Assembly: GCA_045542035.1 (NCBI GenBank)
Contig: JAZQKG010000013.1
Span: 12,102 to 76,101 of the forward strand
Reading direction: 5' to 3'
Source of the DNA: Eubacteriales bacterium
GTDB lineage: Bacteria; Bacillota; Clostridia; Oscillospirales; CAG-272
Length of the DNA: 64,000 nt
Shown: positions 1-64,000 of the stretch, piece by piece
Numbering within the stretch: the first letter of the stretch is position 1
Layout: every line of letters starts with the position of its first letter
Made by a program: the position numbers and the translations under genes
Notes under the pieces: generated by a model
Database searches by the model: none
Told to the model about the DNA's origin: nothing
The model's input: only the letters and a program-made list of their open reading frames with translations

Positions 1-1628
1 TGTATTTTCAAGAGGCGCTTTTAGCCGCAGCTGACTCGGCTCTTAAGTCATACACAGATGAGACGGCAGAGCTTTCGATAATGAGCTTTATAGGCGCGCC
101 GATTGCGGCAGACGGGGCGCTATATAACGGAGTCGTTTGTGTCTCTGAGGGCGAAATAATAGGAATATCAATTTCCGGTCTCAGAACGAGGCATTTTGAC
201 CCTGCGCCAAATGATAGTATTGAAATTTCGGTTGCCGGTATTTCTGCCGAATGCGCTCGGGATTTCGTTTATACAGATAAGGATACCGGAGCTAATATTT
301 TCGTCAAGGTCGGTGATGACAATGCTTTTTCAGCAGATGGGGTAAATCTTATTTTAAATCCCACAGCCGCTGCTGAGTACGTTGGGCTGAAAGCCGAAAG
401 AAAAAACTATGCCGAGGATATCAGCCGCGAGCTTGGTCTTGCCTTCGTTATAGCGGGAGCGGGCGAGGGCGAGAGCGGAACTGACGGAATCTATGCGGGC
501 GCAAGAGTTATCACACAACATGGAAAGACTCTTGCAGAAGCTCCTCTTTTTGATGAAAAAATTCTATATGCCGATATAGATTTTAGCAAGGGGTGTGAGA
601 ATTTAGAGCCTGTAATCAACGTGGAGCTTCCTCTGGGGAAGTTTCCGTTTATCCCGTCTGATGAGATGGAACGCAGGGAGGCGTGTGAGCTTTCTATTGA
701 AATTCAGGCAAGGTCACTTGCCGGAAGAATTGAGCGCTCGTACTCAAAATGCGCCGTTATCGGTGTTTCAGGCGGTCTTGACTCGACTCTTGCCGTGCTT
801 GTTGCCGCCAAGGCTATGGATATTCTGGGGCGCGACAGACGGTCGGTTATAGCGATAACGATGCCTTGCTTTGGAACTACCGAGCGAACGAAGGGAAACG
901 CGCTTACACTTGCCGAGGAGCTTGGTTGCTCGGTCAGAACGATAGATATAAAGAATGCGGTAAATCAGCATTTCGCGGATATATCGCACGATGAAAATAA
1001 ATACGACGTAGTTTACGAGAACGCGCAGGCGAGGGAAAGAACGCAGATACTTATGGACGTCGCGAATGCCGAGGGCGGTCTTGTCGTCGGAACGGGAGAC
1101 CTTTCAGAGCTTGCGCTTGGTTTTGCCACATATAACGGTGACCACATGTCAATGTATTGTGTAAACGGCTCCGTGCCGAAAACCTTGATGCGTGAGATTA
1201 TTTCAAACGAGGCAAGAGAATACGAAGAAAAAGGAAATTCTACTCTTGCGAAGGTGCTTTCTGATATAGTTAATACACCCGTCAGCCCCGAGCTTCTTCC
1301 CGCAGAGGACGGGGAGAATAAGCAGCACACCGAGAAAATTGTCGGACCGTACGAGCTTCACGATTTCTTTTTATACTACACCGTAAAATTTGGATATTCA
1401 CCAAAGCGGGTGCTTGAGCTTGCCGCGGAGACCTTTACCGAGTATGAAAGAGGCGAAATAAAAGAATATCTGAAAATATTTATAAGGCGCTTTTATTCAC
1501 AGCAATTTAAGCGCTCCTGCCTTCCCGACGGACCCCGTGTAACAGAAACAAGCCTTTCACCAAGGGGGGCGTGGCAGATGCCGTCTGACGTTTCGTCAAA
1601 AATTTTCCTTGAGACGCTTGAAGAGTAA
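1..1628 (+). CDS. nadE: NAD+ synthetase (glutamine-dependent type), 5' end cut by window edge
   Basis: ORF 81..1628. The same frame is open from nt 3 to 81, so the gene starts upstream of the window. PP-loop VIGVSGGLDST and GDLSELALGFATYNGD are NAD synthase motifs. The N-terminal part resembles a CN-hydrolase/glutaminase domain. Confidence 0.85.
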   Translation, partial: YFQEALLAAADSALKSYTDETAELSIMSFIGAPIAADGALYNGVVCVSEGEIIGISISGLRTRHFDPAPNDSIEISVAGISAECARDFVYTDKDTGANIFVKVGDDNAFSADGVNLILNPTAAAEYVGLKAERKNYAEDISRELGLAFVIAGAGEGESGTDGIYAGARVITQHGKTLAEAPLFDEKILYADIDFSKGCENLEPVINVELPLGKFPFIPSDEMERREACELSIEIQARSLAGRIERSYSKCAVIGVSGGLDSTLAVLVAAKAMDILGRDRRSVIAITMPCFGTTERTKGNALTLAEELGCSVRTIDIKNAVNQHFADISHDENKYDVVYENAQARERTQILMDVANAEGGLVVGTGDLSELALGFATYNGDHMSMYCVNGSVPKTLMREIISNEAREYEEKGNSTLAKVLSDIVNTPVSPELLPAEDGENKQHTEKIVGPYELHDFFLYYTVKFGYSPKRVLELAAETFTEYERGEIKEYLKIFIRRFYSQQFKRSCLPDGPRVTETSLSPRGAWQMPSDVSSKIFLETLEE

Positions 1629-1632
1629 AGAT

Positions 1633-2256
1633 ATGAGTAATATTTTTGATTTATTTAAGAAAATTGAGAAAAAAGAGGATGCAAAACCTGTAACGCATAT
1701 CATTGCGGGTCTTGGAAATCCGGGTACGGAGTATGAAAAAACGAGACATAACGCAGGATTTCTCGCGATTGATTATATTGCATCGAAATATAACGTAAAC
1801 ATAAACAGGCTAAAATTCAAGGCTCTGGTAGCCGAGGCGGATATAGGCGGAATGCGGGTGCTTCTTATGAAGCCCCAGACCTTTATGAACTCCTCTGGCG
1901 AGGCTGTCGGAGAGGCGGCTGCGTTCTATAAGATTCCGGCTGAGAATATACTTGTTTTGCACGACGAGATAAGCTTTGACGCGGGGATTATCAGAATACG
2001 CAGAAAGGGCTCCGCGGGCGGTCATAACGGACTCAAGAGCATTATCGCGCATATATCGAGCGACGCCTTTCCGAGAATTAAAATCGGCGTCGGTCAAAAG
2101 CCAAATCCCGATTACGACCTTGTAAAATGGGTGCTCGGCAGGTTTCCCGTTGAGGATATGAAGAAAATCGAGGACAAGTTTTCGGATATTCTTAACTCCG
2201 CTGAGTTAATAATTTCGGGTGAGATAGACTGCGCGATGAACAAATATTCAAAATAA
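1633..2256 (+). CDS. pth: peptidyl-tRNA hydrolase
   Basis: ORF 1609..2256 trimmed to ATG 1633 (MSNIFDLF). Motifs GLGNPG..Y..TRHNAGF and GGHNGLKS. Conserved pth-mfd synteny. Confidence 0.9.
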   Translation: MSNIFDLFKKIEKKEDAKPVTHIIAGLGNPGTEYEKTRHNAGFLAIDYIASKYNVNINRLKFKALVAEADIGGMRVLLMKPQTFMNSSGEAVGEAAAFYKIPAENILVLHDEISFDAGIIRIRRKGSAGGHNGLKSIIAHISSDAFPRIKIGVGQKPNPDYDLVKWVLGRFPVEDMKKIEDKFSDILNSAELIISGEIDCAMNKYSK

Positions 2257-2291
2257 TATTGTAAATAACATATAAAGGATAAAGGTATCCA

Positions 2292-5200
2292 ATGAAAAGA
2301 CTTTCAGGTCTTATTAGATACGATAGGGAGTTTGCCGCTTCGGTTGCGACTCTTGAAGAGCAGCTAAAGGCGAAAAATCCCAAGCCAATAGTTGTAAACG
2401 GATTGACTGCGGGAGCATGCTCGGCGTATCTTTCGGAAGCGGTGGGTGAGCTTAAACATACCTCACGCGCGCCATCATTGATTATCGTCAGAGACGATTC
2501 CGAAAGGGAGAAGGTTTTATCCTCTCTTTTGGCTGACGGCATAAGAGCTGTCGGGTATAAGCCGCGCGATTTTGTTTTTCATAATATTTCCGCCTCCCAC
2601 GACACAGAGCGTGAGAGGCTTTCGGTACTTTCCGCGCTTATTTGCGGAGAGTGCGACGTTGTGGTGACAACCCCATCGGCAGCGCTTCAGAGGACGGTTC
2701 CCGAGGAGCTTCTTATGACACTTACGACCTCTCTTGAATGCGGAGACGCGGTTAAGCCCGAGGAGCTTTCGGAGAGGCTTGTGACTCTCGGCTTTGCGAG
2801 GGTTGATATGGTTGACAGCGCAGGTCAGTTCGCGCAAAGAGGCGGAATCATCGACGTGTGGTCAAATGCTGACTCAGAACCCGTGAGAATAGAATTCTTC
2901 GGCGACGAAATAGACAGAATGATGTATTTCGACCCTATTTCGCAGCGTTCAACAGATACGGCGGGGGCGCTTTCCCTGATTCCTGCGAGCGAGGTTTTGG
3001 TAAGCTCGGGCGCAAGAGAAAAAATGCTCGCGGCTGTTAATTCTCTTATTAAGAAGTCGCAGAGTGAAGAGATTTTAATGAAGCTTACAGCGGAAAAATC
3101 GGCTATCGAAGCTATGCTTCCTCTGAATTTCAGAGATAAGTATCTCGGTATCGTTTATGACGAGACCGCAAATCTTTTCAGCTATTTTTTAAGCTACGGA
3201 CGTTGCGCGGTTTTTATTCTTGACACAAACGGCGTAAAGGAAGAAATGAAAAATAAGATTGAGTCGGTATCTTCCGAGCGCGCGTCTATGATAGAAATGG
3301 GACTTGTTACCGAGAGCGCGGCTTCCTATATCGGAAGTGAAGCCGATTTTAATGCGTTCCTTGATGAAAACGTTGTTATTCATATAAATCCCTTCTCGAG
3401 CGGACTTGGAAACCTTAAAGCGTCGGGGCTGTTTGGCTTCAGATGCAGACGCACCGTTTCTTACGGAGATAATCCCGCGATGCTTGTTGAGGATATTACC
3501 GCTTTCCGCAAATCTATGTACAGAACTCTTATTCTTTGCGAAAACAGGCAGGGCGCTATGGCACTTGCTGAAAGTCTTGAGGAGAACGAAATAGCCTCGG
3601 CTCAGATATATGACAGCGAAGACTTTTCATTTGACTCGGTTGAGCCGGGACAGGTCGTAATTGACGTTGGCTCGGTAAGAGAGGGATATGACCTTATCTC
3701 CCCTAAAATCGCTGTTCTTTCTATGGCGAGGGATTCGGGCAGGGCGGTTATGGCAAATAGACGCCGTCAGAGAATACTTCGCAAGGTCGGGGGAGCGGGG
3801 CAGCGTCTTATGAGTTACGCAGACCTCTCAGTCGGTGATTACGTTGTTCACGCAAATTACGGTATCGGTCTATTCGAGGGAATGCAAGCGGTAACGGTAG
3901 ACGGTGTAACCAAGGATTATATAACCATAAGATACGCCGGAACTGATAAGCTTTTCGTTCCTTGCGATAGGCTTGAATATATCGGTAAGTATATAGGCGA
4001 GAAGGATAAGGACGGAAACGTCAAGCTCTCAAAGATGGGGGGCGGTGACTGGACCCGTGTTAAAACAAAAGCGAAATCTGCGGCTAAGGATATCGCAAAG
4101 GACTTGATAAGGCTTTATGCCGAGAGGCAGAAAAAGCCGGGATTTGCTTTCCCCGCAGACTCGGAGCTTGAGGATTCGTTCGCGGCTGATTTTGATTACG
4201 AGGAAACCGACTCTCAGCTTATAGCCATAAAAGAAATAAAAGAGGATATGATGAAGCCCGTTCCTATGAACCGCCTTCTGTGCGGTGACGTTGGATTCGG
4301 TAAGACAGAGGTTGCCTTACGCGCGGCATTCAAAGCAATTATGGGAGGGAAGCAGGTTGCAATCCTCGTGCCGACGACGATTTTAGCGCTTCAGCATCTT
4401 GAAACCGCAACCTCGCGTATGCGGAATTATCCCGTAACGGTTGAGATGATATCCCGCTTTCGCACACCGAAGCAGCAGGAAGCTATTCTCCGCCGTGTTA
4501 AACGCGGTGAGGTGGATATACTTATAGGAACTCATAAGCTTCTTTCAAAGAACGTTGCCTTCCGCGACCTTGGGCTTCTCATAATTGACGAGGAGCAGAG
4601 GTTTGGCGTTACGCAAAAGGAAAAGCTTAAGGAGATGGCAAAGAACGTTGACGTTCTTACTCTTTCGGCAACGCCTATTCCGAGAACGCTCAATATGGCG
4701 ATGAACGGAATCAGCGATATGTCGATTCTTGACGAAGCGCCCGGAGAGCGCAGACCCGTGCAGACCTACGTGCTTGAGCATGATGACGGAGTCATTTTCG
4801 ACGCTATGGGGAAGGAGCTTATGCGCGGCGGTCAGGTTCTTTATCTTTATAACAAGGTTGAGGATATAGATTTCGTCGCGGGGCGTATTATGAGAGCCTT
4901 ACCCGATGCCCGTGTCGCATATGCTCACGGACAGATGGAAAAAGATGAGCTTGAGGATATCTGGCAGATGCTCGTGCGCGGTGAGATTGATATACTCGTT
5001 TGCACGACTATAATAGAGACGGGAGTCGACCTTCCGAACGCGAATACTCTTGTAATAGAAAACGCAGACAGAATGGGACTCTCTCAGCTTCATCAGATAA
5101 GGGGAAGGGTTGGAAGAAGCTCAAGACAAGCGTATGCGTATTTTACCTACAGAGTGGGAAAGGCGCTTTCCGAGGTTGCAACTAAGAGACTTGCCGCTAT

Positions 5201-5861
5201 ACGTGAGTTTGCTGAGTTCGGAGCAGGTTTTAAGGTTGCTCTTCGCGACCTTGAAATACGCGGCGCGGGAAATCTTCTCGGAGCTGAACAGCACGGATAT
5301 ATTGACAGCGTCGGTTACGACCTATACGTAAAGCTTCTTAATGAAGCCGTACTTGAGGAGAGCGGTAGAGCGAACGAGAAACCGTTTGAATCCACTATTG
5401 ATATAAAAGTTAGCGCGAATATTCCCGAATATTATATACCGATAAGCTCTCAGAGAATGGAAATGTATAAAAAGATTTCTCTCATTGCCGAACCTGCCGA
5501 TATGCAGGACGTGATGGATGAATTTATTGACAGATTCGGTGAACCCCCGAGGGAGACCGAGCGGCTTGTGTCTATCTCGCTTATGCGCTCTCTTGCGTCA
5601 AAATGCGAGATTAAAAAGGTGGAGCTTCGCGACGGAACTCTTACATTTGCCGTTGATAAGCCGGAGCTTGCGATATGGTCGGAGCTTTTCGGAAAGCATA
5701 AGGGATTGACGTTCAGAAGCGTAGGCTCGCTTTCTGTTATTTACCGCGTTAAGTCGGGAGAGGATGCGGTTAAATCCGCGCTTTCTATACTTGAAGAGTA
5801 TTATTCGGTTGTTTCCGAAGCTAAAAACAGTTCGCCTGAAGGACAACAGAACGGAGAATAA
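2292..5861 (+). CDS. mfd: transcription-repair coupling factor
   Basis: 1189 aa. Superfamily-2 helicase core (GDVGFGKTEVALRAA, LIIDEEQRFG, QLHQIRGRVGRS), UvrB-like N-terminus and a CarD-like region. Follows pth. Confidence 0.95.
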   Translation: MKRLSGLIRYDREFAASVATLEEQLKAKNPKPIVVNGLTAGACSAYLSEAVGELKHTSRAPSLIIVRDDSEREKVLSSLLADGIRAVGYKPRDFVFHNISASHDTERERLSVLSALICGECDVVVTTPSAALQRTVPEELLMTLTTSLECGDAVKPEELSERLVTLGFARVDMVDSAGQFAQRGGIIDVWSNADSEPVRIEFFGDEIDRMMYFDPISQRSTDTAGALSLIPASEVLVSSGAREKMLAAVNSLIKKSQSEEILMKLTAEKSAIEAMLPLNFRDKYLGIVYDETANLFSYFLSYGRCAVFILDTNGVKEEMKNKIESVSSERASMIEMGLVTESAASYIGSEADFNAFLDENVVIHINPFSSGLGNLKASGLFGFRCRRTVSYGDNPAMLVEDITAFRKSMYRTLILCENRQGAMALAESLEENEIASAQIYDSEDFSFDSVEPGQVVIDVGSVREGYDLISPKIAVLSMARDSGRAVMANRRRQRILRKVGGAGQRLMSYADLSVGDYVVHANYGIGLFEGMQAVTVDGVTKDYITIRYAGTDKLFVPCDRLEYIGKYIGEKDKDGNVKLSKMGGGDWTRVKTKAKSAAKDIAKDLIRLYAERQKKPGFAFPADSELEDSFAADFDYEETDSQLIAIKEIKEDMMKPVPMNRLLCGDVGFGKTEVALRAAFKAIMGGKQVAILVPTTILALQHLETATSRMRNYPVTVEMISRFRTPKQQEAILRRVKRGEVDILIGTHKLLSKNVAFRDLGLLIIDEEQRFGVTQKEKLKEMAKNVDVLTLSATPIPRTLNMAMNGISDMSILDEAPGERRPVQTYVLEHDDGVIFDAMGKELMRGGQVLYLYNKVEDIDFVAGRIMRALPDARVAYAHGQMEKDELEDIWQMLVRGEIDILVCTTIIETGVDLPNANTLVIENADRMGLSQLHQIRGRVGRSSRQAYAYFTYRVGKALSEVATKRLAAIREFAEFGAGFKVALRDLEIRGAGNLLGAEQHGYIDSVGYDLYVKLLNEAVLEESGRANEKPFESTIDIKVSANIPEYYIPISSQRMEMYKKISLIAEPADMQDVMDEFIDRFGEPPRETERLVSISLMRSLASKCEIKKVELRDGTLTFAVDKPELAIWSELFGKHKGLTFRSVGSLSVIYRVKSGEDAVKSALSILEEYYSVVSEAKNSSPEGQQNGE

Positions 5862-5869
5862 AGAATAAA

Positions 5870-7114
5870 ATGAAGGAAAATCAAAAAAGAGATTCTAAAT
5901 TTCAAAACAGTCCGCCAAAGAAAAGAAAAAATGTGTTTTTGATAACTTTTATTTGCATTTTCTTGGCTTTAGTGCTGATTTTTGGAGCTATACTCGGTAT
6001 TATGTCGGCTGTTAGAAATTCAAAAGCAGCCGTGAAATACGAAGGACTCACGATGAGCGAGGAAACAGCCTCATTTTTCGTTACCTATTATAAATACAGA
6101 TATATGTCTATTCTTTCATCAACGGGAGTTGTCGGCGTTGAGGATACTCGCGGCTTCTGGAATAAGATTCACGAGGATGAGGGGGTAAGCTACGGTGAAC
6201 TTCTCCAAAAAAGCACCGAACAGTATATACGGCAGATTATGGTAGCAAATTATTTATATGATAATTACGCAAGGCTTACGTCAGACGACAGGGATATAAT
6301 TAACACCGCGCGGGGTGAGCTATTAACCTATAAGGCGGACGGAAATAAGGACCTGTTTAATTCCGAGGTTTCAAAATACGGATTTGATTATAGCTCACTT
6401 AAGGATGCTATAACAATGCTTTATAAGGCGAACGTCGCGAAAAATATAATATACGGAGCTGACGGCTCAAATCTTAAAAATTTTCCGGAGCTTGCGAATG
6501 AATATCTCACGGAGTATACGCACGTTAAGCTGCTCTTTATAAGGACTGAAACGACTTTCGTACTTGACGAGAACGGCGACAGGATTATCGGAGACGACGG
6601 AAATGATGAGACACGCCTCCTGACAGAAGCGGAAAAGACGGAGAGACAGGAGCTTATTTCGGATATCCGCGGATATATTGACGCGCGTGAGAGTGGCGGT
6701 GATATTCAAATGGGCGAAGAGATGTTTAACTATTATCTCGAAAAGCATGACGAGGGTGATAAAGACATGCATGCCGACGGATATTACTTCCACAAAAATT
6801 CTGCATTCACGTCAGAGTTTTCTGAGGTCTTTAAAAATATCGTAGATAAATCCTACTCTATGGAAATCGGTTCGTATGACGAGGTGAACGTTGATTTCGG
6901 AGTTTGCTTCATATATAAGTATGAGCCAACCGCGAACGTATACGCTTCAACTCTTGCCGAGGTTTGCTTCACTGATTTTTACTCGGATGCCGCTGCGGTC
7001 ATTTTCGAGAAAACCTTGACGGAGCTTTCGACTGACGTAGTTCTCACGGAAAAATTCAAAAAAATAGATATAATCGCGCTTCCTTATAACTACGATTACC
7101 TTCCTTCGTTTTAA
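5870..7114 (+). CDS. membrane-anchored protein of unknown function (possible PrsA/SurA-N-like foldase position)
   Basis: 414 aa. Basic N-terminus, one TM helix (VFLITFICIFLALVLIFGAILGIM), then a soluble region. Firmicutes often carry a PrsA-type gene after mfd, but I see no parvulin PPIase motif. Confidence 0.6.
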   Translation: MKENQKRDSKFQNSPPKKRKNVFLITFICIFLALVLIFGAILGIMSAVRNSKAAVKYEGLTMSEETASFFVTYYKYRYMSILSSTGVVGVEDTRGFWNKIHEDEGVSYGELLQKSTEQYIRQIMVANYLYDNYARLTSDDRDIINTARGELLTYKADGNKDLFNSEVSKYGFDYSSLKDAITMLYKANVAKNIIYGADGSNLKNFPELANEYLTEYTHVKLLFIRTETTFVLDENGDRIIGDDGNDETRLLTEAEKTERQELISDIRGYIDARESGGDIQMGEEMFNYYLEKHDEGDKDMHADGYYFHKNSAFTSEFSEVFKNIVDKSYSMEIGSYDEVNVDFGVCFIYKYEPTANVYASTLAEVCFTDFYSDAAAVIFEKTLTELSTDVVLTEKFKKIDIIALPYNYDYLPSF

Positions 7115-7154
7115 ATAAATAGTTACTAAAAATTATTTTTATTTTGCTAAACTC

Positions 7155-7183
7155 TTGACGTAAACTTGCGTCTGATGTATAAT
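7155..7183 (+). promoter_or_regulatory. sigma-70-type promoter (TTGACG-17-TATAAT) with no obvious gene downstream
   Basis: TTGACG 7155..7160, 17-nt spacer, TATAAT 7178..7183. The next element on this strand is the terminator at 7327..7360. Confidence 0.5.
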
Positions 7184-7326
7184 AAGTATGGAAAATGCAG
7201 AAGATAACATCAAAATAGGTATATAAAATGCGTAGGACATACAATAATGGAACGAACGCTTATTGCGAAACTTGTTGATTTCGCAATTGGCAAATTTCAT
7301 TTTATAGTAACTATCTGCTGTCATTT

Positions 7327-7360
7327 AAAAAATGCTGTGGCGCGCCCACAGCATTTTTTT
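7327..7360. terminator. bidirectional rho-independent terminator
   Basis: AAAAAATGCTGTGG-cgcgc-CCACAGCATTTTTTT. A perfect 9-bp GC-rich stem is flanked by an A-tract and a T-tract. It lies just 3' of the minus-strand XRE gene. Confidence 0.85.
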
Positions 7361-7377
7361 GCCATATTTAAATAATG

Positions 7378-7617
7378 TTATTCTTCATCTTCGGGATCGT
7401 TAAAATAGTCTTTACTGAAAAATTCCTCAAGAGTTATCCCTGCACCTAAACAAAATCTTTTTAATGTGATTATCGTTGGCGATTTTGTTCTATTCTTAAA
7501 TAAGTCATAAATTGATGACGAAGATGCGCCGCCATTTAAACATGCTTCGGCAATTTTTATTTTTTTCTGCTTACATACTTCAAGTATTCTGTGTTTTGTT
7601 GCTTCGTTTAAATTCAT
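7378..7617 (-). CDS. XRE/Cro-C1 family helix-turn-helix transcriptional regulator
   Basis: ORF 7378..7833 trimmed to ATG 7617 (MNLNEATKHRILEV), with SD GGAGGG at 7621..7626 on the minus strand. 79 aa with an HTH region KIKIAEACLNGGASSSSIYDLFKNRTKSPTIITLKRF. Confidence 0.8.
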   Translation of the reverse strand: MNLNEATKHRILEVCKQKKIKIAEACLNGGASSSSIYDLFKNRTKSPTIITLKRFCLGAGITLEEFFSKDYFNDPEDEE

Positions 7618-7631
7618 AAGCCCTCCAATAT

Positions 7632-7645
7632 CGTGTAATTCCACA
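7632..7645. promoter_or_regulatory. operator-like palindrome, imperfect copy (CGTGTAATTCCACA)
   Basis: Differs at 2 of 14 positions from the perfect palindrome at 7677..7690. Lies in the 5' region of the XRE gene. Confidence 0.5.
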
Positions 7646-7676
7646 ATTATTATAAATTCAATTAAAATTTTTCTCT

Positions 7677-7690
7677 CGTGGAATTCCACG
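7677..7690. promoter_or_regulatory. operator-like perfect 14-bp palindrome CGTGGAATTCCACG
   Basis: Self-complementary by direct reading. Ends 3 nt before the -35 of the + strand promoter at 7694. Confidence 0.6.
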
Positions 7691-7693
7691 ATA

Positions 7694-7722
7694 TTGACAA
7701 TTTTTCTTGTTAATGCTATAAT
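7694..7722 (+). promoter_or_regulatory. consensus sigma-70 promoter (TTGACA-17-TATAAT) divergent from the XRE gene
   Basis: TTGACA 7694..7699, 17-nt spacer, TATAAT 7717..7722. Followed by SD AAAGGAG 7734..7740 and ATG 7748. Confidence 0.7.
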
Positions 7723-7732
7723 GGAATTCCAT
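7721..7732. promoter_or_regulatory. operator-like perfect 12-bp palindrome ATGGAATTCCAT
   Basis: Overlaps the last 2 nt of the -10 hexamer and the expected transcription start of the 7694 promoter. Confidence 0.6.
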
Positions 7733-7747
7733 GAAAGGAGCTTATAT

Positions 7748-8071
7748 ATGTTTAACAGAGCAGGTAATTTAAATGTAAAGAATTTAATTGATATATGTAT
7801 GAGGGATACATGCATATTTATACGTAAGCACAAGATGCTTTTGAAAAATGATTTTTTCAGAAATGTATAAACATCACTGATTGAATCGGAAATTCAGGAT
7901 ATAAAGAGCTTTACACATGATGACTCGGATAGCATACGAGAGGGTATTGAGATGGCTTATGATGCTGAAATTGAATGCAACGGGGAAACGTTTGAAAAAT
8001 ATGAGAAAATTGCTATAGATACTCTCAAATGGATTGAATACGTCAACAAAGAAATAGATAATATACAATGA
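7748..8071 (+). pseudogene. small acidic protein gene interrupted by an in-frame TAA (40 + 66 codons), family unknown
   Basis: ATG 7748 is followed by 40 codons and TAA at 7868..7870. The same frame then stays open with coding-like composition (LIESEIQDIKSFTHDDSDSIREGIEMAYDAEIECNGETFEKYEKIAIDTLKWIEYVNKEIDNIQ) to TGA 8069..8071. Confidence 0.5.
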
Positions 8072-8100
8072 ACTAAAGATTGCATATTATTTTTTATTAC

Positions 8101-8129
8101 TTGACAAATACTTTTTTGAGGTATATAAT
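8101..8129 (+). promoter_or_regulatory. consensus sigma-70 promoter for copA (TTGACA-17-TATAAT)
   Basis: TTGACA 8101..8106, 17-nt spacer, TATAAT 8124..8129. The palindrome TTATCGATAA at 8131..8140 follows directly. Confidence 0.7.
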
Positions 8130-8162
8130 TTTATCGATAATAAAATGTTTTCAGGTGAAAAA

Positions 8163-10640
8163 ATGAAAAAATATAAGGTTACCGGAATGAGCTGCGCCGC
8201 TTGCTCAGCGAGGGTTGAAAAGGCGGTTTCACAGGTGGCGGGGGTCGATTCCTGCGCAGTCAATTTATTGACGGGAACTATGAACGTGGATGGCGGCGAG
8301 GAATCAGAAGTTATATTTGCAGTGGAGGCTGCGGGATACGGAGCTTCCCTTATAGGAAAAGAAGAAAAAACCGATACAGAAGCGCAAGAGGGAAAAGAGA
8401 AACGAAACATAATTATCAGACTTGTGTCTTCCGTTATAATTCTTTTACCGCTTATGTACGTGTCTATGGGTCACGTTATGTGGGGGTTTCCTCTGCCGAA
8501 CATTTTTGAGTCATCTGCCGTTGCGGTTGGACTGATTCAGCTTTTGCTTACTGCTCTTGTAATGGTGATAAATCAAAGATTTTTTATAAACGGAACAAAG
8601 GGAGTTATAAACCGCTCGCCAAACATGGATACGCTCGTTGCGCTCGGCTCGGGAGCTTCATTTATATGGAGCGCGTACGTCTTATTTAAGATGTGCATTG
8701 TTGGGGGAGAGTCGTCCTTTCATCTTTTGCACGACCTTTATTTTGAATCAGCAGCGATGATACTTACGCTTATAACGCTTGGGAAAATGCTTGAGGCTCA
8801 CGCCAAGGGGAAAACCACGGAAGCTATAAAGGGACTCATAAAGCTTACGCCAAAGACTGCAACGGTTATACGAGAAGGTGTGGAAATTGTAATTCCGTCA
8901 GAAAAAATACGACCCGGTGACGTTTTTTTTGTACGTCCCGGTGAAAGTATTGCTGTTGACGGTGTGGTAATTGAAGGTGAAAGCACGGTTGACGAGTCAA
9001 CGCTCAGCGGTGAAAGCATACCGGTCGAAAAGTCGCACGGATCCGAGGTTTTCGCGGCTACGCATAATGTTTCGGGATTTCTCAAGTGCGAGGCGGTGAA
9101 GGTTGGAGAGGACACGGCTATGTCGCAGATAATAAAACTCGTCTCCGATGCTTCAGCAACCAAAGCTCCGATAGCAAAAGTGGCAGACCGTGTCGCAGGA
9201 ATTTTCGTTCCGACTGTTCTCTTGATAGCTTTTGTAACCACTCTTATATGGTATTTTGTAAATAATAGTTTGGGTTATGCGCTTGCGCGCGGTATATCCG
9301 TGCTTGTTATAAGCTGTCCCTGTGCTCTTGGACTTGCAACTCCCGTAGCGATAATGGTTGCGAGCGGTATAGGGGCGCGCGGGGGCGTACTATTCAAAAA
9401 CGCGACTGCGCTTGAGACGTGCGGCAGAGCAAAAATTATCGCTCTTGACAAAACCGGAACTATAACGCGTGGCAAAGCTGAGGTTGCCCGAATTATTCCC
9501 ATTGGGGTTGATGAAGGAGAGTTGTTATCAATTGCCGCGGCTCTTGAAGTGGGAAGTGAGCATCCGCTCGGCGTTGCTATCGTGAGATATGCCTCGGAGC
9601 GCGGCATAGAGCTTCGCAGGATTGAAAATTTCAAAGCGCTTGCGGGAAGCGGTGTTCGCTGTGAGTATTGTGGCGAGGAGTATTTTGGCGGAAGCTATAA
9701 GTTTATATCATCTGTTGCAAAAATCGATAGGGAACTGAAAACGTATTATGAAAAGCTTTCGGATGAAGGATTGACTCCGGTCTTTTTCGCAAGACGCGAA
9801 GAAGTTCTTGGAATAATTGCTCTTGCGGACGAGGTGAAGGAGGACAGTAGGGAGGCTATTCTTGAGCTTAAGAAAATGGGTATGCGCACGGTTATGCTCA
9901 CGGGAGACAACGAGAGGTGCGCTATGAGAATAGGAAGCATCGCGGGAATTGACGAGATAGTTTCGGAGCTTATGCCCGGTGATAAGGAAAAGACGGTAAG
10001 GCGCCTTTCCGAATCGGGTTCGGTTATTATGGTTGGCGACGGAATAAACGACGCCCCGGCTCTTGCAGCGGCTGATGTCGGAATGGCTATCGGAAGCGGT
10101 ACCGATATCGCAATAGATTCCGCTGACGTCGTTCTTATGCATTCGTCGCCTGCGGATGCCGCCCGCGCGGTTAAGCTAAGCCGCGCGGCTCTTAAAACTA
10201 TACACGAGAATCTTTTTTGGGCGTTTATATATAACGTTATAGGCATTCCTCTTGCGGCGGGAGCGTTTGTCCATCTTTTAGGCTGGGAGCTTAATCCAAT
10301 GTTTGGCGCTGCGGCTATGAGTCTTTCAAGCTTCTCTGTAGTTATGAACGCTTTGCGCCTAAATTTCAAAAAAATATTCAAAAAATATGATAAAACAGAG
10401 AATTATACCGTGAAGGAGTGTACAAAAATGGTAAAAACGATTACGATTGAGGGAATGATGTGTCCTCATTGCGAGGCGAGAGTACGCGAGGTTCTTGAGT
10501 CGACGGGTGGGCTCTCTGACGTTAAGGTCAGCTACAAGGACGGATGCGCTACCGTAACGGCAGGCGATGGCGTGACGGATGAAATAATTATCTCTGTAAT
10601 TGAAAAAGCGGGATATAAGGTAACGGGGCTGTCAAATTAA
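8163..10640 (+). CDS. copA: copper-translocating P1B-type ATPase with N-terminal and C-terminal heavy-metal-binding domains
   Basis: ORF 8145..10640. Preferred ATG is 8163, after AGGTGA. Motifs: HMA GMSCAACS, CPC (SCPCALGLATP), DKTGT, GDGINDAP, and a second HMA GMMCPHCE at the C-terminus. Confidence 0.9.
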   Translation: MKKYKVTGMSCAACSARVEKAVSQVAGVDSCAVNLLTGTMNVDGGEESEVIFAVEAAGYGASLIGKEEKTDTEAQEGKEKRNIIIRLVSSVIILLPLMYVSMGHVMWGFPLPNIFESSAVAVGLIQLLLTALVMVINQRFFINGTKGVINRSPNMDTLVALGSGASFIWSAYVLFKMCIVGGESSFHLLHDLYFESAAMILTLITLGKMLEAHAKGKTTEAIKGLIKLTPKTATVIREGVEIVIPSEKIRPGDVFFVRPGESIAVDGVVIEGESTVDESTLSGESIPVEKSHGSEVFAATHNVSGFLKCEAVKVGEDTAMSQIIKLVSDASATKAPIAKVADRVAGIFVPTVLLIAFVTTLIWYFVNNSLGYALARGISVLVISCPCALGLATPVAIMVASGIGARGGVLFKNATALETCGRAKIIALDKTGTITRGKAEVARIIPIGVDEGELLSIAAALEVGSEHPLGVAIVRYASERGIELRRIENFKALAGSGVRCEYCGEEYFGGSYKFISSVAKIDRELKTYYEKLSDEGLTPVFFARREEVLGIIALADEVKEDSREAILELKKMGMRTVMLTGDNERCAMRIGSIAGIDEIVSELMPGDKEKTVRRLSESGSVIMVGDGINDAPALAAADVGMAIGSGTDIAIDSADVVLMHSSPADAARAVKLSRAALKTIHENLFWAFIYNVIGIPLAAGAFVHLLGWELNPMFGAAAMSLSSFSVVMNALRLNFKKIFKKYDKTENYTVKECTKMVKTITIEGMMCPHCEARVREVLESTGGLSDVKVSYKDGCATVTAGDGVTDEIIISVIEKAGYKVTGLSN

Positions 10641-10701
10641 GTAAGGTCTAAAAAGTTTTTTAAAACCTACCTATCCCATTATCAGAACTTAATATTAAAC
10701 A

Positions 10702-10744
10702 GGGCGGTGCTTATTCGGTTTGAAAAAAGCTTGCCGCCTTTTGT
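10702..10744 (+). terminator. probable rho-independent terminator after copA
   Basis: GGCGGTGCTT ... AAGCttGCCGCC is an imperfect stem with a 2-nt bulge, followed by TTTTGT. Confidence 0.5.
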
Positions 10745-10778
10745 ATATGAAAAAAAACAATTAATTTTTATTATACTA

Positions 10779-10807
10779 TTGACAGGTAAATTTATATAAT
10801 ATATAAT
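10779..10807 (+). promoter_or_regulatory. sigma-70 promoter of the citrate synthase-aconitase-IDH operon
   Basis: TTGACA 10779..10784, 17-nt spacer, TATAAT 10802..10807. Confidence 0.65.
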
Positions 10808-10819
10808 AAATGCATTAGA

Positions 10820-10829
10820 TTGTATACAA
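10820..10829. promoter_or_regulatory. candidate GntR-family operator, perfect palindrome TTGTATACAA
   Basis: A 10-bp perfect palindrome 13 nt after the -10, matching the generic GntR/FadR-type t.GT...AC.a pattern. An extra ATACAA half-site lies at 10832..10837. Confidence 0.5.
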
Positions 10830-10866
10830 GAATACAAATATTCAATTATGCGAAAGGAATACTACT

Positions 10867-12243
10867 ATGATTTTCAAAAATCCTCATAGCAACCTTATCG
10901 AGCAGTCGCAGTACAAATATTCTCTTCAGGACGTTGTTGACCCTAACCTTTATAGAGAGATATATCCCTATGACGAGATACCTAAGGTTGCGTTCAACCA
11001 TCGCCACGTGCCGATAGATATGCCGAGCGATATCTGGATTACCGATACGACCTTCCGCGACGGACAGCAGTCGAGAGCTCCTTATACGGTAAAACAGATA
11101 GTTGACCTTTATAAGATGCTTCACAGACTTGGCGGCAAGAAGGGGATTATTCGCCAGTCCGAATTTTTCGTTTATACGAAAAAGGATAAAGAAGCGCTTC
11201 TTCAGTGCATGGACCTCGGATACGAGTTTCCCGAGATAACCACCTGGATAAGAGCAAAAAAAGAGGACTTCAACCTCGTTGCTGATATAGGTATAAAGGA
11301 GACGGGTATCCTCGTTTCCTGCTCGGATTATCACATTTTCAAAAAGCTCGGTCTTTCAAGAAAAGAGGCGCTTGACCACTATCTTGGCGTAGTTAAAAAC
11401 GCGTTCAGCGCTGGAATACGCCCGAGATGCCATCTTGAAGATATTACGAGAGCGGATTTTTACGGTTTTGTAGTCCCGTTCGTAAACGAGCTTAACGAGC
11501 TTGCAAGCGAAGCGAAAATTCCTGTTAAAATCCGTATGTGCGATACCATGGGTTACGGTGTTTCATTCCCCGGTGTTGCTTTGCCGAGAAGCGTTCCCGG
11601 TATAGTTTACGGTCTTCACCATTATGCTCACGTACCGTCGGATATGCTTGAATGGCACGGTCATAACGATTTCTACATGGGCGTTTCAAACGCTGTTGCC
11701 GCATGGCTTTACGGAGCGTCGGGCGTCAACTGCTCGCTTCTTGGTATAGGAGAGAGAACGGGTAACGTTCCGCTTGAGGCAATGGTAATGGAATACGCTT
11801 CTCTGAAAGGAAGTCTTGACGGCATGGATACCACGGTGATAACCGAGATTGCCGAGTATTTCAAGAATGAAATGGGATACACCATTCCGCCTATGACCCC
11901 CTTCGTTGGAGATAACTTTAACGTAACGCGCGCCGGAGTTCACGCCGACGGACTTATGAAGGACGCCGAGATCTACAATATATTCGATACCGAAAAGATA
12001 CTCAACAAACCCGCTGAGGTGGCTATATCCAATACCTCGGGACTTGCCGGAATCGCGTATTGGATCAATAAGCATTATTCGTTATCCGGTGACGTTTTGG
12101 TAAAAAAGCAAGACGATATAGTAGTTAAAGCAAAGGCTGCGATTGACGCTGAATACGCGGATGGAAGAACTACTCTTATGGGAGACGAGGAGATAGAGGC
12201 TATTATTAAATCGATCGACCCGAATTTTACAAAAAGCGTTTAA
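10867..12243 (+). CDS. HMGL-like (homocitrate/isopropylmalate synthase family) enzyme, probable Re-face citrate synthase
   Basis: 458 aa with DRE-TIM motifs DTTFRDGQQS and HGHNDFYMGVSNAVAA. The operon context (aconitase and isocitrate dehydrogenase) fits the Re-citrate synthase type of anaerobes. Confidence 0.7.
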   Translation: MIFKNPHSNLIEQSQYKYSLQDVVDPNLYREIYPYDEIPKVAFNHRHVPIDMPSDIWITDTTFRDGQQSRAPYTVKQIVDLYKMLHRLGGKKGIIRQSEFFVYTKKDKEALLQCMDLGYEFPEITTWIRAKKEDFNLVADIGIKETGILVSCSDYHIFKKLGLSRKEALDHYLGVVKNAFSAGIRPRCHLEDITRADFYGFVVPFVNELNELASEAKIPVKIRMCDTMGYGVSFPGVALPRSVPGIVYGLHHYAHVPSDMLEWHGHNDFYMGVSNAVAAWLYGASGVNCSLLGIGERTGNVPLEAMVMEYASLKGSLDGMDTTVITEIAEYFKNEMGYTIPPMTPFVGDNFNVTRAGVHADGLMKDAEIYNIFDTEKILNKPAEVAISNTSGLAGIAYWINKHYSLSGDVLVKKQDDIVVKAKAAIDAEYADGRTTLMGDEEIEAIIKSIDPNFTKSV

Positions 12244-12259
12244 GGGCGGTGAGTGAGCA

Positions 12260-12922
12260 ATGATAGTTGATGTGAAATCACCGTCTCTTGAGGAAATGGT
12301 CTATTCAAGGCTAGAGGAAGAGATACTTTCAGGTGAGCTTCAATGCGGTATGGCGCTTGGCGAAATCGCTCTCTCAAAAAGACTTGGTGTAAGCCGTACC
12401 CCCGTGAGAAGCGCGATACACAGACTTGCTGAGGAAGGACTCGTTGAGGTCGTGCCGAACAAGGGCGCGACGGTCATTGGAATCAATACCGCGGACCTTA
12501 TAGACATCTATAGAATAAGAAAAAGACTTGAGGGACTTGCGTCCTCACTTGCGGCGGAGCGTATTACCGACGAGGAGCTTGAAAAGCTCACTGAGGCGGT
12601 AGAGCTTGCGGAGTTTTATATAAAGAAAAATGACACTGAGCATATCAAAGAACTTGACACGGTGTTCCACAGTATCATATATAAGGCGTCAGGCTCACGC
12701 TTTCTGTCGCGGACTCTGTCGGAGCTTCACAGAAAGATAAAATCATACAGAAAACGCTCCCTTTCCGTGCCGGGAAGGCTTGAAAAATCAGAAGAGGAGC
12801 ACAGAGAAATTCTCGAGGCTATCAATGCGGGGGATTCCGAAAGAGCGGATAAGCTCACATCTCTTCACGTACAAAGATCACTTGAAAATATGCTGTCTGC
12901 AATAGGCGGCGAAAACAAATAA
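12260..12922 (+). CDS. GntR family transcriptional regulator (FCD-type C-terminal domain)
   Basis: 220 aa. Winged HTH LSKRLGVSRTPVRSAIHRLAEEGLV, then an all-helical C-terminal domain with His residues (FHSIIY, EEHREIL). Confidence 0.85.
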   Translation: MIVDVKSPSLEEMVYSRLEEEILSGELQCGMALGEIALSKRLGVSRTPVRSAIHRLAEEGLVEVVPNKGATVIGINTADLIDIYRIRKRLEGLASSLAAERITDEELEKLTEAVELAEFYIKKNDTEHIKELDTVFHSIIYKASGSRFLSRTLSELHRKIKSYRKRSLSVPGRLEKSEEEHREILEAINAGDSERADKLTSLHVQRSLENMLSAIGGENK

Positions 12923-12936
12923 ACGGAGAAAAGAAA

Positions 12937-14868
12937 ATGGCATACACAATAGCACAGAAAATTATTAAAAATCATCTTGTTTCGGGCGAAATGAAGGTTG
13001 GTAGCGAAATAGGTCTCAGAATAGACCAGACGCTCACTCAGGACGCTACGGGTACTATGGCGTATCTGCAGTTTGAGGCGATGGGCTGTGAAAGAGTAAA
13101 AACCGAGCTTTCGGTTGCTTATATCGACCACAATACCCTGCAGGCGGGCTTTGAAAACGCAGACGACCATAGATACATACAGACGGTAACGAAGAAGCAC
13201 GGTATCCGTTTTTCCAGGCCCGGAAACGGTATCTGCCATCAGGTTCATCTCGAGCGCTTTGGCATTCCCGGGAAAACTCTTATAGGCTCTGACAGCCATA
13301 CTCCCACTGCGGGCGGAATCGGTATGCTCGGTATGGGCGCGGGCGGTCTTGACGTTGCCGTTGCCATGGGCGGAGGAACTTACTATATAACTATGCCCAA
13401 AATTATTCATATAAATCTCACGGGAAAGCTTCCTGATTACGTAGGAGCAAAGGATATAATTCTTGAGGTTCTCAGAATGCTCGGAGTTAAGGGCGGTGTC
13501 GGAGCTATCGTTGAATACGGCGGAGAGGGAATAAAGAATCTTTCCGTTCCTCAGCGCGCAACGATAACCAATATGGGAGCTGAGCTTGGAGCGACAAGCT
13601 CTATATTCCCGTCAGACGAGGTAACGCTTGAGTTTCTCAAGGCCGAGGGCAGAGAGGACGTGTTCGTTCCGCTTATGCCGGATGAGGACGCTGTGTACGA
13701 TGCGGAATATACTATCGATTTATCGAAGCTCTCCCCCCTTGCCGCTTGCCCTCATAGCCCCGATAACGTTAAACCCGTGTCAAATCTTGCGGGTATGAAA
13801 ATAAATCAGGTTTGTATCGGCTCATGCACGAATTCCTCAATGCTCGATATGCTTACCGTTGCGGCAATGCTTAAGGGAAAGACTGTTCATCCTGACGTAA
13901 GCCTTTCGATATCTCCCGGCTCAAAGCAGGTTTATACAATGCTTGCAGAGTGCGGCGCGCTTGCCGATCTTATAGCTGCCGGAGCAAGAATTCTTGAGTG
14001 CGCGTGCGGACCTTGTATCGGTATGGGATTTTCTCCGAAATCCGCAGGTGTAAGCCTTCGTACATTCAACCGCAACTTTCTTGCGAGAAGCGGCACCGCG
14101 GACGCGGAGGTGTATCTCGTTTCTCCCGAAACCGCGGCGGCATCCGCAGTAGCGGGCGTGTTCACCGACCCGACGACTCTCGGAGAAGCTCCTAAGATTG
14201 AAATTCCCTCGGTATTTACTGTTAATGATAATCTTATAGAAATGCCTGCGTCTCCCGAAGAAGCCGCGAATATTACGGTTGAGCGCGGACCTAATATCAA
14301 GCCAATTCCGACGGGAAAAGCTCCCGATAAGGATCTTGATACAAAGTTGATACTCAAGGTTGGAGATAACATTACGACCGACCATATAATGCCCGCGGGA
14401 ACCAAGGTTTTGCCTTACCGCTCAAACGTTCCTAAGCTTTCCGAGTTCTGCTTTACCGTTTGTGATAAGGATTTCCCCGAGCGCGCAAAGGCGGAGGGCG
14501 GCGGAGTTATCCTTGGCGGAGCAAATTACGGTCAGGGATCATCGCGCGAGCATGCTGCTCTCGTTCCTCTCTATCTTGGAATAAAGGCGGTTATCGCAAA
14601 GAGCTTTGCGAGAATCCATATAGCAAACCTTATTAACTTCGGTATCGTACCCATGACTCTTGAATGTGAAGATGATTACGAGAAAATCTCGGAGGGTGAC
14701 GGTATATATATCGAAAACTTCCGTGAGGCTATAGAAAAGTCGGACAAGGCGACTCTTGTAAATTCGAAAAACGGCGCACGTATAGGACTTAATCTTAATT
14801 TCACGCCTCGTCAGCGCGAAATTCTTCTTGCGGGCGGAACGCTTAACTATACGAAAGAAAGCAACTAA
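12937..14868 (+). CDS. aconitate hydratase
   Basis: 643 aa. Aconitase motifs IDQTLTQDATG, GSDSHT, CGPCIGMG and swivel-domain GANYGQGSSREHAA. Confidence 0.9.
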   Translation: MAYTIAQKIIKNHLVSGEMKVGSEIGLRIDQTLTQDATGTMAYLQFEAMGCERVKTELSVAYIDHNTLQAGFENADDHRYIQTVTKKHGIRFSRPGNGICHQVHLERFGIPGKTLIGSDSHTPTAGGIGMLGMGAGGLDVAVAMGGGTYYITMPKIIHINLTGKLPDYVGAKDIILEVLRMLGVKGGVGAIVEYGGEGIKNLSVPQRATITNMGAELGATSSIFPSDEVTLEFLKAEGREDVFVPLMPDEDAVYDAEYTIDLSKLSPLAACPHSPDNVKPVSNLAGMKINQVCIGSCTNSSMLDMLTVAAMLKGKTVHPDVSLSISPGSKQVYTMLAECGALADLIAAGARILECACGPCIGMGFSPKSAGVSLRTFNRNFLARSGTADAEVYLVSPETAAASAVAGVFTDPTTLGEAPKIEIPSVFTVNDNLIEMPASPEEAANITVERGPNIKPIPTGKAPDKDLDTKLILKVGDNITTDHIMPAGTKVLPYRSNVPKLSEFCFTVCDKDFPERAKAEGGGVILGGANYGQGSSREHAALVPLYLGIKAVIAKSFARIHIANLINFGIVPMTLECEDDYEKISEGDGIYIENFREAIEKSDKATLVNSKNGARIGLNLNFTPRQREILLAGGTLNYTKESN

Positions 14869-14920
14869 CAATTCTTTGCAATTATTGTGATGTGATTTAA
14901 TTCAGAAAGGAAAAAATAAA

Positions 14921-16087
14921 ATGAATTACGAACAAAACCTTGACGCCGCGTGCGCCAAATTCAGAAAAATTCTTGAGGATCAGCTCACCCGTGTGGAAGA
15001 TATGAAGTCTCAGGGTGACTTTACCGATTACGCTTCTCTTAAAACTATAAAGATAGGCGTTTGCGGCGGCGACGGTATCGGTCCGACTATTACTAAGGAA
15101 GCAAGACGCGTACTTGAATTTATGCTTTCCGACCTTGTTGAGTCAGGTAAAGTTGAGTTTACAACAATTGACGGACTTACTATTGAAAATAGAATTGTAG
15201 CCGGCAAAGCTATTCCCGACGACGTTATGGCAGAGCTTAAGGCGTGTGACATTATTCTTAAAGGACCGACAACAACTCCTCAAAAGGGTGACGGAATGCC
15301 TAATATTGAGTCTGCTAACGTTGCGATGCGTAAGGCACTTGACCTTTTTGCAAACATTCGCCCTGTTAAAGTTCCCGAGGAGGGAATTAACTGGACAATC
15401 TTCCGTGAGAATACCGAGGGAGGATACGCTGTAGGCTCTTCGGGATTTAACGTAACCGATGATCTTGCGGTGGACTTCACAATAACAACAAAGCAGGGCT
15501 CTGACAGAATAGCCCGCCTTGCGTACGATTACGCGAGGAAGAACGGCCGCACGAGAGTTTCTCTCGTAACCAAAGCTAACGTTATAAAAACGACCGACGG
15601 TAACTTCCTTGAGGATTGCCATAAGGTTGCTGACCTCTATCCCGAAATCACCACGGATGAGTGGTATGCCGATATTATGACAGCAAAGCTCGTTGACCAG
15701 AAGCGCCGCCGCGATTTCCAGGTGCTCCTGCTTCCCAACCTTTACGGTGATATAATCTCGGATGAGGCTGCTGAATTTCAGGGCGGTGTAGGTACTGCGG
15801 GATGCGCTAATATAGGTAAAAAGTACGCAATGTTCGAGGCTATTCACGGCTCTGCTCCGAGAATGGTCAGAGAGGGCAGAGCGCAGTACGCAGATCCTTG
15901 CTCAATGCTTCGCGCGGCAGTGATGCTTCTTTCTCATATAGGTTATCAGGACAGAGCCGATAAGCTCGAAAGAGCTCTTGACATCTGCTCCTTCGAGGAG
16001 AAAAAGCTCACCATCACCGGCAGACCCGGCGGAGCGACCTGTGAGGAATTCGGCAATTACGTAATGGAAACTCTTAAGAGCCTTTAA
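14921..16087 (+). CDS. icd: isocitrate dehydrogenase (isocitrate/isopropylmalate dehydrogenase family)
   Basis: 388 aa. Family motifs NLYGDIISDEAA and AIHGSAP. Last gene of the tricarboxylate operon. Confidence 0.8.
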   Translation: MNYEQNLDAACAKFRKILEDQLTRVEDMKSQGDFTDYASLKTIKIGVCGGDGIGPTITKEARRVLEFMLSDLVESGKVEFTTIDGLTIENRIVAGKAIPDDVMAELKACDIILKGPTTTPQKGDGMPNIESANVAMRKALDLFANIRPVKVPEEGINWTIFRENTEGGYAVGSSGFNVTDDLAVDFTITTKQGSDRIARLAYDYARKNGRTRVSLVTKANVIKTTDGNFLEDCHKVADLYPEITTDEWYADIMTAKLVDQKRRRDFQVLLLPNLYGDIISDEAAEFQGGVGTAGCANIGKKYAMFEAIHGSAPRMVREGRAQYADPCSMLRAAVMLLSHIGYQDRADKLERALDICSFEEKKLTITGRPGGATCEEFGNYVMETLKSL

Positions 16088-16100
16088 TTCTGAATTTTAA

Positions 16101-16134
16101 AATCGGTCTTATCATTTTGATGGACCGATTTTTA
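16101..16134 (+). terminator. rho-independent terminator after icd
   Basis: AATCGGTC 16101..16108 pairs with GACCGATT 16123..16130. A T-tract follows. Confidence 0.75.
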
Positions 16135-16153
16135 TTTATTTTTATTTAAGGTA

Positions 16154-16182
16154 TTGACAAGAGTTTAGAAGTATGCTAAAAT
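16154..16182 (+). promoter_or_regulatory. sigma-70 promoter of the lysine operon (TTGACA-17-TAAAAT)
   Basis: TTGACA 16154..16159, 17-nt spacer, TAAAAT 16177..16182. Confidence 0.7.
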
Positions 16183-16194
16183 ATTGTCATTAAT

Positions 16195-16366
16195 AAGAGA
16201 TAGAGGTGCATTTTGCGAAGAGTACCGCACAGAAAAAAGGCTGCCGGAGCCGTGCGGGAAAGGCGTGGGTGCCGAAGTAAGTGCCGTGGCGGGTACTTAG
16301 CTGGCGGTGCGGAGAATATCCGCCTCGTTGTCGTGTAATGCGAAGAGCTATACGGAGAGCTATCAA
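16195..16366 (+). promoter_or_regulatory. lysine riboswitch (L-box) aptamer
   Basis: Matches L-box hallmarks: GAUAGAGGUGC...AAGAGUA...GGGAAAGG...GUGCCGAAG...CUGG...GGAGAGCUAUC. P1 pairing is GAUAG/CUAUC. Lies upstream of dapA. Confidence 0.85.
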
Positions 16367-16389
16367 CCACACATGGTGTACGTTTTCTT

Positions 16390-16419
16390 GAGATGGCTTT
16401 TTGCGCCGTCTCTTTTTTG
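16390..16419 (+). terminator. riboswitch expression-platform terminator
   Basis: GAGATGGC 16390..16397 pairs with GCCGTCTC 16405..16412 (one G-U pair), followed by TTTTTT. Confidence 0.8.
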
Positions 16420-16459
16420 TTTATAAATACCGTTATAATACGGAAGAATGGAGAATAGT

Positions 16460-17344
16460 ATGAAAAACACAGTATTTCGCGGAGCTGCTACCGCAATAGT
16501 TACACCTCTTACAAAGGACGGAATTGATTATAATCAGTTTGCCCGCCTTATTGAATGGCAGATAGCCGAAGGAATTGACGCAATAGTCGCGGTTGGAACG
16601 ACGGGCGAGGGCTCGACTCTTACAGATAAAGAGCATAAGGAAGCAATAAAATTCTGCGTAGAGCAGGTTGCGGGCAGGGTACCCGTGATTGCAGGAACAG
16701 GCTCAAACGATACTCAGTATGCAATAGAGCTTACGCGCTACGCATGTGAGGTAGGCGCTGACGCGATGCTTCTCGTAACTCCCTATTACAATAAGGCTAC
16801 GCAAAAGGGAATGATAGAATCGTTTAAGGCTGTCGCTGATATATCTACAAAGCCCTGCATTCTCTATAACGTTCCGAGCCGTACCGGATGCAATTTGACA
16901 CCTGCGAGCGTTGTCGAGCTTGCTGAGCATCCGAATATCGTCGCTATAAAGGAAGCGTCGGGTAATATTTCTCAGATAGCTGAGATAGCGCATCTTGCAG
17001 GTGATAAGATAGATATTTATTCGGGTAACGACGACCAGATTGTTCCTATTCTTTCGCTTGGAGGTATCGGAGTAATTTCCGTGCTTTCCAATATCATGCC
17101 TAAGGCTACGTCGGAAATGTGCAAGAAGTTTTTTGACGGGGATGTTGCGGGGGCAAGAAAATTACAGCTTGACCTTCTTCCTCTCGTCAACGCTCTTTTC
17201 TGTGAGGTAAACCCGATTCCCGTAAAGGCTGCGGTTTCCGCAATGGGATATTGCGAGAATTATCTTCGTTTGCCGCTCACTCCAATGGAAAAGCAGAATG
17301 AGGAAAAGCTTATCGCTCTTATGAAGGAGCAGAATCTTATCTGA
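16460..17344 (+). CDS. dapA: 4-hydroxy-tetrahydrodipicolinate synthase
   Basis: ORF 16448..17344. ATG 16460 has better SD spacing (GGAGA). Motifs GTTGEGSTLT and the active-site Lys context IVAIKEASG. Confidence 0.9.
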   Translation: MKNTVFRGAATAIVTPLTKDGIDYNQFARLIEWQIAEGIDAIVAVGTTGEGSTLTDKEHKEAIKFCVEQVAGRVPVIAGTGSNDTQYAIELTRYACEVGADAMLLVTPYYNKATQKGMIESFKAVADISTKPCILYNVPSRTGCNLTPASVVELAEHPNIVAIKEASGNISQIAEIAHLAGDKIDIYSGNDDQIVPILSLGGIGVISVLSNIMPKATSEMCKKFFDGDVAGARKLQLDLLPLVNALFCEVNPIPVKAAVSAMGYCENYLRLPLTPMEKQNEEKLIALMKEQNLI

Positions 17345-17355
17345 CTAGGTGAATT

Positions 17356-18138
17356 ATGAATATATTACTTAACGGAATATGCGGTCATATGGGCCGCGAG
17401 GTTGTAAAGCTTGCCGAAATAGGATATCGCGGTGCGAACCTTGCAGTAGGTGTTGACCCTTCGGCTGACGGCAGCGAAGCGCCTCTCAGTGTCAAAAGCT
17501 TTAAGGATATTATCGAAATAAATAACGTGGATTGCATAGTGGATTTTTCGCATCACTCCTGCGTTTCGGAGCTTCTTGATTTTGCGGTTGAGAATAATAC
17601 TCCAACCGTTGTAGCTACGACCGGACACACACCGGAAGAAATAGCGAAAATTCATGAGGCGGCAAAGAATATACCGGTATTTTTCTCGGCGAATATGTCG
17701 CTTGGCGTCGCATTGCTCGTTGAGCTTGCGAAAACCGCTGCAAAATCTATGCCTGATGCGGAAATCGAGATAGTAGAGCAGCATCATAACAGAAAAATTG
17801 ACGCTCCGAGCGGTACGGCTCTTATGCTTGCGAACGCAATATGCGAGGTTCGTCCCGAAGCGTACATCAACTCGGGAAGAAGCGGACAGGGAAAGAGGAC
17901 GCCCGAGGAAATAGGTATTCACGCTATACGCATGGGAAATATTGTAGGCATTCATGAGGTTATAGTCGGAACTCAGAATCAGACTATTACTTTAAAGCAC
18001 GAAGCGCACAGCAGAGCCTTGTTCGCTGAGGGCGCTCTTGCCGCGGCGGCATTCCTTGTCGAATGCGACGCGGGACTTTACGACATGAAAAGTATTATCG
18101 GCGGAGTGAAAAAGAAGGACGCGGCTCTGTCCCACTAA
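17356..18138 (+). CDS. dapB: 4-hydroxy-tetrahydrodipicolinate reductase
   Basis: 260 aa. Motif EQHHNRKIDAPSGTA. Sits between dapA and ddh. Confidence 0.9.
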   Translation: MNILLNGICGHMGREVVKLAEIGYRGANLAVGVDPSADGSEAPLSVKSFKDIIEINNVDCIVDFSHHSCVSELLDFAVENNTPTVVATTGHTPEEIAKIHEAAKNIPVFFSANMSLGVALLVELAKTAAKSMPDAEIEIVEQHHNRKIDAPSGTALMLANAICEVRPEAYINSGRSGQGKRTPEEIGIHAIRMGNIVGIHEVIVGTQNQTITLKHEAHSRALFAEGALAAAAFLVECDAGLYDMKSIIGGVKKKDAALSH

Positions 18139-18201
18139 GATAATTTTAGAGTCAATCGCATATATTAATCTATTATACCAGTTGTTTTAGGAGAAAAAAC
18201 G

Positions 18202-19179
18202 ATGAGAATCGCTATATACGGTTATGGAAATCTCGGACGCGGGGTTGAATGCTCGACTAAGTACCACGATGATGCAGAGCTGGTCGCAATTTTCACAAGA
18301 CGTGCGCCCGAAAGCGTAAAAACGGTGCTTGGTGTGCCTGTTTATTTTGCAGAGCGTGTGCTTGAATTTAAGGATAAGATAGACGTGCTAATTCTTTGCG
18401 GAGGAAGCGCTACTGATCTTCCCGAAATGACGCCGGCTCTTGCTAAGCATTTTAACGTTATAGACAGCTACGATACGCACGCAACGATACCGAAGCACTT
18501 CGCTGCGGTTGACAAAGCTGCAACCGAGTCGGGACACGTGGCGCTTATCTCGGCAGGCTGGGATCCCGGACTGTTTTCTATAGCGAGAGTTTACGCGTCA
18601 TCGGTTTTGCCATGCGGCAAGGACTACACCTTTTGGGGCAGAGGAATAAGCCAGGGTCACTCGGATGCTATAAGACGTATAGACGGAGTTCTTGACGCGC
18701 GTCAGTACACTGTTCCCGTACCAGAGGCTATATCCGCGGTTCGCGCGGGTGAGAGTCCCGAGCTTACGACAAGACAAAAGCACCTTCGCGAGTGCTACGT
18801 TGTTCTTGCGGATGGCGCGGATGCCGAAACAGTAGAGCGGGAAATCAAAAACATGCCTAACTATTTTGCAGATTATGATACTACCGTTAATTTTATAACT
18901 CTTGACGAGCTCAGGAAAAACCACTCAGGAATGCCGCACGGGGGCTCTGTTATCAGAAACGGGAAGACCGGATTTGACGGAGAACATAATCATACAGTAG
19001 AATTTAAGCTTAATCTTGATTCAAACCCCGAGTTTACCGCGAGTGTGCTCGTCGCTTATGCGAGAGCTGTAGACAGACTTGCGAAAAAAGGCGACACGGG
19101 CTGTAAAACGGTGCTTGATATAGCTCCCGCGGAGCTTTCGCTTATGCCGCGCGAAGAGCTTTACGCTCATATGCTTTGA
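18202..19179 (+). CDS. ddh: meso-diaminopimelate D-dehydrogenase
   Basis: 325 aa. N-terminal Rossmann IAIYGYGNLGRG and GISQGHSDAIRRIDGV are typical of Ddh. Located in a dap/lys operon. Confidence 0.85.
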   Translation: MRIAIYGYGNLGRGVECSTKYHDDAELVAIFTRRAPESVKTVLGVPVYFAERVLEFKDKIDVLILCGGSATDLPEMTPALAKHFNVIDSYDTHATIPKHFAAVDKAATESGHVALISAGWDPGLFSIARVYASSVLPCGKDYTFWGRGISQGHSDAIRRIDGVLDARQYTVPVPEAISAVRAGESPELTTRQKHLRECYVVLADGADAETVEREIKNMPNYFADYDTTVNFITLDELRKNHSGMPHGGSVIRNGKTGFDGEHNHTVEFKLNLDSNPEFTASVLVAYARAVDRLAKKGDTGCKTVLDIAPAELSLMPREELYAHML

Positions 19180-19197
19180 TTATAACGAGAGGGAAAA

Positions 19198-20523
19198 ATG
19201 ATTTTAACTCAGGAAAAACAGGAATTTATATGTGAGAATATTTCTCGCAATGCCGATGGTGAGCTTTGCTTTGCGAGTATGCCGCTTTCACCTCTGGCGA
19301 AAAAATACGGAACTCCGCTCTATCTTTACGATGAGGAGCGAATCCGAGAAAGATGCCGCACCTATCTTAACGCAGTTAAGTCGGCGTTCGGTACGCGCGG
19401 TAAAGTTCTTTATGCTTCAAAGGCTGCGTCGTTTAAGAGGCTGTACGAGATAATGAAGGAAGAGGGAATGGGAATAGACGTCGTTTCCTGCGGTGAGATA
19501 TATACCGCAAGCGCGGCAGGATTTCCTCTTGAGAAATCTTATTTCCACTCAAATAATAAAACCGATGCCGATATAGAGTACGCAATTTCGCACGGGGTGG
19601 GATATTTCGTTGCGGATAACGAGGAGGAGCTTTACGCTATCGAACGTATTGCGGGTGAGCGCGGTATAAAGCAGCGCGTTCTGCTCCGTCTCACTCCCGG
19701 CATTGACCCGCACACGTACGCGGCTGTCGCTACGGGAAAGGTTGACTCGAAATTCGGCTCCGCGATAGAGACCGGTCAGGCAGAAAATATTACACGGATA
19801 GCGCTTTCGCTTCCTCACGTTTGCCTTCGCGGCTTCCACTGCCATGTCGGGTCGCAGGTCTTTGATTCAGACGTTTATATCCGCGCCGCAGAGGTTATGC
19901 TTGATTTCGTTGCGGATATGTATAAGAAGCTCGGTTACCTCGCGGATGAGCTTGATATTGGAGGCGGTTACGGAGTTCGCTATATTGCCGAGCAGCCTAC
20001 TATCGACATTGCGGCAAATATTGCCGAGGTGGCTGAGTTTATGCATAAGCATGCCGCCGAGCTTGGAATAACGCTCCCCGAAATAGCTTTTGAACCGGGA
20101 AGAAGCATCGTTGCCGATGCCGGACTTACCGTTTATACAGTCGGAACTGTAAAAAGAATACCCGGATATAAATCCTACGTTTCGGTGGACGGCGGAATGA
20201 CCGATAACCCGCGCTACGCGCTTTACGGCTCACCGTATACTCTGCTTACGGTAAACGAAAACAAAGATGCCGACACAGAAAACGTTTCGGTCGTTGGACG
20301 CTGCTGTGAGAGCGGAGACATTCTTCAGGAGAACGTTTCTATGCCCGAAAATATCACACGGGGCGACCTTATCGCCTGCTTGACAACCGGAGCTTACCAT
20401 TATTCGATGGCTTCAAATTATAACAGAATTCCAAGACCGCCGGTCGTTATGCTAAACGGAGGAGAGTCATATATCGCAGTCAAACGCGAGACCCCCGAGC
20501 ACGTCGCATCACTTGACTTATAA
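19198..20523 (+). CDS. lysA: diaminopimelate decarboxylase
   Basis: 441 aa fold-type III PLP enzyme. Motifs YASKA, HCHVGSQ, DIGGGYG, EPGRSIV and CESGD. Confidence 0.9.
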   Translation: MILTQEKQEFICENISRNADGELCFASMPLSPLAKKYGTPLYLYDEERIRERCRTYLNAVKSAFGTRGKVLYASKAASFKRLYEIMKEEGMGIDVVSCGEIYTASAAGFPLEKSYFHSNNKTDADIEYAISHGVGYFVADNEEELYAIERIAGERGIKQRVLLRLTPGIDPHTYAAVATGKVDSKFGSAIETGQAENITRIALSLPHVCLRGFHCHVGSQVFDSDVYIRAAEVMLDFVADMYKKLGYLADELDIGGGYGVRYIAEQPTIDIAANIAEVAEFMHKHAAELGITLPEIAFEPGRSIVADAGLTVYTVGTVKRIPGYKSYVSVDGGMTDNPRYALYGSPYTLLTVNENKDADTENVSVVGRCCESGDILQENVSMPENITRGDLIACLTTGAYHYSMASNYNRIPRPPVVMLNGGESYIAVKRETPEHVASLDL

Positions 20524-20532
20524 CAAAAAATC

Positions 20533-20566
20533 ATCGCTGCTCACTCAAACCGGGCAGCGATTTTTA
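20533..20566 (+). terminator. rho-independent terminator after lysA
   Basis: ATCGCTGC 20533..20540 pairs with GCAGCGAT 20554..20561, followed by TTTTTATT. Confidence 0.8.
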
Positions 20567-20607
20567 TTATGTAAAATTGGTAATTTTTGACAACTTTTCA
20601 AAATGCA

Positions 20608-20636
20608 TTGAAAAATAGACATATATGTGTTATAAT
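20608..20636 (+). promoter_or_regulatory. sigma-70 promoter of the polysaccharide island operon (TTGAAA-17-TATAAT)
   Basis: TTGAAA 20608..20613, 17-nt spacer, TATAAT 20631..20636. Confidence 0.6.
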
Positions 20637-20691
20637 TGATATAAAATATATTAATTATATTTTTAATATGAAGACTTTCGAAACACCACCG

Positions 20692-20726
20692 CACCAACTC
20701 GAATAAATAAAGTTGGTGTATTTTTA
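20692..20726 (+). terminator. terminator-like hairpin inside the operon leader (possible attenuator/antitermination target)
   Basis: CACCAACT 20692..20699 pairs perfectly with AGTTGGTG 20711..20718 across an 11-nt loop, followed by TATTTTTAT. It lies between the promoter and the first gene. Confidence 0.5.
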
Positions 20727-20780
20727 TGCGGATTTCATCTGTTTCATTTGATTCAAAGTCATAAATAGGAGATGTTTTAT

Positions 20781-21617
20781 ATGTTTCTTAATTTGATGTA
20801 CATTACAAACAATCCAGAGGTAGCGTTAATAGCTGAGAAGAGCGGTGTAGATCGAATCATGATTGATCTTGAAACGCTTGGCAAAGAAGAACGCCAAAAG
20901 AACATGAATACGGTTAAGTCTCACCATACTGTGGATGATGTTCGAATTATTTCGAATATGTTGACAAGTTCTGAAATGCTTGTCAGAGTAAATCCCTGGA
21001 ATGAAACCTCTGTTGATGAGATAGAAGCCGTAATTGCTGCAGGTGCAGACATAATTATGTTACCAATGTGGAAAACAGTAGATGAGGTGAATTCATTTTT
21101 GAACACGGTAAATGAAAGAGTTCATACAACATTACTTCTTGAAACCAAAGAAGCCGTAGAGATTATTGATGAGATCATTGAAAACCCATTGCTTGACGAA
21201 ATACATATTGGGTTGAATGATCTACACCTTAGTTACGGATTGACCTTTATGTTTGAACTTCTTTCTAATGGTGTGGTTGAAAGTTTATGTCAAAAATTCA
21301 AGGCAAAAGGTATCCCATACGGGTTTGGAGGCATAGCTAGAATAGGTGAAGGAACACTTCCTGCTGATAATATTGTGATGGAACATTATCGACTTGGTTC
21401 ATCACGAGTGATCCTTTCGAGAAGTTTTTGTAATACAGATGAGATAAATGATTTAACGTCGGTCGAAACCATTTTTTTTGAAAATATGGCTCTTTTAAGG
21501 GCATATGAAAAATCTCTTATCACCAAATCGGATTTCGAATACAGCGAAAATACCGAAGCGGTAAAACGCTGCGTAGATATAATTGTCAATAAGATTAAGG
21601 AGAAAAAGGCGCAATGA
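20781..21617 (+). CDS. HpcH/HpaI-type aldolase / citrate-lyase-beta-like TIM-barrel enzyme
   Basis: ORF 20772..21617. ATG 20781 has better spacing to AGGAG. Family pattern: IMIDLE, LVRVNP, GADIIMLPMWKTVDEV, LLLETKEA, IHIGLNDL. Confidence 0.7.
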   Translation: MFLNLMYITNNPEVALIAEKSGVDRIMIDLETLGKEERQKNMNTVKSHHTVDDVRIISNMLTSSEMLVRVNPWNETSVDEIEAVIAAGADIIMLPMWKTVDEVNSFLNTVNERVHTTLLLETKEAVEIIDEIIENPLLDEIHIGLNDLHLSYGLTFMFELLSNGVVESLCQKFKAKGIPYGFGGIARIGEGTLPADNIVMEHYRLGSSRVILSRSFCNTDEINDLTSVETIFFENMALLRAYEKSLITKSDFEYSENTEAVKRCVDIIVNKIKEKKAQ

Positions 21618-22825
21618 ACAAAATGCAAATGAAACAGCTCACCGAACAAATCGGAGATGCTTTTTATATGCTTGAAAGCAAACAGTTCAGACAAAATTAT
21701 TTAGAATTGAAGTCTGAATTTGTAAATATATATCCTAACTTCAATATTGCATATTCATACAAAACAAACTATACGCCTAAGCTTTGCAAAATTGTCAATG
21801 AGCTTGGCGGATTTGCAGAAGTTGTTTCCGACATGGAAATGGAGATTGCACTTCGCATCGGTGTAGAGTCGAAAAACATTATCTGGAACGGTCCGTTCAA
21901 GAATGCTAAAAAGGTGGAACAGCTCCTTGTTATGGGAGGAACCGTAAACATCGATTCTGCTTACGAAATTGATATGATTGCAGAAATTGCAAAGAAATAT
22001 CCTAACAACAAACTGAATATCGGGGTTCGTTGCAATTTCGATGTGAATGACGGTGTAGTGTCGAGATTTGGTTTTGATATTGAATCTGAAGATTTTAACT
22101 GTGCGATGGCTTTGTTTGGAGAATTTAAAAATCTTTATTTAATTGGTTTACAGTGTCATTTTGCAACTCGTAGACTTGATACGTGGAAACCCCGTGCTGA
22201 AGGTATGCTTGCTTTGATAGATAAGCTTGGAATCGTTCCTGAACATATTGATTTAGGAGGAGGCTTGTTTGGGAAGATGGCTGATTCTCTCAAAGCGCAG
22301 TTTGACTCCGAGATACCTACATATAAGCAGTATGCGGAAGCTGTTGCTCCTGTTTTTGCCGATCATTTCAAGGATTCCGAAAACAAGCCGATGCTTTTAA
22401 TTGAACCTGGTAGTGCTCTTGTTGGTGACTGTATGAGATTTGCATCAAAAGTTGTGAATATAAAGAATGTACGTGGCAAAGCGATAGCAACGTTGCTTGG
22501 TAGCATTTATAACATCAATCCAACTCTAAATAAAAAGAATCCTCCTATTGAAGTATATCCAATGGGTGGTGAACAAAAAGAATATATAGATTTAGACTTT
22601 GGCGGCTTTACTTGTATTGAGTCTGACTATCTTTATCGCCATTTTGATGGAAAACTAGCCAAGGGAGATTTTGTGGTGTTTGGTAATGTTGGTTCTTATT
22701 CAGTCGTGTTGAAACCTCCGTTTATTTTGCCTAACTTCCCAATTATAGATATTTCCGAGGGTGAACTTGAAATTATCAAGCGTGGAGAAACATTTGATGA
22801 TTTGTTTCATACCTTTATGTTTTAA
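21614..22825 (+). CDS. PLP-dependent decarboxylase, Orn/DAP/Arg decarboxylase family (fold type III)
   Basis: 403 aa. Motifs YSYKTNY (PLP Lys), DLGGGLFG, IEPGSALVGD and GFTCIESD. The start overlaps the upstream stop (ATGA). Confidence 0.8.
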   Translation: MNKMQMKQLTEQIGDAFYMLESKQFRQNYLELKSEFVNIYPNFNIAYSYKTNYTPKLCKIVNELGGFAEVVSDMEMEIALRIGVESKNIIWNGPFKNAKKVEQLLVMGGTVNIDSAYEIDMIAEIAKKYPNNKLNIGVRCNFDVNDGVVSRFGFDIESEDFNCAMALFGEFKNLYLIGLQCHFATRRLDTWKPRAEGMLALIDKLGIVPEHIDLGGGLFGKMADSLKAQFDSEIPTYKQYAEAVAPVFADHFKDSENKPMLLIEPGSALVGDCMRFASKVVNIKNVRGKAIATLLGSIYNINPTLNKKNPPIEVYPMGGEQKEYIDLDFGGFTCIESDYLYRHFDGKLAKGDFVVFGNVGSYSVVLKPPFILPNFPIIDISEGELEIIKRGETFDDLFHTFMF

Positions 22826-22834
22826 GAGGTAAAT

Positions 22835-23548
22835 ATGTGGTATTTATTCAACAAGTTTTTGAAGCGTTTTTTTGATATTGTGCTTTGCTCGATAGCACTT
22901 ATTGTTTTAATGCCAATATGGCTGATTATTGCGATAGCTATTAAATGCGATAGCAATGGACCGGTATTGTTTGCGCAAGATAGGCGCACGAAAAACGGAA
23001 GACTTTTTAAAATGTATAAATTTCGCTCTATGGTTGTTAATGCTGAGAGCATGGGTGCCGGATTGTTTAATTATGAAAATGATCCTCGAGTAACAAAGAT
23101 TGGACGTTTTTTGAGAAACACTAGTCTTGATGAGTTGCCGCAGCTTTGGAACGTTGTAAAAGGAGATCTTTCTTTGGTGGGCCCCAGACCCTGCGTGTCT
23201 TATGAACTTGGAGATTTTGAGACGCTTAATAAAAAATACAAGAAACGATTCGAGGTTCGTGGTGGAATTACAGGACTTGCTCAAATAAAGGGCAGGAATG
23301 AAAACTCTTGGGATGAAAAAGTGACATACGACAATATTTACATAGAAAAGTTTAAAAAACAGGGATTTTGGTTAGACATAAAAATATTGGCGGGTACTGT
23401 TGCTAAAGTTTTTAAAAAACAAGATATATACGAAGAAAAGGTAGATGATAATATGAATGATGCAGAAGCTGCAAAATTTGCGGAAGAAGAGATTATTCGT
23501 ATAGCGCATTTGCCTGACGAAGAAGTTGAAACAATTGAAGCGAAATAA
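22835..23548 (+). CDS. small (PglC-like) undecaprenyl-phosphate sugar phosphotransferase, initiating enzyme
   Basis: 237 aa. One N-terminal hydrophobic helix, then the bacterial sugar transferase core ([36 protein letters not shown]). Confidence 0.85.
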
Positions 23549-23558
23549 GAGGTAAAAA

Positions 23559-24485
23559 ATGAAAACAGATGTAGCTAATAGATTTATATGGTACAAGGGT
23601 GAAATTATTAATGTTAATGATGCGAAGATCAATATTCTTGCACCCACTGCTCAATTTGGCTTGAACGTGTTTGAAGGAATTCCTTGTTATTGGAACGAGG
23701 ACGAAAAACAACTTTATGCTTTTCGTTTAGATGACCATTATGATCGTTTGCTTCGTTCTGCAAAATTGATTCAAATCAATTGCCCATATACTAAAGATGA
23801 TTTCAAGAAGGCACTTGTGGATGTAATTAAAGCTAACGAGTACGATGAAAATCTTTCAGTGCGTCAAACGTTATTTGTTGATGGCTTTGGTTCTTGGGGT
23901 TCTGCAGAACCCGTGGATATGTTCGTTGCACCTATTCCCAAAGGAAGGACAAGCTCGGAGTATAATAAAAAAGGACTTAACTGTTGCGTTACTTCTTGGA
24001 GAAGAATCTCGGATACGACGCTTTCTCCGAGGATCAAGTGTGGTGCAAACTATATAAATAGCCGTGTCGGTCAGAGAGAGGCGCTTCGCAACGGATACGA
24101 TACTTGTATTTTTTTGAATGAAGTAGGAAAAGTGGCGGAAGGTCCGGGCTCATGTTTCTTTATGGTCGTAAATGGTACTTTGGTCACTCCAATGCTTACA
24201 GACAGCGTTCTTGAAAGTATTACAAGAGATACGATTATTAAACTTGCTAAGACTATCGGTATTTCTGTCATTGAAAGAACAATAGATAGAACAGAACTTT
24301 ATACTTGTGACGAAGCGTTCCTTTGCGGTTCTGCGATGGAAGTTACCCCTGTTCTTTCTATTGATAAATATGTGGTTGGCAATGGAGAGGCAGGTAAGAT
24401 AACTACGGAACTGCACAAGGCATATCTTGATGTGGCAAAAGGAAAAAATGATAATTTGAAAGATTGGATAACACCGATTTATTGA
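23559..24485 (+). CDS. class IV (BCAT / D-amino-acid) aminotransferase
   Basis: 308 aa fold-type IV pattern: VFEGIPCY, RLDDHYDRLLRSAKL, KCGANYINS, EGPGSCFFMV, LESITRDT. Confidence 0.8.
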   Translation: MKTDVANRFIWYKGEIINVNDAKINILAPTAQFGLNVFEGIPCYWNEDEKQLYAFRLDDHYDRLLRSAKLIQINCPYTKDDFKKALVDVIKANEYDENLSVRQTLFVDGFGSWGSAEPVDMFVAPIPKGRTSSEYNKKGLNCCVTSWRRISDTTLSPRIKCGANYINSRVGQREALRNGYDTCIFLNEVGKVAEGPGSCFFMVVNGTLVTPMLTDSVLESITRDTIIKLAKTIGISVIERTIDRTELYTCDEAFLCGSAMEVTPVLSIDKYVVGNGEAGKITTELHKAYLDVAKGKNDNLKDWITPIY

Positions 24486-24506
24486 TATTATATAGGAGCA
24501 AAGACG

Positions 24507-25274
24507 ATGGAAAGAACATACGTTGAGGGGCTTGTTTCGGTAATTATGCCGATTTACAATGCAGAAAAATATCTTGATAATACATTAGAATCAATTTTTA
24601 GTCAGGATTATGAAAATATTGAGATTGTACTTGTGGATGATTGTTCAAAAGACGGCTCTGCAACTGTTATTATGAATCTTCAAAAAACTCATCCGGAAAT
24701 CGTATATTTTCTTCAGGAAAAGAATATGGGGGCAGGGGCAGCTCGTAATAAAGCTTTGGAACTTGCAAAAGGTCAATACGTTGCTTTCCTTGATAGTGAT
24801 GACCTTTGGCTTCCCGGTAAAATTAGCAGACAAATTGAATTGATGAGGTCAACGAATTCACCGTTCTCCTATACAGCCATTGAAATGATGGACGAAAAGA
24901 GTGAAACAATTAAAGGGAAACGTAATATCAAAGAAACTTGCGACTATAAGTATCTTTTGCACAACACTATTATTGCAACATCATCAGTTGTAATTGATAG
25001 AACAGTGCTTGGAGATTTTCGTATGCCATTGCGCCGAGGGGGTCAGGACTATGCAACTTGGCTCATGCTTCTACGTGACGGTGCTGTAGCTCGTGGTATT
25101 AACGAAACTCTTGTAAGATATCGTGTTGCTAGTGGTTCGCTCTCATCTAATAAATTTAAGAGTATCAAACAAGTTTGGGAAATACAAACTCAAGATGAAG
25201 GTATAAACAAAATCAGCGTAGCTTTCCATGTGCTTTGCTTCGGGTTCAACGCCTTCAAAAAATATTTTTTATAA
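24507..25274 (+). CDS. glycosyltransferase family 2
   Basis: 255 aa GT-A fold. Motifs VSVIMPIYNAEKYL, VDDCSKDGS and DxD in FLDSDD. Confidence 0.85.
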   Translation: MERTYVEGLVSVIMPIYNAEKYLDNTLESIFSQDYENIEIVLVDDCSKDGSATVIMNLQKTHPEIVYFLQEKNMGAGAARNKALELAKGQYVAFLDSDDLWLPGKISRQIELMRSTNSPFSYTAIEMMDEKSETIKGKRNIKETCDYKYLLHNTIIATSSVVIDRTVLGDFRMPLRRGGQDYATWLMLLRDGAVARGINETLVRYRVASGSLSSNKFKSIKQVWEIQTQDEGINKISVAFHVLCFGFNAFKKYFL

Positions 25275-25306
25275 AAATCAAGAATAGCACACTCGAAAGG
25301 GAAATT

Positions 25307-25840
25307 ATGGAACAATACGTTGTTTATAGGTACGATAAATCATCGGGATGTAAAACAAATTTTGGTGGTAATGGTAAAGCTTATACCTACAAAAAATTTC
25401 TATGGGGCACTAAAGATAAAATATTTAAGTCAATTCTATTTGCTATATCTGCGAGAGGTAAACAGAAGATACTTTGTGTGGAAAACGAAAAGAAGGAAAT
25501 CATACATTATTCCTTCGTAATACCTTATTGCATAAAATTTCAATTCATGAAAAAGGACGATTATTGCATTGGTCCGTGCTGGACACACCCTGATTATCGA
25601 GGCAAAGGAATTTACGGAAATGTTCTTGACTATGTAAGTACAACTATAACTTTGGAAAATAATAACGCAGATTGTTATGTTTTAATACGAAAAGCAAACT
25701 TTGCATCTACAAACGGCATAAAAAAAGCAAAGTATATTCCCGTTGGCACAATTAAAAAAACGAAAATATTAAAACATTACAAAACTGTTTCTTGGTATAA
25801 TAGGGTGCCTGTTAATAGTGAAGGAGTTGATACTATATGA
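25307..25840 (+). CDS. GNAT-type N-acetyltransferase
   Basis: ORF 25235..25840 starts on a TTG inside the GT2 tail. ATG 25307 (MEQYVVYRY) is preferred. GNAT motif A is THPDYRGKGIYGNVL. Confidence 0.65.
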   Translation: MEQYVVYRYDKSSGCKTNFGGNGKAYTYKKFLWGTKDKIFKSILFAISARGKQKILCVENEKKEIIHYSFVIPYCIKFQFMKKDDYCIGPCWTHPDYRGKGIYGNVLDYVSTTITLENNNADCYVLIRKANFASTNGIKKAKYIPVGTIKKTKILKHYKTVSWYNRVPVNSEGVDTI

Positions 25841-26979
25841 AAAAAATACTTTTAATCAACCCCTGGGGAATCAATAATGATGAGTTTTACACGAGTGGAT
25901 TGACAAAAGCATTGAGTGCTGTTGTTAATCTGGATTTAGCCACGAACTATTATTATGCCGGTTATACGCCAAATTGTGATTTGCACAAGATTTTTTTCAG
26001 AATAACAGAAAAGTACACGAAGAATAGCGTGTTTCGGAAAATAGTTCGAGGGGTGGAATATTTATTTGCATATCTTCGTTTGCTGAGAATTATTAAAAAT
26101 AACAAATACGATTATGTACATATTCAATGGTTATTGATGTATAAGTTGGATGCTATTTTCTTAAAACAAATTAAACGAAAAAACGGGAAAATCATTTTAA
26201 CTGCACACAATGCTTTACCTCATGTGAATGCTGACAAATATGTCAAAGAACTAAGAAAAATTTATGCAACTGTTGATAAAATATTAGTGCATGGTGAAAC
26301 CATTGAGCAAGAAATTCTTACTGTGTTTCCAGAACTAAAAGGAAAAATAATTATCCAGCCTCATGGTGCGGTATTGCACAGAAAATCTATGAGACCGGAC
26401 TATTCTGTTGATAAATCGTTGTTAGATCGGGTGGCGAATAAGGAATTATATATTATGTTTGGAAATCAGTTTTACAACAAGGGAACTGATAGACTACTTA
26501 ATATATGGAGAGAAAATTATCTTGATGATTCCCGAAAGCTTTTGGTTATTGCGGGGAGAAAAACCAGAGACTATCCCGAACTTGAACAAGCAAAAAAGTT
26601 TCTCAACCATAGTGATAACGTAATGTTTTTAGATGGTTACATTGATGATGAATTATTAGAATACTTGATACTTCATTCAGAAGCAATACTTTTACCTTAT
26701 CGTCACGCAAGTATGAGTGGTGTCGTTTTTACCGCAGCGGAATATCAAACCACAATATTAACAACAAGATGTGGAGCTATTCCAGAATATCTTGAAAACG
26801 GAAAGGATAGTATTATCGTTGATAATTCCGAAGAAGGGTTTGCTATAGGATTGAAAGAAATGATGTTGATGACAAGAGATGAAAGGAAAACTCTTGGTAG
26901 GCGTTTATATGAAAATATAAATACCAAGTATTCATGGGAGAGCATCGCTAAGTTGTTATTGGAGAGGGTTTACAAATAG
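25837..26979 (+). CDS. glycosyltransferase family 4 (GT-B)
   Basis: 380 aa. C-terminal GT-B donor-binding region (LPYRHASMSGVVFTAAEYQTTILTTRCGAIPEYLENGKDS). 4-nt overlap with the upstream gene. Confidence 0.8.
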   Translation: MKKILLINPWGINNDEFYTSGLTKALSAVVNLDLATNYYYAGYTPNCDLHKIFFRITEKYTKNSVFRKIVRGVEYLFAYLRLLRIIKNNKYDYVHIQWLLMYKLDAIFLKQIKRKNGKIILTAHNALPHVNADKYVKELRKIYATVDKILVHGETIEQEILTVFPELKGKIIIQPHGAVLHRKSMRPDYSVDKSLLDRVANKELYIMFGNQFYNKGTDRLLNIWRENYLDDSRKLLVIAGRKTRDYPELEQAKKFLNHSDNVMFLDGYIDDELLEYLILHSEAILLPYRHASMSGVVFTAAEYQTTILTTRCGAIPEYLENGKDSIIVDNSEEGFAIGLKEMMLMTRDERKTLGRRLYENINTKYSWESIAKLLLERVYK

Positions 26980-26999
26980 AGAAAAGGAGCCGTAATTAG

Positions 27000-28289
27000 A
27001 TGTCAATAAATAAAAAAATGATTATCTGTAACATAGGATTTATTGCAATGTTTATTGCAGCATATTCTGTCAACAGAAACTTGATGATTGTTGCGGCAAT
27101 TATCCCTACAGCATTTATACTATTGAATAACAATTTGTTTTCAGGACTATCCGAGTTGTTTTTTTTGCTACCATTTTCGCAAACAATGACTATATCAATG
27201 GGGACAACGAGTTTATTTATGCTCCCCAAGTTAGCATTGATAGTTGTGTATTTTGTTAAAAACAAATTTCGTATAAACATCAGAATGTTCATGGCTTTGA
27301 TTACGTTACTTTTGTACTCACTATTAATAAACGGGCTTAAAACAAACTTTCCGATTATTCGTATTATGAACTTAATATTGTGGTTTTTGATAGCATTCAT
27401 TTTGTGCCAAACTATTAAGAAGGCAGATGATATGAAGATAACCTCTAGTTCGTTTGTTGTGGGTGTAATAGTATCTGGCATTATTGGAATATTGAAAGAT
27501 TATTTGCCTAATTTAGCAAGTGATTTGATCAGTGCTCAATATTTGAACGAATCAACAGGAAATATTGTTCAGCGATTTTCTGGCTTATGGAACGATCCTA
27601 ATGGGTATACGATATTTTTGATCTGCTCATTATTTGCGCTGTTTTGGTTATTAAACAATAAGTGCATAAAAGTTATTGGATTTGCAATTTTGGCAGCAAT
27701 GATAAGTGCATTGGGTATAATGACCCTATCAAAATCATGTGCGCTATTATTAATTATGTTTTGGGCATACTTCTTGATTTCAAACCAAGGTATGTCAATG
27801 AGACAAAAAATCGGTTCAGGACTTGTTTTTGTAGTATTATGTGTTCTTGGAGCTTCTTTGTATGAAAGCGAAGTATCGGAATTGATTTACAGATTTACAA
27901 GTTCTAATCAAAATGGCAGTGGTATTAACTTTGGCGCTCTAACAACTCACAGAAACACTATATGGGATGATTATGTTGATGCGATATGGCAAGGGGATTT
28001 TATTTTTGGACATGGTATTGATGCTCCTCTCGTGGGAGAATACGCTTGCCACAACACCTATTTGCAGTTGATATATGAGTGGGGTATCTTTGGTACGCTG
28101 ATTTATATTGCTATATGGGTGTGCATGATGAAAAAAGACGGAAATGTAAAACAAAATTATGTTCCACTTCTCTTTTTGCTTGTAACGATATTCTTTATCA
28201 GTTGTGTATATATTGAGAGCGTATATATTTTGTTGCCATTTATTTTATGTATAGGGGCTGTGCGTAAGGATGATGAAAAAGTTACTTAA
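27000..28289 (+). CDS. wzy: O-antigen/capsule repeat-unit polymerase (Wzy-like)
   Basis: 429 aa with about 10 or more hydrophobic segments. Carries the Wzy_C-type motif [15 protein letters not shown]. Confidence 0.7.
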
Positions 28290-28749
28290 TGTGCTTTATA
28301 AGATGATTAATATACTTCCAGATAGAAATTGGAATATGAAACTGAAACATGCAGTGTTTAAGAGGTGTGTATGCTCTTGTGGATCTACAACTTTGGCACG
28401 GCGTGGTGCAATATTTTCTGCAGACTTGATTATTGGAAATAACTCCGGTATTGGAGAAAAATGTGTTGTTGCAGCGAAAACGATTATTGGAGACAATGTA
28501 ATAATGGCAAGAGAAGTAATCATAAATCCTGATAATCACATTACAAGTAGAACCGATATTCCTATGAACAGGCAGGGCATAACTCATAATACCGTTAGAA
28601 TCGAGGACGATGTTTGGATTGGCACCAGAGCAATAATATTGGCACCGAATAAAAACATAACAATATCCAGAGGATCTATAATTGCAGCTGGAGCTGTTGT
28701 TACAAAAGATGTCCCTCCGTATTGTATAGTGGGGGGGGGTACCTGCTAA
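28270..28749 (+). CDS. hexapeptide-repeat (LbH) sugar O-acetyltransferase, C-terminus truncated by frameshift in a G9 tract
   Basis: LbH repeats ([53 protein letters not shown]). Ends [11 protein letters not shown]. The -1 frame after the G tract reads [24 protein letters not shown] to 28807. Confidence 0.85.
28731..28739 (+). repeat. G9 homopolymer (candidate slipped-strand contingency tract or homopolymer sequencing error)
   Basis: Nine consecutive G read directly at 28731..28739. It is the only long G/C run I noticed in the AT-rich island. Confidence 0.9.
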
Positions 28750-28784
28750 GGTGATTAAACAAAGAATTAATGGGGTTTTAGAAA

Positions 28785-29948
28785 ATGAGGATATTGTTGA
28801 TCGTTGATGTTATTGATAATGGCGGAGTAGGTGTCGTTCTAAGAAATCTTTTGCATAACATTGAAACAAGCAAATATGAGATAGATGTATTGTCTTTTGA
28901 AGAAAAAAAAGAATATGAATCTCAGTTACCTAATACGATTCAAATAAGGAATGTATATAAGAGAAACCCTATGAAACACAGGGATAAGTACATTCGCTAC
29001 ATTTACAGCCTTTTACGCGAAATTTGTCCTAAGTGGGCTATTAGACGCTTTATTGTTAAAAAGAAATACGACTTAGCCATTGACTTCAAGGGAAATAATT
29101 TGAACGTACTGACAGCTAATAATTGCCCGAAGATATTTTGGAGCCATAAAGATTTTTCACCGATAACAAACCCGATTGAGAAAAAGGTCATTGAAGAATA
29201 TTCAAAGACAAGAAGTGGCGCAGAAAAAGAAAAACTGTTTTTGAGAAACTTGCGTATGATAGATGGGGTTGTTTGCATTTCAGAGGCTTGCAAAAAGGCT
29301 TTTATTGAGAGATGGGATTATCCAGAAGATAAAATCCATGTACTTTTGAATGTTCTTGATGTGAATGAAATAAAAAGCAAATCAATGGAAAAAGTAGAGT
29401 ATTCCAAAACTAGCAAGTTTACATTTTGCTGTATGTCCAGAATATCATCAGGAAAAGGTATTGAACGTCTTCTTAATTGCGTTAGCGTTCTTAATGGTAT
29501 GGGTTACTCCTTCGTGCTGAATATTGTTGGAGGTGGGGATACATTGGATGAAATGATATCTCTTGCAAAGTCTATGAATCTTGATAACGTGGCTTTCTTT
29601 GGCAATAAAGACAATCCCTATCCATATGTTGTTCAGTCTGACGTGTTTGTGTATCCATCTGAGACAGAAGCGTATGGCATGGCGGCATGTGAAGCCTTGA
29701 TTTTGGGCAAACCGATTATTACGACTAAAACAGCATCGGTTCCGGAGATTTTCGGAAACAGTGAATATGGACTCGTAGTGGAAAATTGTGAACAAGAAAT
29801 ACTTGCAGGTATGAAACGCTTTTTAGATGATCCAGAATTGGTAGATTTCTATCATACGCAAGCGGAAAAACGCTTAGAATATTTTGATGTTCAATCCCGG
29901 GCCAAAGCGGTAGAGGAGTATATAGATGAAATTGCAAAGAATACTTGA
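28785..29948 (+). CDS. glycosyltransferase family 4 (GT-B)
   Basis: 387 aa. GT-B E-x7-E region YPSETEAYGMAACEALILGKPIITT. Confidence 0.8.
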   Translation: MRILLIVDVIDNGGVGVVLRNLLHNIETSKYEIDVLSFEEKKEYESQLPNTIQIRNVYKRNPMKHRDKYIRYIYSLLREICPKWAIRRFIVKKKYDLAIDFKGNNLNVLTANNCPKIFWSHKDFSPITNPIEKKVIEEYSKTRSGAEKEKLFLRNLRMIDGVVCISEACKKAFIERWDYPEDKIHVLLNVLDVNEIKSKSMEKVEYSKTSKFTFCCMSRISSGKGIERLLNCVSVLNGMGYSFVLNIVGGGDTLDEMISLAKSMNLDNVAFFGNKDNPYPYVVQSDVFVYPSETEAYGMAACEALILGKPIITTKTASVPEIFGNSEYGLVVENCEQEILAGMKRFLDDPELVDFYHTQAEKRLEYFDVQSRAKAVEEYIDEIAKNT

Positions 29949-30840
29949 GCATTATCGCGAGGAAATGAATTATGAAGTTTTGTGGGATATAATGCTTTTT
30001 GATACAGAAAATTCAAATAATAAAGTTGTTGTAAAAGAACCTGCCAGCAGATTTTGGGGGGCAGATCCGTTTCTTTTTGCTCAGGATGGTCGTAAATATC
30101 TATTCTATGAGCAATATGATAGGAAAAGAAAGAAAGGCGTAATTGCATATCGAGAAATAACTAACAATGGAAGCTACACTTTATCAGAACCATACGTTAT
30201 AATTGAAGAAGATTTCCATATGTCATTCCCTTATATATTCCAAAGGAACGACGATATATATATGATACCCGAGACATCAAGTGTTGGTGAAATTAGGCTT
30301 TATCGAGCTGAAGGCTTTCCGAACCAATGGGTTTACGAAAAAACAATTGTTTCGAATTTCCCGGGAGTAGATACAATCGTACTGCAAAATAATGAGAAGT
30401 TGATTTTACACAGTTCGGTAGGCGATTCTTGCAATGTTGAAAATTATCTACTGGAATGTGACAAAGACTTCTCATGTGTACGAAAATATAAGATTAAAGA
30501 TTATTCCGAACGAGGTAATCGCAACGCCGGCAGAATAGTAAAAAGAAATGGGAAAGAATATAGAATTGGACAAGATTGCAGTGGCAAGGAATATGGTAAA
30601 GGTTTAATAGCATACGAAATTACATCCTCAAGATCAGAGGTGGAGAAGGATGTGTTTTCGTATGATAGATTTCTGGAAACCGATGAATACTGTGGCGTAC
30701 ATACCTATAATGAATGTAATGGAACGAGTGTTATTGACCTGAAATATTTGATGCCCAAGCCAATATACAAAAAAATTGGCTTTATTGTAGTGAAAGCGTG
30801 GGGAGCAATTAAAAGAAAGGTAAGAAGAATTTTCAAATGA
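29926..30840 (+). CDS. conserved-looking soluble protein of unknown function (WGADPF motif, possibly beta-propeller-like)
   Basis: 304 aa. SD GAGGAG lies 7 nt before the ATG. Overlaps the upstream gene by 23 nt. Motifs WGADPFLFAQDG..YLFYEQY and MIPETS. No confident family call. Confidence 0.6.
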   Translation: MKLQRILEHYREEMNYEVLWDIMLFDTENSNNKVVVKEPASRFWGADPFLFAQDGRKYLFYEQYDRKRKKGVIAYREITNNGSYTLSEPYVIIEEDFHMSFPYIFQRNDDIYMIPETSSVGEIRLYRAEGFPNQWVYEKTIVSNFPGVDTIVLQNNEKLILHSSVGDSCNVENYLLECDKDFSCVRKYKIKDYSERGNRNAGRIVKRNGKEYRIGQDCSGKEYGKGLIAYEITSSRSEVEKDVFSYDRFLETDEYCGVHTYNECNGTSVIDLKYLMPKPIYKKIGFIVVKAWGAIKRKVRRIFK

Positions 30841-31883
30841 GCGAATTACAAGTTAGATTTTACGAGAATATAGAAGACTTCTACACAGCTATTTCCGGGA
30901 TTTCGGAGGATGTTACACTTAACACACCTTTCCAATATGAAGATTGGCAAAGACAACTTTTTGCTGAACATAGGGCAATAAGAAGTAGAATTCCTTATAT
31001 AGGAGCAATCTTGTATCGTGGGAATAATCCGATTCTCGGCGGTCATTTCTTTGTTAAAAAGAGTGGTAAAAGAAAAGGAATTTTTTTGCTTGGTAGTGGT
31101 GGAGAAACAGATTATTATGACTTAATTTATTTTTCGCCGGAAGCTTCTGAAGAATATATAGAAATTTTTCTCGACCAAGTAGCGCAAAAAAATAATTGTA
31201 GTGACTTTACTTTCATGCAAATTCCCGATGAATCATTATTATCAAATTGGGCAAAGCAACGTTGTATAGAGCCGTATTATGTAAATGAATGCGCATGGGT
31301 GAGATTACAAGATAGTTTTGAAGAACATTTGGCTTCACTTTCCAAAAGTGTTCGTCAGAATATTAGAACAGCTAATAACCGCCTGACAAAAGATGAACAT
31401 ATCACAACACTTGATATTTATGATGAAACAGAACTGCCATTCGACAAGATTAAAGACATTCTTGATTTATATGAGTCGAGAAGAAAGAAAAAAAATGAAA
31501 CAAGAACCGTGAAAACATGGATTAGAGAACAACTCAGAGAACATAATAAGAGAAAATATCATATTATTTCAGAAGCGATGAAGAATATGGAAGGGAAATT
31601 TCTTGCGGTGTATAACATTGATTCCCAAATAGCTGCATATTGTTTCGGGTTGAAAAATAGAACAGGGTTGAGTGTTTGTATTATGCAGGTAGCAATCAAT
31701 GATGATTATAACAAATATTCTCCGGGTATGCTTCTGCTCGTTGAGGTGTTTAAGAAAATAATGGAACAAAAAGAAGGACAAAATTTCCTTTTTGATTTAA
31801 CAAATGGAAATGAAAAATACAAATACTCATTAGGTGCAGTATCACACTATACAAATTATTACAAGTTTGGCTTGAACAAATAG
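30837..31883 (+). CDS. FemAB-fold / CelD(BcsL)-like GNAT-superfamily acyl- or aminoacyl-transferase
   Basis: 348 aa. Size and C-terminal pattern (FLAVYN, SPGMLLL, GNEKYKYSLGA) resemble the CelD-like acetyltransferase family. Called by resemblance only. Confidence 0.5.
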   Translation: MSELQVRFYENIEDFYTAISGISEDVTLNTPFQYEDWQRQLFAEHRAIRSRIPYIGAILYRGNNPILGGHFFVKKSGKRKGIFLLGSGGETDYYDLIYFSPEASEEYIEIFLDQVAQKNNCSDFTFMQIPDESLLSNWAKQRCIEPYYVNECAWVRLQDSFEEHLASLSKSVRQNIRTANNRLTKDEHITTLDIYDETELPFDKIKDILDLYESRRKKKNETRTVKTWIREQLREHNKRKYHIISEAMKNMEGKFLAVYNIDSQIAAYCFGLKNRTGLSVCIMQVAINDDYNKYSPGMLLLVEVFKKIMEQKEGQNFLFDLTNGNEKYKYSLGAVSHYTNYYKFGLNK

Positions 31884-31905
31884 ATTAGAAACAAGGGGAT
31901 TACAT

Positions 31906-33447
31906 ATGAGAGAAAATAGATCAGCGGGAATCAATATGATAATCGCCACAAGTTTAACTATGGTCGCAAAATTAATAGCGATTGTAAGACAAATGGTTCT
32001 AACATATTACTATGGAGCCGGTGCGGTAAGTGATGCATACTTATTAGCTCAATCCATACCGAACACTTTATTTTTGATAGTGAGCACCGCAATAGGTGTC
32101 AGTTTTATACCAGTGTATTCAAAGGTAGATAAAGAGGAAGGCGAGATGGCAGCGAAAAAATTTGTCAACAATATGATGTCTATTGTTCTGCTGTTAGCAA
32201 GCATAATTGTTGTTGCTGTTTTGCTTCTTTCAAAACAAATTATCTATATTTTTGCTTCGGGATTTGATGCTGAAACAAGTGAAATAGCTTCTCAATTTTT
32301 AAGAATAAGCATATTTGGAATCTTCTTTGTTGGCATGGCGGGTATATTAAGCTCCTACCAAAAAATAAAAAATGATTACTTTTCACCATCAATTATAGGA
32401 ATTGCATTAAGCCTTGTAGAAATTGCTTCTTGTGTAATTGCTGTTCGCACTTCGGACACGCTATTGGCGGTAGGTATATTAATTGCAAATGTTGTTCAAT
32501 GGATAATACTTGCTGTCGCAGCCCTAAAAAAAGGCTACTGCTACAAACCTGTATTGAACCTTCGCTCTAAATATATAAAGATGGCAGTTATGATGTCATT
32601 CCCAATTATGTTAGGGTTGGGTGCAGACGAAATAAATGTAATTGTTGATAGGACAATTGCCTCAACATTCGATCAAGGAAGCATATCATCATTAACATAT
32701 GCCAACACAATTGTTTCCATAGTACATACGCTTATTTCTGTTTCCATAAATTCAGTTGTATTTGTAGAAGTATCTAGATATGCCTCTGAAGGAAATAAAG
32801 ACGCTGTTGTAAAAGAAGTGAGTTCAGGAATCAACAAATTATTGGTGATTCTTGTTCCTGCGACATTTGGAATGATTGCTTATGCGGAGCCAATCGTTAG
32901 ATGTTTATATGAAAGAGGTAATTTTTCTCCGGAGCATACCGCACTCACAGCAGGAATTATGATATGTTATTCATTATACATTGTTCCTAATGGAATTAGG
33001 ATTGTTGTTCAATCGTACTATTACGCATACGGGAAAACAAAATTCTGTATGTACGCGGGTTTAATTGCTGTAGCAATAAATATAATATTTAATATAATTC
33101 TATCAAAGAGCATTGGTATTAATGGGTTAGCGCTCGCAACTACATTGGGAATATATGCATCTTCCATAGTCTTGTTCGTTGGTTTTGTTATAAAAAACAA
33201 TCCCTTCTCTTGTGGTAATATGATAAAGCTGTTAATTAAAACGATTGTAGGTAGCGTTATTATGATAATTTCTTCAGTAACGCTTTATCGGATATTAATG
33301 ACGGTTATTCCAGAAATTTTTGCTTTGATTTTGGGCGTTTTAGTTGCAGTATCTGTTTATGCTATTTATGCAATCAGTGTAAAAATAATATCAGTGTCCG
33401 AAATTACTGATTACTTGAAAAGACACAGAAAAAGAGGATTAAGATGA
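31906..33447 (+). CDS. MOP-superfamily flippase, MurJ/MviN-like (functional Wzx of the locus)
   Basis: 513 aa with about 14 TM segments. MurJ-type N-terminus VRQMVLTYYYGAGAVSDAYLLAQSIPN. Confidence 0.75.
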   Translation: MRENRSAGINMIIATSLTMVAKLIAIVRQMVLTYYYGAGAVSDAYLLAQSIPNTLFLIVSTAIGVSFIPVYSKVDKEEGEMAAKKFVNNMMSIVLLLASIIVVAVLLLSKQIIYIFASGFDAETSEIASQFLRISIFGIFFVGMAGILSSYQKIKNDYFSPSIIGIALSLVEIASCVIAVRTSDTLLAVGILIANVVQWIILAVAALKKGYCYKPVLNLRSKYIKMAVMMSFPIMLGLGADEINVIVDRTIASTFDQGSISSLTYANTIVSIVHTLISVSINSVVFVEVSRYASEGNKDAVVKEVSSGINKLLVILVPATFGMIAYAEPIVRCLYERGNFSPEHTALTAGIMICYSLYIVPNGIRIVVQSYYYAYGKTKFCMYAGLIAVAINIIFNIILSKSIGINGLALATTLGIYASSIVLFVGFVIKNNPFSCGNMIKLLIKTIVGSVIMIISSVTLYRILMTVIPEIFALILGVLVAVSVYAIYAISVKIISVSEITDYLKRHRKRGLR

Positions 33448-34088
33448 GTGTTTTTGCGAAATTAATGTATAAGGTTAAAAGATATACAAAATCCAGAAAA
33501 GACACCTTGCTATTTTACAAACTACGTAAATTGTCCGATAACAATTATTCTGTGAACGAAGAATATCAATTTGTAAGAATCAATGATTTTAAAGGACTTG
33601 AAATGTTTTCTAAAGAACAAGAGGATGGTTTGAGTTGTTTAGTTAATAATGATTGTCAAAATCGTTTTAATAATGGCTCTACATTGATTGTTGCAATGCA
33701 AGGGAAAGAATGGGTGTCATATGGATGGTTGACAAAACAGAGTAATTTTTGGATTGCTGAAATTGACTATGTTATTGACATTGCAAATTCAAAAGTTCGA
33801 TTGCTCTACGACTTTCAGACAAGAGAAAAGTATAGGGGCTTAGGGATATATCCGCTATTAATTAGGTATATAGTTCAAATGCAGCCAGAATTGGAATGCT
33901 TAATCTATTGTTACGAAACCAATATTTCTAGTAAGCGTGGAATAGAGAAGGCAGGCGGAGAATTAGAATGCAAATTACAGCATAAAAGGAAAAATGTTAC
34001 GGACTATTTTTCTTTGTATCGCATTCGAGTATTAGGAAGTAAATACCGTTATTTAGGTTTGAAATACGCAAAGCAAGAAGGAAGATAA
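33444..34088 (+). CDS. GNAT-type N-acetyltransferase
   Basis: 214 aa. Motif A QTREKYRGLGIYPLLIRYIV. Start overlaps the upstream stop. Confidence 0.6.
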   Translation: MSVFAKLMYKVKRYTKSRKDTLLFYKLRKLSDNNYSVNEEYQFVRINDFKGLEMFSKEQEDGLSCLVNNDCQNRFNNGSTLIVAMQGKEWVSYGWLTKQSNFWIAEIDYVIDIANSKVRLLYDFQTREKYRGLGIYPLLIRYIVQMQPELECLIYCYETNISSKRGIEKAGGELECKLQHKRKNVTDYFSLYRIRVLGSKYRYLGLKYAKQEGR

Positions 34089-35278
34089 TGATGAAAATAG
34101 CCTTAGTAATGACATCGTTAAATACAGGTGGTATTGCAACCTCTGTTGTAAATTTATTGAATGAAATATCTAAGGATGACAACTGCTCGGTAGATTTAAT
34201 CCTGTTTCATAAACAACCTAAAGACATCGAGATTTTGCCTGATAATATCGAAGTGTTATCTCCTGGGAAATGGGCTGAATTAATTGCAATTTCCAATTCC
34301 GAGGCAAGAAAGATGGGATTGAGATATTTAGTTTTTCGCTATATTCTTGGCGGAATATGCAAGTTTTTTGGTCATGGATTAGCTTACAAATTGGTCTTAG
34401 CTTTTTCTAGGAAATATCATAATTATGATGTTGCCATTTCGTGTACTCAATCAGCTCCATTACATAATTTGTATGGTGGGTGCAACGAATTTGTATTACA
34501 CAACATTGGTTCAAAAAGAAAGATTGCGTATATCCATTGCGATTATATTACATATGGAATTAACGATAAATATAGCCATAATATTTATCAGCGTTTTGAT
34601 AAGATTGCCGTCGTGTCTGATAGTGTTGGTAGGGTATTCCTTTCCGAGGAGCCGGGCTTCAAAGAAAAAACATTCACGGTGAGAAACTGTCATAATATGG
34701 AAAGAATCCTAGAATTGTCCAAACAAAACACTGTCGAGTTTTCAGATGATGAACTTAACATTATAACGGTGGCACGAATGGGCAAGGAAAAAGGACATAT
34801 AAGGGCTCTGGCTGCTATGAAAGCCCTAAAAGATAAAGACATTAAATTCAAGTGGCATCTTGTTGGTGGAGATAAAGATCAGTCTCCATTGAATTTTATG
34901 GAAAAAATCAATGAATATGGATTAGATGACTATGTTTTTTTTCACGGAATTCAGCACAATCCATATCGATTTATGGTCAATGCGGATTTTTTGCTTGTCC
35001 CTTCCTTTCATGAAGCTGCACCCATGGTTTTTGATGAAGCGAGATTTCTTCAACTACCTATTTTGACAACAAAAACCGTTTCTGCAGTTGAAATGGTTGA
35101 AGCATTAAATATAGGTCTTGTATGCGAAAATGATGATAAGGCTTTAGCTAATGCAATCTATTATTTAGCGACTCATCGAGAGGTATTATCTCGGTATAAA
35201 GAAAATTGCGCTCATCACCCAATGGATAATAAATTAGCATTAGAACAATTTATGACTATTATTGGAGAAACAAAATGA
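34088..35278 (+). CDS. glycosyltransferase family 4 (GT-B)
   Basis: 396 aa. Motifs VARMGKEKG and VPSFHEAAPMVFDEARFLQLPILTT. Confidence 0.8.
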   Translation: MMKIALVMTSLNTGGIATSVVNLLNEISKDDNCSVDLILFHKQPKDIEILPDNIEVLSPGKWAELIAISNSEARKMGLRYLVFRYILGGICKFFGHGLAYKLVLAFSRKYHNYDVAISCTQSAPLHNLYGGCNEFVLHNIGSKRKIAYIHCDYITYGINDKYSHNIYQRFDKIAVVSDSVGRVFLSEEPGFKEKTFTVRNCHNMERILELSKQNTVEFSDDELNIITVARMGKEKGHIRALAAMKALKDKDIKFKWHLVGGDKDQSPLNFMEKINEYGLDDYVFFHGIQHNPYRFMVNADFLLVPSFHEAAPMVFDEARFLQLPILTTKTVSAVEMVEALNIGLVCENDDKALANAIYYLATHREVLSRYKENCAHHPMDNKLALEQFMTIIGETK

Positions 35279-36273
35279 TTATAACAAAAACACCGTTCCG
35301 GATGTCGTTCTTTGGCGGCGGAACGGATATGGAGAGTTTTTTTAGAGACAATAGCGGCGCTGTATTGTCAACTACTTTTGATAAGTATTGTTACGTTAAC
35401 GTTCGTCATTTGCCGAGATTTTTTGATTATTCAACTGAATTATCATATTCAAGAACAGAACGAGTTACTGATATATCTGCAATTCAGCATCCGGCAATCC
35501 GTAACGCAATGCAGATGCTAGATATGCATGAGATTCGCCTTACATATGAGGCAGACTTGCCTGCTCGATCTGGACTTGGGACAAGCAGCTCTTTTGCCGT
35601 TGGTATGCTCAATGCTTTTTATGCCTTGAAAGGTAAATATGCAGACAAGAAAAAACTTGCGAACGAGGCAATTTATTTAGAGCGTGTTTTGTGCAATGAA
35701 GCAGGTGGTTGGCAAGATCAAATTGCTGCAGCATATGGTGGATTGAACCGTATCAATTTCAATGCTGATGGGTATGAAGTATTACCTGTTATCATATCTC
35801 CTGAAAGAAAAAAACAGTTAAATGATAATCTGTTGATGTTTTTTACAGGATTTACACGTTTTTCATCGGAAGTTCAGAAAACCAATAATGTTTCCGCTAG
35901 TGAGAAAAGGAATCAATTAAAAGAGATGTACCTATTGGTTGATGAGGCTGAAAAAGTGCTTACCGACAGTAAATCAGAACTTGACGATTTTGGCAGATTG
36001 CTTGACCACACGTGGAACTTAAAGAAACAAACAGGCTCATCCATTTCAACTAGCGCAATAGATGAATTCTATGAAAAAGGAATGAAAGCCGGAGCTTTGG
36101 GTGGAAAACTTCTTGGAGCTGGTGGCGGTGGTTTTCTTGTGTTTTATGTTCAACCAGAATATAAAGATTCAGTAATGAGAGCAATGCAAGAATTGATGTA
36201 TATCCCATTTTCTTTTGAAAATGGTGGCACAAGAGTTATTCATTATAGTCCGGAAACTTATATCCCACGTTGA
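35275..36273 (+). CDS. hddA: D-glycero-alpha-D-manno-heptose 7-phosphate kinase (GHMP kinase)
   Basis: 332 aa. GHMP motifs PARSGLGTSSSF and GGKLLGAGGGGF. Adjacent to the other heptose genes. Confidence 0.75.
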   Translation: MIITKTPFRMSFFGGGTDMESFFRDNSGAVLSTTFDKYCYVNVRHLPRFFDYSTELSYSRTERVTDISAIQHPAIRNAMQMLDMHEIRLTYEADLPARSGLGTSSSFAVGMLNAFYALKGKYADKKKLANEAIYLERVLCNEAGGWQDQIAAAYGGLNRINFNADGYEVLPVIISPERKKQLNDNLLMFFTGFTRFSSEVQKTNNVSASEKRNQLKEMYLLVDEAEKVLTDSKSELDDFGRLLDHTWNLKKQTGSSISTSAIDEFYEKGMKAGALGGKLLGAGGGGFLVFYVQPEYKDSVMRAMQELMYIPFSFENGGTRVIHYSPETYIPR

Positions 36274-36293
36274 AAAGTGGTGTTTGTTAGGAG

Positions 36294-37622
36294 GTGGCAG
36301 TATTGAAAGCTGTGATTATGGCAGGAGGTAAAGGAACCCGTATATCTTCCGTTGCAAGCGACATACCCAAGCCAATGATAAAAATTGATGGCATGCCTGT
36401 TCTTGAGCATGAAATCGGTTGTTTGAAAGATCAGGGATTTACAGATATTATCTTAACAGTCAGCCATTTCGGAAACATTATTATTGATTATTTTGGAGAT
36501 GGAAGCAGAGTTTCTCCCGTGACGGGAAAACCATTTGGCGTGTCAATAGAATACTTCTTTGAAGAAAAGCCACTTGGCAATGCAGGAGCGTTGTTTGCGT
36601 TGAAGGAGAAGCTAAAGGATGATTTTTTGCTGCTAAATGCTGATGCGATATTTGATGTTGATTTCAATCGCATAGTTGCGTTTCATAAAGAACATGGCGG
36701 TTTAGCAACTTTGTTCACACATCCCAATAATCACCCATATGATAGTGGATTGATTGTTGCTGATGATAAAGGCGCTGTGATGCATTGGCTTACAAAAGAG
36801 GATGATAGAACAGGATATTATCGCAACAGAGTTAATGCAGGACTTCACGTTATTTCGCCAAGATTACTGGATATTGACATCCAAACGGAGAAAGTTGATT
36901 TGGATCGACAGTTACTTAAACCTCTCGCTGGTACGGGCAAAATGTATGTGTATGACAGTCCGGAATATGTAAAAGATATGGGAACTCCGGAGCGCTATGA
37001 AATGGTATGCCGAGATTATCGTAGCGGAAAAGTCAAAGCTCGCAATTTAAAAAACAAGCAAAAAGCAATATTTCTTGATCGGGATGGTACGATAAATAAG
37101 CATATTGGCTTTTTGAGAAATATAAATGATTTTGAGTTGTTGCCCGGTGTAACCGATGCAATCGGAAGGATAAATCAATCCGAGTATTTGGCTATCGTTA
37201 TAACGAATCAACCCGTTATAGCTCGTGGTGAGATTAGCGTTCAGGAATTAGATCTGATTCACAACAAAATGGAAACACTTCTTGGGAATCATGGTGTTTA
37301 TTTGGATGCTATCTATTACTGTCCTCATCACCCACATAAAGGTTATGAGGGTGAGAGACCTGAATACAAAATAGATTGTGAATGCAGAAAACCAAAGCCC
37401 GGGATGTTGTTAAGAGCTGCAGAAGCTTTTAATATTGATTTAGGACAGTCATGGATGATTGGTGACGGAGAAAATGACATCTTAGCAGGAATTTCAGCAG
37501 GCTGTAAAACGGTTTTGATTTGCGATGAGATGGATACCGATTTTGGTCAAGATATATCTACGGATAGTTTGTACAATTCAATTACTGCGATTTTTGAAAA
37601 TGTAAAGAAGAAAGAGGCATGA
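36294..37622 (+). CDS. bifunctional heptose 1-phosphate nucleotidyltransferase / D,D-heptose 1,7-bisphosphate phosphatase (HddC-GmhB fusion)
   Basis: N-terminal NTP-transferase domain (VIMAGGKGTRISSVASDIPKPM). C-terminal HAD phosphatase with FLDRDGTIN, ITNQP, CPHHP..CECRKPKPGM and GDGENDILAG. The start is either GTG 36294 or the better-spaced TTG 36303. Confidence 0.8.
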   Translation: MAVLKAVIMAGGKGTRISSVASDIPKPMIKIDGMPVLEHEIGCLKDQGFTDIILTVSHFGNIIIDYFGDGSRVSPVTGKPFGVSIEYFFEEKPLGNAGALFALKEKLKDDFLLLNADAIFDVDFNRIVAFHKEHGGLATLFTHPNNHPYDSGLIVADDKGAVMHWLTKEDDRTGYYRNRVNAGLHVISPRLLDIDIQTEKVDLDRQLLKPLAGTGKMYVYDSPEYVKDMGTPERYEMVCRDYRSGKVKARNLKNKQKAIFLDRDGTINKHIGFLRNINDFELLPGVTDAIGRINQSEYLAIVITNQPVIARGEISVQELDLIHNKMETLLGNHGVYLDAIYYCPHHPHKGYEGERPEYKIDCECRKPKPGMLLRAAEAFNIDLGQSWMIGDGENDILAGISAGCKTVLICDEMDTDFGQDISTDSLYNSITAIFENVKKKEA

Positions 37623-37623
37623 A

Positions 37624-38274
37624 ATGTCAAATTTAGAACAACGACTAATGAAACATATAGATTTATTAATAGAAAGATATCCTCGACTGGATATTTGTAA
37701 AAATGAGATTGTCAACGCTTATTTAGTTATGGAACACTGTTATAAATCTGGAGGCAAATTACTGATTGCCGGAAATGGCGGTTCTGCCGCAGATGCAGAG
37801 CACATGGTAGGCGAACTGATGAAGGGCTTTGTGTTTCAGAGAAAACTGGACAGCGAGTACCAAAATAAGCTTAAAGCGGTTAATAAAGAGCTTGGTGAAA
37901 CTCTATCTGAAAATCTTCAAGGTGCTATGCCTGCAATTGCTTTAACTGGTCATTTTGCTTTATCAACAGCATATATGAATGACTGTGAACCTACCCTTGG
38001 TTTTGCTCAACAAGTTAATGGTTTTGGAAACGAAAATGATGTCTTCATTGGAATTTCTACGTCTGGAAACAGCTTGAATGTTGTGTATGCGGCTGTTGTA
38101 GCAAAGGCAAAAGGAATGAAGGTTATTGGATTAACCGGAAGTAAGGATAGTAAATTATCTGAATTTGCTGATGTTTGCGTTAAGGTTCCCAATACAGAAA
38201 CCTATATAGTACAAGAATATCATTTACCGATATATCATTGCTTATGCTTGATGATTGAAGATAAGTTTTTTTGA
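37624..38274 (+). CDS. gmhA: phosphoheptose (sedoheptulose-7-phosphate) isomerase
   Basis: 216 aa SIS domain. Motifs GNGGSAADAEH and GISTSGNS. Confidence 0.85.
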   Translation: MSNLEQRLMKHIDLLIERYPRLDICKNEIVNAYLVMEHCYKSGGKLLIAGNGGSAADAEHMVGELMKGFVFQRKLDSEYQNKLKAVNKELGETLSENLQGAMPAIALTGHFALSTAYMNDCEPTLGFAQQVNGFGNENDVFIGISTSGNSLNVVYAAVVAKAKGMKVIGLTGSKDSKLSEFADVCVKVPNTETYIVQEYHLPIYHCLCLMIEDKFF

Positions 38275-38294
38275 AATACAGAGGATGTTAAGAT

Positions 38295-39533
38295 ATGAAA
38301 ATTGCAGTCGCAGGAACCGGCTATGTCGGTTTATCAATATCGGTTCTTTTGGCACAACATAATAAAGTAACAGCCGTTGACATTATTCCTGAAAAGGTGG
38401 AAATGATCAACAACAAAAAGTCTCCTATACAGGACGATTACATAGAGAAGTATCTTGCTGAAAAGGAGCTTGATCTGACAGCAACTCTTGATGCGGAAGC
38501 GGCATATAAGGATGCAGATTTTGTGGTAATCGCCGCACCAACTAATTATGATAGCCAAAAGAATTTCTTTGACACATCCGCTGTAGAAGCGGTTATTCAG
38601 CTTGTAATTAAATATAATCCTGATGCAATAATGGTCATCAAGTCCACTATCCCTGTTGGGTTTACGGCGATGGTTCGGGAGAAGTATCATTGTGATAATA
38701 TCATTTTCAGTCCGGAGTTTCTTCGTGAATCTAAGGCGCTTTATGATAATCTCTATCCGAGTAGAATTATTGTCGGAACAGATGTTGAAAATACTCGTCT
38801 TGTAAAGGCAGCAAACACATTTGCAAAACTTCTTCAAGAAGGTGCTATCAAAGAAAACATTGATACTCTCATCATGGGACACACAGAAGCGGAGGCAGTC
38901 AAGCTGTTTGCCAATACATACCTTGCGCTCCGTGTATCTTACTTTAACGAGCTTGATACCTATGCGGAGATGAAAGGACTTGACACACAGCAGATCATCA
39001 ACGGCGTGTGCCTTGATCCGAGAATCGGTACGCATTACAATAATCCTTCTTTTGGATATGGTGGATATTGCCTGCCTAAAGACACTAAACAACTTCTTGC
39101 CAATTATGAAGATGTTCCGCAGAATATGATGACTGCAATCGTGGAATCCAATAGAACCCGTAAGGATTTTATTGCTGATCGTGTCCTTCGCATGGCTGGG
39201 TACTACGGTTATGAAGAAAATAACGAATATATCAAATCGAAAGAAATCCCTGCAGTGATAGGTGTTTATCGTCTTACCATGAAAGCAGGTTCAGACAATT
39301 TCCGTCAGTCGTCCATTCAAGGAGTTATGAAACGCATCAAAGCAAAGGGCGCAAAGGTTGTCATCTATGAACCAACTCTTACAGATGGCGAAACTTTTTT
39401 TGGTAGTGAGATCGTGAACGATCTTGTGAAGTTCAAAGAAATGTGTAATGCTATTATTGCCAATAGGTATGATGCATGTCTTGATGATGTATCGGACAAG
39501 GTATATACGAGAGACATATTCAGACGAGATTAA
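38295..39533 (+). CDS. ugd: UDP-glucose 6-dehydrogenase
   Basis: 412 aa. Rossmann [12 protein letters not shown] and the catalytic Cys context [10 protein letters not shown]. Confidence 0.9.
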
Positions 39534-39717
39534 CATAGCAAAAGCGGAATTGTTACTTATTAGAGTAGCTAAAAGATTTGCTAAGTTTATCAACAAAACA
39601 CGATGTGATTCATATTTTGATACATAAAGAAAGATTGCGACACAGCTTCTGTTCCGAGAGAGACCTTGCAAATTTGCGGAGCACTATGACGTATTTTATA
39701 AGAAATAATAATTTATC

Positions 39718-40593
39718 ATGAAAATATTTGCAGCGACTTTTAATACACTTACACAAACAGAAAAATTCCTCGGAATGGGCGAAAGCGTATGGCAGGGAAT
39801 AAGCGCCTTTATATCTACCATTCTGGTTGCGGTGACTGTCGGTTACATCACAACTCACCTACTCTCAAAGCAGGAGGCGCTGAATAACGAGGAGGGGAAG
39901 CTCCTTAAGGCTCGGACTGATGCTTATCTTGGGATTCTTGATTCGATGGCGCGAATGGAAGAGCGCAAGGTTATTATGGATCCTGATTTTGAAATCAGAA
40001 ATTCTATTCAGGAAAACGGGATACTGATGCTGCGCGACCGCCCTGCAGTCGAGTACCCTCCGTATATGGAGAGCTATGATAAGTTCTTTGACCTTTTTCG
40101 AAATATGGTTTCTTTCTATGAGGAAAAGCTTTATCTGACCAGTCCAAGAACCTACAAGGAATTTATGTATGCTTACTGTTATTTTACACGGATACATACT
40201 TATTACTTTTATCTTCAGACTTTGACTCTTCCAAACGGAGACGTGATTGATGAAGATAAGGCGAAGGAAATTATTGCGGATTTTTATCCGAAGCTTGGAA
40301 TGATTATCGATTTTGATTTGGTCGTTATGCAGGCGAATTTTGAAAAGGCGCTTGTTTCCGAGCTGTACCGTCCTAAATTCTGTAAAAAGCCTCCGTTCAA
40401 AAATGATGCCAAGATAACGGAATTCTTTCTTTTGAGACTTGCGAGTACCTGCCTCGGTATCAACGAATATGGGATACTGAATCTTTTGAAAGAAATTACA
40501 GCGGAAAAAATGGGTTTTGATGAGAGCGATTTGGACAGAGTGTTTGTGCCGAGCGACCTTATAGTACAGCTGCCGCATGATTTTGAGGTGTAA
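39718..40593 (+). CDS. membrane-anchored alpha-helical protein of unknown function (paralog A)
   Basis: 291 aa. One TM helix (ISAFISTILVAVTVGYITTHLL) after about 25 residues, then a helical soluble domain. No SD before ATG 39718. No recognisable catalytic motif. Confidence 0.6.
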   Translation: MKIFAATFNTLTQTEKFLGMGESVWQGISAFISTILVAVTVGYITTHLLSKQEALNNEEGKLLKARTDAYLGILDSMARMEERKVIMDPDFEIRNSIQENGILMLRDRPAVEYPPYMESYDKFFDLFRNMVSFYEEKLYLTSPRTYKEFMYAYCYFTRIHTYYFYLQTLTLPNGDVIDEDKAKEIIADFYPKLGMIIDFDLVVMQANFEKALVSELYRPKFCKKPPFKNDAKITEFFLLRLASTCLGINEYGILNLLKEITAEKMGFDESDLDRVFVPSDLIVQLPHDFEV

Positions 40594-40596
40594 GGT

Positions 40597-41469
40597 ATGG
40601 ATGTATATGTTTTATTGAAGTTTCATACGCTGCAGCTTACATCAGTGCTCCCGAATTTTATTGTGGGAAGTATAGTTGAAATCGTGTGCACAATAGCGGC
40701 ATCGATTCTGGTCGCGGTTTTTACTACAGTGGTTCTTGACAGAAGAAAAAATATAAATGCCGTAATGGCTCAGGTGATGAATCTGAGACTCAAACAATAC
40801 GGCGAAATCAGGATGTTCATAAAAAATGCGGAGAACACAAAATCCTATGCTCAGGATGCTGAAAATATCTTTAATCTTCTTGAGTGCTGTTCATTGAAAA
40901 TAGAGAATGATGTTTATTTTGAGTCAAGCGACGCTGTGTCCTCATTAGAGGCTATTGACACGCAGCTTACTGAGCTTGAAAATCTTACGGCAAACGGTCT
41001 TTATATTCTTGATGACGATACCTTAGGTCAACTTCTTACGGTGAAAATTTACGTCAAAAATCTTAGAATGTACGCTGACCTTTTAGATGGGTATATAAGA
41101 AGTATATCAAAGGAAAAAGTCATCTCGGAAAAAGAGCTTAAAGAAACGTTGGATATATTTTATACCTATCTTTCAGTGTTTACTTATAACGATTATCAAA
41201 AATTGATTTCCGAGCTTTTAAAATTGGTGGAAGCTAAGTCTTCGAAACCGCGATTTGAGAGGAAAGAAAAGAATTATAGGAAAATCCGTACCAGACAGAG
41301 AATTCAGGATGAAGTTTTTGAAAATACATGGCTAAGTAATAATTTTCCTAATCTTGTGCATGCGTTAATTTTGATATATATTGATCATGGGTCAATACCG
41401 GACGATGAATGCGAAGAATTCGCTAAAGGAATGTTTAAGTACACTCTTAAAATTCTTAACAGAGATTAA
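40597..41469 (+). CDS. membrane-anchored alpha-helical protein of unknown function (paralog B)
   Basis: 290 aa. Begins 3 nt after paralog A. N-terminal hydrophobic stretch (FIVGSIVEIVCTIAASILVAVFTTVVL) followed by DRRKN. Shares short collinear motifs with paralog A. Confidence 0.65.
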   Translation: MDVYVLLKFHTLQLTSVLPNFIVGSIVEIVCTIAASILVAVFTTVVLDRRKNINAVMAQVMNLRLKQYGEIRMFIKNAENTKSYAQDAENIFNLLECCSLKIENDVYFESSDAVSSLEAIDTQLTELENLTANGLYILDDDTLGQLLTVKIYVKNLRMYADLLDGYIRSISKEKVISEKELKETLDIFYTYLSVFTYNDYQKLISELLKLVEAKSSKPRFERKEKNYRKIRTRQRIQDEVFENTWLSNNFPNLVHALILIYIDHGSIPDDECEEFAKGMFKYTLKILNRD

Positions 41470-41476
41470 CATTATC

Positions 41477-41512
41477 AAAAACCCCGGGCGTTAGTTCGCT
41501 CGGGATTTTTTT
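41477..41512. terminator. bidirectional rho-independent terminator
   Basis: AAAAA-CCCGGGCG-ttagtt-CGCTCGGG-ATTTTTTT, with an 8-bp stem containing one G-U pair. Serves the convergent genes on both sides. Confidence 0.75.
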
Positions 41513-41676
41513 CTGCTCTCTTCCGCTGCGCACAGCTCGCCCGCGAGAACGAGAAGCGATTCTATTCTCGATGAGATCTCTTCGGCAGAAAGCCATGCAT
41601 TTTCTATACAGCGGTAGCCTTCTTCTGCCGCGCTTATTTTTGTGTTAAGTATTTGAAGCTCTGAGTTTATATACAT
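41491..41676 (-). CDS. small hypothetical protein (61 aa)
   Basis: ORF 41491..41685 starts on GTG. ATG 41676 (MYINSELQ) follows SD AAAGAAAGG. The 3' end runs into the terminator hairpin. No family recognised. Confidence 0.4.
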   Translation of the reverse strand: MYINSELQILNTKISAAEEGYRCIENAWLSAEEISSRIESLLVLAGELCAAEESRKKSRAN

Positions 41677-41747
41677 AATATTCACCTTTCTTTTTAATTA
41701 CATATATAATATATCATATGAAATGTACTATAAAATCTACTTATAAA

Positions 41748-41762
41748 TTAGAATGATTCTAA
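41748..41762. promoter_or_regulatory. Fur/PerR-type 7-1-7 inverted repeat TTAGAATgATTCTAA
   Basis: Perfect 7-1-7 palindrome with the same architecture as the Bacillus Per box TTATAATnATTATAA. Further ATTCTAA/ATTCTCG half-sites lie at 41776..41782 and 41786..41792. Confidence 0.55.
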
Positions 41763-41799
41763 AAATATTAAAATAATTCTAAAAAATTCTCGAAATCTA

Positions 41800-41828
41800 T
41801 TGACAAACCAAAAAACATCGTGTATAAT
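41800..41828 (+). promoter_or_regulatory. consensus sigma-70 promoter of perR (TTGACA-17-TATAAT)
   Basis: TTGACA 41800..41805, 17-nt spacer, TATAAT 41823..41828. Confidence 0.7.
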
Positions 41829-41869
41829 ATACTCGTGAGCGGAGTTAATGAGCCGTTCATACGGAGGTT

Positions 41870-42244
41870 ATGATGACAAAACAAAGAGCTATAATACTTG
41901 AGGTATTGCGCTCGGATAAGTGCCATCACACAGCCGATGAATTATTTCAGCTTGCAAAAGAAAAAATGCCATCTATATCTCGGGCAACCGTGTATAACAA
42001 TCTTCATGCGCTTGAAGAGGAGCAGATCATCAGGAAAATAAGCGGTGACGGCGGACCTGACAGGTATGACAACTCGTTTATACCTCATGGCCATCTTGTA
42101 TGCACTGTTTGCGGAGACGTCTCAGACGTGGATTTGCCGGGAATAGAAGCTATTCTTTTGGAATCTGTCGGTTCGGACGTTGATTCTTTTGAAATCAAGG
42201 TTCGTGGACGTTGCGCAAGGTGTAAATTTGCTGTATGTGAATAG
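41870..42244 (+). CDS. perR: Fur family transcriptional regulator, PerR-like
   Basis: 124 aa. Winged helix ISRATVYNNLHAL, HGH, and CxxC pairs CTVCGD and CARC. Adjacent to rubrerythrin. The second ATG (41873) has better SD spacing. Confidence 0.8.
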   Translation: MMTKQRAIILEVLRSDKCHHTADELFQLAKEKMPSISRATVYNNLHALEEEQIIRKISGDGGPDRYDNSFIPHGHLVCTVCGDVSDVDLPGIEAILLESVGSDVDSFEIKVRGRCARCKFAVCE

Positions 42245-42309
42245 AACGGCTATCCGAGGATAATAATTGACTTAAAAACAAAATATATATTTTCAAGGAG
42301 AATTTTAAA

Positions 42310-42843
42310 ATGGATCTTAAGGGAACAAAAACAGAACAGAATCTTATGACTGCTTTCGCAGGCGAATCTCAGGCGAGAAATAAGTACACATACTTTGCAT
42401 CTGTTGCAAAGAAGGAAGGCTATGAGCAGATAGCTGCAATCTTCCAGCAGACTGCTGACAACGAAAAGGAGCACGCTAAGCTTTGGTTCAAGGCTCTTGG
42501 CGGACTTGGCGACACTGCCGGCAACCTTCTTGCAGCTGCAGAGGGCGAAAACTATGAGTGGACCGATATGTATGATAAATTTGCAAAAGAGGCAGAGGAA
42601 GAAGGCTTCAAGGCTCTTGCGTTCCAGTTCAGAGCTGTTGCTGCTATCGAGAAGGCTCATGAGGAAAGATATCGCAAGCTCCTTTCTAACGTAGAAATGC
42701 AGAAGGTATTTGAAAAGGCAGAAATGACAATGTGGGAATGCCGCAACTGCGGACATCTCGTAATGGGCAATAAGGCTCCCGCTGTATGTCCTGTATGCGC
42801 TCATCCACAGAGCTTCTTCGAAGTAAGAAAAGAAAACTACTAA
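42310..42843 (+). CDS. rbr: rubrerythrin
   Basis: 177 aa. Diiron four-helix bundle with ExxH motifs ([15 protein letters not shown]) and a C-terminal rubredoxin CRNCG...CPVCAHP. Confidence 0.9.
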
Positions 42844-42857
42844 TAAAATATTTAAAA

Positions 42858-42882
42858 AGAACGGCGCGAGCCGTTCTTTTTT
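42858..42882 (+). terminator. rho-independent terminator after rbr
   Basis: AGAACGGC-gcga-GCCGTTCT followed by TTTTT. Confidence 0.85.
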
Positions 42883-42938
42883 GCTTGAAATAATAATCTT
42901 TATATGTTATACTAATATCAAAAGAAGGAGGTGTGCCT

Positions 42939-43853
42939 ATGATATCTTTTAAAATAATAAACGAGGATAACAGGGAAGAGGTTATAAGAGAGCTGTCTTC
43001 AAATCTCTCCAATGAGGAAGCCGAAACGCTTAATGAAATAATTTCAGGTCTCGAGCTTGATGAAGATAACGATATTGAATTTGGAGTCTGTCTTTTTTCG
43101 GGATGCGTTATTATAAGAATCTTTGATACGGGCAGATATCTTTTTATTTTCCCGTACGGTATCAGCGAGGTCGCTGACGTGCGTGGGGCAATAGACGCTG
43201 TCGGAAAATACGCGATGCGTGAGGAGATTTCTTTGACCTTAACGGACGTTCCATGTGAATGTCTGCCTCTTTTCTCGGGTTATAGACATATGGATATTGA
43301 TGCAGAGGATGAGGATGGAGAGTGCTATCGCGTAAGAATAAAAAAAGAGTCAGACTTGATTGACGAAATACCCGAGGTGGAGCTCGGGCGTGTTAAATTA
43401 AACGCTCTCGAGGAAGCTGATATAGCCGACTACGCATCTCTTTGTAAAGATAAAAATGTAAACAAATATTGGGGTTATGATTATTCCGAGGATGTTAGTG
43501 AGCCGTCTGACAGATATTTTTATGAAAATGCGCATCTTGAGTTTGCGGCGGGCGCGAGCGTAAGCTTTGCAATAAGATATGGAGACTGCTTTGTCGGCGA
43601 GGCTGTCATTTATGCCTTTGACGGAAAGGGGAGCGCTGAATTTGCAATACGCCTTTTGCCAAAGCATCAGGGAATGGGACTTGGCACAGAGGGGGTAAGA
43701 GCGATTTGCAGTGCCGCGCGGGAGATAGGACTTATTAAGCTTTATTCGAAGATTATGAAGGCTAACCGTCCGTCTCTCAAAATGCTCAAAAAGGTGTCGG
43801 ATGAATGTATCGAAAGCGACAGTTTCGTCACTTTTACAATTTATTTAAATTAA
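42939..43853 (+). CDS. two-domain protein with C-terminal GNAT (RimJ/RimL-like) N-acetyltransferase domain
   Basis: ORF 42933..43853 starts on GTG. ATG 42939 lies 7 nt after AAGGAGG. C-terminal GNAT motif A is LPKHQGMGLGTEGVRAI. The N-terminal ~150 aa are unassigned. Confidence 0.7.
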   Translation: MISFKIINEDNREEVIRELSSNLSNEEAETLNEIISGLELDEDNDIEFGVCLFSGCVIIRIFDTGRYLFIFPYGISEVADVRGAIDAVGKYAMREEISLTLTDVPCECLPLFSGYRHMDIDAEDEDGECYRVRIKKESDLIDEIPEVELGRVKLNALEEADIADYASLCKDKNVNKYWGYDYSEDVSEPSDRYFYENAHLEFAAGASVSFAIRYGDCFVGEAVIYAFDGKGSAEFAIRLLPKHQGMGLGTEGVRAICSAAREIGLIKLYSKIMKANRPSLKMLKKVSDECIESDSFVTFTIYLN

Positions 43854-43956
43854 ATTATAAAAAAGTATTGCTTTTTTTGAAATAATGTGATAGAATACTA
43901 TTATAAATTATGATGCGTTACTATGCATTGCATTAATTATACGGAGGATTTTGAAA

Positions 43957-44265
43957 ATGATAGGTGAATATATACTTCTCATACTTCTCCTTGCATGCGC
44001 TGTTTTTATCGTAGTTTCGGTTACTATTCAGAAGTCAAGCGATGACGGACTTTCCGGAACAATCGCAGGCGGATCTGAAACCTATTATGGTAAGGACAAG
44101 TCGATGAAAAAGGGCAGACTTCTCAGCAAGTGGACTCTTATCATAGTTGCTGTATTTGCTGTAGCTGTAGTGGTTGCGTACGTTATGCAGCCTGATTATA
44201 CACAGAGCTACAACAACCTTGATTACTGGCAGAAGATATCCGAGTATTCTTCCATTTTCTCATAA
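43957..44265 (+). CDS. secG: preprotein translocase subunit SecG
   Basis: GGAGG lies 9 nt before ATG 43957. 102 aa with two TM helices flanking the Gly-rich GLSGTIAGGSE. secG-rnr synteny is typical of Firmicutes. Confidence 0.8.
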   Translation: MIGEYILLILLLACAVFIVVSVTIQKSSDDGLSGTIAGGSETYYGKDKSMKKGRLLSKWTLIIVAVFAVAVVVAYVMQPDYTQSYNNLDYWQKISEYSSIFS

Positions 44266-44296
44266 TCGGAATTTGTAAAGAATTCAGAAGAAACGT

Positions 44297-44356
44297 AGGG
44301 GCGTACCTACGTGCGCCGTATGGCTCACGCAGATGCGCCCCTTAGTTTTGCTTTTT
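44297..44356 (+). terminator. compound hairpin terminator after secG
   Basis: Outer stem AGGGGCGT/GCGCCCCT encloses an inner hairpin GTGCGCC/GGCTCAC. Followed by TAGTTTTGCTTTTT. Confidence 0.6.
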
Positions 44357-44413
44357 GAATAGAGAATAAATAAATGCAAAAGCTATAGTGAATTCATTTG
44401 AAGGAAATCAAAA

Positions 44414-46552
44414 ATGAAAAATAACAGAACAAAAAAAGCTCTTTCTAAATTTTCTAAAAGAAATACGCATAAGAGGCGGGGTAAAGAAAAAGCGGCTGCC
44501 GAGCTTATGCGCGCTATAGCCGAAACCGGTGTCGGAACAGATTCCCTAAAGCTTATCTCATCAGTTGACCGAGGCAGACGAGGACGCATGAGCGACAGAA
44601 TGCGTCGCGATGAGAAATGCGCGAGAGGTGTTTTTTCTTCCTCGAAAAGCGGGTTCGGATTCGTTACTCTAAGTGAGGGATATGATAAGGATATATTTAT
44701 TCCCGAGGATAAGACGGGCGGAGCGCTCGATGGGGATACTGTAGAAATAGTATACCATATATACACTAACCGATACGGTGAGGAGAAAACCGAGGGGCGT
44801 GTAAGAAGAATAGTCGAATACGGCAAAAAAACCGTTATAGGAACGGTTAGCGAGGATAGGGGATTTAGATATTCAAAGAAGAGATCCCCGACGAGAATCC
44901 TGCTCATACCCGATGATAACAGATTTTCTCTGAATCCTGTAATCCGTGAGCTTTGCGGCGCAGAAATCGGTGACAAGGTTGAGGCTCTTATTGACCGCGA
45001 CGGAAAATATCCTCCTGAATGCGAGGTTATAAGAAACTTCGGAAAAACCGATTCTAAGGAAGCAAATTACCAGGCTATTCTTGCCGAATGTGAAATTCCT
45101 GTTGATTTTTCAAAGGAAGAACTTGCGGAGGCGGCGTTTTTTGCTGCGTTGCCTTTGTCCGACGAGGACAGGGTAAGACGGGATAAGGATATAATTTTTA
45201 CAATTGACGGCATAGGCGCAAAGGACCTTGACGATGCCGTTTCGCTTAAAAAGCTAAAAGGCGGAATATGGCAGCTTGGAGTTCATATTGCGGACGTTTC
45301 GTATTACGTAAAGGAGCGCACACATCTTGATAGAGCGGTTATGTCGAGGGGTACGAGCGTATATTTTACCGACAAGGTCGTTCCTATGCTGCCGCCCTCC
45401 CTGTCAAACGGAGCATGTTCACTGAATCCAGGCGAGGATAAATACGCGCTTAGCGCTATAATAAATCTTTCCGGTGAAGGCGAGATACTTTCCTGTCGGA
45501 TAGAGCCAACGGTTATTCGGAGCAGAGTTCGCGGTGTTTACAGCGAGGTGAACGAGCTATTCTCGGAAACTGCTTCGGCAGAAATTAAATCAAAATACAA
45601 AGAGATTTTACCCTCGCTTATGAGAATGAGGGAGTTATATCTTATCCTTAAGAAAAGAAGCGAGAAAAGAGGGGCGCTTGAGCTTGAGACATCGGAGGCT
45701 GAAATACTGCTTTCCGAAAGCGGCGAGCCTGCTGATATAGTAAAGCGCGAGCGTGGAGATGCCGAGAAGCTTATAGAGCAGTTTATGCTCTGCGCCAACG
45801 AGGCAGTGGCTACTCTGCTTACCGAAAAGGAAATTCCCTGCGTATACAGAGTTCATGAAAATCCTCCCCCCGAGAAGCTTTCTGACTTTATTCTTTTTGC
45901 TCACAATCTCAGCTTTGATACCGAGGCAATCTCAAAAGAAAAGTCAGCGTCAAAGGATTTTTCAAATCTTCTTCTGCAGGCGCGGAAGAGGGGTATACTC
46001 GCGCCCGTGTCGTACTCTATGCTTCGTTCTATGGCGAAAGCAAAGTATTCTGACGTGAAAAGCTCTCATTTCGGACTTGGCATTGACTGCTACTGTCACT
46101 TCACGTCGCCAATAAGAAGGCTCTCCGATCTTGCGACTCACAGAATAATCCACAAGGTGCTCCTTGAAGGAAAGCGGCCGCAGATGTACTCCTCTTACGC
46201 GCGGCGCGCTGCTGCCGCCGCTACCGAGGCGGAGCTAAGAGCTATGTCTGCCGAGCGGAGAATAGAGAATCTCTATAAAGTCATATATATGGAGAAATTT
46301 ATCGGATGCGAATTTGACGCTGTGATAAGCTCTGTAACTTCATTCGGAGTTTTTGCCGAGCTTGAAAATACCTGTGAAGGACTTGTGCCTATAAGCGACC
46401 TCCCCGGAATGTTTACGTTTGATGAAAAAAATCTTTCGATGAGGTCAAGAGACGTTATTTACCGCCTTGGAGATATTATAAAAGTCCGTCTTGAAGAGGC
46501 TGATATAATAAGAGGAAAGCTAAGGTTTTCAATAGTTGATACCGAAAATTAA
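44414..46552 (+). CDS. rnr: ribonuclease R
   Basis: 712 aa. Basic N-terminus, OB/cold-shock region, RNB domain (IDGIGAKDLDDAVS, HIADVSYYV) and a C-terminal S1 domain. Confidence 0.9.
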   Translation: MKNNRTKKALSKFSKRNTHKRRGKEKAAAELMRAIAETGVGTDSLKLISSVDRGRRGRMSDRMRRDEKCARGVFSSSKSGFGFVTLSEGYDKDIFIPEDKTGGALDGDTVEIVYHIYTNRYGEEKTEGRVRRIVEYGKKTVIGTVSEDRGFRYSKKRSPTRILLIPDDNRFSLNPVIRELCGAEIGDKVEALIDRDGKYPPECEVIRNFGKTDSKEANYQAILAECEIPVDFSKEELAEAAFFAALPLSDEDRVRRDKDIIFTIDGIGAKDLDDAVSLKKLKGGIWQLGVHIADVSYYVKERTHLDRAVMSRGTSVYFTDKVVPMLPPSLSNGACSLNPGEDKYALSAIINLSGEGEILSCRIEPTVIRSRVRGVYSEVNELFSETASAEIKSKYKEILPSLMRMRELYLILKKRSEKRGALELETSEAEILLSESGEPADIVKRERGDAEKLIEQFMLCANEAVATLLTEKEIPCVYRVHENPPPEKLSDFILFAHNLSFDTEAISKEKSASKDFSNLLLQARKRGILAPVSYSMLRSMAKAKYSDVKSSHFGLGIDCYCHFTSPIRRLSDLATHRIIHKVLLEGKRPQMYSSYARRAAAAATEAELRAMSAERRIENLYKVIYMEKFIGCEFDAVISSVTSFGVFAELENTCEGLVPISDLPGMFTFDEKNLSMRSRDVIYRLGDIIKVRLEEADIIRGKLRFSIVDTEN

Positions 46553-46582
46553 TTAAACTGTTTTTAATGAGGAGATGGCAAT

Positions 46583-47392
46583 ATGAAAAGAGCGCTGAAT
46601 TGCGTTACCGTAGTAGATCTTTTGTTTGTTCTTTTGCTTTCTATATCTGCCTTCTTCGGTGGTTTTGTTGGCAATCTGGTTTATTACTGCGCATTTGTTA
46701 TACCTTTCGTTGTAGCAATCTATGTCAAGAATAAGACGAAGGCCGAGTTCAATCCTCCGAAAATAAAAATTAAGAGTAAAGAACTTTGTTTATTAATACC
46801 CACTGTCGCGCCAACTCTCGCGCTTATCTTTCTGATTTCCTGGCTCACATCGCTTATTCTTTCATTTATCGGAGAGGGGAATTACGTAGACGTAAGCGGT
46901 AATTTATTTACTGTAATTCTGATACACGCGGTAATTCCCTCGATAGCGGAGGAGGCTCTTTTCAGATATATCCCGATAGCTTTTATTTCTCCTTATACGA
47001 AAAGAGGAGCGGTATGGATATCAGCGCTTCTTTTCGGATTTGTGCACTGTAATCTTTATCAACTTCCGTATGCCTTTTTTGCGGGAATAGTATTCGCCTT
47101 ATTAGACATTTCGTTTGACAGTATTTTGCCGTCGGTGCTTCTTCATTTTATAAATAATCTTTCATCTGTTTTTTGGCAAAGATATGGGGTTGACGCAGTC
47201 TTTTATAAAATTTACACGGTGTCTTTGATGGCTCTTGCAATTATGTCGCTTGTTTTTATATTTATATTCATAAAAAGATATAAAGATAAGGTTTTGCCGA
47301 TAATACGCGATAAAAGTAAATATAAGTTGTCATATGAACCAATTTTATTCGTTGCTTTAACGCTTTTTATTGCCGTGACCAATTTGATTTAG
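46583..47392 (+). CDS. CPBP family intramembrane metalloprotease (CAAX protease-like)
   Basis: 269 aa, polytopic. Motifs EEALFRY, FGFVHC and HFINN. Confidence 0.8.
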   Translation: MKRALNCVTVVDLLFVLLLSISAFFGGFVGNLVYYCAFVIPFVVAIYVKNKTKAEFNPPKIKIKSKELCLLIPTVAPTLALIFLISWLTSLILSFIGEGNYVDVSGNLFTVILIHAVIPSIAEEALFRYIPIAFISPYTKRGAVWISALLFGFVHCNLYQLPYAFFAGIVFALLDISFDSILPSVLLHFINNLSSVFWQRYGVDAVFYKIYTVSLMALAIMSLVFIFIFIKRYKDKVLPIIRDKSKYKLSYEPILFVALTLFIAVTNLI

Positions 47393-47402
47393 GAGATTTA
47401 TA

Positions 47403-47858
47403 ATGGATAATGATGAATTTTATATGAGAGAGGCGATAAGGCTTGCGCTTATGGCGCGCGATGAGGATGAGGTGCCTGTCGGAGCTCTTATAGTGCGCGG
47501 GAACGAAATTATCGCGAAAGCGTATAATAAAAGGGAACAGTCAAAGTGCGCGACTCATCATGCCGAGCTTATCGCTATTGAAGAGGCGTGCCGAGTGATG
47601 GGAGGATGGCGTCTTCCCGGCGTAACTCTTTACGTAACGATGGAGCCGTGCGTAATGTGCGCGGGAGCGATAGTTAACGCGAGGATTCCAAGGGTGGTTT
47701 ACGGAACGAGGGATATAAGATTCGGAGCGTATGGCTCGGCGCTTGATTTGACGAAAATTCCGTTAAATCATATTCCTGATGTTACCGGGGGGATTCTTGA
47801 GGATGAAACCCGCGCAATACTCACTGAGTATTTCAAAAACAAACGCAAAAAAACATAG
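47403..47858 (+). CDS. tadA: tRNA-specific adenosine deaminase
   Basis: 151 aa. CDA zinc motifs HAELIAI and PCVMCAGA. Confidence 0.9.
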   Translation: MDNDEFYMREAIRLALMARDEDEVPVGALIVRGNEIIAKAYNKREQSKCATHHAELIAIEEACRVMGGWRLPGVTLYVTMEPCVMCAGAIVNARIPRVVYGTRDIRFGAYGSALDLTKIPLNHIPDVTGGILEDETRAILTEYFKNKRKKT

Positions 47859-47861
47859 TCA

Positions 47862-47890
47862 TTGACATTTATATTTTTATATGGTAAAAT
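47862..47890 (+). promoter_or_regulatory. sigma-70 promoter (TTGACA-17-TAAAAT) placed for a leaderless rimM transcript
   Basis: TTGACA 47862..47867, 17-nt spacer, TAAAAT 47885..47890. The rimM ATG at 47898 lies 8 nt after the -10, with no SD. Confidence 0.6.
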
Positions 47891-47897
47891 ACATAGT

Positions 47898-48419
47898 ATG
47901 AAAAAAGAATATCTTGAATGCGGAAAGGTGTGTTCTGCGCACGGAGTACGCGGTTTTATCAAAGTTGAGCCCTGGTGCGATTCGCCGAGGGTGCTTGCGT
48001 CGCAGAAGCGTGTTTTTATTGCCGCAAAGGACGGCAGCTATAAAGAAATCGCTGTAAAATGCGCATCTGTCAGCACAAAGTACGTTCTTATGGCGCTTGA
48101 GGGAATAGACACGAGAGAAGCGGCTCAGGCGGAAAAAAACAGAATACTTTATCTCCATCGCAATGATATACCCGTTGAGAAGGGAGCTGTTCTTATCGCA
48201 GATATGATAGGACTTTCGGTTATAGATATAGACAGCGGGCGGGTTTACGGAAAGCTACGCGAGGTGAACGACGGTGTGGTATCAAAGCTCTACACGGTCG
48301 CGACCGAGGTCGGAGACGTTTTAATACCGGGAATTCCGGAATTTGTTAAGGAGATAGATACCGAGCGGGGCATTTTTATAAAGCCTATACCCGGTTTTTT
48401 TCCTGAAAATGAAATTTGA
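47898..48419 (+). CDS. rimM: 16S rRNA processing protein RimM
   Basis: ORF 47862..48419 begins on the TTG of the -35 box. ATG 47898 (MKKEYLECGKVCSAHGVRGFIKVEPW) gives the typical RimM N-terminus. Precedes trmD. Confidence 0.85.
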   Translation: MKKEYLECGKVCSAHGVRGFIKVEPWCDSPRVLASQKRVFIAAKDGSYKEIAVKCASVSTKYVLMALEGIDTREAAQAEKNRILYLHRNDIPVEKGAVLIADMIGLSVIDIDSGRVYGKLREVNDGVVSKLYTVATEVGDVLIPGIPEFVKEIDTERGIFIKPIPGFFPENEI

Positions 48420-49155
48420 CGTTATGACTCTTTTCCCCGATATGATAGAGAATATCCTCGGTGAAAGTATTATAGGAAGAGCGCGCAAGGCGGGCATAAT
48501 TGAGGTTTCCGCGCATAATATAAGAGACTATTCAACCGATAAGCATAGAAAAACCGATGACACTCCGTTCGGAGGCGGAGTCGGAATGATAATGACTTGC
48601 CAGCCGATATATGATTGTTATGCCGACGTTATATCCGCGATTCCCGCGGAAAACAAGAAAAGGGTAATCTACATGTCTCCCAAGGGCAGAACTTTTTCTC
48701 ACAGCGTCGCAAAGGAGCTTTCGGAATATGATAATCTTATCTTCCTTTGCGGACATTACGAGGGGGTAGACCAACGAGTTATCGACGAGATAGTCGACGA
48801 TGAGATATCAATAGGAGACTACGTTTTGACGGGCGGTGAGATTCCCGCATGCATAGTTATAGACGCTGTCTCGCGTCTTATAGACGGAGTTTTAGCCTCG
48901 AGCGAGTGTTATGAGGGGGAATCGGTTGCCTCCGGCATTCTTGAGTATCCTCAGTACACGAAGCCAAGGGAATTCCGCGGAAGAGCGGTGCCCGAAATTC
49001 TTCTGTCGGGCGACCATAAAAAAATTGATAGATGGCGGCTTGAAGAGGCCGTAAATATAACACGGGAGCGCCGTCCCGACCTTTTGCTTTCGCATCCGGA
49101 ATTTGAAGAGGCGCTTTTACCAAAGCAGAAAAGAAAAAAACACGCAAGCCGTTAA
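48409..49155 (+). CDS. trmD: tRNA (guanine37-N1)-methyltransferase
   Basis: 248 aa SPOUT fold. Motifs LCGHYEGVDQRV and SIGDYVLTGGE. Confidence 0.9.
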   Translation: MKFDVMTLFPDMIENILGESIIGRARKAGIIEVSAHNIRDYSTDKHRKTDDTPFGGGVGMIMTCQPIYDCYADVISAIPAENKKRVIYMSPKGRTFSHSVAKELSEYDNLIFLCGHYEGVDQRVIDEIVDDEISIGDYVLTGGEIPACIVIDAVSRLIDGVLASSECYEGESVASGILEYPQYTKPREFRGRAVPEILLSGDHKKIDRWRLEEAVNITRERRPDLLLSHPEFEEALLPKQKRKKHASR

Positions 49156-49180
49156 TTTTACCGAAAGGAGAGCGGATAGG

Positions 49181-50941
49181 TTGAGCTCTAAATTTTCATC
49201 ATTTAACGAAAAGCTTTTTCGTTCGAAGGAAATCAGCAGTATAGGAACTGTCGGAACGGTGAGACTTCTCAAAGGAAAGATAGTTAAGCTGCTTAATTAT
49301 ATCGGAAGAAGTATTGCGTACAGCTCTACTCGCTCATTTGGAAGTTTTATTCTCTCTTTCGGACTTATGAGCCTGTTTTTGCATCTTGGCGAATATTATT
49401 TTGCCGATGAGCCTGAGATTGCGCTCTCTCTCGCGGTTGGCGCTGCTTGTGCGGTGCTTGCGGTTCCTCTTCTCGTCGTTAATAAACCGATGTGTCTGGC
49501 GCTACAGGATTTTGCGCTGACAGATTATATTCTATTCGAATTTCTTCTAATTAAGAGGATGCACAGCGATACCGACCATTCTGCGGTTGTTCCGCTCGTA
49601 GCCGCTTTTTTGGGATTTATTCCGGCGATAATAGGATTTTTTGTCCCAATATATTTTGTGGTGCTTGGGATAATTATTGCGGTATTCGTCACGCTTGCGT
49701 TAATTGCTCCGGAATTTCCAATGATATTAACACTCCTTATACTTCCGTATCTTGAGCTTTTACCGTTGTCCAGGATAGTTCTTATCTCTCTGTCATTTAT
49801 TACTTTTATATCCTTCGCGATTAAGGTTTTAATAGGAAAAAGAGTATATAACTTTGATATTTACGACGCAATAATAGCGATTATTATTCTTTTGGTAATG
49901 ATAAGCGGAGCGCTGGGGCAAGGTCCGGATTCTCTTAAGAATTCGATTATATTCACCGTTCTTCTTTTAGGATATTTTCCGGCAAGCGATCTTATAGTTA
50001 ACAGGCGTCTTGCGGATTGCGCTATGAACGCCGTTATAGTTTCGGCAATACCGATAGCGGCAGTATCTGCTGTCGAATTCGCAGTAGAGCTTCGGGCGGT
50101 TGATTTTACGTCGAAATATTCAACACCCGGAATCTCGGCCTTCTTTTCAAGTCCGTCGTCACTTGCCGCGTTTATGATAGTTGCCGCTATTCTTACACTT
50201 GCGTTTGCGCTTCAAAAGAAGAACCGAGCGAAAAAGACCTTTTATTTCTCGGTGTTTGTCTTTGAAGCATTTCTTCTCGGACTCATGCTTCAGCCCGGAG
50301 TGCTAGTCGCGGTAGCTCTTGTGTCGGTTGCTTATTTAATATTTACATCGAATAAAATTCCGCACGACGTTATTGCCGTTTTGATTGTTGCGGCGCATCT
50401 TCTTTTGCTTATACCTATTGAAAAGCTTAATGCCGTGTCAAAATATTTCGGATTTGACCTTGCGCTTCCCGCTCTCGTGTCGGGATATAAAAGAGCGCTC
50501 AAGGTATTCACCGAAAATATCTGGTTCGGAGCTGGCATAGGAGACGGGTCGTATAAAGCCGCCTCCGGAATGAATTCAAGCGGAATATTTAACACGCTCC
50601 TCGGCATAGGTGTGGAAATCGGAGTTTTTGCTCTTGTTTTGTTCGCGATTATGATTCTTATCCGTCTTCGCCACCTTTCTTACTATCGGCATTATACTAA
50701 AAAATCATTTGTAAATACAGCCGTTAATATGACGGCGCTTGTTACGGTTGCTCTCTTAATATACGGCTCGTTTGCCGATATATTTGAGAACGCGGCGGTT
50801 TTCTACCTATTCTGGACAGTGTTCGGTATATGTACCTCATCGCTCAGAACGGCAAGAAAAGAGTACGATGACCGCCTTGGATACTACGGCGATTTAAGAA
50901 GCGCCGAGTCTTCCGCAATCGATATTTCGATAATAGAATAA
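49181..50941 (+). CDS. polytopic membrane protein, O-antigen ligase/polymerase (Wzy_C)-like
   Basis: ORF 49103..50941 starts inside trmD. TTG 49181 follows AAAGGAGAG. Many TM segments and a late motif WFGAGIGDGSY...IFNTLLGIGVEIGVFAL. Confidence 0.55.
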   Translation: MSSKFSSFNEKLFRSKEISSIGTVGTVRLLKGKIVKLLNYIGRSIAYSSTRSFGSFILSFGLMSLFLHLGEYYFADEPEIALSLAVGAACAVLAVPLLVVNKPMCLALQDFALTDYILFEFLLIKRMHSDTDHSAVVPLVAAFLGFIPAIIGFFVPIYFVVLGIIIAVFVTLALIAPEFPMILTLLILPYLELLPLSRIVLISLSFITFISFAIKVLIGKRVYNFDIYDAIIAIIILLVMISGALGQGPDSLKNSIIFTVLLLGYFPASDLIVNRRLADCAMNAVIVSAIPIAAVSAVEFAVELRAVDFTSKYSTPGISAFFSSPSSLAAFMIVAAILTLAFALQKKNRAKKTFYFSVFVFEAFLLGLMLQPGVLVAVALVSVAYLIFTSNKIPHDVIAVLIVAAHLLLLIPIEKLNAVSKYFGFDLALPALVSGYKRALKVFTENIWFGAGIGDGSYKAASGMNSSGIFNTLLGIGVEIGVFALVLFAIMILIRLRHLSYYRHYTKKSFVNTAVNMTALVTVALLIYGSFADIFENAAVFYLFWTVFGICTSSLRTARKEYDDRLGYYGDLRSAESSAIDISIIE

Positions 50942-51030
50942 AATCTTTTAAAGTTTTTTGAAAAAAGTATTGATTTTTATTTAACAATTTGATATACTTG
51001 TAATGATAATTATCTAAGGAGATATATCCT

Positions 51031-51297
51031 ATGGTTTCTCGCAGCGTAAAAATAAAGAACAGCGTCGGCCTTCATGCAAGACCCGCAACCTTCTTTATCC
51101 AAAAGGCAAATTCCTACAAAAGCTCCATTTGGGTAGAAAAAGAAGATTGCAGAGTTAATGCTAAGAGCCTTCTCGGTGTTCTTTCACTTGGGATCGTGGA
51201 AGGTACGACTATAACTCTTATTGCCGACGGCAGTGATGAGGCTTCCGCTATAGACGGTCTCGTTGCTCTTGTTGACAGCGGATTCGCGGAATGTTGA
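51031..51297 (+). CDS. ptsH: phosphocarrier protein HPr
   Basis: 88 aa. His15 context GLHARPA and Ser46 context NAKSLLGVLSLG. Confidence 0.9.
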   Translation: MVSRSVKIKNSVGLHARPATFFIQKANSYKSSIWVEKEDCRVNAKSLLGVLSLGIVEGTTITLIADGSDEASAIDGLVALVDSGFAEC

Positions 51298-51366
51298 CAT
51301 AACTCATATTTAAGGTGCTGTCTCAAGTATGACTTGCGGCAGCCCTTTGTTTTTGGAGGTTGTATT

Positions 51367-53187
51367 TTGACCGTAATAGAAAGACTTCGGAAGAAGGCAA
51401 ATTCTTTGCCTCAGTCTCCCGGAGTTTATATAATGAAAAACGATGGCGGAGACGTAATATACGTCGGAAAGTCAAGGAAACTCAAAAACCGCGTCACCTC
51501 TTATTTTACGGGACAGAAGCGTTCATTAAAAACCGAGAGAATGGTCAGCCTCGTAAGAGATTTTGATTTCATATTATGCGATACGGAAATTGAAGCGCTA
51601 ACACTTGAGAACGTGCTTATAAAAAAGCACTCGCCAAGGTACAATATTAAGCTTAAGGATGCTAAATCATATCCGTACATCAAGGTTACGGGAGAGGAAT
51701 ATCCTAAGCTTTTCGTCACGCGTGACAGAAAAAGCGATAAGGCAAAGTACTTCGGTCCGTATCAAAGCTCCCAGGGAGCGCACGCGGCGCTTGACGCGGT
51801 TATGCGCATATTTACTCTCGCAACCTGTAAGCGCTCGTTCCCAAGGGATATAGGCCGTGAGCGGCCTTGTATATATCGCGATATGGGAAGGTGCATCGCG
51901 CCCTGCGCGGGAAAGGTTTCCTCTTCGGAATACCGCTCTCTTGTAAAATGCGCGGAGTGGGTCCTCGACGGAAATATTAAAGAAACAAAAGGCATGCTTA
52001 CCTCCGAAATGAACGAGGCAGCTGAGAATATGGAGTTTGAGCGCGCAGCCGCGATACGGGACAGTATATACGCTCTTGAGCGTCTTTCGGAAAAACAAAA
52101 GGTGGTCGCTGATGCTAAGGTAAACCGCGACGTCTTCGCTATGTATACGTCGGATACTGAGGGAGTTCTCGCTATGCTTTCTATACGATCGGGAGCGCTC
52201 GTTAATAAAAACGAGTTTATTCTGTCGGTAAACGATCTTGTAAGTCCGGATGACGCGATATCGCTCATTGCGGATTATTATGATACAGCGGGAAATATAC
52301 CGAGAGAGGTTATGCTTGATTTTTCTCTTACGGAGGAGGATATTCAGCTTTTGTCAGAATATCTCTCGCTTGGAACCAAATATAAGGTTTCGGTCAGAGT
52401 TCCCGAGAGGGGAGACGGAAGAGCGCTTTGTGATATGGCGCTTGAAAACGCGAAAGAATCCGCAAGGCAGCACAGGCTTGAAGGCGAGAGGGAGGATAAA
52501 AACCTTAAAAGATTTGCCGAGCTTCTCGGACTTTCTGAAATGCCGGCGCGAATTGAGGCGTATGACATATCAAATATAGGAAACGAAAGCATTACCGCGT
52601 CAATGGTGGTATATTCGGGCGGAAAGCTTAAAAAAAGCGATTACAGAACCTTTACCGTGAAAACTACAGCCGGTGCTGACGATTACGGTTCGATGCGCGA
52701 GGTACTTGGCAGACGGTTTTCTCATATAGGAGACGGAAGCGCGTCTCTCGGCGAATCGCCTGACCTTATTCTCCTTGACGGAGGAGCGGCGCACGTAGGA
52801 GTGGTAAGGGAGCTTATGGTTTCAAAGGGAATAGAAATCCCCCTTTTCGGAATGGTGAAGGATGATTTTCATAAGACGAGAGCTATAACAGACGGTGAAA
52901 GGGAAATATCTATAGCTCAAGAGACCGGTGTTTACGCTTTCGTTTACAAGCTCCAGGAGGAAGCGCACAGATTTGCCGTTAAAAAATCGCAAGGAGCAAA
53001 GATAAAAACTCTGACGCATTCATCCCTTGAGAAGATAAGCGGAATAGGGCCTAAAAAGGCAAAGCTTCTTTTGCATTCAATGCCGCTTTTTAAAATACGT
53101 ACGGCAGAGGTGGACGAGCTCGCGGCAGTGAAGGGCGTATCGCGTACCGATGCGCAAAACATATACGAATACTATCATAAAAAATAA
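51367..53187 (+). CDS. uvrC: excinuclease ABC subunit C
   Basis: ORF 51334..53187. TTG 51367 lies 7 nt after GGAGG. GIY-YIG domain (PGVYIMKN, IYVGKS), UVR domain and C-terminal HhH (ISGIGPKKAKLL). Confidence 0.9.
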   Translation: MTVIERLRKKANSLPQSPGVYIMKNDGGDVIYVGKSRKLKNRVTSYFTGQKRSLKTERMVSLVRDFDFILCDTEIEALTLENVLIKKHSPRYNIKLKDAKSYPYIKVTGEEYPKLFVTRDRKSDKAKYFGPYQSSQGAHAALDAVMRIFTLATCKRSFPRDIGRERPCIYRDMGRCIAPCAGKVSSSEYRSLVKCAEWVLDGNIKETKGMLTSEMNEAAENMEFERAAAIRDSIYALERLSEKQKVVADAKVNRDVFAMYTSDTEGVLAMLSIRSGALVNKNEFILSVNDLVSPDDAISLIADYYDTAGNIPREVMLDFSLTEEDIQLLSEYLSLGTKYKVSVRVPERGDGRALCDMALENAKESARQHRLEGEREDKNLKRFAELLGLSEMPARIEAYDISNIGNESITASMVVYSGGKLKKSDYRTFTVKTTAGADDYGSMREVLGRRFSHIGDGSASLGESPDLILLDGGAAHVGVVRELMVSKGIEIPLFGMVKDDFHKTRAITDGEREISIAQETGVYAFVYKLQEEAHRFAVKKSQGAKIKTLTHSSLEKISGIGPKKAKLLLHSMPLFKIRTAEVDELAAVKGVSRTDAQNIYEYYHKK

Positions 53188-53193
53188 AGGACG

Positions 53194-53769
53194 GTGACAC
53201 CCGTGTTAAGAATTATAACCGGAACAGCCAAAGGTAAAAAAATAGAAACTCTTCTGGGAGAGGCTACCCGCCCAACCTCAGAGAGAATAAAAGAAGCTGT
53301 ATTTTCATCGATACAGTTTGATATAGAAAACAGGCGCGTGCTTGACCTTTTCGCAGGGTCCGGTCAGCTTGGACTTGAAGCGCTCTCAAGAGGCGCGGCT
53401 TCAGCAAGCTTCGTTGATTCGGAGAGGGAAGCAATCGATATTGTTAAGAAGAACGCGAGAACCACGGGATTTTTTGACAAGTGCAGATATATAGTAAGCG
53501 ACTGGCGGAATTTTATCAGAAAATCGTCGGGAAAAGATAAGTACGATCTCGTTTTTATTGACCCGCCGTACGCTATGGAATGCTGCAAGGACGCGCTTAT
53601 GCGTCTTTCCGAGGCATCTTTGCTTGAGGGGGGCGCTATAGTCGTTCTCGAAAGCGGAACCGAGGATATATCGGCCGGTGATATTTCGGGATTTGAGGTT
53701 ATCAAGTCGACGCATTACGGAAAAAAGACTTTTGTGAATATTCTGCTTTACAGAGGTGAGGAAGAATGA
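53194..53769 (+). CDS. rsmD: 16S rRNA (guanine966-N2)-methyltransferase
   Basis: 191 aa. Motifs DLFAGSGQLGLEALSRGA and DPPY. Precedes coaD as usual. Confidence 0.85.
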   Translation: MTPVLRIITGTAKGKKIETLLGEATRPTSERIKEAVFSSIQFDIENRRVLDLFAGSGQLGLEALSRGAASASFVDSEREAIDIVKKNARTTGFFDKCRYIVSDWRNFIRKSSGKDKYDLVFIDPPYAMECCKDALMRLSEASLLEGGAIVVLESGTEDISAGDISGFEVIKSTHYGKKTFVNILLYRGEEE

Positions 53770-54230
53770 AGGCGCTTCTTCCGGGAAGCTATGACCCCGT
53801 AACTCTCGGGCATCTCGAAATAATAAAGCGCGCCGCTTCTGTTTTTTGCGAAGTATACGCCGTCGTTTTTATCAACCCCGAAAAAAAATATCTTTTTTCC
53901 GCAGAGGATAGGCTTGAAATGCTGAGACTCGCAACAGAGGAATTTCCGAATGTAAAAGTTGATTTTTCTGACGGATTTGTCGTGGATTATATGAAAAAAG
54001 AGGGAATCGGGAAAATAGTCAAGGGATACAGAAATCAGACGGACTATGAGTACGAGCTCCTGCAGGCCGAATATAATTTGAAGCACGGCGGATTTGAGAC
54101 TGAGCTATGGCAGGCAGGGGAGGATATGAAGAATATCAGCTCTACAAAAGCGAGAGAAGCGATAGCGAAAGGTGAATCTCTCGAAAAAATTCTGCCGAAA
54201 AAAGTTATTTCATACGTCAATACTCATTGA
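53766..54230 (+). CDS. coaD: phosphopantetheine adenylyltransferase
   Basis: 154 aa. Motifs PGSYDPVTLGHLEII and ISSTKARE. Confidence 0.9.
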   Translation: MKALLPGSYDPVTLGHLEIIKRAASVFCEVYAVVFINPEKKYLFSAEDRLEMLRLATEEFPNVKVDFSDGFVVDYMKKEGIGKIVKGYRNQTDYEYELLQAEYNLKHGGFETELWQAGEDMKNISSTKAREAIAKGESLEKILPKKVISYVNTH

Positions 54231-54255
54231 CAAAACTATATATTTAGTTTATAAT
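54227..54255 (+). promoter_or_regulatory. consensus sigma-70 promoter of pheST (TTGACA-17-TATAAT)
   Basis: TTGACA 54227..54232 overlaps the coaD stop. 17-nt spacer, then TATAAT 54250..54255. Confidence 0.65.
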
Positions 54256-54304
54256 AAATAAGTTAATACTTTACGTTTTTACAGTAAGAAAGGACTTTCC
54301 TAAG

Positions 54305-55327
54305 ATGAAAGAAAAAATCAGTGAACTGAAGGCTCGGTTTGACGCGGAGCTCGCACAGGCAACCGACGCTTCGGCGCTTGAGACGTTGAGAGTAAATTTC
54401 CTCGGCAAAAAGGGCGCTGTCGCAGAGCTTATGAAGGGGCTTCGTGACGTTGAGGATAAAAAGAGTGCGGGTCAGCTTATCAATACCTTTAAAAACGAAG
54501 TTGAGGCGGCTATAGCGTCAGCTGAGGAGACGATTAAGCTTGCTGCAATCGAAGCACAGGTAAGGGGAGCAAAGAAATACAATCCTACACTCGCCTATGA
54601 AAGAGAGCTTGGCTCTTACCACCCAATCACTCTTGCGACGCGTGAGGTCGAAGAGGTTTTTGAAAGCATGGGCTTCACAATAGAAAACTATGCCGAGATA
54701 GTTGACGATTATCAGTGCTTTGAGGCGCTTAACATACCTAAGCACCACCCCGCGAGAGATATGCAGGACACCTATTATCTTGAAAACGGACAGCTTCTCA
54801 AGACTCATACCTCTGCGGCACAGAACGCTATTATGAAAAAGTACGGCGCTCCTCTCAGAGCTATATTCCCCGGCCGCTGCTTCAGAAACGAGTCTACAGA
54901 CGCCTGTCACGAGAATACCTTCTTCCAGATGGAAGGCATGATGATAGACGAAAATATATCTATATCAAATCTTATTTACTTTATGAAAACAATGCTTTCC
55001 GAGGTTTTCAAAAGAGACGTAAAGGTAAGACTCCGTCCGGGATTTTTCCCGTTTGTCGAGCCGGGATTTGAGCTTGATATAAACTGTGAGATATGCGGCG
55101 GCGCAGGCTGCCCTTCATGTAAGAATTCCGGCTGGCTTGAGCTCTGCCCCTGCGGTATGATTCATCCGAACGTTCTTAAAGAGGGCGGAATAGATATCGA
55201 GAAGTATTCCGGATTCGCATTCGGTCTCGGTCTCACACGTCTTGCGATGATGAAATACGGCGTCAAGGATATCCGAGATTTCAACAGCGGAAATCTTAAA
55301 GCGCTCTCGCAGTTCAAGTCAATATAA
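54305..55327 (+). CDS. pheS: phenylalanine-tRNA ligase alpha subunit
   Basis: 340 aa class II aaRS. Motifs FRNE and GFAFGLGLTRLAM. Confidence 0.95.
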   Translation: MKEKISELKARFDAELAQATDASALETLRVNFLGKKGAVAELMKGLRDVEDKKSAGQLINTFKNEVEAAIASAEETIKLAAIEAQVRGAKKYNPTLAYERELGSYHPITLATREVEEVFESMGFTIENYAEIVDDYQCFEALNIPKHHPARDMQDTYYLENGQLLKTHTSAAQNAIMKKYGAPLRAIFPGRCFRNESTDACHENTFFQMEGMMIDENISISNLIYFMKTMLSEVFKRDVKVRLRPGFFPFVEPGFELDINCEICGGAGCPSCKNSGWLELCPCGMIHPNVLKEGGIDIEKYSGFAFGLGLTRLAMMKYGVKDIRDFNSGNLKALSQFKSI

Positions 55328-55342
55328 GGAGGCAATAAGAAA

Positions 55343-57712
55343 ATGTTTTTATCGATGAATTGGATAGGCGATTTCGTTGACCTCTCGGGGCTTGATAAAA
55401 AATCGCTTATCAGAAACTTCACATTATCCACAGCTGAAGTGGAGGATATATTTGTAAAGGGTGAGGATACTCACGGCGTTGTCGTAGCGAAAATTCTTTC
55501 GGTTGAGAATCATCCCACTTCAAAGAAGCTTCATCTTTTGAAGGTTGACACGGGTGCTGAGGTGCTTGATATAGTTTGCGGCGCGCCTAATGTAAGAGAG
55601 GGAATGAAGGTTGCTCTTGCAACTTCGGGCGGCTCAGTATGCGGCCATCCCATAACTCCCGCAACTATTGCAGGATTTACCTCATACGGTATGTGCTGCT
55701 CGGAGGCGGAGCTTGGAATCAGCGACGACAATTCGGGTATTTGGGAGATAACCGACGATATTCCGCTCGGAACTGACATTAAGTCTGTATATGGAATCGA
55801 CGATATAATCTTCGAGGTTGATAACAAATCTCTTACAAACCGTCCTGACCTTTGGAGCCATTACGGTATTGCCCGTGAATTTGCTACGATAACGGGAAGA
55901 GAGCTTAAACCCATACCCGTGCGCGATATTTCGGAATTTGATAATCTTCCCGCAGTCGCTGTCGACGTTAAGGCAACAGAGCTTGTATGGCGTTACAGCG
56001 CAATCAAGGTTGAAAATATCAGGCGCAAGGTAAGCCCAGTAAATATGAGAATACGCCTTTATTACTGCGGCTCGCGCGCTATAAACTTCCTTGCTGACCT
56101 TACGAACTACGTGATGATGGAAGTCGGTCAGCCCATGCACGCGTTTGATAACAGAAAGGTTGATAAAATCGAGGTTCAGACCTTTAAATCGGGACTTAAA
56201 TTTACGACTCTTGACGGTATCTCGCGCGATATTGACGAAAATATGCTTATGATAACGTCGGGTGATCAGCCTGTCGCAATAGCCGGTGTTATGGGCGGTG
56301 ACGCATCTAAAATTGAGGATGATACCGATTCGCTCCTTCTTGAGTCTGCAACCTTCGACGGAGTATCGGTAAGAAAAACGACGACGCGTCTCGGACTTCG
56401 TACCGACGCTTCAATGAGATATGAAAAGATGCTCGACCCCGAGCTTTGTAAAATTGCGACCGAGCGTCTTCTTAAGCTCCTTTTCGAGTGTGACTCGGGC
56501 GCTAAGGTTGTTTCATCTTTTACCGACTGCTACGTAAATAAGTATGAAACAATAGTTCTTAACTTTGATAAGAAGTACGTTGACCGCTATACAGGAATAA
56601 ATATTCCGGAAGAAACTATAGTAAAAACTCTCACGGGTCTTGGCTTCGGTATAAAATGCGACAAAGGAAACTTCACGGTTACAGTTCCCTCGTGGAGAGC
56701 TACCAAGGACGTAACCATAAAGGCGGACATTATTGAGGAGATTACGAGAATCTACGGATATGATAATTTTGACGTATTTACGTCGGAGAGCGCTCTTCTT
56801 CCCGTTCGCAAGGAGGTTCTCAAGTCCGATGAGGACAGAATGAAGGATATACTCGTGAAGAGCTACCGTTTGCACGAGGTTCATTCTTATATCTGGTCCG
56901 ACGTTCAGAAGAACAAGGAGCTCGGTATAACAACTCCCGAAAACGTTGCGATTCTCAACGCGCAGACCCCCGACCATAAATTTCTCCGCGTATCAATGAT
57001 ACCCACGCTTCTTTCCTTCGTTAAAGAAAATAAGAGCTACCTTGATACCTTCGGCATCTTTGAGATAGGACATACTGTTGAGGGGCTGAAGGATAACGGA
57101 TGCTGTAATGAGATGAATAAGCTTGGATGCGTTCTCTTCTCAAAGTGTGAGAGCGAGGAAGCTCTCTTTATGAGAGCGAGAGATATTATTTCGGAAATCG
57201 TCTCTGATATTCTTCATAAAGACGTATGCTTCAAGGCAATAGAGGCGGCATACGATTTCCAGCATCCCGTAAATGCCTTTGCGGTAAATGCTGAGGGTGA
57301 GACGGTAGGTTATATTTCTGTTCCTCATCCCGTTGTAAGCGGTAATATTGATAAAAAGTGCGCCGTTGCGTTCTTTGAAATACGCACCGAAGATTTCGCT
57401 AAGGTTAAAGCGGGCTTGACAAAATATAAGGAGCCCTCGAAATTCCCCGCAATAGATATCGATATCACCTTTAATGCCGATATATCTGCGGTTGAATTCG
57501 GAAAGCTCGTCTCTCTGGCAAAGGCTGCCGCGGGGGATATTCTTGCCGACGTTAAAGTTAAAGATATCTACACTGCTGACGGAGTAACAGCTCTCACTCT
57601 CAGATTCTCATTTGTTTCAAGGGAGCGTACTCTTACAAAGCAGGAGCTTATGCCCGCAACCGAAAGCATTGCGAAAGCTCTTTCGGGAATGGGTCTTACT
57701 GTAAAAGTATAA
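55343..57712 (+). CDS. pheT: phenylalanine-tRNA ligase beta subunit
   Basis: 789 aa. N-terminal tRNA-binding OB domain, B3/4 and B5 domains, and a C-terminal FDX-ACB domain. Follows pheS. Confidence 0.95.
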   Translation: MFLSMNWIGDFVDLSGLDKKSLIRNFTLSTAEVEDIFVKGEDTHGVVVAKILSVENHPTSKKLHLLKVDTGAEVLDIVCGAPNVREGMKVALATSGGSVCGHPITPATIAGFTSYGMCCSEAELGISDDNSGIWEITDDIPLGTDIKSVYGIDDIIFEVDNKSLTNRPDLWSHYGIAREFATITGRELKPIPVRDISEFDNLPAVAVDVKATELVWRYSAIKVENIRRKVSPVNMRIRLYYCGSRAINFLADLTNYVMMEVGQPMHAFDNRKVDKIEVQTFKSGLKFTTLDGISRDIDENMLMITSGDQPVAIAGVMGGDASKIEDDTDSLLLESATFDGVSVRKTTTRLGLRTDASMRYEKMLDPELCKIATERLLKLLFECDSGAKVVSSFTDCYVNKYETIVLNFDKKYVDRYTGINIPEETIVKTLTGLGFGIKCDKGNFTVTVPSWRATKDVTIKADIIEEITRIYGYDNFDVFTSESALLPVRKEVLKSDEDRMKDILVKSYRLHEVHSYIWSDVQKNKELGITTPENVAILNAQTPDHKFLRVSMIPTLLSFVKENKSYLDTFGIFEIGHTVEGLKDNGCCNEMNKLGCVLFSKCESEEALFMRARDIISEIVSDILHKDVCFKAIEAAYDFQHPVNAFAVNAEGETVGYISVPHPVVSGNIDKKCAVAFFEIRTEDFAKVKAGLTKYKEPSKFPAIDIDITFNADISAVEFGKLVSLAKAAAGDILADVKVKDIYTADGVTALTLRFSFVSRERTLTKQELMPATESIAKALSGMGLTVKV

Positions 57713-57801
57713 AAATATAAGAAAACAAAGAATAAATTCCGTAAAGGAACAGTTTGCTTGGAACTTAAAATCAAAAGGTTGCTTTATTGAGATGCTAACA
57801 T

Positions 57802-57845
57802 ACGAGGGCAGCGCAAGTTGAGACTTGAGCTGCCCTCGTTTTGAA
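57802..57845 (+). terminator. rho-independent terminator after pheT
   Basis: ACGAGGGCAGC 57802..57812 pairs perfectly with GCTGCCCTCGT 57829..57839, followed by TTTTG. Confidence 0.8.
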
Positions 57846-57847
57846 TT

Positions 57848-59419
57848 TTATTCAATTACAGGTGGATTGATTCCGTCGGGAACTGCGCCTGATTCAATAT
57901 AATCGAGATACGCGTCGTAGTATGAAAGAATTATGTCGTTCGCTTCTTCATCGGTTATTTCATCTACATCGCTGTAGTTATCGGTGACGTACTGCGCCAT
58001 TTTATCGACAATTTCCTTTTCAAGCGTAATGTTGTTCTCTTTAAGAGTGCTGTCAAGCGCGAGCGAAATTTCTGTCACGTATTCCTCTTCGGTTGCAAAA
58101 TACTCCTTTCTGATTGAAAGAATATCTTCGTTCAGACTGTTTTTTATGTTGTCATAAGTTTGTAAAGCATCTTCGCTGATTCCGGCTTCTTGACTCATTA
58201 CCGTGACGGATAGTTTGGTTACAAGCGTTACGAGGGGTTTCGTTCTTTCGTTTGAGTTTATCGTATTTACAACTCTGTTAACCGTTGTCTCGCCATCGGC
58301 GCCGCGCCTTGTAAGAACGTCGAGCATGGCGTCTGAGCCTTTGTCAAACGAGTTTAAGACTCCGTCGCGTGAGAGAATGAAAAGCACGTTTTTGACTGTA
58401 TCAAGGTCAGTGTTAATATTTGACGGGGCTGCCGTATGGAAAATTGAGACGGCTGAGTCTATAACGGATTTAAACGGCTCTTCGATTTCAATATTAAAAT
58501 TTCCGTCGGTATATGAGTGTGAAAGAGCGTTAACCGAACCTGCTATAAGCTCGGTAAGATATTCGCTTCCGTTTGCCGTTTCAAGAATTCTGCTAATTGC
58601 AGCCTCGTTTTCGGGGTTAAGATTTTTAAAATCTGCGCCTCTTAGACCGTCAGCTTCGCTTATTATTCTGGAAACGTCGGGAATAAGAGCGGTCATATCC
58701 TCGGACCTGCCGTCTAAATCAACGGTAGCTATTTTTGTATATAGCGCGTTTATTCCGTATTTTCCAAACGTTGTAAACACGGGACTTTCTACGGTGTTTT
58801 TTAAATATATGTCGTATTTTTCCGTAAGCTGAACAGTTGCCGTGTCCTCGGGAGATTCTTCTTTAAGAAGTGTAACAGAATTTGAAAGAGAAGAGCCGAG
58901 CCCGATAATTGGCATAAGAATAAGTCCCGCAACCGCGACACCCTGTATGAATCCAAGCCCCATACCGAGCAGTCTCGTTAAAAAATTATTTCTGCGTTTT
59001 CTGAATCCGAAAATCGCTGAGAGTATACCGTGTACTATCAGCATTACAGAGCTCACCGTAATAAAGCAGACTACGAAAATTATTGGCATTACAATAAGCG
59101 ACATAGGAATTGCGAGTATAAGCTCAATAGTGTGAACGTCAAAATTATGAATCCACGGTACGCTTTGAGTTAATACGCCCTTATTTATTAAAAGCTGTTC
59201 TATATCAGCGGCTGTTTTGCCGTCAAGGTATTCAGAAATTTTAGTAAATACCGAAGCGGAGAGAATGAAACTTATAACTCCCGACGCGACTACTGTCAGC
59301 GTTCTGATAAGCTGCCTCGATATTCCTCGGCTGAAGCCTTTCATCGCCCCGATAATTCCGAGCAGAGCAACTATGCCAAGAAATACCTCGGGCATAATAT
59401 TAAGAAGTGAATTTATCAT
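57848..59419 (-). CDS. CvpA-family membrane protein with long acidic C-terminal extension
   Basis: 523 aa. The N-terminal ~190 aa carry 4 TM helices and a CvpA-like start (GIIGAMKGFSRGISRQLIRTLTVVAS). The rest is soluble and Asp/Glu-rich. Confidence 0.6.
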   Translation of the reverse strand: MINSLLNIMPEVFLGIVALLGIIGAMKGFSRGISRQLIRTLTVVASGVISFILSASVFTKISEYLDGKTAADIEQLLINKGVLTQSVPWIHNFDVHTIELILAIPMSLIVMPIIFVVCFITVSSVMLIVHGILSAIFGFRKRRNNFLTRLLGMGLGFIQGVAVAGLILMPIIGLGSSLSNSVTLLKEESPEDTATVQLTEKYDIYLKNTVESPVFTTFGKYGINALYTKIATVDLDGRSEDMTALIPDVSRIISEADGLRGADFKNLNPENEAAISRILETANGSEYLTELIAGSVNALSHSYTDGNFNIEIEEPFKSVIDSAVSIFHTAAPSNINTDLDTVKNVLFILSRDGVLNSFDKGSDAMLDVLTRRGADGETTVNRVVNTINSNERTKPLVTLVTKLSVTVMSQEAGISEDALQTYDNIKNSLNEDILSIRKEYFATEEEYVTEISLALDSTLKENNITLEKEIVDKMAQYVTDNYSDVDEITDEEANDIILSYYDAYLDYIESGAVPDGINPPVIE

Positions 59420-59470
59420 ATTAGATCCTAATCATATAAAATGGATTTGGTTAATAAAATAATAAGAATA

Positions 59471-60013
59471 TCAGGAGTGGATAAGATTCCATACTTTTAA
59501 TACGGCTATCTGGGTTTTGGCATCCTTAATTTCTCCAGACATTACCATTTCGTATAGGTCACGCAAAGGAATTTTCTCAACCTCGAGGAATTCGTCCTCG
59601 TCAAGTTTTCTGTCTGTAAAGGTAATATCCTCTGCGAGATACATTCTGATTTTTTCTCCGACAATAGCAGGTGAGGGAATAATCTCTCCGAGGTCCGTAT
59701 ATTTTTTTGCGACTGCGCCTGTTTCCTCGCGCAGCTCTCTTTTTGCAGCCGCGAGGGTATCTTCACCGATATAATTAAGTTTACCTGCCGGAATTTCCAA
59801 GAAAATTCTTTTGTGCGGGTATCTGTATTGGCGTTCCATAAGAACGCATCCGTCGGAGAGCAGGGGAATTACGCAAACAGCCCCTATATGAAGGCAGACT
59901 TCGCGGGTCGCCTCGTTTCCGTCGGGGAGAGTGACGGTATCCCGAACGACGTTTAGAACCTTTCCTTCAAATATTACTTCTCGTTTAATCTGCTTTTCTT
60001 CAAGACTGTTCAT
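59471..60013 (-). CDS. ADP-ribose pyrophosphatase-type Nudix hydrolase
   Basis: 180 aa. Nudix box GKLNYIGEDTLAAAKRELREETG. Confidence 0.85.
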   Translation of the reverse strand: MNSLEEKQIKREVIFEGKVLNVVRDTVTLPDGNEATREVCLHIGAVCVIPLLSDGCVLMERQYRYPHKRIFLEIPAGKLNYIGEDTLAAAKRELREETGAVAKKYTDLGEIIPSPAIVGEKIRMYLAEDITFTDRKLDEDEFLEVEKIPLRDLYEMVMSGEIKDAKTQIAVLKVWNLIHS

Positions 60014-60277
60014 CGTTAATATGCCTTTCGTTTATTTATGAGAAGAACTCACAGCGATACGCCGTGAGTCCAATCGGTACACCGATTATTTTATCATATT
60101 TTTTTAAATGTGTCAACCATATTTTGTCGATAGAGTTTAAATTTTACACTATGTACATATTTGACAAAACAATCGAAAAAAAACAATAAAAACTGTTTAC
60201 TTTCTATAAAAAACGTGCTATAATATATTTAGCATAAACTCTCTGCGTCAGCAACACTCAGGAAAGGATGAATGCAT

Positions 60278-60805
60278 ATGAAGATTACGATTTACGGAAA
60301 ACAGATGACCGTGCGGGAAAGTCTAAAGGAAGCTATTGAGAGAAAGCTTCGGAAATTCGATAAGTTTTTTGGCGAAGATACCGAAGCGTTTGTGACCTGC
60401 AAGGTGCGCAAAGGAGTCAAGATTCTCGAAATTACCGTAAATTACGGTGGCGCAACGTTTCGCTCGGAAGAGGAGAGCGAGACCTTTATAACTGCCCTTG
60501 ACCGCGCCGCAGAGGGACTTGAACGTCAGATACGCAAGAACAAAACCCGCCTTGAAAAAACCGTGAAGCGCGGTGCGTTCAGCGTTGTGGATTTTGACGA
60601 TGACGACGAATACGAGGAAGAGGCGGAGTTTGAGATAAGAACGAAATCCTTCCCCTTTAAGCCTATGACACCGGAGGAAGCCATTCTTCAGATGAATCTT
60701 TTAGGACACAGTTTCTTTGCATTTACAGATGCCGAAACGCAAAACGTATGCGTTGTTTATAAACGTAAGGAGGGAAGCTACGGTTTGATAGTTCCCGAAA
60801 AATAG
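60278..60805 (+). CDS. hpf: ribosome hibernation promoting factor (long form)
   Basis: ORF 60272..60805. ATG 60278 lies 9 nt after AGGA. RaiA/YfiA N-terminal domain plus a C-terminal dimerisation domain (FKPMTPEEAILQMNLLGHSFFAF). Confidence 0.9.
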   Translation: MKITIYGKQMTVRESLKEAIERKLRKFDKFFGEDTEAFVTCKVRKGVKILEITVNYGGATFRSEEESETFITALDRAAEGLERQIRKNKTRLEKTVKRGAFSVVDFDDDDEYEEEAEFEIRTKSFPFKPMTPEEAILQMNLLGHSFFAFTDAETQNVCVVYKRKEGSYGLIVPEK

Positions 60806-60820
60806 AATAAATACAGTATA

Positions 60821-60869
60821 AAATCAGAGCTGAGATACCGCAAAACCGTGATATCTCAGCTCTGATTTT
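60821..60869. terminator. bidirectional rho-independent terminator between hpf and the RNase III gene
   Basis: Perfect 17-bp stem AAATCAGAGCTGAGATA / TATCTCAGCTCTGATTT with a 14-nt loop. A/T-rich flanks on both sides. Confidence 0.9.
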
Positions 60870-60903
60870 AAGAAGTCAACCACGGCAAAGCACCCTGTCT
60901 AAC

Positions 60904-62058
60904 TTATGTTTTATTTCTGACGATAGCTTTTTTGCTTTGTGTCTGAGCAGTTTTCTTATTTACGCGCTTTTGAACAGGCTGCGGCTTTTTTGCTTTGGGG
61001 TGAGGCGCTTTTTTCTGCACGGGTTTAGACTGCTTAGCTGTTCGTTTGCTTTTTTGCTTCTCGATTTCCTGCAAAATTTTCTCAGCCGCCAGGGCTTTTG
61101 CTTCGCGCTTTCCATATGCGCGCGCCCTTGCAACGTATCCGAGAAAGCGACATTCTATTTCATATTCGCGTGACGTGGGTGTTGAATCCTGGGTTTCGCC
61201 GAGGTCGCGGAATTCGGGAGATGTTTTCTTTTCCTTTGATGCGTATTCTTTTAGCTTTTGTACAGAAAGGACTGCTTCTGCCGATGCTGTCATAACCTTA
61301 AGCTTTTCGAACTCGCATATAAGCGCCGAAAGGGCTTCCTCTGCCGCGGCAGAGTCGGCAAGCTTGAGGTTCTTTCCTTGACCTATACCGTAAATCTTAT
61401 CTCCGATATAGCATGCGCGCTCGTAAATCTTTTTGTGATCCGGACCGCTTTCCGAAATAGTTTTATAAATCGGGGCGGGGCGCTTATGTCTTTTATCTGC
61501 GCACCATTCCTGAAGGGAGTTTTTATAGCTCTGTATAGGCGCGCCCCTTTCGCTTGAATATGATTTAACCTCAAGCATTTTGGAAACCGAATTTATTACA
61601 CGCTTCATATCGTTTCCCGAATCAATGTATATTGCGCCGATTATGCTTTCAAAAAGGTCCTCCATAACAGACGGCTCATTTTGTACGCTGAGCTTTGCGT
61701 CGCCTTCTCCGAGCAGGAGATATTTTTCAATATTCATGCTTTTGGTCGCGAGCGAAAGATTTTTTTTATCGCTGAGTTTTGACTTTATATTCGAAAAATC
61801 ACCTTCGGTAAGATCGGTCGAAATTCCGTGCTCGTATCTTTTTATGCAGTCTCGCATAAGAAGTGTTACGATTGCCGCGGAAAGAACGCTGTCGCCGAAA
61901 AATTCAAGAACTTCGTTAGACTGGTATTTCAGTCCCGATTCACCGCGGTTTTCGTTGCAAAAGCTGCTTCTTGTGAAAGCTTGCTTTAAAAGGCTTTTAT
62001 CGTTAAAGGTGTAGCCTATTTTTTCTTCAATCTCTTTTATATACTTCTCAAAATCCAT
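60904..62058 (-). CDS. RNase III family protein with two dsRNA-binding domains and a lysine-rich tail
   Basis: 384 aa. RNase III signature NEVLEFFGDSVL and MEDLFESIIGAIYID. dsRBD-like segments at about aa 175-247 and 265-332. Tail at aa 333-384 is rich in K/Q/P. Confidence 0.75.
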   Translation of the reverse strand: MDFEKYIKEIEEKIGYTFNDKSLLKQAFTRSSFCNENRGESGLKYQSNEVLEFFGDSVLSAAIVTLLMRDCIKRYEHGISTDLTEGDFSNIKSKLSDKKNLSLATKSMNIEKYLLLGEGDAKLSVQNEPSVMEDLFESIIGAIYIDSGNDMKRVINSVSKMLEVKSYSSERGAPIQSYKNSLQEWCADKRHKRPAPIYKTISESGPDHKKIYERACYIGDKIYGIGQGKNLKLADSAAAEEALSALICEFEKLKVMTASAEAVLSVQKLKEYASKEKKTSPEFRDLGETQDSTPTSREYEIECRFLGYVARARAYGKREAKALAAEKILQEIEKQKSKRTAKQSKPVQKKAPHPKAKKPQPVQKRVNKKTAQTQSKKAIVRNKT

Positions 62059-62239
62059 TTTAATTCCAATCTTTTCTGTTTGTTTTAAGTATATTTTATC
62101 ATTTTGTTATCAAAATGTCAAGAAAGTACCAATAAAATTGCCTCCTCTTGACAAAACTGAATAATAATGCTATTATATAAAATATATAGGTTTGTGAGTG
62201 CAAGGTTAAATCTCTTTATTATTTTCTCTAAAGGAGCTT

Positions 62240-63727
62240 ATGATGCAGAACGAAAGCCGCGGAATATTTACTGCAATAGAAAACTTTATAGATATGATTA
62301 TTAATCTTATGGCCTTTCTTGTTGCGTACGTATTCGTTTTAATGATCGAAAGTCCTAAGATTTCGCTTGCTCATCCGGCAACTGTTGCCATTTTGTTTTT
62401 TAATCTTATGGCATCGTCATTTACTTATCATATATGCAATCTGTACAGACCTTCAAGATATATGAAGCCTTTCCGCAGTATTCCCGAGGTGTTTAAGGTC
62501 AATTTGATATACTTTGGAACATTGGCTGTTGTTGCTACGTTTATGACAAGAGTGGGATACAGGCAGTTCGTCCTTTTTTGGATACTTTTTTCTGCCGCTA
62601 TATCAACCGCATTCCTGTCGTTCAAGCGTCACATAATAAAGGTAATTCTGGTTGCTTTGCGTGCTAAACAGTATCATCTCAGGAAGGTTATTATTATCGG
62701 AGACAATACCGCGACGGCTGTTGATTATATCAAAGAAGTAGCGTCAAATTCGCAATACGGTATGATGGTTATAGGATACGTAGGCGATAAAATAGATCCT
62801 GATGCAATCGGAGTTGAAAAGCTCGGAGCATTTAAGGATCTTGCGCAGATACTTGATAAGTACAGACCGACAGACGCGGTTTTTGCAATAGACGCGTATG
62901 ATAAGCGGCATCTTATCCGCCTTGTCAATATGTGCGACGACCGTTGTATAAAGGTGTACTTTCTGCCCGTTATTTACGGATTCTTTAAAAACTCAAGACA
63001 GATAGAGCAGATTGGAAACGTGCCGGTTATCAATATTCACAGCACTCCTCTTGATAATATGGCAAACGCCGCAATTAAGCGCGTGTTTGATATAATAGGA
63101 TCGTCTTTATTGATTATTCTTACGAGCCCAATTATGATTTTTGCCGCGATAGGCGTATATATTTCCTCACCGGGTCCTATCTTCTTCAAGCAGAAAAGAG
63201 TAGGGCGGCTCGGCAAAAAATTTACCATGCTGAAATTCCGCTCAATGAGAGTCAACGCGCAGTCAGACAAGGCGTGGACCACAGGAACAGACCCGAGAAA
63301 AACGAGATTCGGCACCCTCCTGCGCCGCACCGCAATAGACGAGCTTCCTCAGCTTTTTAACGTGCTTATGGGAAACATGTCGCTCGTAGGGCCCAGACCG
63401 GAGATTCCCGTTTTCGTAGAGCACTTTAAAGAAATAGTTCCGCTTTATATGATAAAGCATTACGTTAAGCCGGGAATAACCGGACTTGCGCAGATAAAGG
63501 GCTTCAGAGGAGACACCTCTATCGAAGCAAGAATACATGAGGATATCGCGTATATTGAAAACTGGTCGCTTATGCTTGATATATACGTTCTACTTAAGAC
63601 ACCGCTTAAGGCGATAAACAAAAATGAAAAATACGTTGCTCCTTCAAAAGAAGGTAATACGGAAGGGGAGCCCGCGGTAGCTGAAAAGCCTATCGAAGCG
63701 GAGAAAAAGGAAAAATCTGATGAGTAA
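62240..63727 (+). CDS. large (WbaP-type) polyprenyl glycosylphosphotransferase
   Basis: 495 aa. N-terminal TM bundle, central Rossmann-like region and C-terminal sugar transferase core (FTMLKFRSM, DELPQLFNVLMGNMSLVGPRP, GITGLAQ). Confidence 0.85.
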   Translation: MMQNESRGIFTAIENFIDMIINLMAFLVAYVFVLMIESPKISLAHPATVAILFFNLMASSFTYHICNLYRPSRYMKPFRSIPEVFKVNLIYFGTLAVVATFMTRVGYRQFVLFWILFSAAISTAFLSFKRHIIKVILVALRAKQYHLRKVIIIGDNTATAVDYIKEVASNSQYGMMVIGYVGDKIDPDAIGVEKLGAFKDLAQILDKYRPTDAVFAIDAYDKRHLIRLVNMCDDRCIKVYFLPVIYGFFKNSRQIEQIGNVPVINIHSTPLDNMANAAIKRVFDIIGSSLLIILTSPIMIFAAIGVYISSPGPIFFKQKRVGRLGKKFTMLKFRSMRVNAQSDKAWTTGTDPRKTRFGTLLRRTAIDELPQLFNVLMGNMSLVGPRPEIPVFVEHFKEIVPLYMIKHYVKPGITGLAQIKGFRGDTSIEARIHEDIAYIENWSLMLDIYVLLKTPLKAINKNEKYVAPSKEGNTEGEPAVAEKPIEAEKKEKSDE

Positions 63728-64000
63728 AATACTTTATGCGGCGGGAACGATGGATCATATAAAAAGCTTTCATCTTCCTTATCTTGAGGCTCTTAGAGCA
63801 GACGGACACGAGGTGTTCGTTATGGCAAAGGGCAGGGATGCGGATTTTGATATAGGTTTTGTCAAAAAGATGCTGTCGGCAAAAAATACCGAATGCAGAA
63901 GGAAAATAAAAAAAATACTTAAACGCGAAAAGTTTGACGTAATTATATTAAATACGACTCTCGCCGCGTTTCATATAAGGCTTTGCCTTTCTAAAAAAAG
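63720..64000 (+). CDS. glycosyltransferase (GT-B, family 4-like), 3' end cut by window edge
   Basis: ATG 63720 overlaps the upstream gene end. The frame is open to the window edge (MSKILYAAGTMDHIKSFHLPYLEALRADGHEVFVMAKG), which is typical of the N-terminus of EPS glycosyltransferases. Confidence 0.6.
   Translation, partial: MSKILYAAGTMDHIKSFHLPYLEALRADGHEVFVMAKGRDADFDIGFVKKMLSAKNTECRRKIKKILKREKFDVIILNTTLAAFHIRLCLSKK

Follow-up and report, generated by a model that had tools for sequence, protein, structure and literature searches.

A five-gene block, encoding an aldolase-like protein (ALD), a decarboxylase (DEC), a phosphoglycosyltransferase (PGT), an aminotransferase (AT4) and a GT2 glycosyltransferase (GT2), stands at the head of loci for capsule-type polysaccharides in hundreds of Clostridia from the gut, and one copy lies in the window, the whole 64,000-nucleotide stretch of Eubacteriales DNA analysed here. 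The most likely task of the cassette is to make a keto-acid side chain from pyruvate and convert it into an amine, feeding the first steps of sugar-chain assembly. For the chemistry behind this, our tentative proposal is that ALD uses a nucleotide-linked 4-keto sugar as the acceptor for pyruvate, and that AT4 and DEC turn the side chain into a 2-aminoethyl group.

As shown in Table 1, the cassette genes lie on one strand. An earlier note, made from the sequence alone, had named four families at 20781-24485 (HpcH/HpaI-like, fold-III decarboxylase, PglC-type PGT and class-IV aminotransferase). Pfam searches confirmed all four, and the translations contained the motifs it had quoted, namely IMIDLE, LVRVNP, LLLETKEA and IGLNDL in ALD and YSYKTNY and EPGSALV in DEC. 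The ATGA by which ALD was said to overlap DEC was present at 21614-21617. The set was real but incomplete, with GT2 as a fifth member. Two starts are possible in the ALD frame, 20772 and 20781, and the latter is credible because AGGAG stands at 20767-20771 and the 278-aa product is identical to database protein P0001. The promoter-like site has TTGAAA, a 17-nt spacer, TATAAT and an upstream TG, with 11 of 12 consensus matches. GC content is about 0.46-0.49 outside and 0.33-0.39 between about 20.6 kb and 42 kb. The same run of co-directional genes also contains, as had been stated, Ugd (38295-39533) and the FemAB-like gene (30837-31883), an Acetyltransf_6 member. The small ORF after GT2 gave no Pfam match and a weak GNAT-like NCBIfam match (E 0.006), and its cluster, c43, follows GT2 only in loci L023, L024 and L084. 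Its membership of the cassette is doubtful, and it is possibly an accessory gene.

Table 1 Cassette genes and adjoining features in the window.
Feature	Position	Strand	Description
Putative promoter-like site before first island gene	20608..20636	+	Consensus match only
ALD	20781-21617	+	Divergent HpcH/HpaI-like Mg-dependent pyruvate/PEP-superfamily TIM barrel, 278 aa
DEC	21614-22825	+	Fold-III PLP decarboxylase, 403 aa; Pfam PF02784 and PF00278
PGT	22835-23548	+	Small monotopic PglC-type phosphoglycosyltransferase, 237 aa; Pfam Bac_transf
AT4	23559-24485	+	Class-IV (BCAT-like) aminotransferase, 308 aa; Pfam PF01063
GT2 glycosyltransferase	24507-25274	+	255 aa; Pfam PF00535 3.5e-36
Small ORF after GT2	25235..25840	+	Start uncertain

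ALD matched Pfam HpcH_HpaI (PF03328) at 1.6e-14 (54 bits), and in NCBIfam it reached no equivalog and came near no cut-off. When its AlphaFold model (pLDDT 86) was searched with Foldseek, HpcH/YfaU aldolases and pyruvate kinases matched about equally well (TM about 0.6). ALD has the TIM-barrel fold of the class II pyruvate aldolases HpaI, YfaU/RhmA and GarL, and their Glu/Asp metal ligands and catalytic Arg align, with D42, E44, R70, E149 and D175 of HpaI kept as D29, E31, R69, E121 and D147. ALD departs from these aldolases in having T32 at the position of HpaI H45, an additional basic loop that is invariant, and a C-terminal pair of long helices. It also has a Gly-rich beta7 (GFGGIA) and LSRSF at beta8, and its GLNDL resembles the G-[ST]-N-D-L motif of PEP-utilising enzymes. 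Because ALD is only 15-19% identical to solved aldolases and its fold is matched just as well by pyruvate kinases, aldol chemistry is offered only as a proposal.

DEC matched Orn_Arg_deC_N (1.1e-25) and Orn_DAP_Arg_deC (7.3e-06) in Pfam and scored below the lysA cut-off (138 versus 298). It retains K50, H182, GGG, EPG and C334, with Ser in place of the arginine of LysA EPGR. Its nearest solved relatives were the N-citrylornithine decarboxylase FslC (7KH2; 95 bits), DAP decarboxylases (90 bits) and then BtrK. FslC and BtrK decarboxylate conjugated amino acids, which favours the pathway proposed below. AT4 matched Aminotran_4 at 2e-47 and exceeded the NCBIfam ilvE cut-offs (IlvE-type BCAT, 305 bits versus 279), while reaching 110 bits against a cut-off of 277 as a D-amino-acid transaminase. 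The suggestion that the pathway runs through a D centre was therefore not upheld, since AT4 scores as IlvE-type and DEC departs from LysA in both score and the EPGR arginine. The best solved relatives of AT4 were non-canonical BCATs (6GKR, 244 bits). It retains K159, Y164, E193 and R97, and the pocket differs at Y31F, R40P, Y95S, V109S and W126K/R. The pocket is opened, with Lys/Arg at the W126 position, which likewise favours that pathway. PGT, the initiating enzyme (Bac_transf, 2.9e-66), was about as similar to PglC (139 bits) as to the WbaP catalytic domain (136 bits). The Asp-Glu dyad aligned in its SLDELPQL, and it ends in an acidic tail of about 40 aa. GT2, whose solved relatives are ordinary inverting GT2s, presumably transfers the second sugar.

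The order ALD-DEC-PGT-AT4-GT2, called class A, was found in 49 of 82 loci from different species, and GT2 directly followed AT4 in 47 of the 49. The ALD gene itself occurred in 267 species genomes. Since this order is repeated and genes of the block are fused to each other elsewhere, their association is beyond chance, and the co-occurrence of ALD, DEC and AT4 in other polysaccharide loci, on which the earlier note had left its idea to depend, is established. Elsewhere, AT4 plus DEC was replaced by AT4 alone (9 loci), Ldh_2 (5) or a D-2-hydroxyacid dehydrogenase (2), the last two occupying the same position; seven loci had ALD without any keto-acid enzyme. Median identity to the window PGT was 74% (A), 55% (B), 45% (C) and 44% (none), whereas that to the window ALD was 62-65% in every class. 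PGT identity thus follows the tailoring class, and ALD identity does not.

Gene fusions connect the same proteins. ALD and DEC form a single polypeptide in L078, L082 and P0136, and ALD is fused to Ldh_2 and to 2-Hacid_dh in P0129, P0165 and P0175. These fusions, together with the replacement of AT4 and DEC by other keto-acid enzymes, argue that the intermediate is a 2-oxo acid. They also support the earlier claim that the three enzymes are functionally linked, and the context is best explained, as the note proposed, by conversion of a 2-oxo acid to an amino acid and then to an amine. We found no published description of such a route, in agreement with the note's remark that it is not a recognised polysaccharide modification. 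In other genomes, ALD is joined to glycan-initiation enzymes (PGT-ALD, PGT-GT4-ALD and GT4-ALD) and to a CapD-type 4,6-dehydratase domain. In TM+CoA_binding_3-ALD fusions, which carry the membrane module of CapD/WbaP, ALD stands in place of the dehydratase domain rather than being added to it. REC-ALD fusions also exist, and AT4 is fused to GT2 in L042, L048 and L049. In 14 loci the gene immediately upstream of ALD encodes CapD, and C. thermocellum also has the pair side by side (Cthe_2650/2649). The ALD and AT4-GT2 fusions and this CapD neighbourhood tie the pathway to sugar-chain initiation, and the fusions, with no ligase found to be conserved with the cassette among the loci compared, point to a nucleotide- or lipid-linked sugar as substrate.

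In the pathway that we propose, a CapD/PglF-type dehydratase, supplied in trans in this genome, would make a nucleotide-activated 4-keto-6-deoxy sugar. Metal-dependent ALD would form a bond between the carbonyl of that sugar and C3 of pyruvate (or of PEP), so that the sugar becomes C-branched and carries -CH2-CO-COOH as its side chain, like shewanellose. AT4 would convert the 2-oxo group into a 2-amino group, producing a leucine-like gamma-branched amino acid, and DEC would strip the carboxyl to leave a 2-aminoethyl branch. The small PGT would then move the finished sugar phosphate onto undecaprenyl phosphate, and GT2 would attach the second sugar. The gene families, their conserved order, the alternative tailoring enzymes and the fusions are observed, whereas the electrophile, the branched product and the order of steps are what we infer; to our knowledge, no polysaccharide contains an aminoethyl-branched sugar. 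What weighs most against this scheme is that the 64-kb window contains no gene for a 4,6-dehydratase. CapD-like neighbours are few (11 of 49 class A loci by clustering; among the loci searched, only about 16 had a match of at least 60% identity within 10 kb), and housekeeping genes lie upstream of many class A loci. The loci with ALD and no keto-acid enzyme also count against the proposal, as do two Christensenellaceae loci, L057 and L060, which contain ALD and do not resemble polysaccharide loci. So does the finding that ALD takes the place of the dehydratase domain in the TM+CoA_binding_3-ALD fusions.

One alternative, built on the earlier note, is a soluble route, in which pyruvate and a free, possibly phosphorylated aldehyde give a 4-hydroxy-2-oxo acid and then a free amine or amino alcohol, attached separately, for example as an amide on glucuronate by the FemAB-like protein. 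The family assignments and 2-oxo-acid logic agree with it, and biocatalytic cascades of an HpcH-type aldolase and a BCAT are an established way to make gamma-hydroxy amino acids. In our reading of TIM-barrel phosphate sites, GFGGIA, LSRSF and the basic loop would suit a phosphorylated aldehyde, and Ugd and the FemAB-like gene are both at hand in the window. We nevertheless consider this route unlikely. The cassette is not accompanied by any conserved ligase or transferase, the FemAB-like gene is in no other class A locus (outside the window it occurs only in some DEC-less loci) and Ugd is in only 3-4 of the 49, which leaves the suggested attachment unsupported. A free, non-sugar metabolite would hardly explain why ALD is fused to PGT, GT4, CapD and the membrane module and AT4 to GT2, or why PGT and the second glycosyltransferase vary with the tailoring class.

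More improbable still is a general or regulatory role of ALD at initiation, for example as a PEP-dependent phosphotransfer supplying or pulling the PGT reaction or as a metabolite-sensing partner of PGT, with AT4, DEC and the reductases serotype-specific and not fed by ALD. Conservation of ALD does not vary with the PGT type or the tailoring set that follows, bacillosamine-type DegT/PglD/PGT sets can accompany it, it is also found in loci without a keto-acid enzyme, and its REC and TM+CoA_binding_3 fusions, pyruvate-kinase-like fold and GLNDL would fit such a role. However, ALD forms direct fusions with DEC and with 2-oxo-acid reductases of two unrelated kinds, and three different 2-oxo-acid enzyme families adjoin it; if its keto acid were a mere by-product, these would all be coincidences. 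Least probable among these readings is a PEP mutase analogue turning PEP into phosphonopyruvate, with AT4 giving phosphonoalanine and DEC 2-aminoethylphosphonate, or the reductases phosphonolactate, for a phosphonate decoration, the unfavourable equilibrium being pulled. The superfamily is the same, family member P0122 has a sub-threshold PEP_mutase match, the AT4 pocket holds a cationic residue, and ALD is always coupled, sometimes fused, to a transaminase or reductase, a known pattern at PEP mutase branch points. For that pattern, bioRxiv 10.1101/2021.04.07.438883 may be compared. Yet the best Pfam match of ALD is HpcH_HpaI, no EDKxxxxxNS-type signature was seen in its sequence, and no cytidylyltransferase or phosphonate transferase is conserved; LicD, present in 21 loci, is explained by CDP-ribitol or CDP-glycerol genes. 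The partnership with AsnB in Proteobacteria does not fit either.

These proteobacterial ALD orthologues keep all motif residues and lie in a DegT-AsnB-ALD-NeuB block within legionaminic-type loci with a small PGT. Shewanellose from Shewanella putrefaciens A6, 2-acetamido-2,6-dideoxy-4-C-(3'-carboxamide-2',2'-dihydroxypropyl)-D-galactose, co-occurs with an 8-epilegionaminic acid derivative (PMC4052302). Formally, it carries a pyruvate C3 unit on C4 of a 4-keto-6-deoxy-HexNAc, as proposed for the ALD product; AsnB could make the carboxamide, and the legionaminic-type genes and small PGT fit the reported sugar pair. We found no description of shewanellose biosynthetic genes in the literature, and the fit of these loci to the expected gene set is circumstantial, drawn from gene content in bacteria other than the producer. 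Shewanellose is amidated, whereas the side chain in the window would be transaminated and decarboxylated, giving a sugar not yet known.

Other known systems share single features with the cassette. PglF-PglE-PglD/PglC makes UDP-diNAc-bacillosamine, and CapD-CapN-CapM is the S. aureus counterpart. Both are short tailoring pathways around a small monotopic PGT heading a glycan locus, and both start from a membrane-anchored 4,6-dehydratase product, as proposed here; ALD has also borrowed the TM+CoA_binding_3 module of CapD type. Their enzymes are an SDR, a DegT-family aminotransferase and a hexapeptide acetyltransferase, in place of an HpcH-like barrel, a fold-IV transaminase and a fold-III decarboxylase. 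In the Campylobacter jejuni capsule locus, the aminotransferase Cj1437 and decarboxylase Cj1436 make serinol phosphate and ethanolamine phosphate. They are likewise dedicated PLP enzymes making a polymer amine, but their folds and substrates differ, they have no aldolase-like partner, and their amine is free, phosphorylated and attached by an ATP-grasp ligase, which the cassette lacks. The pair of SbnG, an HpcH-like citrate synthase, and SbnH is a precedent for an HpcH-like gene adjoining a fold-III decarboxylase gene, although the solved structures that ALD matched at E up to 1 did not include SbnG. The NIS synthetase or carrier protein of such siderophore and antibiotic systems is absent from the cassette, whose context is glycan initiation. 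Taken together, the best, if still tentative, explanation is that class A, as carried by the window, is the "amine" form of a modular cassette with which gut Clostridia would start capsule-type polysaccharide synthesis.

The earlier note had read four genes at the head of this locus as encoding an HpcH/HpaI-like TIM barrel (ALD), a fold-III PLP decarboxylase (DEC), a small PglC-type phosphoglycosyltransferase (PGT) and a class-IV aminotransferase (AT4). All four genes and every motif string quoted for them were found in the translations, and the Pfam families agree. Together with the glycosyltransferase gene that follows (GT2), they form a cassette in a low-GC island, in which every gene lies on the + strand. 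The start of ALD was set according to the AGGAG upstream of it. The remaining island genes encode GT4 enzymes, a Wzy-like polymerase, a hexapeptide acetyltransferase, a MurJ-type flippase, a GINT1_N/GH43-like protein, a FemAB-like Acetyltransf_6 protein, a heptose-nucleotide set and Ugd.

Features of the island and its upstream flank, in window positions
Feature	Position	Strand	Details
dapA, dapB, meso-DAP dehydrogenase gene, lysA	16448-20523		directly 5' of the island
lysA	19198-20523		419 bits
Low-GC island	20.6 to ~42 kb	+	GC 0.33-0.39, against 0.45-0.49 in the flanks
Promoter-like site	20608-20636		
Leader	20643-20785		9-bp hairpin, 11-nt loop
AGGAG	20767-20771		5' of ALD
ALD	20781-21617	+	Pfam HpcH_HpaI 1.6e-14; 278 aa, identical to database protein P0001
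DEC	21614-22825	+	Pfam Orn_Arg_deC_N and Orn_DAP_Arg_deC; ATGA overlap with ALD
PGT	22835-23548	+	Pfam Bac_transf 2.9e-66
AT4	23559-24485	+	Pfam Aminotran_4 2e-47
GT2	24507-25274	+	Pfam Glycos_transf_2
ORF among the glycosyltransferases	29926-30840	+	GINT1_N 1.2e-35; weak GH43 match
Heptose-nucleotide set	35275-38274	+	GHMP kinase, NTP-transferase-HAD phosphatase fusion, SIS isomerase; beside Ugd
Tandem ORF	39718-40593	+	~290 aa; no Pfam match
Tandem ORF	40597-41469	+	~290 aa; no Pfam match

The upstream flank contains a genuine lysA, so the DAP-decarboxylase paralogue in the island, DEC, is readily mistaken for a lysine synthesis gene. A DAP or lysine link of the cassette was rejected, and the adjacency to dapA-dapB-ddh-lysA was taken as coincidental, since the upstream neighbours of the cassette differ in other species. 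The leader between the promoter-like site and the ALD start carries the hairpin CACCAACUC ... AAGUUGGUG, followed by UAUUUUUAU; this structure may be the lysA terminator or else an attenuator. Its folding z-score was a mere -1.8, and a riboswitch before ALD was discarded, as the leader had no Rfam match. Elsewhere in the island, the heptose-nucleotide genes form a compact pathway, and the GINT1_N domain is otherwise the N-terminal domain of the eukaryotic glucosamine inositolphosphorylceramide transferase 1. The last island genes are two tandem ORFs with weak mutual similarity (20% identity, E 0.005).

ALD matched Pfam PF03328 (HpcH_HpaI) at 54.2 bits (cut-off 25) over residues 12-158 alone, and scored only 16-26 bits against the NCBIfam equivalogs for HpaI, GarL, RhmA and CitE, whose cut-offs are 369-623. 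Its best solved relatives were HpaI-type aldolases (E ~0.003), and its AlphaFold model (pLDDT 86) matched HpcH/YfaU aldolases and pyruvate kinases equally in Foldseek (TM ~0.6; 11-19% identity). In the alignment, the HpaI metal ligands E149 and D175 and the enolate-stabilising R70 correspond to E121, D147 and R69 of ALD, which are invariant over the Clostridial and proteobacterial branches. His45 of the HpaI DxEH motif, the proposed base in the aldol step, is missing, the motif reading D29-L-E31-T32; an inserted invariant basic loop follows (G34-K35, R38-Q39, K40, K46-S47, H49). The last two strands bear the Gly-rich GFGGIA motif and an LSRSF motif, and the C-terminus consists of two long helices. 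Judged from these features, ALD is no more than a distant member of the HpcH/HpaI family, with predicted pyruvate-aldol activity. Citrate chemistry of the SbnG/SbnH type was rejected, as SbnG was not among the solved-structure matches of ALD and no NIS synthetase was found. Source annotations of ALD were generic ("aldolase/citrate lyase family protein", "RhmA"), and no cassette protein had a specific name in the annotation sources examined.

DEC contains both fold-III decarboxylase domains (PF02784 and PF00278), and its PLP lysine K50, H182, the GGG phosphate loop G215-217 and the active-site C334 were invariant in 49 family members. It reached 138 bits against the LysA equivalog TIGR01048, below the cut-off of 297.9, and lacks the EPGR arginine, with S267 in place of R302 of the LysA encoded in the same window. 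Every catalytic hallmark of the fold-III decarboxylases is present in DEC, which nevertheless is not LysA. Its nearest solved relatives were FslC, an N-citrylornithine decarboxylase (95 bits), DAP decarboxylases (90 bits) and then BtrK; DEC is thus related to enzymes accepting conjugated amino acids. AT4 scored above the cut-offs of the IlvE-type BCAT models (PRK06606, 305.5 bits against 279; TIGR01122, 286.7 against 245.6) and far under that of the D-amino-acid aminotransferase model TIGR01121 (109.6 against 277.45), so a D-amino-acid-type reading, offered in the earlier note, was not borne out. The catalytic Lys159, Tyr164 and Glu193 and the carboxylate-binding Arg97 were invariant in 55 family members, nearly all of which differ in the pocket from E. 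coli BCAT (reference sequence checked against 1I1K) by Y31F, R40P, Y95S, V109S and W126K/R. Such a BCAT scaffold, with its pocket opened and cationic, suits a gamma-branched 2-oxo acid. PGT is a small monotopic phosphoglycosyltransferase of the PglC type: its 237 aa comprise a Bac_transf domain alone (PF02397, 223 bits), and SLDELPQL aligns with the Asp-Glu dyad region of PglC. Its similarity to PglC (139 bits) and to the WbaP catalytic domain (136 bits) was equal and gave no call of donor specificity.

Relatives of ALD numbered more than 8000 among 90%-identity clusters, many of them 75-88% identical and nearly all unnamed, and 1460 among 50%-identity representatives. A sequence pattern run against a single genome for each species located ALD in 267 species, and the cassette is put at the head of polysaccharide loci in at least 267. 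The hosts were mostly gut and rumen Clostridia (Oscillospiraceae, Christensenellaceae, Acutalibacteraceae, Lachnospiraceae), most of them uncultured; named hosts include Blautia schinkii, Eubacterium callanderi and Faecalibacterium, and ALD also occurred in Erysipelotrichaceae and one Fibrobacter MAG. All ORFs of 82 non-redundant loci (80 fetched, with earlier ones and the window) were clustered, which recovered ALD in 76, PGT in 67, AT4 in 55, DEC in 51 and GT2 in 47. The order ALD-DEC-PGT-AT4-GT2 was found in 49 of the 82 loci, with GT2 present in 47 of the 49, so the trio of ALD, DEC and AT4 does recur in other polysaccharide loci. Upstream neighbours varied by species (ribosomal, homoserine, aspartate kinase, OTCase, DprA, fucose isomerase or cpsC/D/B genes), which marks the cassette as the real start of a polysaccharide locus that is mobile. 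Gene content downstream is variable and looks serotype-specific.

The loci were divided by the partners of ALD. AT4 and DEC accompany it in 49 loci (class A), AT4 alone in nine (class B), an Ldh_2-family dehydrogenase immediately 3' of PGT in five (class C) and a D-isomer 2-hydroxyacid dehydrogenase in two (class C'). Seven loci had no keto-acid enzyme; some of these carry a DegT/PglD bacillosamine-type set and one an Asn-synthase-like gene. Four further loci contain DEC and end before AT4 would be visible, and six are cut directly after ALD. In two loci (L022, 1836-2219, and L030), ALD is separated from a divergent PGT by a 127-aa DEC fragment, which retains just the N-terminal PLP domain and looks like a class A relic in a locus now using a 2-hydroxyacid dehydrogenase. 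Among other recurring genes, six class A loci, L006 (16114-17013) being one, encode a C5-epim_C protein (1.1e-38; D-glucuronyl C5-epimerase-like; cluster c24) a few genes past the cassette. An uncharacterised PF14907 (NTP_transf_5) nucleotidyltransferase recurs near ALD (L057 10853-12034, L060, L086 18106-19290, L035 19912-20823); in two Christensenellaceae loci its gene stands between ALD and Spo0A, and polysaccharide genes are not evident.

ALD was also found fused to keto-acid enzymes, namely Ldh_2 (P0129), 2-Hacid_dh (P0165, P0175) and DEC (P0136, L078, L082). Three unrelated families, each with the C2 carbonyl of 2-oxo acids as its target, hold equivalent positions across loci, and ALD is fused to reductases and to DEC. 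This context argues strongly for ALD making, or installing, a 2-oxo acid, which later undergoes reduction, transamination, or transamination followed by decarboxylation. The earlier note had proposed that ALD, AT4 and DEC would make a non-sugar amine that could be attached through Ugd and the FemAB-like enzyme. Its sequence from 2-oxo acid to amine is supported by these partner swaps and fusions; its free metabolite is not. ALD is fused to PGT (P0125, P0131, P0133), to PGT plus GT4 (P0143), to GT4 (P0140), to the catalytic domain of a CapD-type dehydratase (P0191) and to a TM+CoA_binding_3 module (L038, L059, L071, L076, P0121), a module otherwise borne by CapD/PglF dehydratases (NDP-sugar 4,6-dehydratases) and WbaP-type PGTs, and AT4 is fused to a GT2 in three loci. 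A CapD-type gene lies directly 5' of ALD in 14 loci, and in C. thermocellum Cthe_2650 (CapD) adjoins Cthe_2649 (HpcH/HpaI aldolase). L071 additionally encodes a TM+CoA_binding_3-DegT aminotransferase fusion and a VanZ-like-PGT fusion (6654-8291 and 10898-11965).

Measured against the window copies, ALD identity was 62-65% in every class, while that of PGT was 74% in class A, 55% in B and ~45% in C and in loci lacking a keto-acid enzyme, and the next glycosyltransferase also differed by class. Since both transferases change with class and ALD stays constant, this suggests that PGT or the second transferase handles the tailored product. No ligase was conserved with the cassette among the loci compared, Ugd occurred in three or four of the class A loci, and no FemAB-like gene was found in the 48 class A loci besides the window, which argues against attachment through Ugd and FemAB. 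With the fusions to initiation and glycosyltransferase modules, the class-tracking PGT and the absence of a conserved ligase, we consider a free metabolite unlikely. A general or regulatory role of ALD, which is fused to a receiver domain in P0126, is quite improbable, and a PEP-mutase-like route to aminoethylphosphonate very improbable. LicD transfer of an amino-alcohol phosphate was discarded, as LicD occurs in only 21 loci and, where checked, neighbours CDP-ribitol-type genes (IspD-like plus SDR) or a TagD-like cytidylyltransferase. Two more readings were rejected: a pantothenate-like route (PanB-like ALD, BCAT, Asp decarboxylase, ketopantoate reductase) has its full set in no class and no PanC, and a sulfolactate-cysteate-taurine route requires Ldh_2 before AT4, which class A lacks.

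ALD homologues 37-39% identical, with every invariant motif, were found in Rhodobacterales and Gammaproteobacteria, in a conserved block DegT-AsnB-ALD-NeuB surrounded by a NeuC-like epimerase, a CMP-nonulosonate synthetase, a PglD-like acetyltransferase, a small PGT, a flippase and amidino-forming PseA-like/HisH/HisF genes. The polysaccharide of Shewanella putrefaciens A6 contains an 8-epilegionaminic acid derivative and the C-branched sugar shewanellose, 2-acetamido-2,6-dideoxy-4-C-(3'-carboxamide-2',2'-dihydroxypropyl)-D-galactose (PMC4052302). In formal terms, shewanellose corresponds to a 4-keto-6-deoxy-HexNAc whose C4 has received pyruvate C3 by aldol addition and whose new carboxyl has been amidated; ALD with AsnB would be expected to yield precisely this sugar. 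The Clostridial locus L076 likewise pairs ALD with an Asn-synthase-like gene. The proteobacterial ALD loci contain no 4,6-dehydratase, though their legionaminic-type pathway needs one, which makes supply in trans nothing out of the ordinary. On plasmid NZ_CP049039.1 (97464-100562; L089 13465-16563), a gene for a ~1030-aa PEP/pyruvate-binding-domain protein adjoins a phosphocholine cytidylyltransferase-family gene; the proteobacterial ALD locus lies ~14 kb away.

We propose that ALD would add the pyruvate enolate onto a nucleotide-linked 4-keto-6-deoxy sugar, AT4 would aminate the side-chain carbonyl, DEC would remove the carboxyl, PGT would load the 2-aminoethyl-branched sugar onto undecaprenyl phosphate, and GT2 would extend the chain. 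There is precedent for class II pyruvate aldolases using ketones as aldol acceptors. A CapD/PglF-like gene was present near ALD in ~16 of the loci searched, and a GalE-type SDR, considered as another keto-sugar source, was dropped because it was found only in L002/L003. This five-step model is the best of those considered, yet is rated possible rather than probable, because no CapD/PglF-like gene was found anywhere in the 64-kb window and the clustering placed a CapD-like gene nearby in only 11 of the 49 class A loci; the dehydratase may be supplied in trans. More tentatively still, ALD may be the founder of a family, so far unrecognised, of pyruvate aldolases that C-branch nucleotide sugars. 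Interchangeable modules would vary the 2-oxo-acid side chain, giving a new aminoethyl-branched initiating sugar in the window and ~50 of the 82 loci. The side chain would then be kept as is, amidated, reduced, transaminated, or transaminated and decarboxylated.

No published description of this gene combination was found in the literature, in line with the earlier note, which had not recognised the trio as a described polysaccharide-modification route. A tailoring set wrapped round a small PGT has its model in PglFED/PglC, but neither the enzyme families used here nor the chemistry predicted for them has a known precedent, and there is a substantial chance of new enzymology. Known routes to C-branched sugars use ThDP or SAM enzymes, and a metal-dependent pyruvate aldolase would, if the model is true, be a new way to them. 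It would also provide the first candidate genes for shewanellose, and would account for the "BCAT" and "DAP decarboxylase" of capsule loci, mis-annotated as amino-acid metabolism. The model is testable, with five small genes and cultured hosts. Zwitterionic polysaccharides modulate the immunity of the host, which gives amine-bearing repeat units in the capsules of commensals a possible host relevance, and Ugd in the window is a source of negative charge. If true, the proposed pathway would leave every capsule repeat unit positively charged at its base in hundreds of gut Clostridia.

Follow-up and report, generated by a model that had tools for sequence, protein, structure and literature searches.

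A tandem pair of membrane-anchored paralogs at the edge of a polysaccharide island, and its possible role as a phage defence or exclusion cassette

The gene pair and the flank upstream of it

We describe here two adjacent genes, A and B, that lie downstream of ugd at the edge of a polysaccharide island, within a 64,000-nucleotide stretch of DNA (the window). The genes and their immediate signals are as follows.

39718..40593, + strand: gene A, an open reading frame of 291 aa and the divergent paralog
40597..41469, + strand: gene B, an open reading frame of 290 aa and the paralog retaining the superfamily motifs
40585..40590, + strand: Shine-Dalgarno sequence for B (GAGGTG), read from the sequence upstream of the B ATG and within the final codons of A
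41483..41514, + strand: strong intrinsic-terminator-like hairpin (41483..41504; an 8-pair stem with 7 G-C pairs) and T-run (ATTTTTTTCT), closing the A-B transcription unit

A and B are genuine genes, and purifying selection acts on both (dN/dS of 0.05-0.13 for A and 0.11-0.18 for B). A has 14 homolog clusters (among 5.8e9 proteins) and B has 34. An earlier analysis that used only the DNA letters (the sequence-only reading) had placed the two reading frames 3 nt apart, and these coordinates are confirmed. Across 14 loci of relatives the A-B spacing varies from -11 to +3 nt, which fits translational coupling, and the two genes are probably coupled in this way. As also reported in that reading, A has no Shine-Dalgarno sequence upstream of its ATG at 39718, and a terminator scan detects no terminator-like site between ugd and A, a strong one lying 3' of B. 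The pair is co-oriented with ugd and its co-transcription with the island is plausible. An Rfam search over 39000-42400 gave no match.

The short region between ugd and A contains a gene remnant and a sequence junction.

39649..39708, + strand: relic of the 3' end of a NAD-dependent sugar epimerase gene, consisting of the last ~20 codons including the stop; its translation, LFRERPCKFAEHYDVFYKK, corresponds to PLREGLRKFAEWYHEFYQKK at the C-terminus of the intact enzyme
39662..39670, no strand: left edge of the conserved flank and recombination junction of the variable polysaccharide locus, where blastn homology to L001, L009, L021 and L002 begins

The intact epimerase is 358 aa long and its gene stops 8-9 nt before A in three related loci (L001, L009 and L021); taking these together with L003, A begins 8-9 nt after the epimerase gene or overlaps it. 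No usable start codon remains in the relic, which has a stop codon upstream. The sequence-only reading had correctly located a palindrome and both hexamers of a weak promoter ahead of A but gave them a regulatory role; they fall inside the relic, the promoter scores below the scan threshold, and both are remains of the truncated epimerase gene and not regulatory features. From the junction rightward, homology is unbroken through the pair and Fur to the RNase R region at 84-93% identity, and blastn upstream of it finds no match to the same four loci. Within the window's clade (five loci, 84-93% nucleotide identity) the pair stays put at one fixed site and has no known defence gene as a neighbour, while the polysaccharide genes upstream differ wholly from locus to locus. 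Its rate of evolution is close to that of the adjacent housekeeping genes, which would be unusual for defence genes with fast turnover. Around 38000-42600, a scan for att-like repeats, direct or inverted, flanking the pair turned up short chance matches only.

Homology, membrane topology and predicted fold

The following segments of the two proteins are referred to below.

39796..39864, + strand: transmembrane helix of A (residues 27-49), the best Kyte-Doolittle window and sole hydrophobic segment, spanned by AF2 helix 22-81
40681..40737, + strand: transmembrane helix of B (residues 29-47; Kyte-Doolittle 2.63), the sole hydrophobic segment, with DRRKN directly after it
40999..41019, + strand: LYILDDD motif of B (residues 135-141), invariant in the B family; A has LYLTSPR there
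41245..41301, + strand: basic segment KPRFERKEKNYRKIRTRQR of B (residues 217-235), near-invariant in the B family, with low AF2 pLDDT (52-64)

Sequence comparison indicates that A and B are homologous, as had been proposed from short shared motifs: BLASTP aligns them over 215 aa with 20% identity (E = 0.005), and alignment of the two family profiles gives a probability of 93% over 247 columns (E = 2.6e-7). Both belong to a wider superfamily not described before, which comprises roughly 150 clusters and in which single-gene relatives of ~280 aa match the A family with a probability of 99.6% (E = 1e-24) and the B family with 99.5% (E = 1e-22). Since A and B are each closer to these single-gene relatives than to one another, the old tandem duplication suggested earlier is just one possibility, although the homology on which it was built holds. 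Three of the four collinear motif pairs picked out by eye (LYLTSP/LYILDD, DEDKAKEII../SEKELKETL.. and YRPKF/SKPRF) are recovered by the BLASTP alignment, whereas the fourth, in the transmembrane segment, is offset there by four residues. The A family has invariant motifs of its own, DRxAVEYxP (residues 107-115) and IDFD..MQ (residues 197-205), and has lost the conserved acidic motif of the superfamily. Across the superfamily alignment just two cytoplasmic positions, D139 and Y152 of B, are invariant or nearly so.

Each protein is predicted to have a short external N-terminus, a single membrane helix and a helical cytoplasmic domain of ~240 aa. The B helix is followed by five Lys/Arg within 20 residues, compared with one in its entire N-terminal flank, and the corresponding C-terminal and N-terminal values are 2.6 and 0.27 for the A family and 5.4 and 0.9 for the B family; the bias favours an N-out/C-in orientation in all three families (A, B and the single-gene relatives). 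This bias agrees with the cytoplasmic domain that DRRKN had previously suggested, and hydrophobicity and the AF2 models both agree with one N-terminal anchor followed by a helical soluble domain. The models (pTM 0.73 for both; pLDDT 77 for A and 81 for B) are predicted to be largely helical with two short strands, in an order of secondary-structure elements that is nearly identical in A and B.

The absence of a recognisable family noted in the sequence-only reading persisted through sensitive profile searches and Foldseek searches with the AF2 models. Pfam, NCBIfam and PADLOC give no significant family for either protein, PADLOC-DB v2.0.0 yielding only noise for A (MTase_II, E = 0.007, 14 bits) and no match for B; PADLOC v2 includes candidate PDC families, and the pair is absent from it. 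Among 34 superfamily members, Pfam returns scattered noise (SieB, DUF4760, DUF4145 and NucS_C), and PHROGs v4 no consistent assignment, with at most two of the 34 matching any one PHROG (E about 2e-3). Foldseek against the PDB gives best E-values of 0.17 for B and 0.65 for A with a cut-off of E <= 1e-3, and for B against BFVD a best E of 0.024 with a TM-score of 0.25; the structures returned are generic helical bundles (ClyA/AhlC, OspC/Vsp and GPCRs) with TM-scores of 0.1-0.26. PDB sequence profiles show nothing significant for A or B, and neither has a recognisable nuclease, NADase, pore-forming fold or other effector domain. The Pfam family DUF4760 (PF15956) matches residues 33-108 of B, comprising the transmembrane and juxtamembrane helices, at 15.7 bits, below its 25-bit gathering threshold; it does not match A or any of the other 33 superfamily members, it is about half the length of A and B, and a literature search on it found nothing relevant. 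No copies were found in phages (INPHARED) or plasmids (PLSDB) by tblastn with B and the single-gene relative P0118, or in IMG/VR with the A- and B-family alignments, and an exact look-up of the window's own B and Fur proteins gave no identical record, and hence no strain lacking the pair.

Genomic contexts of the pair

A precedes B wherever a locus offers enough sequence, and the genes co-diverge closely, with a correlation of r = 0.99 between their pairwise identities over 91 locus pairs. The question of whether they are conserved as a pair, raised by the sequence-only reading together with that of the loci they travel with, is thereby answered, and the companions are mostly defence or mobile-element genes and also polysaccharide-locus edges. 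In eight of ten independent contexts the pair has genes of known or suspected defence, toxin-antitoxin or mobile-element type no more than a few kb away. By the yardstick of guilt-by-association screens (defence genes at a distance of about ten genes or less), the tally is eight of ten for the pair and three of three for the single-gene relatives, the latter in unrelated taxa; these are raw counts from a small sample (~13 independent contexts).

In five contexts the gene immediately adjacent to the pair is a named Abi or restriction-modification gene. AbiH adjoins it in L005 and L022 and Abi_C in L024, AbiEi and AbiEii come after it in L003, and an Eco57I-type methylase and an XhoI endonuclease are directly upstream in L010. 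Elsewhere the locus carries ThsA, Abi_2, DpnI and an AAA_15/21 ATPase (L008), a dGTPase-like HD protein and a SocA_Panacea protein (L011), or MNT/HEPN genes (L025). Two of the pair contexts, L005 and L022, are phage-like elements devoid of polysaccharide genes, with a module of M78 peptidase and HTH repressor, PDDEXK, Enc34-type ssDNA-binding protein and PolA, and the ComM-DprA hotspot hosts the pair in L012 and L022. Among the single-gene relatives, one (L027) directly follows PycTM with a ThsB-like TIR protein nearby, another is beside an AbiLi-like ATPase, DUF4365 and a serine recombinase, and a third is beside PIN_12, SocA_Panacea and Bro-N. Sugar-nucleotide genes adjoin the pair in the window's clade, L003, L024 and L010, and also the single-gene relative in L027. 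The pair behaves as a rare, horizontally mobile cassette that moves as one unit, mainly among Clostridia; its landing sites are defence islands, the accessory parts of phage-like elements and the 3' border of polysaccharide loci. It occurs in gut and anaerobic-digester Clostridia, in which few defence systems were tested.

Plausible functions of the cassette

Because the cassette moves as a unit and is usually found beside anti-phage genes, it is more likely to be a phage-defence module than part of the neighbouring sugar-coat machinery. We favour the reading that A and B are a hitherto uncharacterised two-gene membrane cassette for defence or exclusion, with a probability of roughly one half; a two-gene membrane system unrelated to the island, such as phage exclusion, was among the candidates offered from the sequence alone, and it is the one to which the comparative contexts point. 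Its action is most likely of the abortive-infection or exclusion type, by a mechanism that we infer. A and B would hetero-oligomerise through the long membrane-adjacent helix, with B retaining the ancestral functional motifs (LYxLDDD, KIYxxN and the basic KPxFERKEKNYRKIxTR segment) and A having taken on a specialised role such as that of a sensor or regulator, and upon infection the complex would perturb the membrane or block some step of the phage cycle close to the membrane. In this genome transcription probably reaches A and B by read-through from ugd, since the epimerase gene that first stood ahead of them was truncated when the locus was replaced. A more ambitious proposal, which we advance tentatively and at somewhat less than even odds, is that A and B found a new anti-phage superfamily of membrane-anchored proteins with a fold of its own (no PDB or BFVD match); the widespread single-gene form would work as a homo-oligomer and the clostridial pair as an A/B hetero-oligomer, converting a cytoplasmic infection signal into a block at the membrane. 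If the pair is a defence system, the anti-phage repertoire gains a family that lacks both a recognisable domain and a solved fold, and the single-gene and paralogous-pair forms offer a natural comparison for the evolution of heteromeric membrane sensors.

Several known systems invite comparison. Lambda RexAB, P22/lambda SieB and Pycsar PycTM are likewise small membrane-anchored cassettes that lack enzymatic domains and reside in prophages or defence islands; the pair itself lies beside AbiH in an accessory region of phage-like elements, and one single-gene relative directly follows a PycTM gene. However, there is no sequence or fold similarity to any of them, the single Pfam SieB match by a superfamily member being at noise level (E = 0.009). 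RexB and PycTM cross the membrane several times and RexA is a soluble protein, whereas A and B are both single-pass paralogs with large predicted cytoplasmic domains. Zorya (with its ZorAB core) and Kiwa (KwaAB) resemble the pair in having co-encoded membrane proteins at the core of the system. Both are thought to sense envelope events, their partners are multi-pass and are not paralogs of each other, and Zorya requires extra cytoplasmic effectors; A and B match no PADLOC model of either.

A possible, if doubtful, alternative is that the pair is an accessory membrane module of mobile DNA with a non-defence role (in the envelope or stress, element maintenance, or exclusion of other mobile elements), and that defence genes are nearby only through shared hotspots. 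Its occupancy of ComM-DprA and of polysaccharide-locus edges, the lack of an enzymatic or known effector domain, and its stable inheritance under purifying selection in the window's clade are all consistent with this, but a named Abi or restriction-modification gene as the direct neighbour in five contexts, and the same neighbour pattern around single-gene relatives in unrelated taxa, speak against it.

The sequence-only reading had also put forward a polysaccharide-assembly pair, and we have considered a non-canonical Wzx/Wzy-dependent accessory, such as a substitute chain-length or export regulator, transcribed at the end of the locus. The arrangement relative to ugd and to the epimerase gene (L001, L009, L021 and L003) agrees with it, polysaccharide genes are near in about five independent contexts, and no Wzz/CpsCD component is found by Pfam in the island, as that reading had stated, though two of its ORFs match no Pfam family. 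Nevertheless, a dedicated polysaccharide role is unlikely. The pair is present with no polysaccharide genes around it in L005, L008, L011, L012 and L022, so that an obligate link to Wzx/Wzy loci fails, and it persists unaltered as the polysaccharide genes are exchanged. Where it is embedded in such loci, the same stretch carries true defence genes too (AbiE in L003, Abi_C in L024, PycTM and TIR in L027), and L010 already has its own CpsB, CpsC and CpsD. Polysaccharide co-polymerases (Wzz, CpsC/Wzd; PF02706) are also helical membrane proteins encoded in polysaccharide loci, but they have two transmembrane helices around an external coiled-coil domain, and the single helix and cytoplasmic domain predicted for A and B are the reverse of that architecture. 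Neither protein matches PF02706/GNVR in Pfam even at E <= 10, whereas the true Wzz/GNVR protein of L010 scored 3e-13 with the same tool. As a practical caution, A and B should not be annotated as capsule components, nor the apparent signals upstream as anything other than gene remains.

It is very unlikely that one of the two proteins is a membrane toxin and its paralog the cognate antitoxin or immunity protein, together forming an addiction module that mainly stabilises its DNA segment, for although the genes are tightly coupled, strictly co-inherited and co-diverging, one paralog lacks the conserved acidic motif, and toxin-antitoxin neighbours are frequent (AbiE, SocA_Panacea, DUF4258, MNT/HEPN), single-gene relatives occur with no paralogous partner, and A and B are of equal size and fold, unlike typical toxin-antitoxin pairs. 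We also considered and dropped a holin/antiholin pair, A and B being too large, with a single helix and a big cytoplasmic domain, and a WbdD-like molecular ruler, there being no kinase or methyltransferase domain.

Returning to the defence or exclusion cassette, its link to the edges of polysaccharide loci suggests that the same recombination sites may serve both the switching of capsule or O-antigen and the exchange of defence genes, which would couple two layers of phage resistance; a literature search on defence hotspots at capsule loci found nothing specific. Homologous (Campbell-type) recombination anchored on conserved ugd and epimerase genes at the ends of polysaccharide loci may spread the cassette along with other Abi genes, and such events would explain both the truncated epimerase of this window and the flanking duplicates, 95-97% identical, seen in L003 and L024.

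Two divergent members of one superfamily

39718..40593, + strand: gene A, ORF of 291 aa
40597..41469, + strand: gene B, ORF of 290 aa, beginning 3 nt after A

The coordinates, lengths and 3-nt gap of these open reading frames are reproduced from an earlier sequence-only reading, and its proposal that the two are homologous is upheld. A single BLASTP comparison aligns A with B at 20% identity over 215 residues (E = 0.005), and a profile-profile alignment of the A family (15 sequences) with the B family (32 sequences) spans 247 columns with 93% probability (E = 2.6e-7). Three of the four motif pairs noticed by eye are recovered in the BLASTP alignment, but the pair in the transmembrane segments lies four residues out of register. 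Among 1.84 billion representative proteins, a profile search turned up a wider set of single-TM proteins, about 260-285 aa long, which the A family (99.6%, E = 1e-24) and the B family (99.5%, E = 1e-22) each resemble more than they do one another in profile score. A and B are therefore members of a single superfamily. B retains its best-conserved cytoplasmic positions, D139 (in LYILDDD) and Y152, and has a nearly invariant basic stretch, KPRFERKEKNYRKIRTRQR; A has LYLTSPR where B has LYILDDD, and carries invariant motifs of its own, DRxAVEYxP and IDFD..MQ.

A and B contain only one hydrophobic segment each (residues 27-49 in A and 29-47 in B). Lysines and arginines, counted across the family alignments in the 15 residues flanking the segment on each side, are in excess on the C-terminal side in the A family (2.6 versus 0.27), the B family (5.4 versus 0.9) and the relatives of about 280 aa encoded without a paralogous partner (3.9 versus 0.3). 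By the positive-inside rule this predicts a short extracellular N-terminus and a cytoplasmic domain of about 240 aa, in agreement with the location proposed previously. With the family alignments as input, AF2 gives models (pTM 0.73 for both; pLDDT 77 for A and 81 for B) that are mainly helical: the TM helix runs on as a helix of some 60 residues, beyond which lie two short strands and then a helical bundle. Element order and positions are nearly identical in the two proteins.

Neither protein has a significant match in Pfam, NCBIfam or PADLOC, the sole near-match being B to DUF4760 (15.7 bits against a cut-off of 25 bits); 34 superfamily members compared with Pfam and PHROGs gave scattered single matches only, and PDB sequence-profile searches with A and B gave none. 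Foldseek searches of PDB and BFVD with the AF2 models returned nothing significant (best E-values 0.17, 0.65 and 0.024; TM-scores at most 0.26), and every homologue found is named "hypothetical protein" at source. The family is thus absent from every library searched and its fold has no significant match, as the description "no recognisable family" had anticipated. Small membrane cassettes in defence islands, the probable kind of system here, are already known. Foldseek pairs two unnamed phage proteins in BFVD, A0A3G8FEA3 (257 aa) and A0A4D6A514 (163 aa), with the B model at probabilities of 0.96 and 0.94 despite poor E-values and TM-scores, and these could be remote phage-borne relatives.

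The pair is rare: 5.8 billion proteins yield 14 clusters of A and 34 of B, and it occurs in five of 185,579 species genomes, all five Clostridia-type Bacillota; single-gene relatives form at least 95 further clusters, one from Halomonas. Searches of INPHARED phages, PLSDB plasmids and IMG/VR gave no copy. Wherever a fetched locus extends far enough upstream, an A-type gene lies directly 5' of a B-type gene (spacing -11 to +3 nt). The identities of A and of B are tightly correlated over 91 locus pairs (r = 0.99), and the two genes are inherited and transferred together. Both are under purifying selection, with dN/dS against three related contigs of 0.05-0.13 for A and 0.11-0.18 for B, compared with 0.08-0.10 for the neighbouring RNase R gene.

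The conserved flank of a replaceable polysaccharide locus

39649..39708: epimerase relic, the last ~20 codons and stop, within the 184-nt gap after ugd
25235..25840 and 33444..34088: two island ORFs (201 and 214 aa), no Pfam match at E <= 1e-3
41491..41685, - strand: small ORF convergent on the end of B, 61-64 aa, start probably ATG 41676, own GGTGA SD

DNA homology between the window and three related contigs (L001, L009 and L021) begins abruptly at 39662-39670. Downstream, identity stays at 84-92% across the pair and 6 kb or more of housekeeping genes (93% for the short contig L002), and upstream the window has no DNA match in these three. This pattern places the pair, on the alignment evidence, in the conserved flank beside a replaceable polysaccharide locus. 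In the same three contigs only 8-9 nt separate A from an intact upstream gene for an NAD-dependent epimerase of 358 aa, and the relic in the window (LFRERPCKFAEHYDVFYKK then stop, versus ...PLREGLRKFAEWYHEFYQKK then stop in the intact protein) marks the crossover point of the replacement. Two intergenic features suggested previously dissolve into this relic: the palindrome GCAAATTTGC corresponds to its C-K-F-A codons, and the -35 and -10 hexamers of the proposed promoter lie within it and fall below the promoter-scan threshold.

The scan finds a strong terminator-like site after B and, as had been noted, none between ugd and A, and read-through is therefore the simplest expectation for transcription of the pair. 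The absence of an SD before A holds throughout the window clade (the window, L001, L002, L009 and L021); in the window GAGGTG lies inside A just 5' of the ATG of B, and in Pelotomaculum GGGAGGAGG lies 5' of A, which starts with TTG.

The island encodes precursor and modification enzymes (HpcH-like enzyme, PLP decarboxylase, class IV aminotransferase, two acetyltransferases, GHMP kinase, NTP-transferase/HAD fusion, SIS isomerase and Ugd) and functions for transfer, polymerisation and export (Bac_transf initiating transferase, GT2 and GT4 transferases, Wzy-like polymerase and MurJ-like flippase). Pfam agrees that Wzz and CpsCD are lacking among its ORFs. The locus coincides with a low-GC island (~20700..41500; GC 0.32-0.40 versus ~0.45 in the flanks) that begins just past the lysine-biosynthesis genes dapA, dapB, DAP dehydrogenase and lysA and includes a heptose-type precursor set (the GHMP kinase, NTP-transferase/HAD fusion and SIS isomerase). 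The small ORF at 41491..41685 is present in all four related contigs and is fast-evolving (54-87% aa identity, dN/dS 0.16-0.36); it has no Pfam match and is absent beside the pair in other lineages.

Genomic contexts and a candidate defence role

Dereplicated genomic contexts of the pair (L numbers are homologous loci)
i. Window clade: pair between polysaccharide locus and Fur, rubrerythrin, GNAT, SecG, RNase R
ii. Pelotomaculum schinkii L003/L004: ugd, epimerase, pair, AbiEi/AbiEii (PADLOC E = 6e-54, 7e-96), second ugd-epimerase copy
iii. L005/L006: AbiH 73 nt upstream of pair; SEC-C protein downstream, then a phage-like element (HTH repressor, sigma factor, PDDEXK, Enc34-type ssDNA-binding protein, PolA)
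iv. L007: no defence gene visible; contig stops just past pair
v. L008: same pair as L007, behind methylase, DpnI, Abi_2, AAA_15/21 ATPase, ThsA (E = 3e-56)
vi. Syntrophomonas L010: pair directly 3' of Eco57I-type methylase and XhoI endonuclease; DUF4258 toxin downstream; CpsB, CpsC, CpsD ~4 kb off on opposite strand
vii. L011/L016: pair, dGTPase-like HD protein, SocA_Panacea protein
viii. Tissierellaceae L012: pair near FRG-domain protein, IS200, ComM, DprA
ix. L022/L023: ComM, DprA, pair, SEC-C protein, AbiH, phage-like module as in iii
x. L024/L025: epimerase, Abi_C, pair, HD protein, second epimerase copy; MNT/HEPN farther along

Whether the pair travels with polysaccharide loci or with defence islands was assessed from these ten contexts. 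Recognised or suspected defence, toxin-antitoxin or mobile-element genes lie within a few kb in eight of them, a raw count from a small sample that includes L012 with its FRG-domain protein and IS200 only; in five of the eight such a gene is the immediate neighbour. PADLOC models matched among 105 neighbouring proteins include AbiLi, AriA, AbiH, dGTPase and GajA/PtuA-like. The single-gene relatives have a like pattern in three contexts: with an AbiLi-like ATPase, DUF4365 and a serine recombinase; with PIN_12, SocA_Panacea and Bro-N; and at L027 7572..9990 (also L028 and L029), where a PycTM(-like) gene, the relative and a ThsB-like TIR gene follow one another in the middle of a polysaccharide locus. 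This last, 3' of the flippase and 5' of further glycosyltransferases, is a further islet of defence genes within a sugar locus.

A dedicated role in polysaccharide assembly, one of two candidates raised from the sequence, is disfavoured, as several loci with the pair have no polysaccharide genes at all, the pair outlasts locus replacement in the window clade, and the predicted topology of A and B is unlike that of Wzz. The other candidate, a two-gene membrane system such as phage exclusion, is the direction in which context points: the repeated adjacency to Abi, restriction-modification, Thoeris and toxin-antitoxin genes and to phage-like elements argues for an anti-phage or anti-mobile-element role, and the same placement of single-gene relatives in unrelated taxa adds to this. 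We put its probability at about 0.5, because few contexts were sampled, the pair evolves slowly and is fixed at a single site in the window clade, and sugar-nucleotide genes recur as neighbours. In the proposed mechanism A and B would form a membrane-anchored hetero-oligomer in which B supplies the conserved functional core and A is the specialised partner; since no enzymatic domain is present, the complex would presumably act at the membrane.

Direct duplicates bracket the pair at two loci. In L003 (P. schinkii), ugd-epimerase copies at 6795..9131 and 13200..15536 (97% identical over 2337 nt) enclose the pair and AbiE, the copy upstream of the pair having a changed C-terminus at the junction; in L024, a metagenome contig, epimerase copies at 94..1287 and 8155..9347 (94.6% over 1194 nt) enclose the pair, Abi_C and the HD protein. 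These arrangements suggest that sugar-nucleotide genes served as sites of insertion through single-crossover homologous recombination.

A SEC-C-motif protein of 209-232 aa lies directly 3' of the pair in four independent loci (L005 3412..4041, L014 1970..2665, L015 2829..3110 and L022 5336..6034). Only its C-terminal zinc-binding motif matches PADLOC models (PDC-S12, E2), and it could be an optional third component. ComM and DprA flank the pair in two lineages, on opposite sides (L012 6793..10024 and L022 359..3025), with an IS200 transposase beside them in L012, and this site may be a second recurrent integration hotspot.
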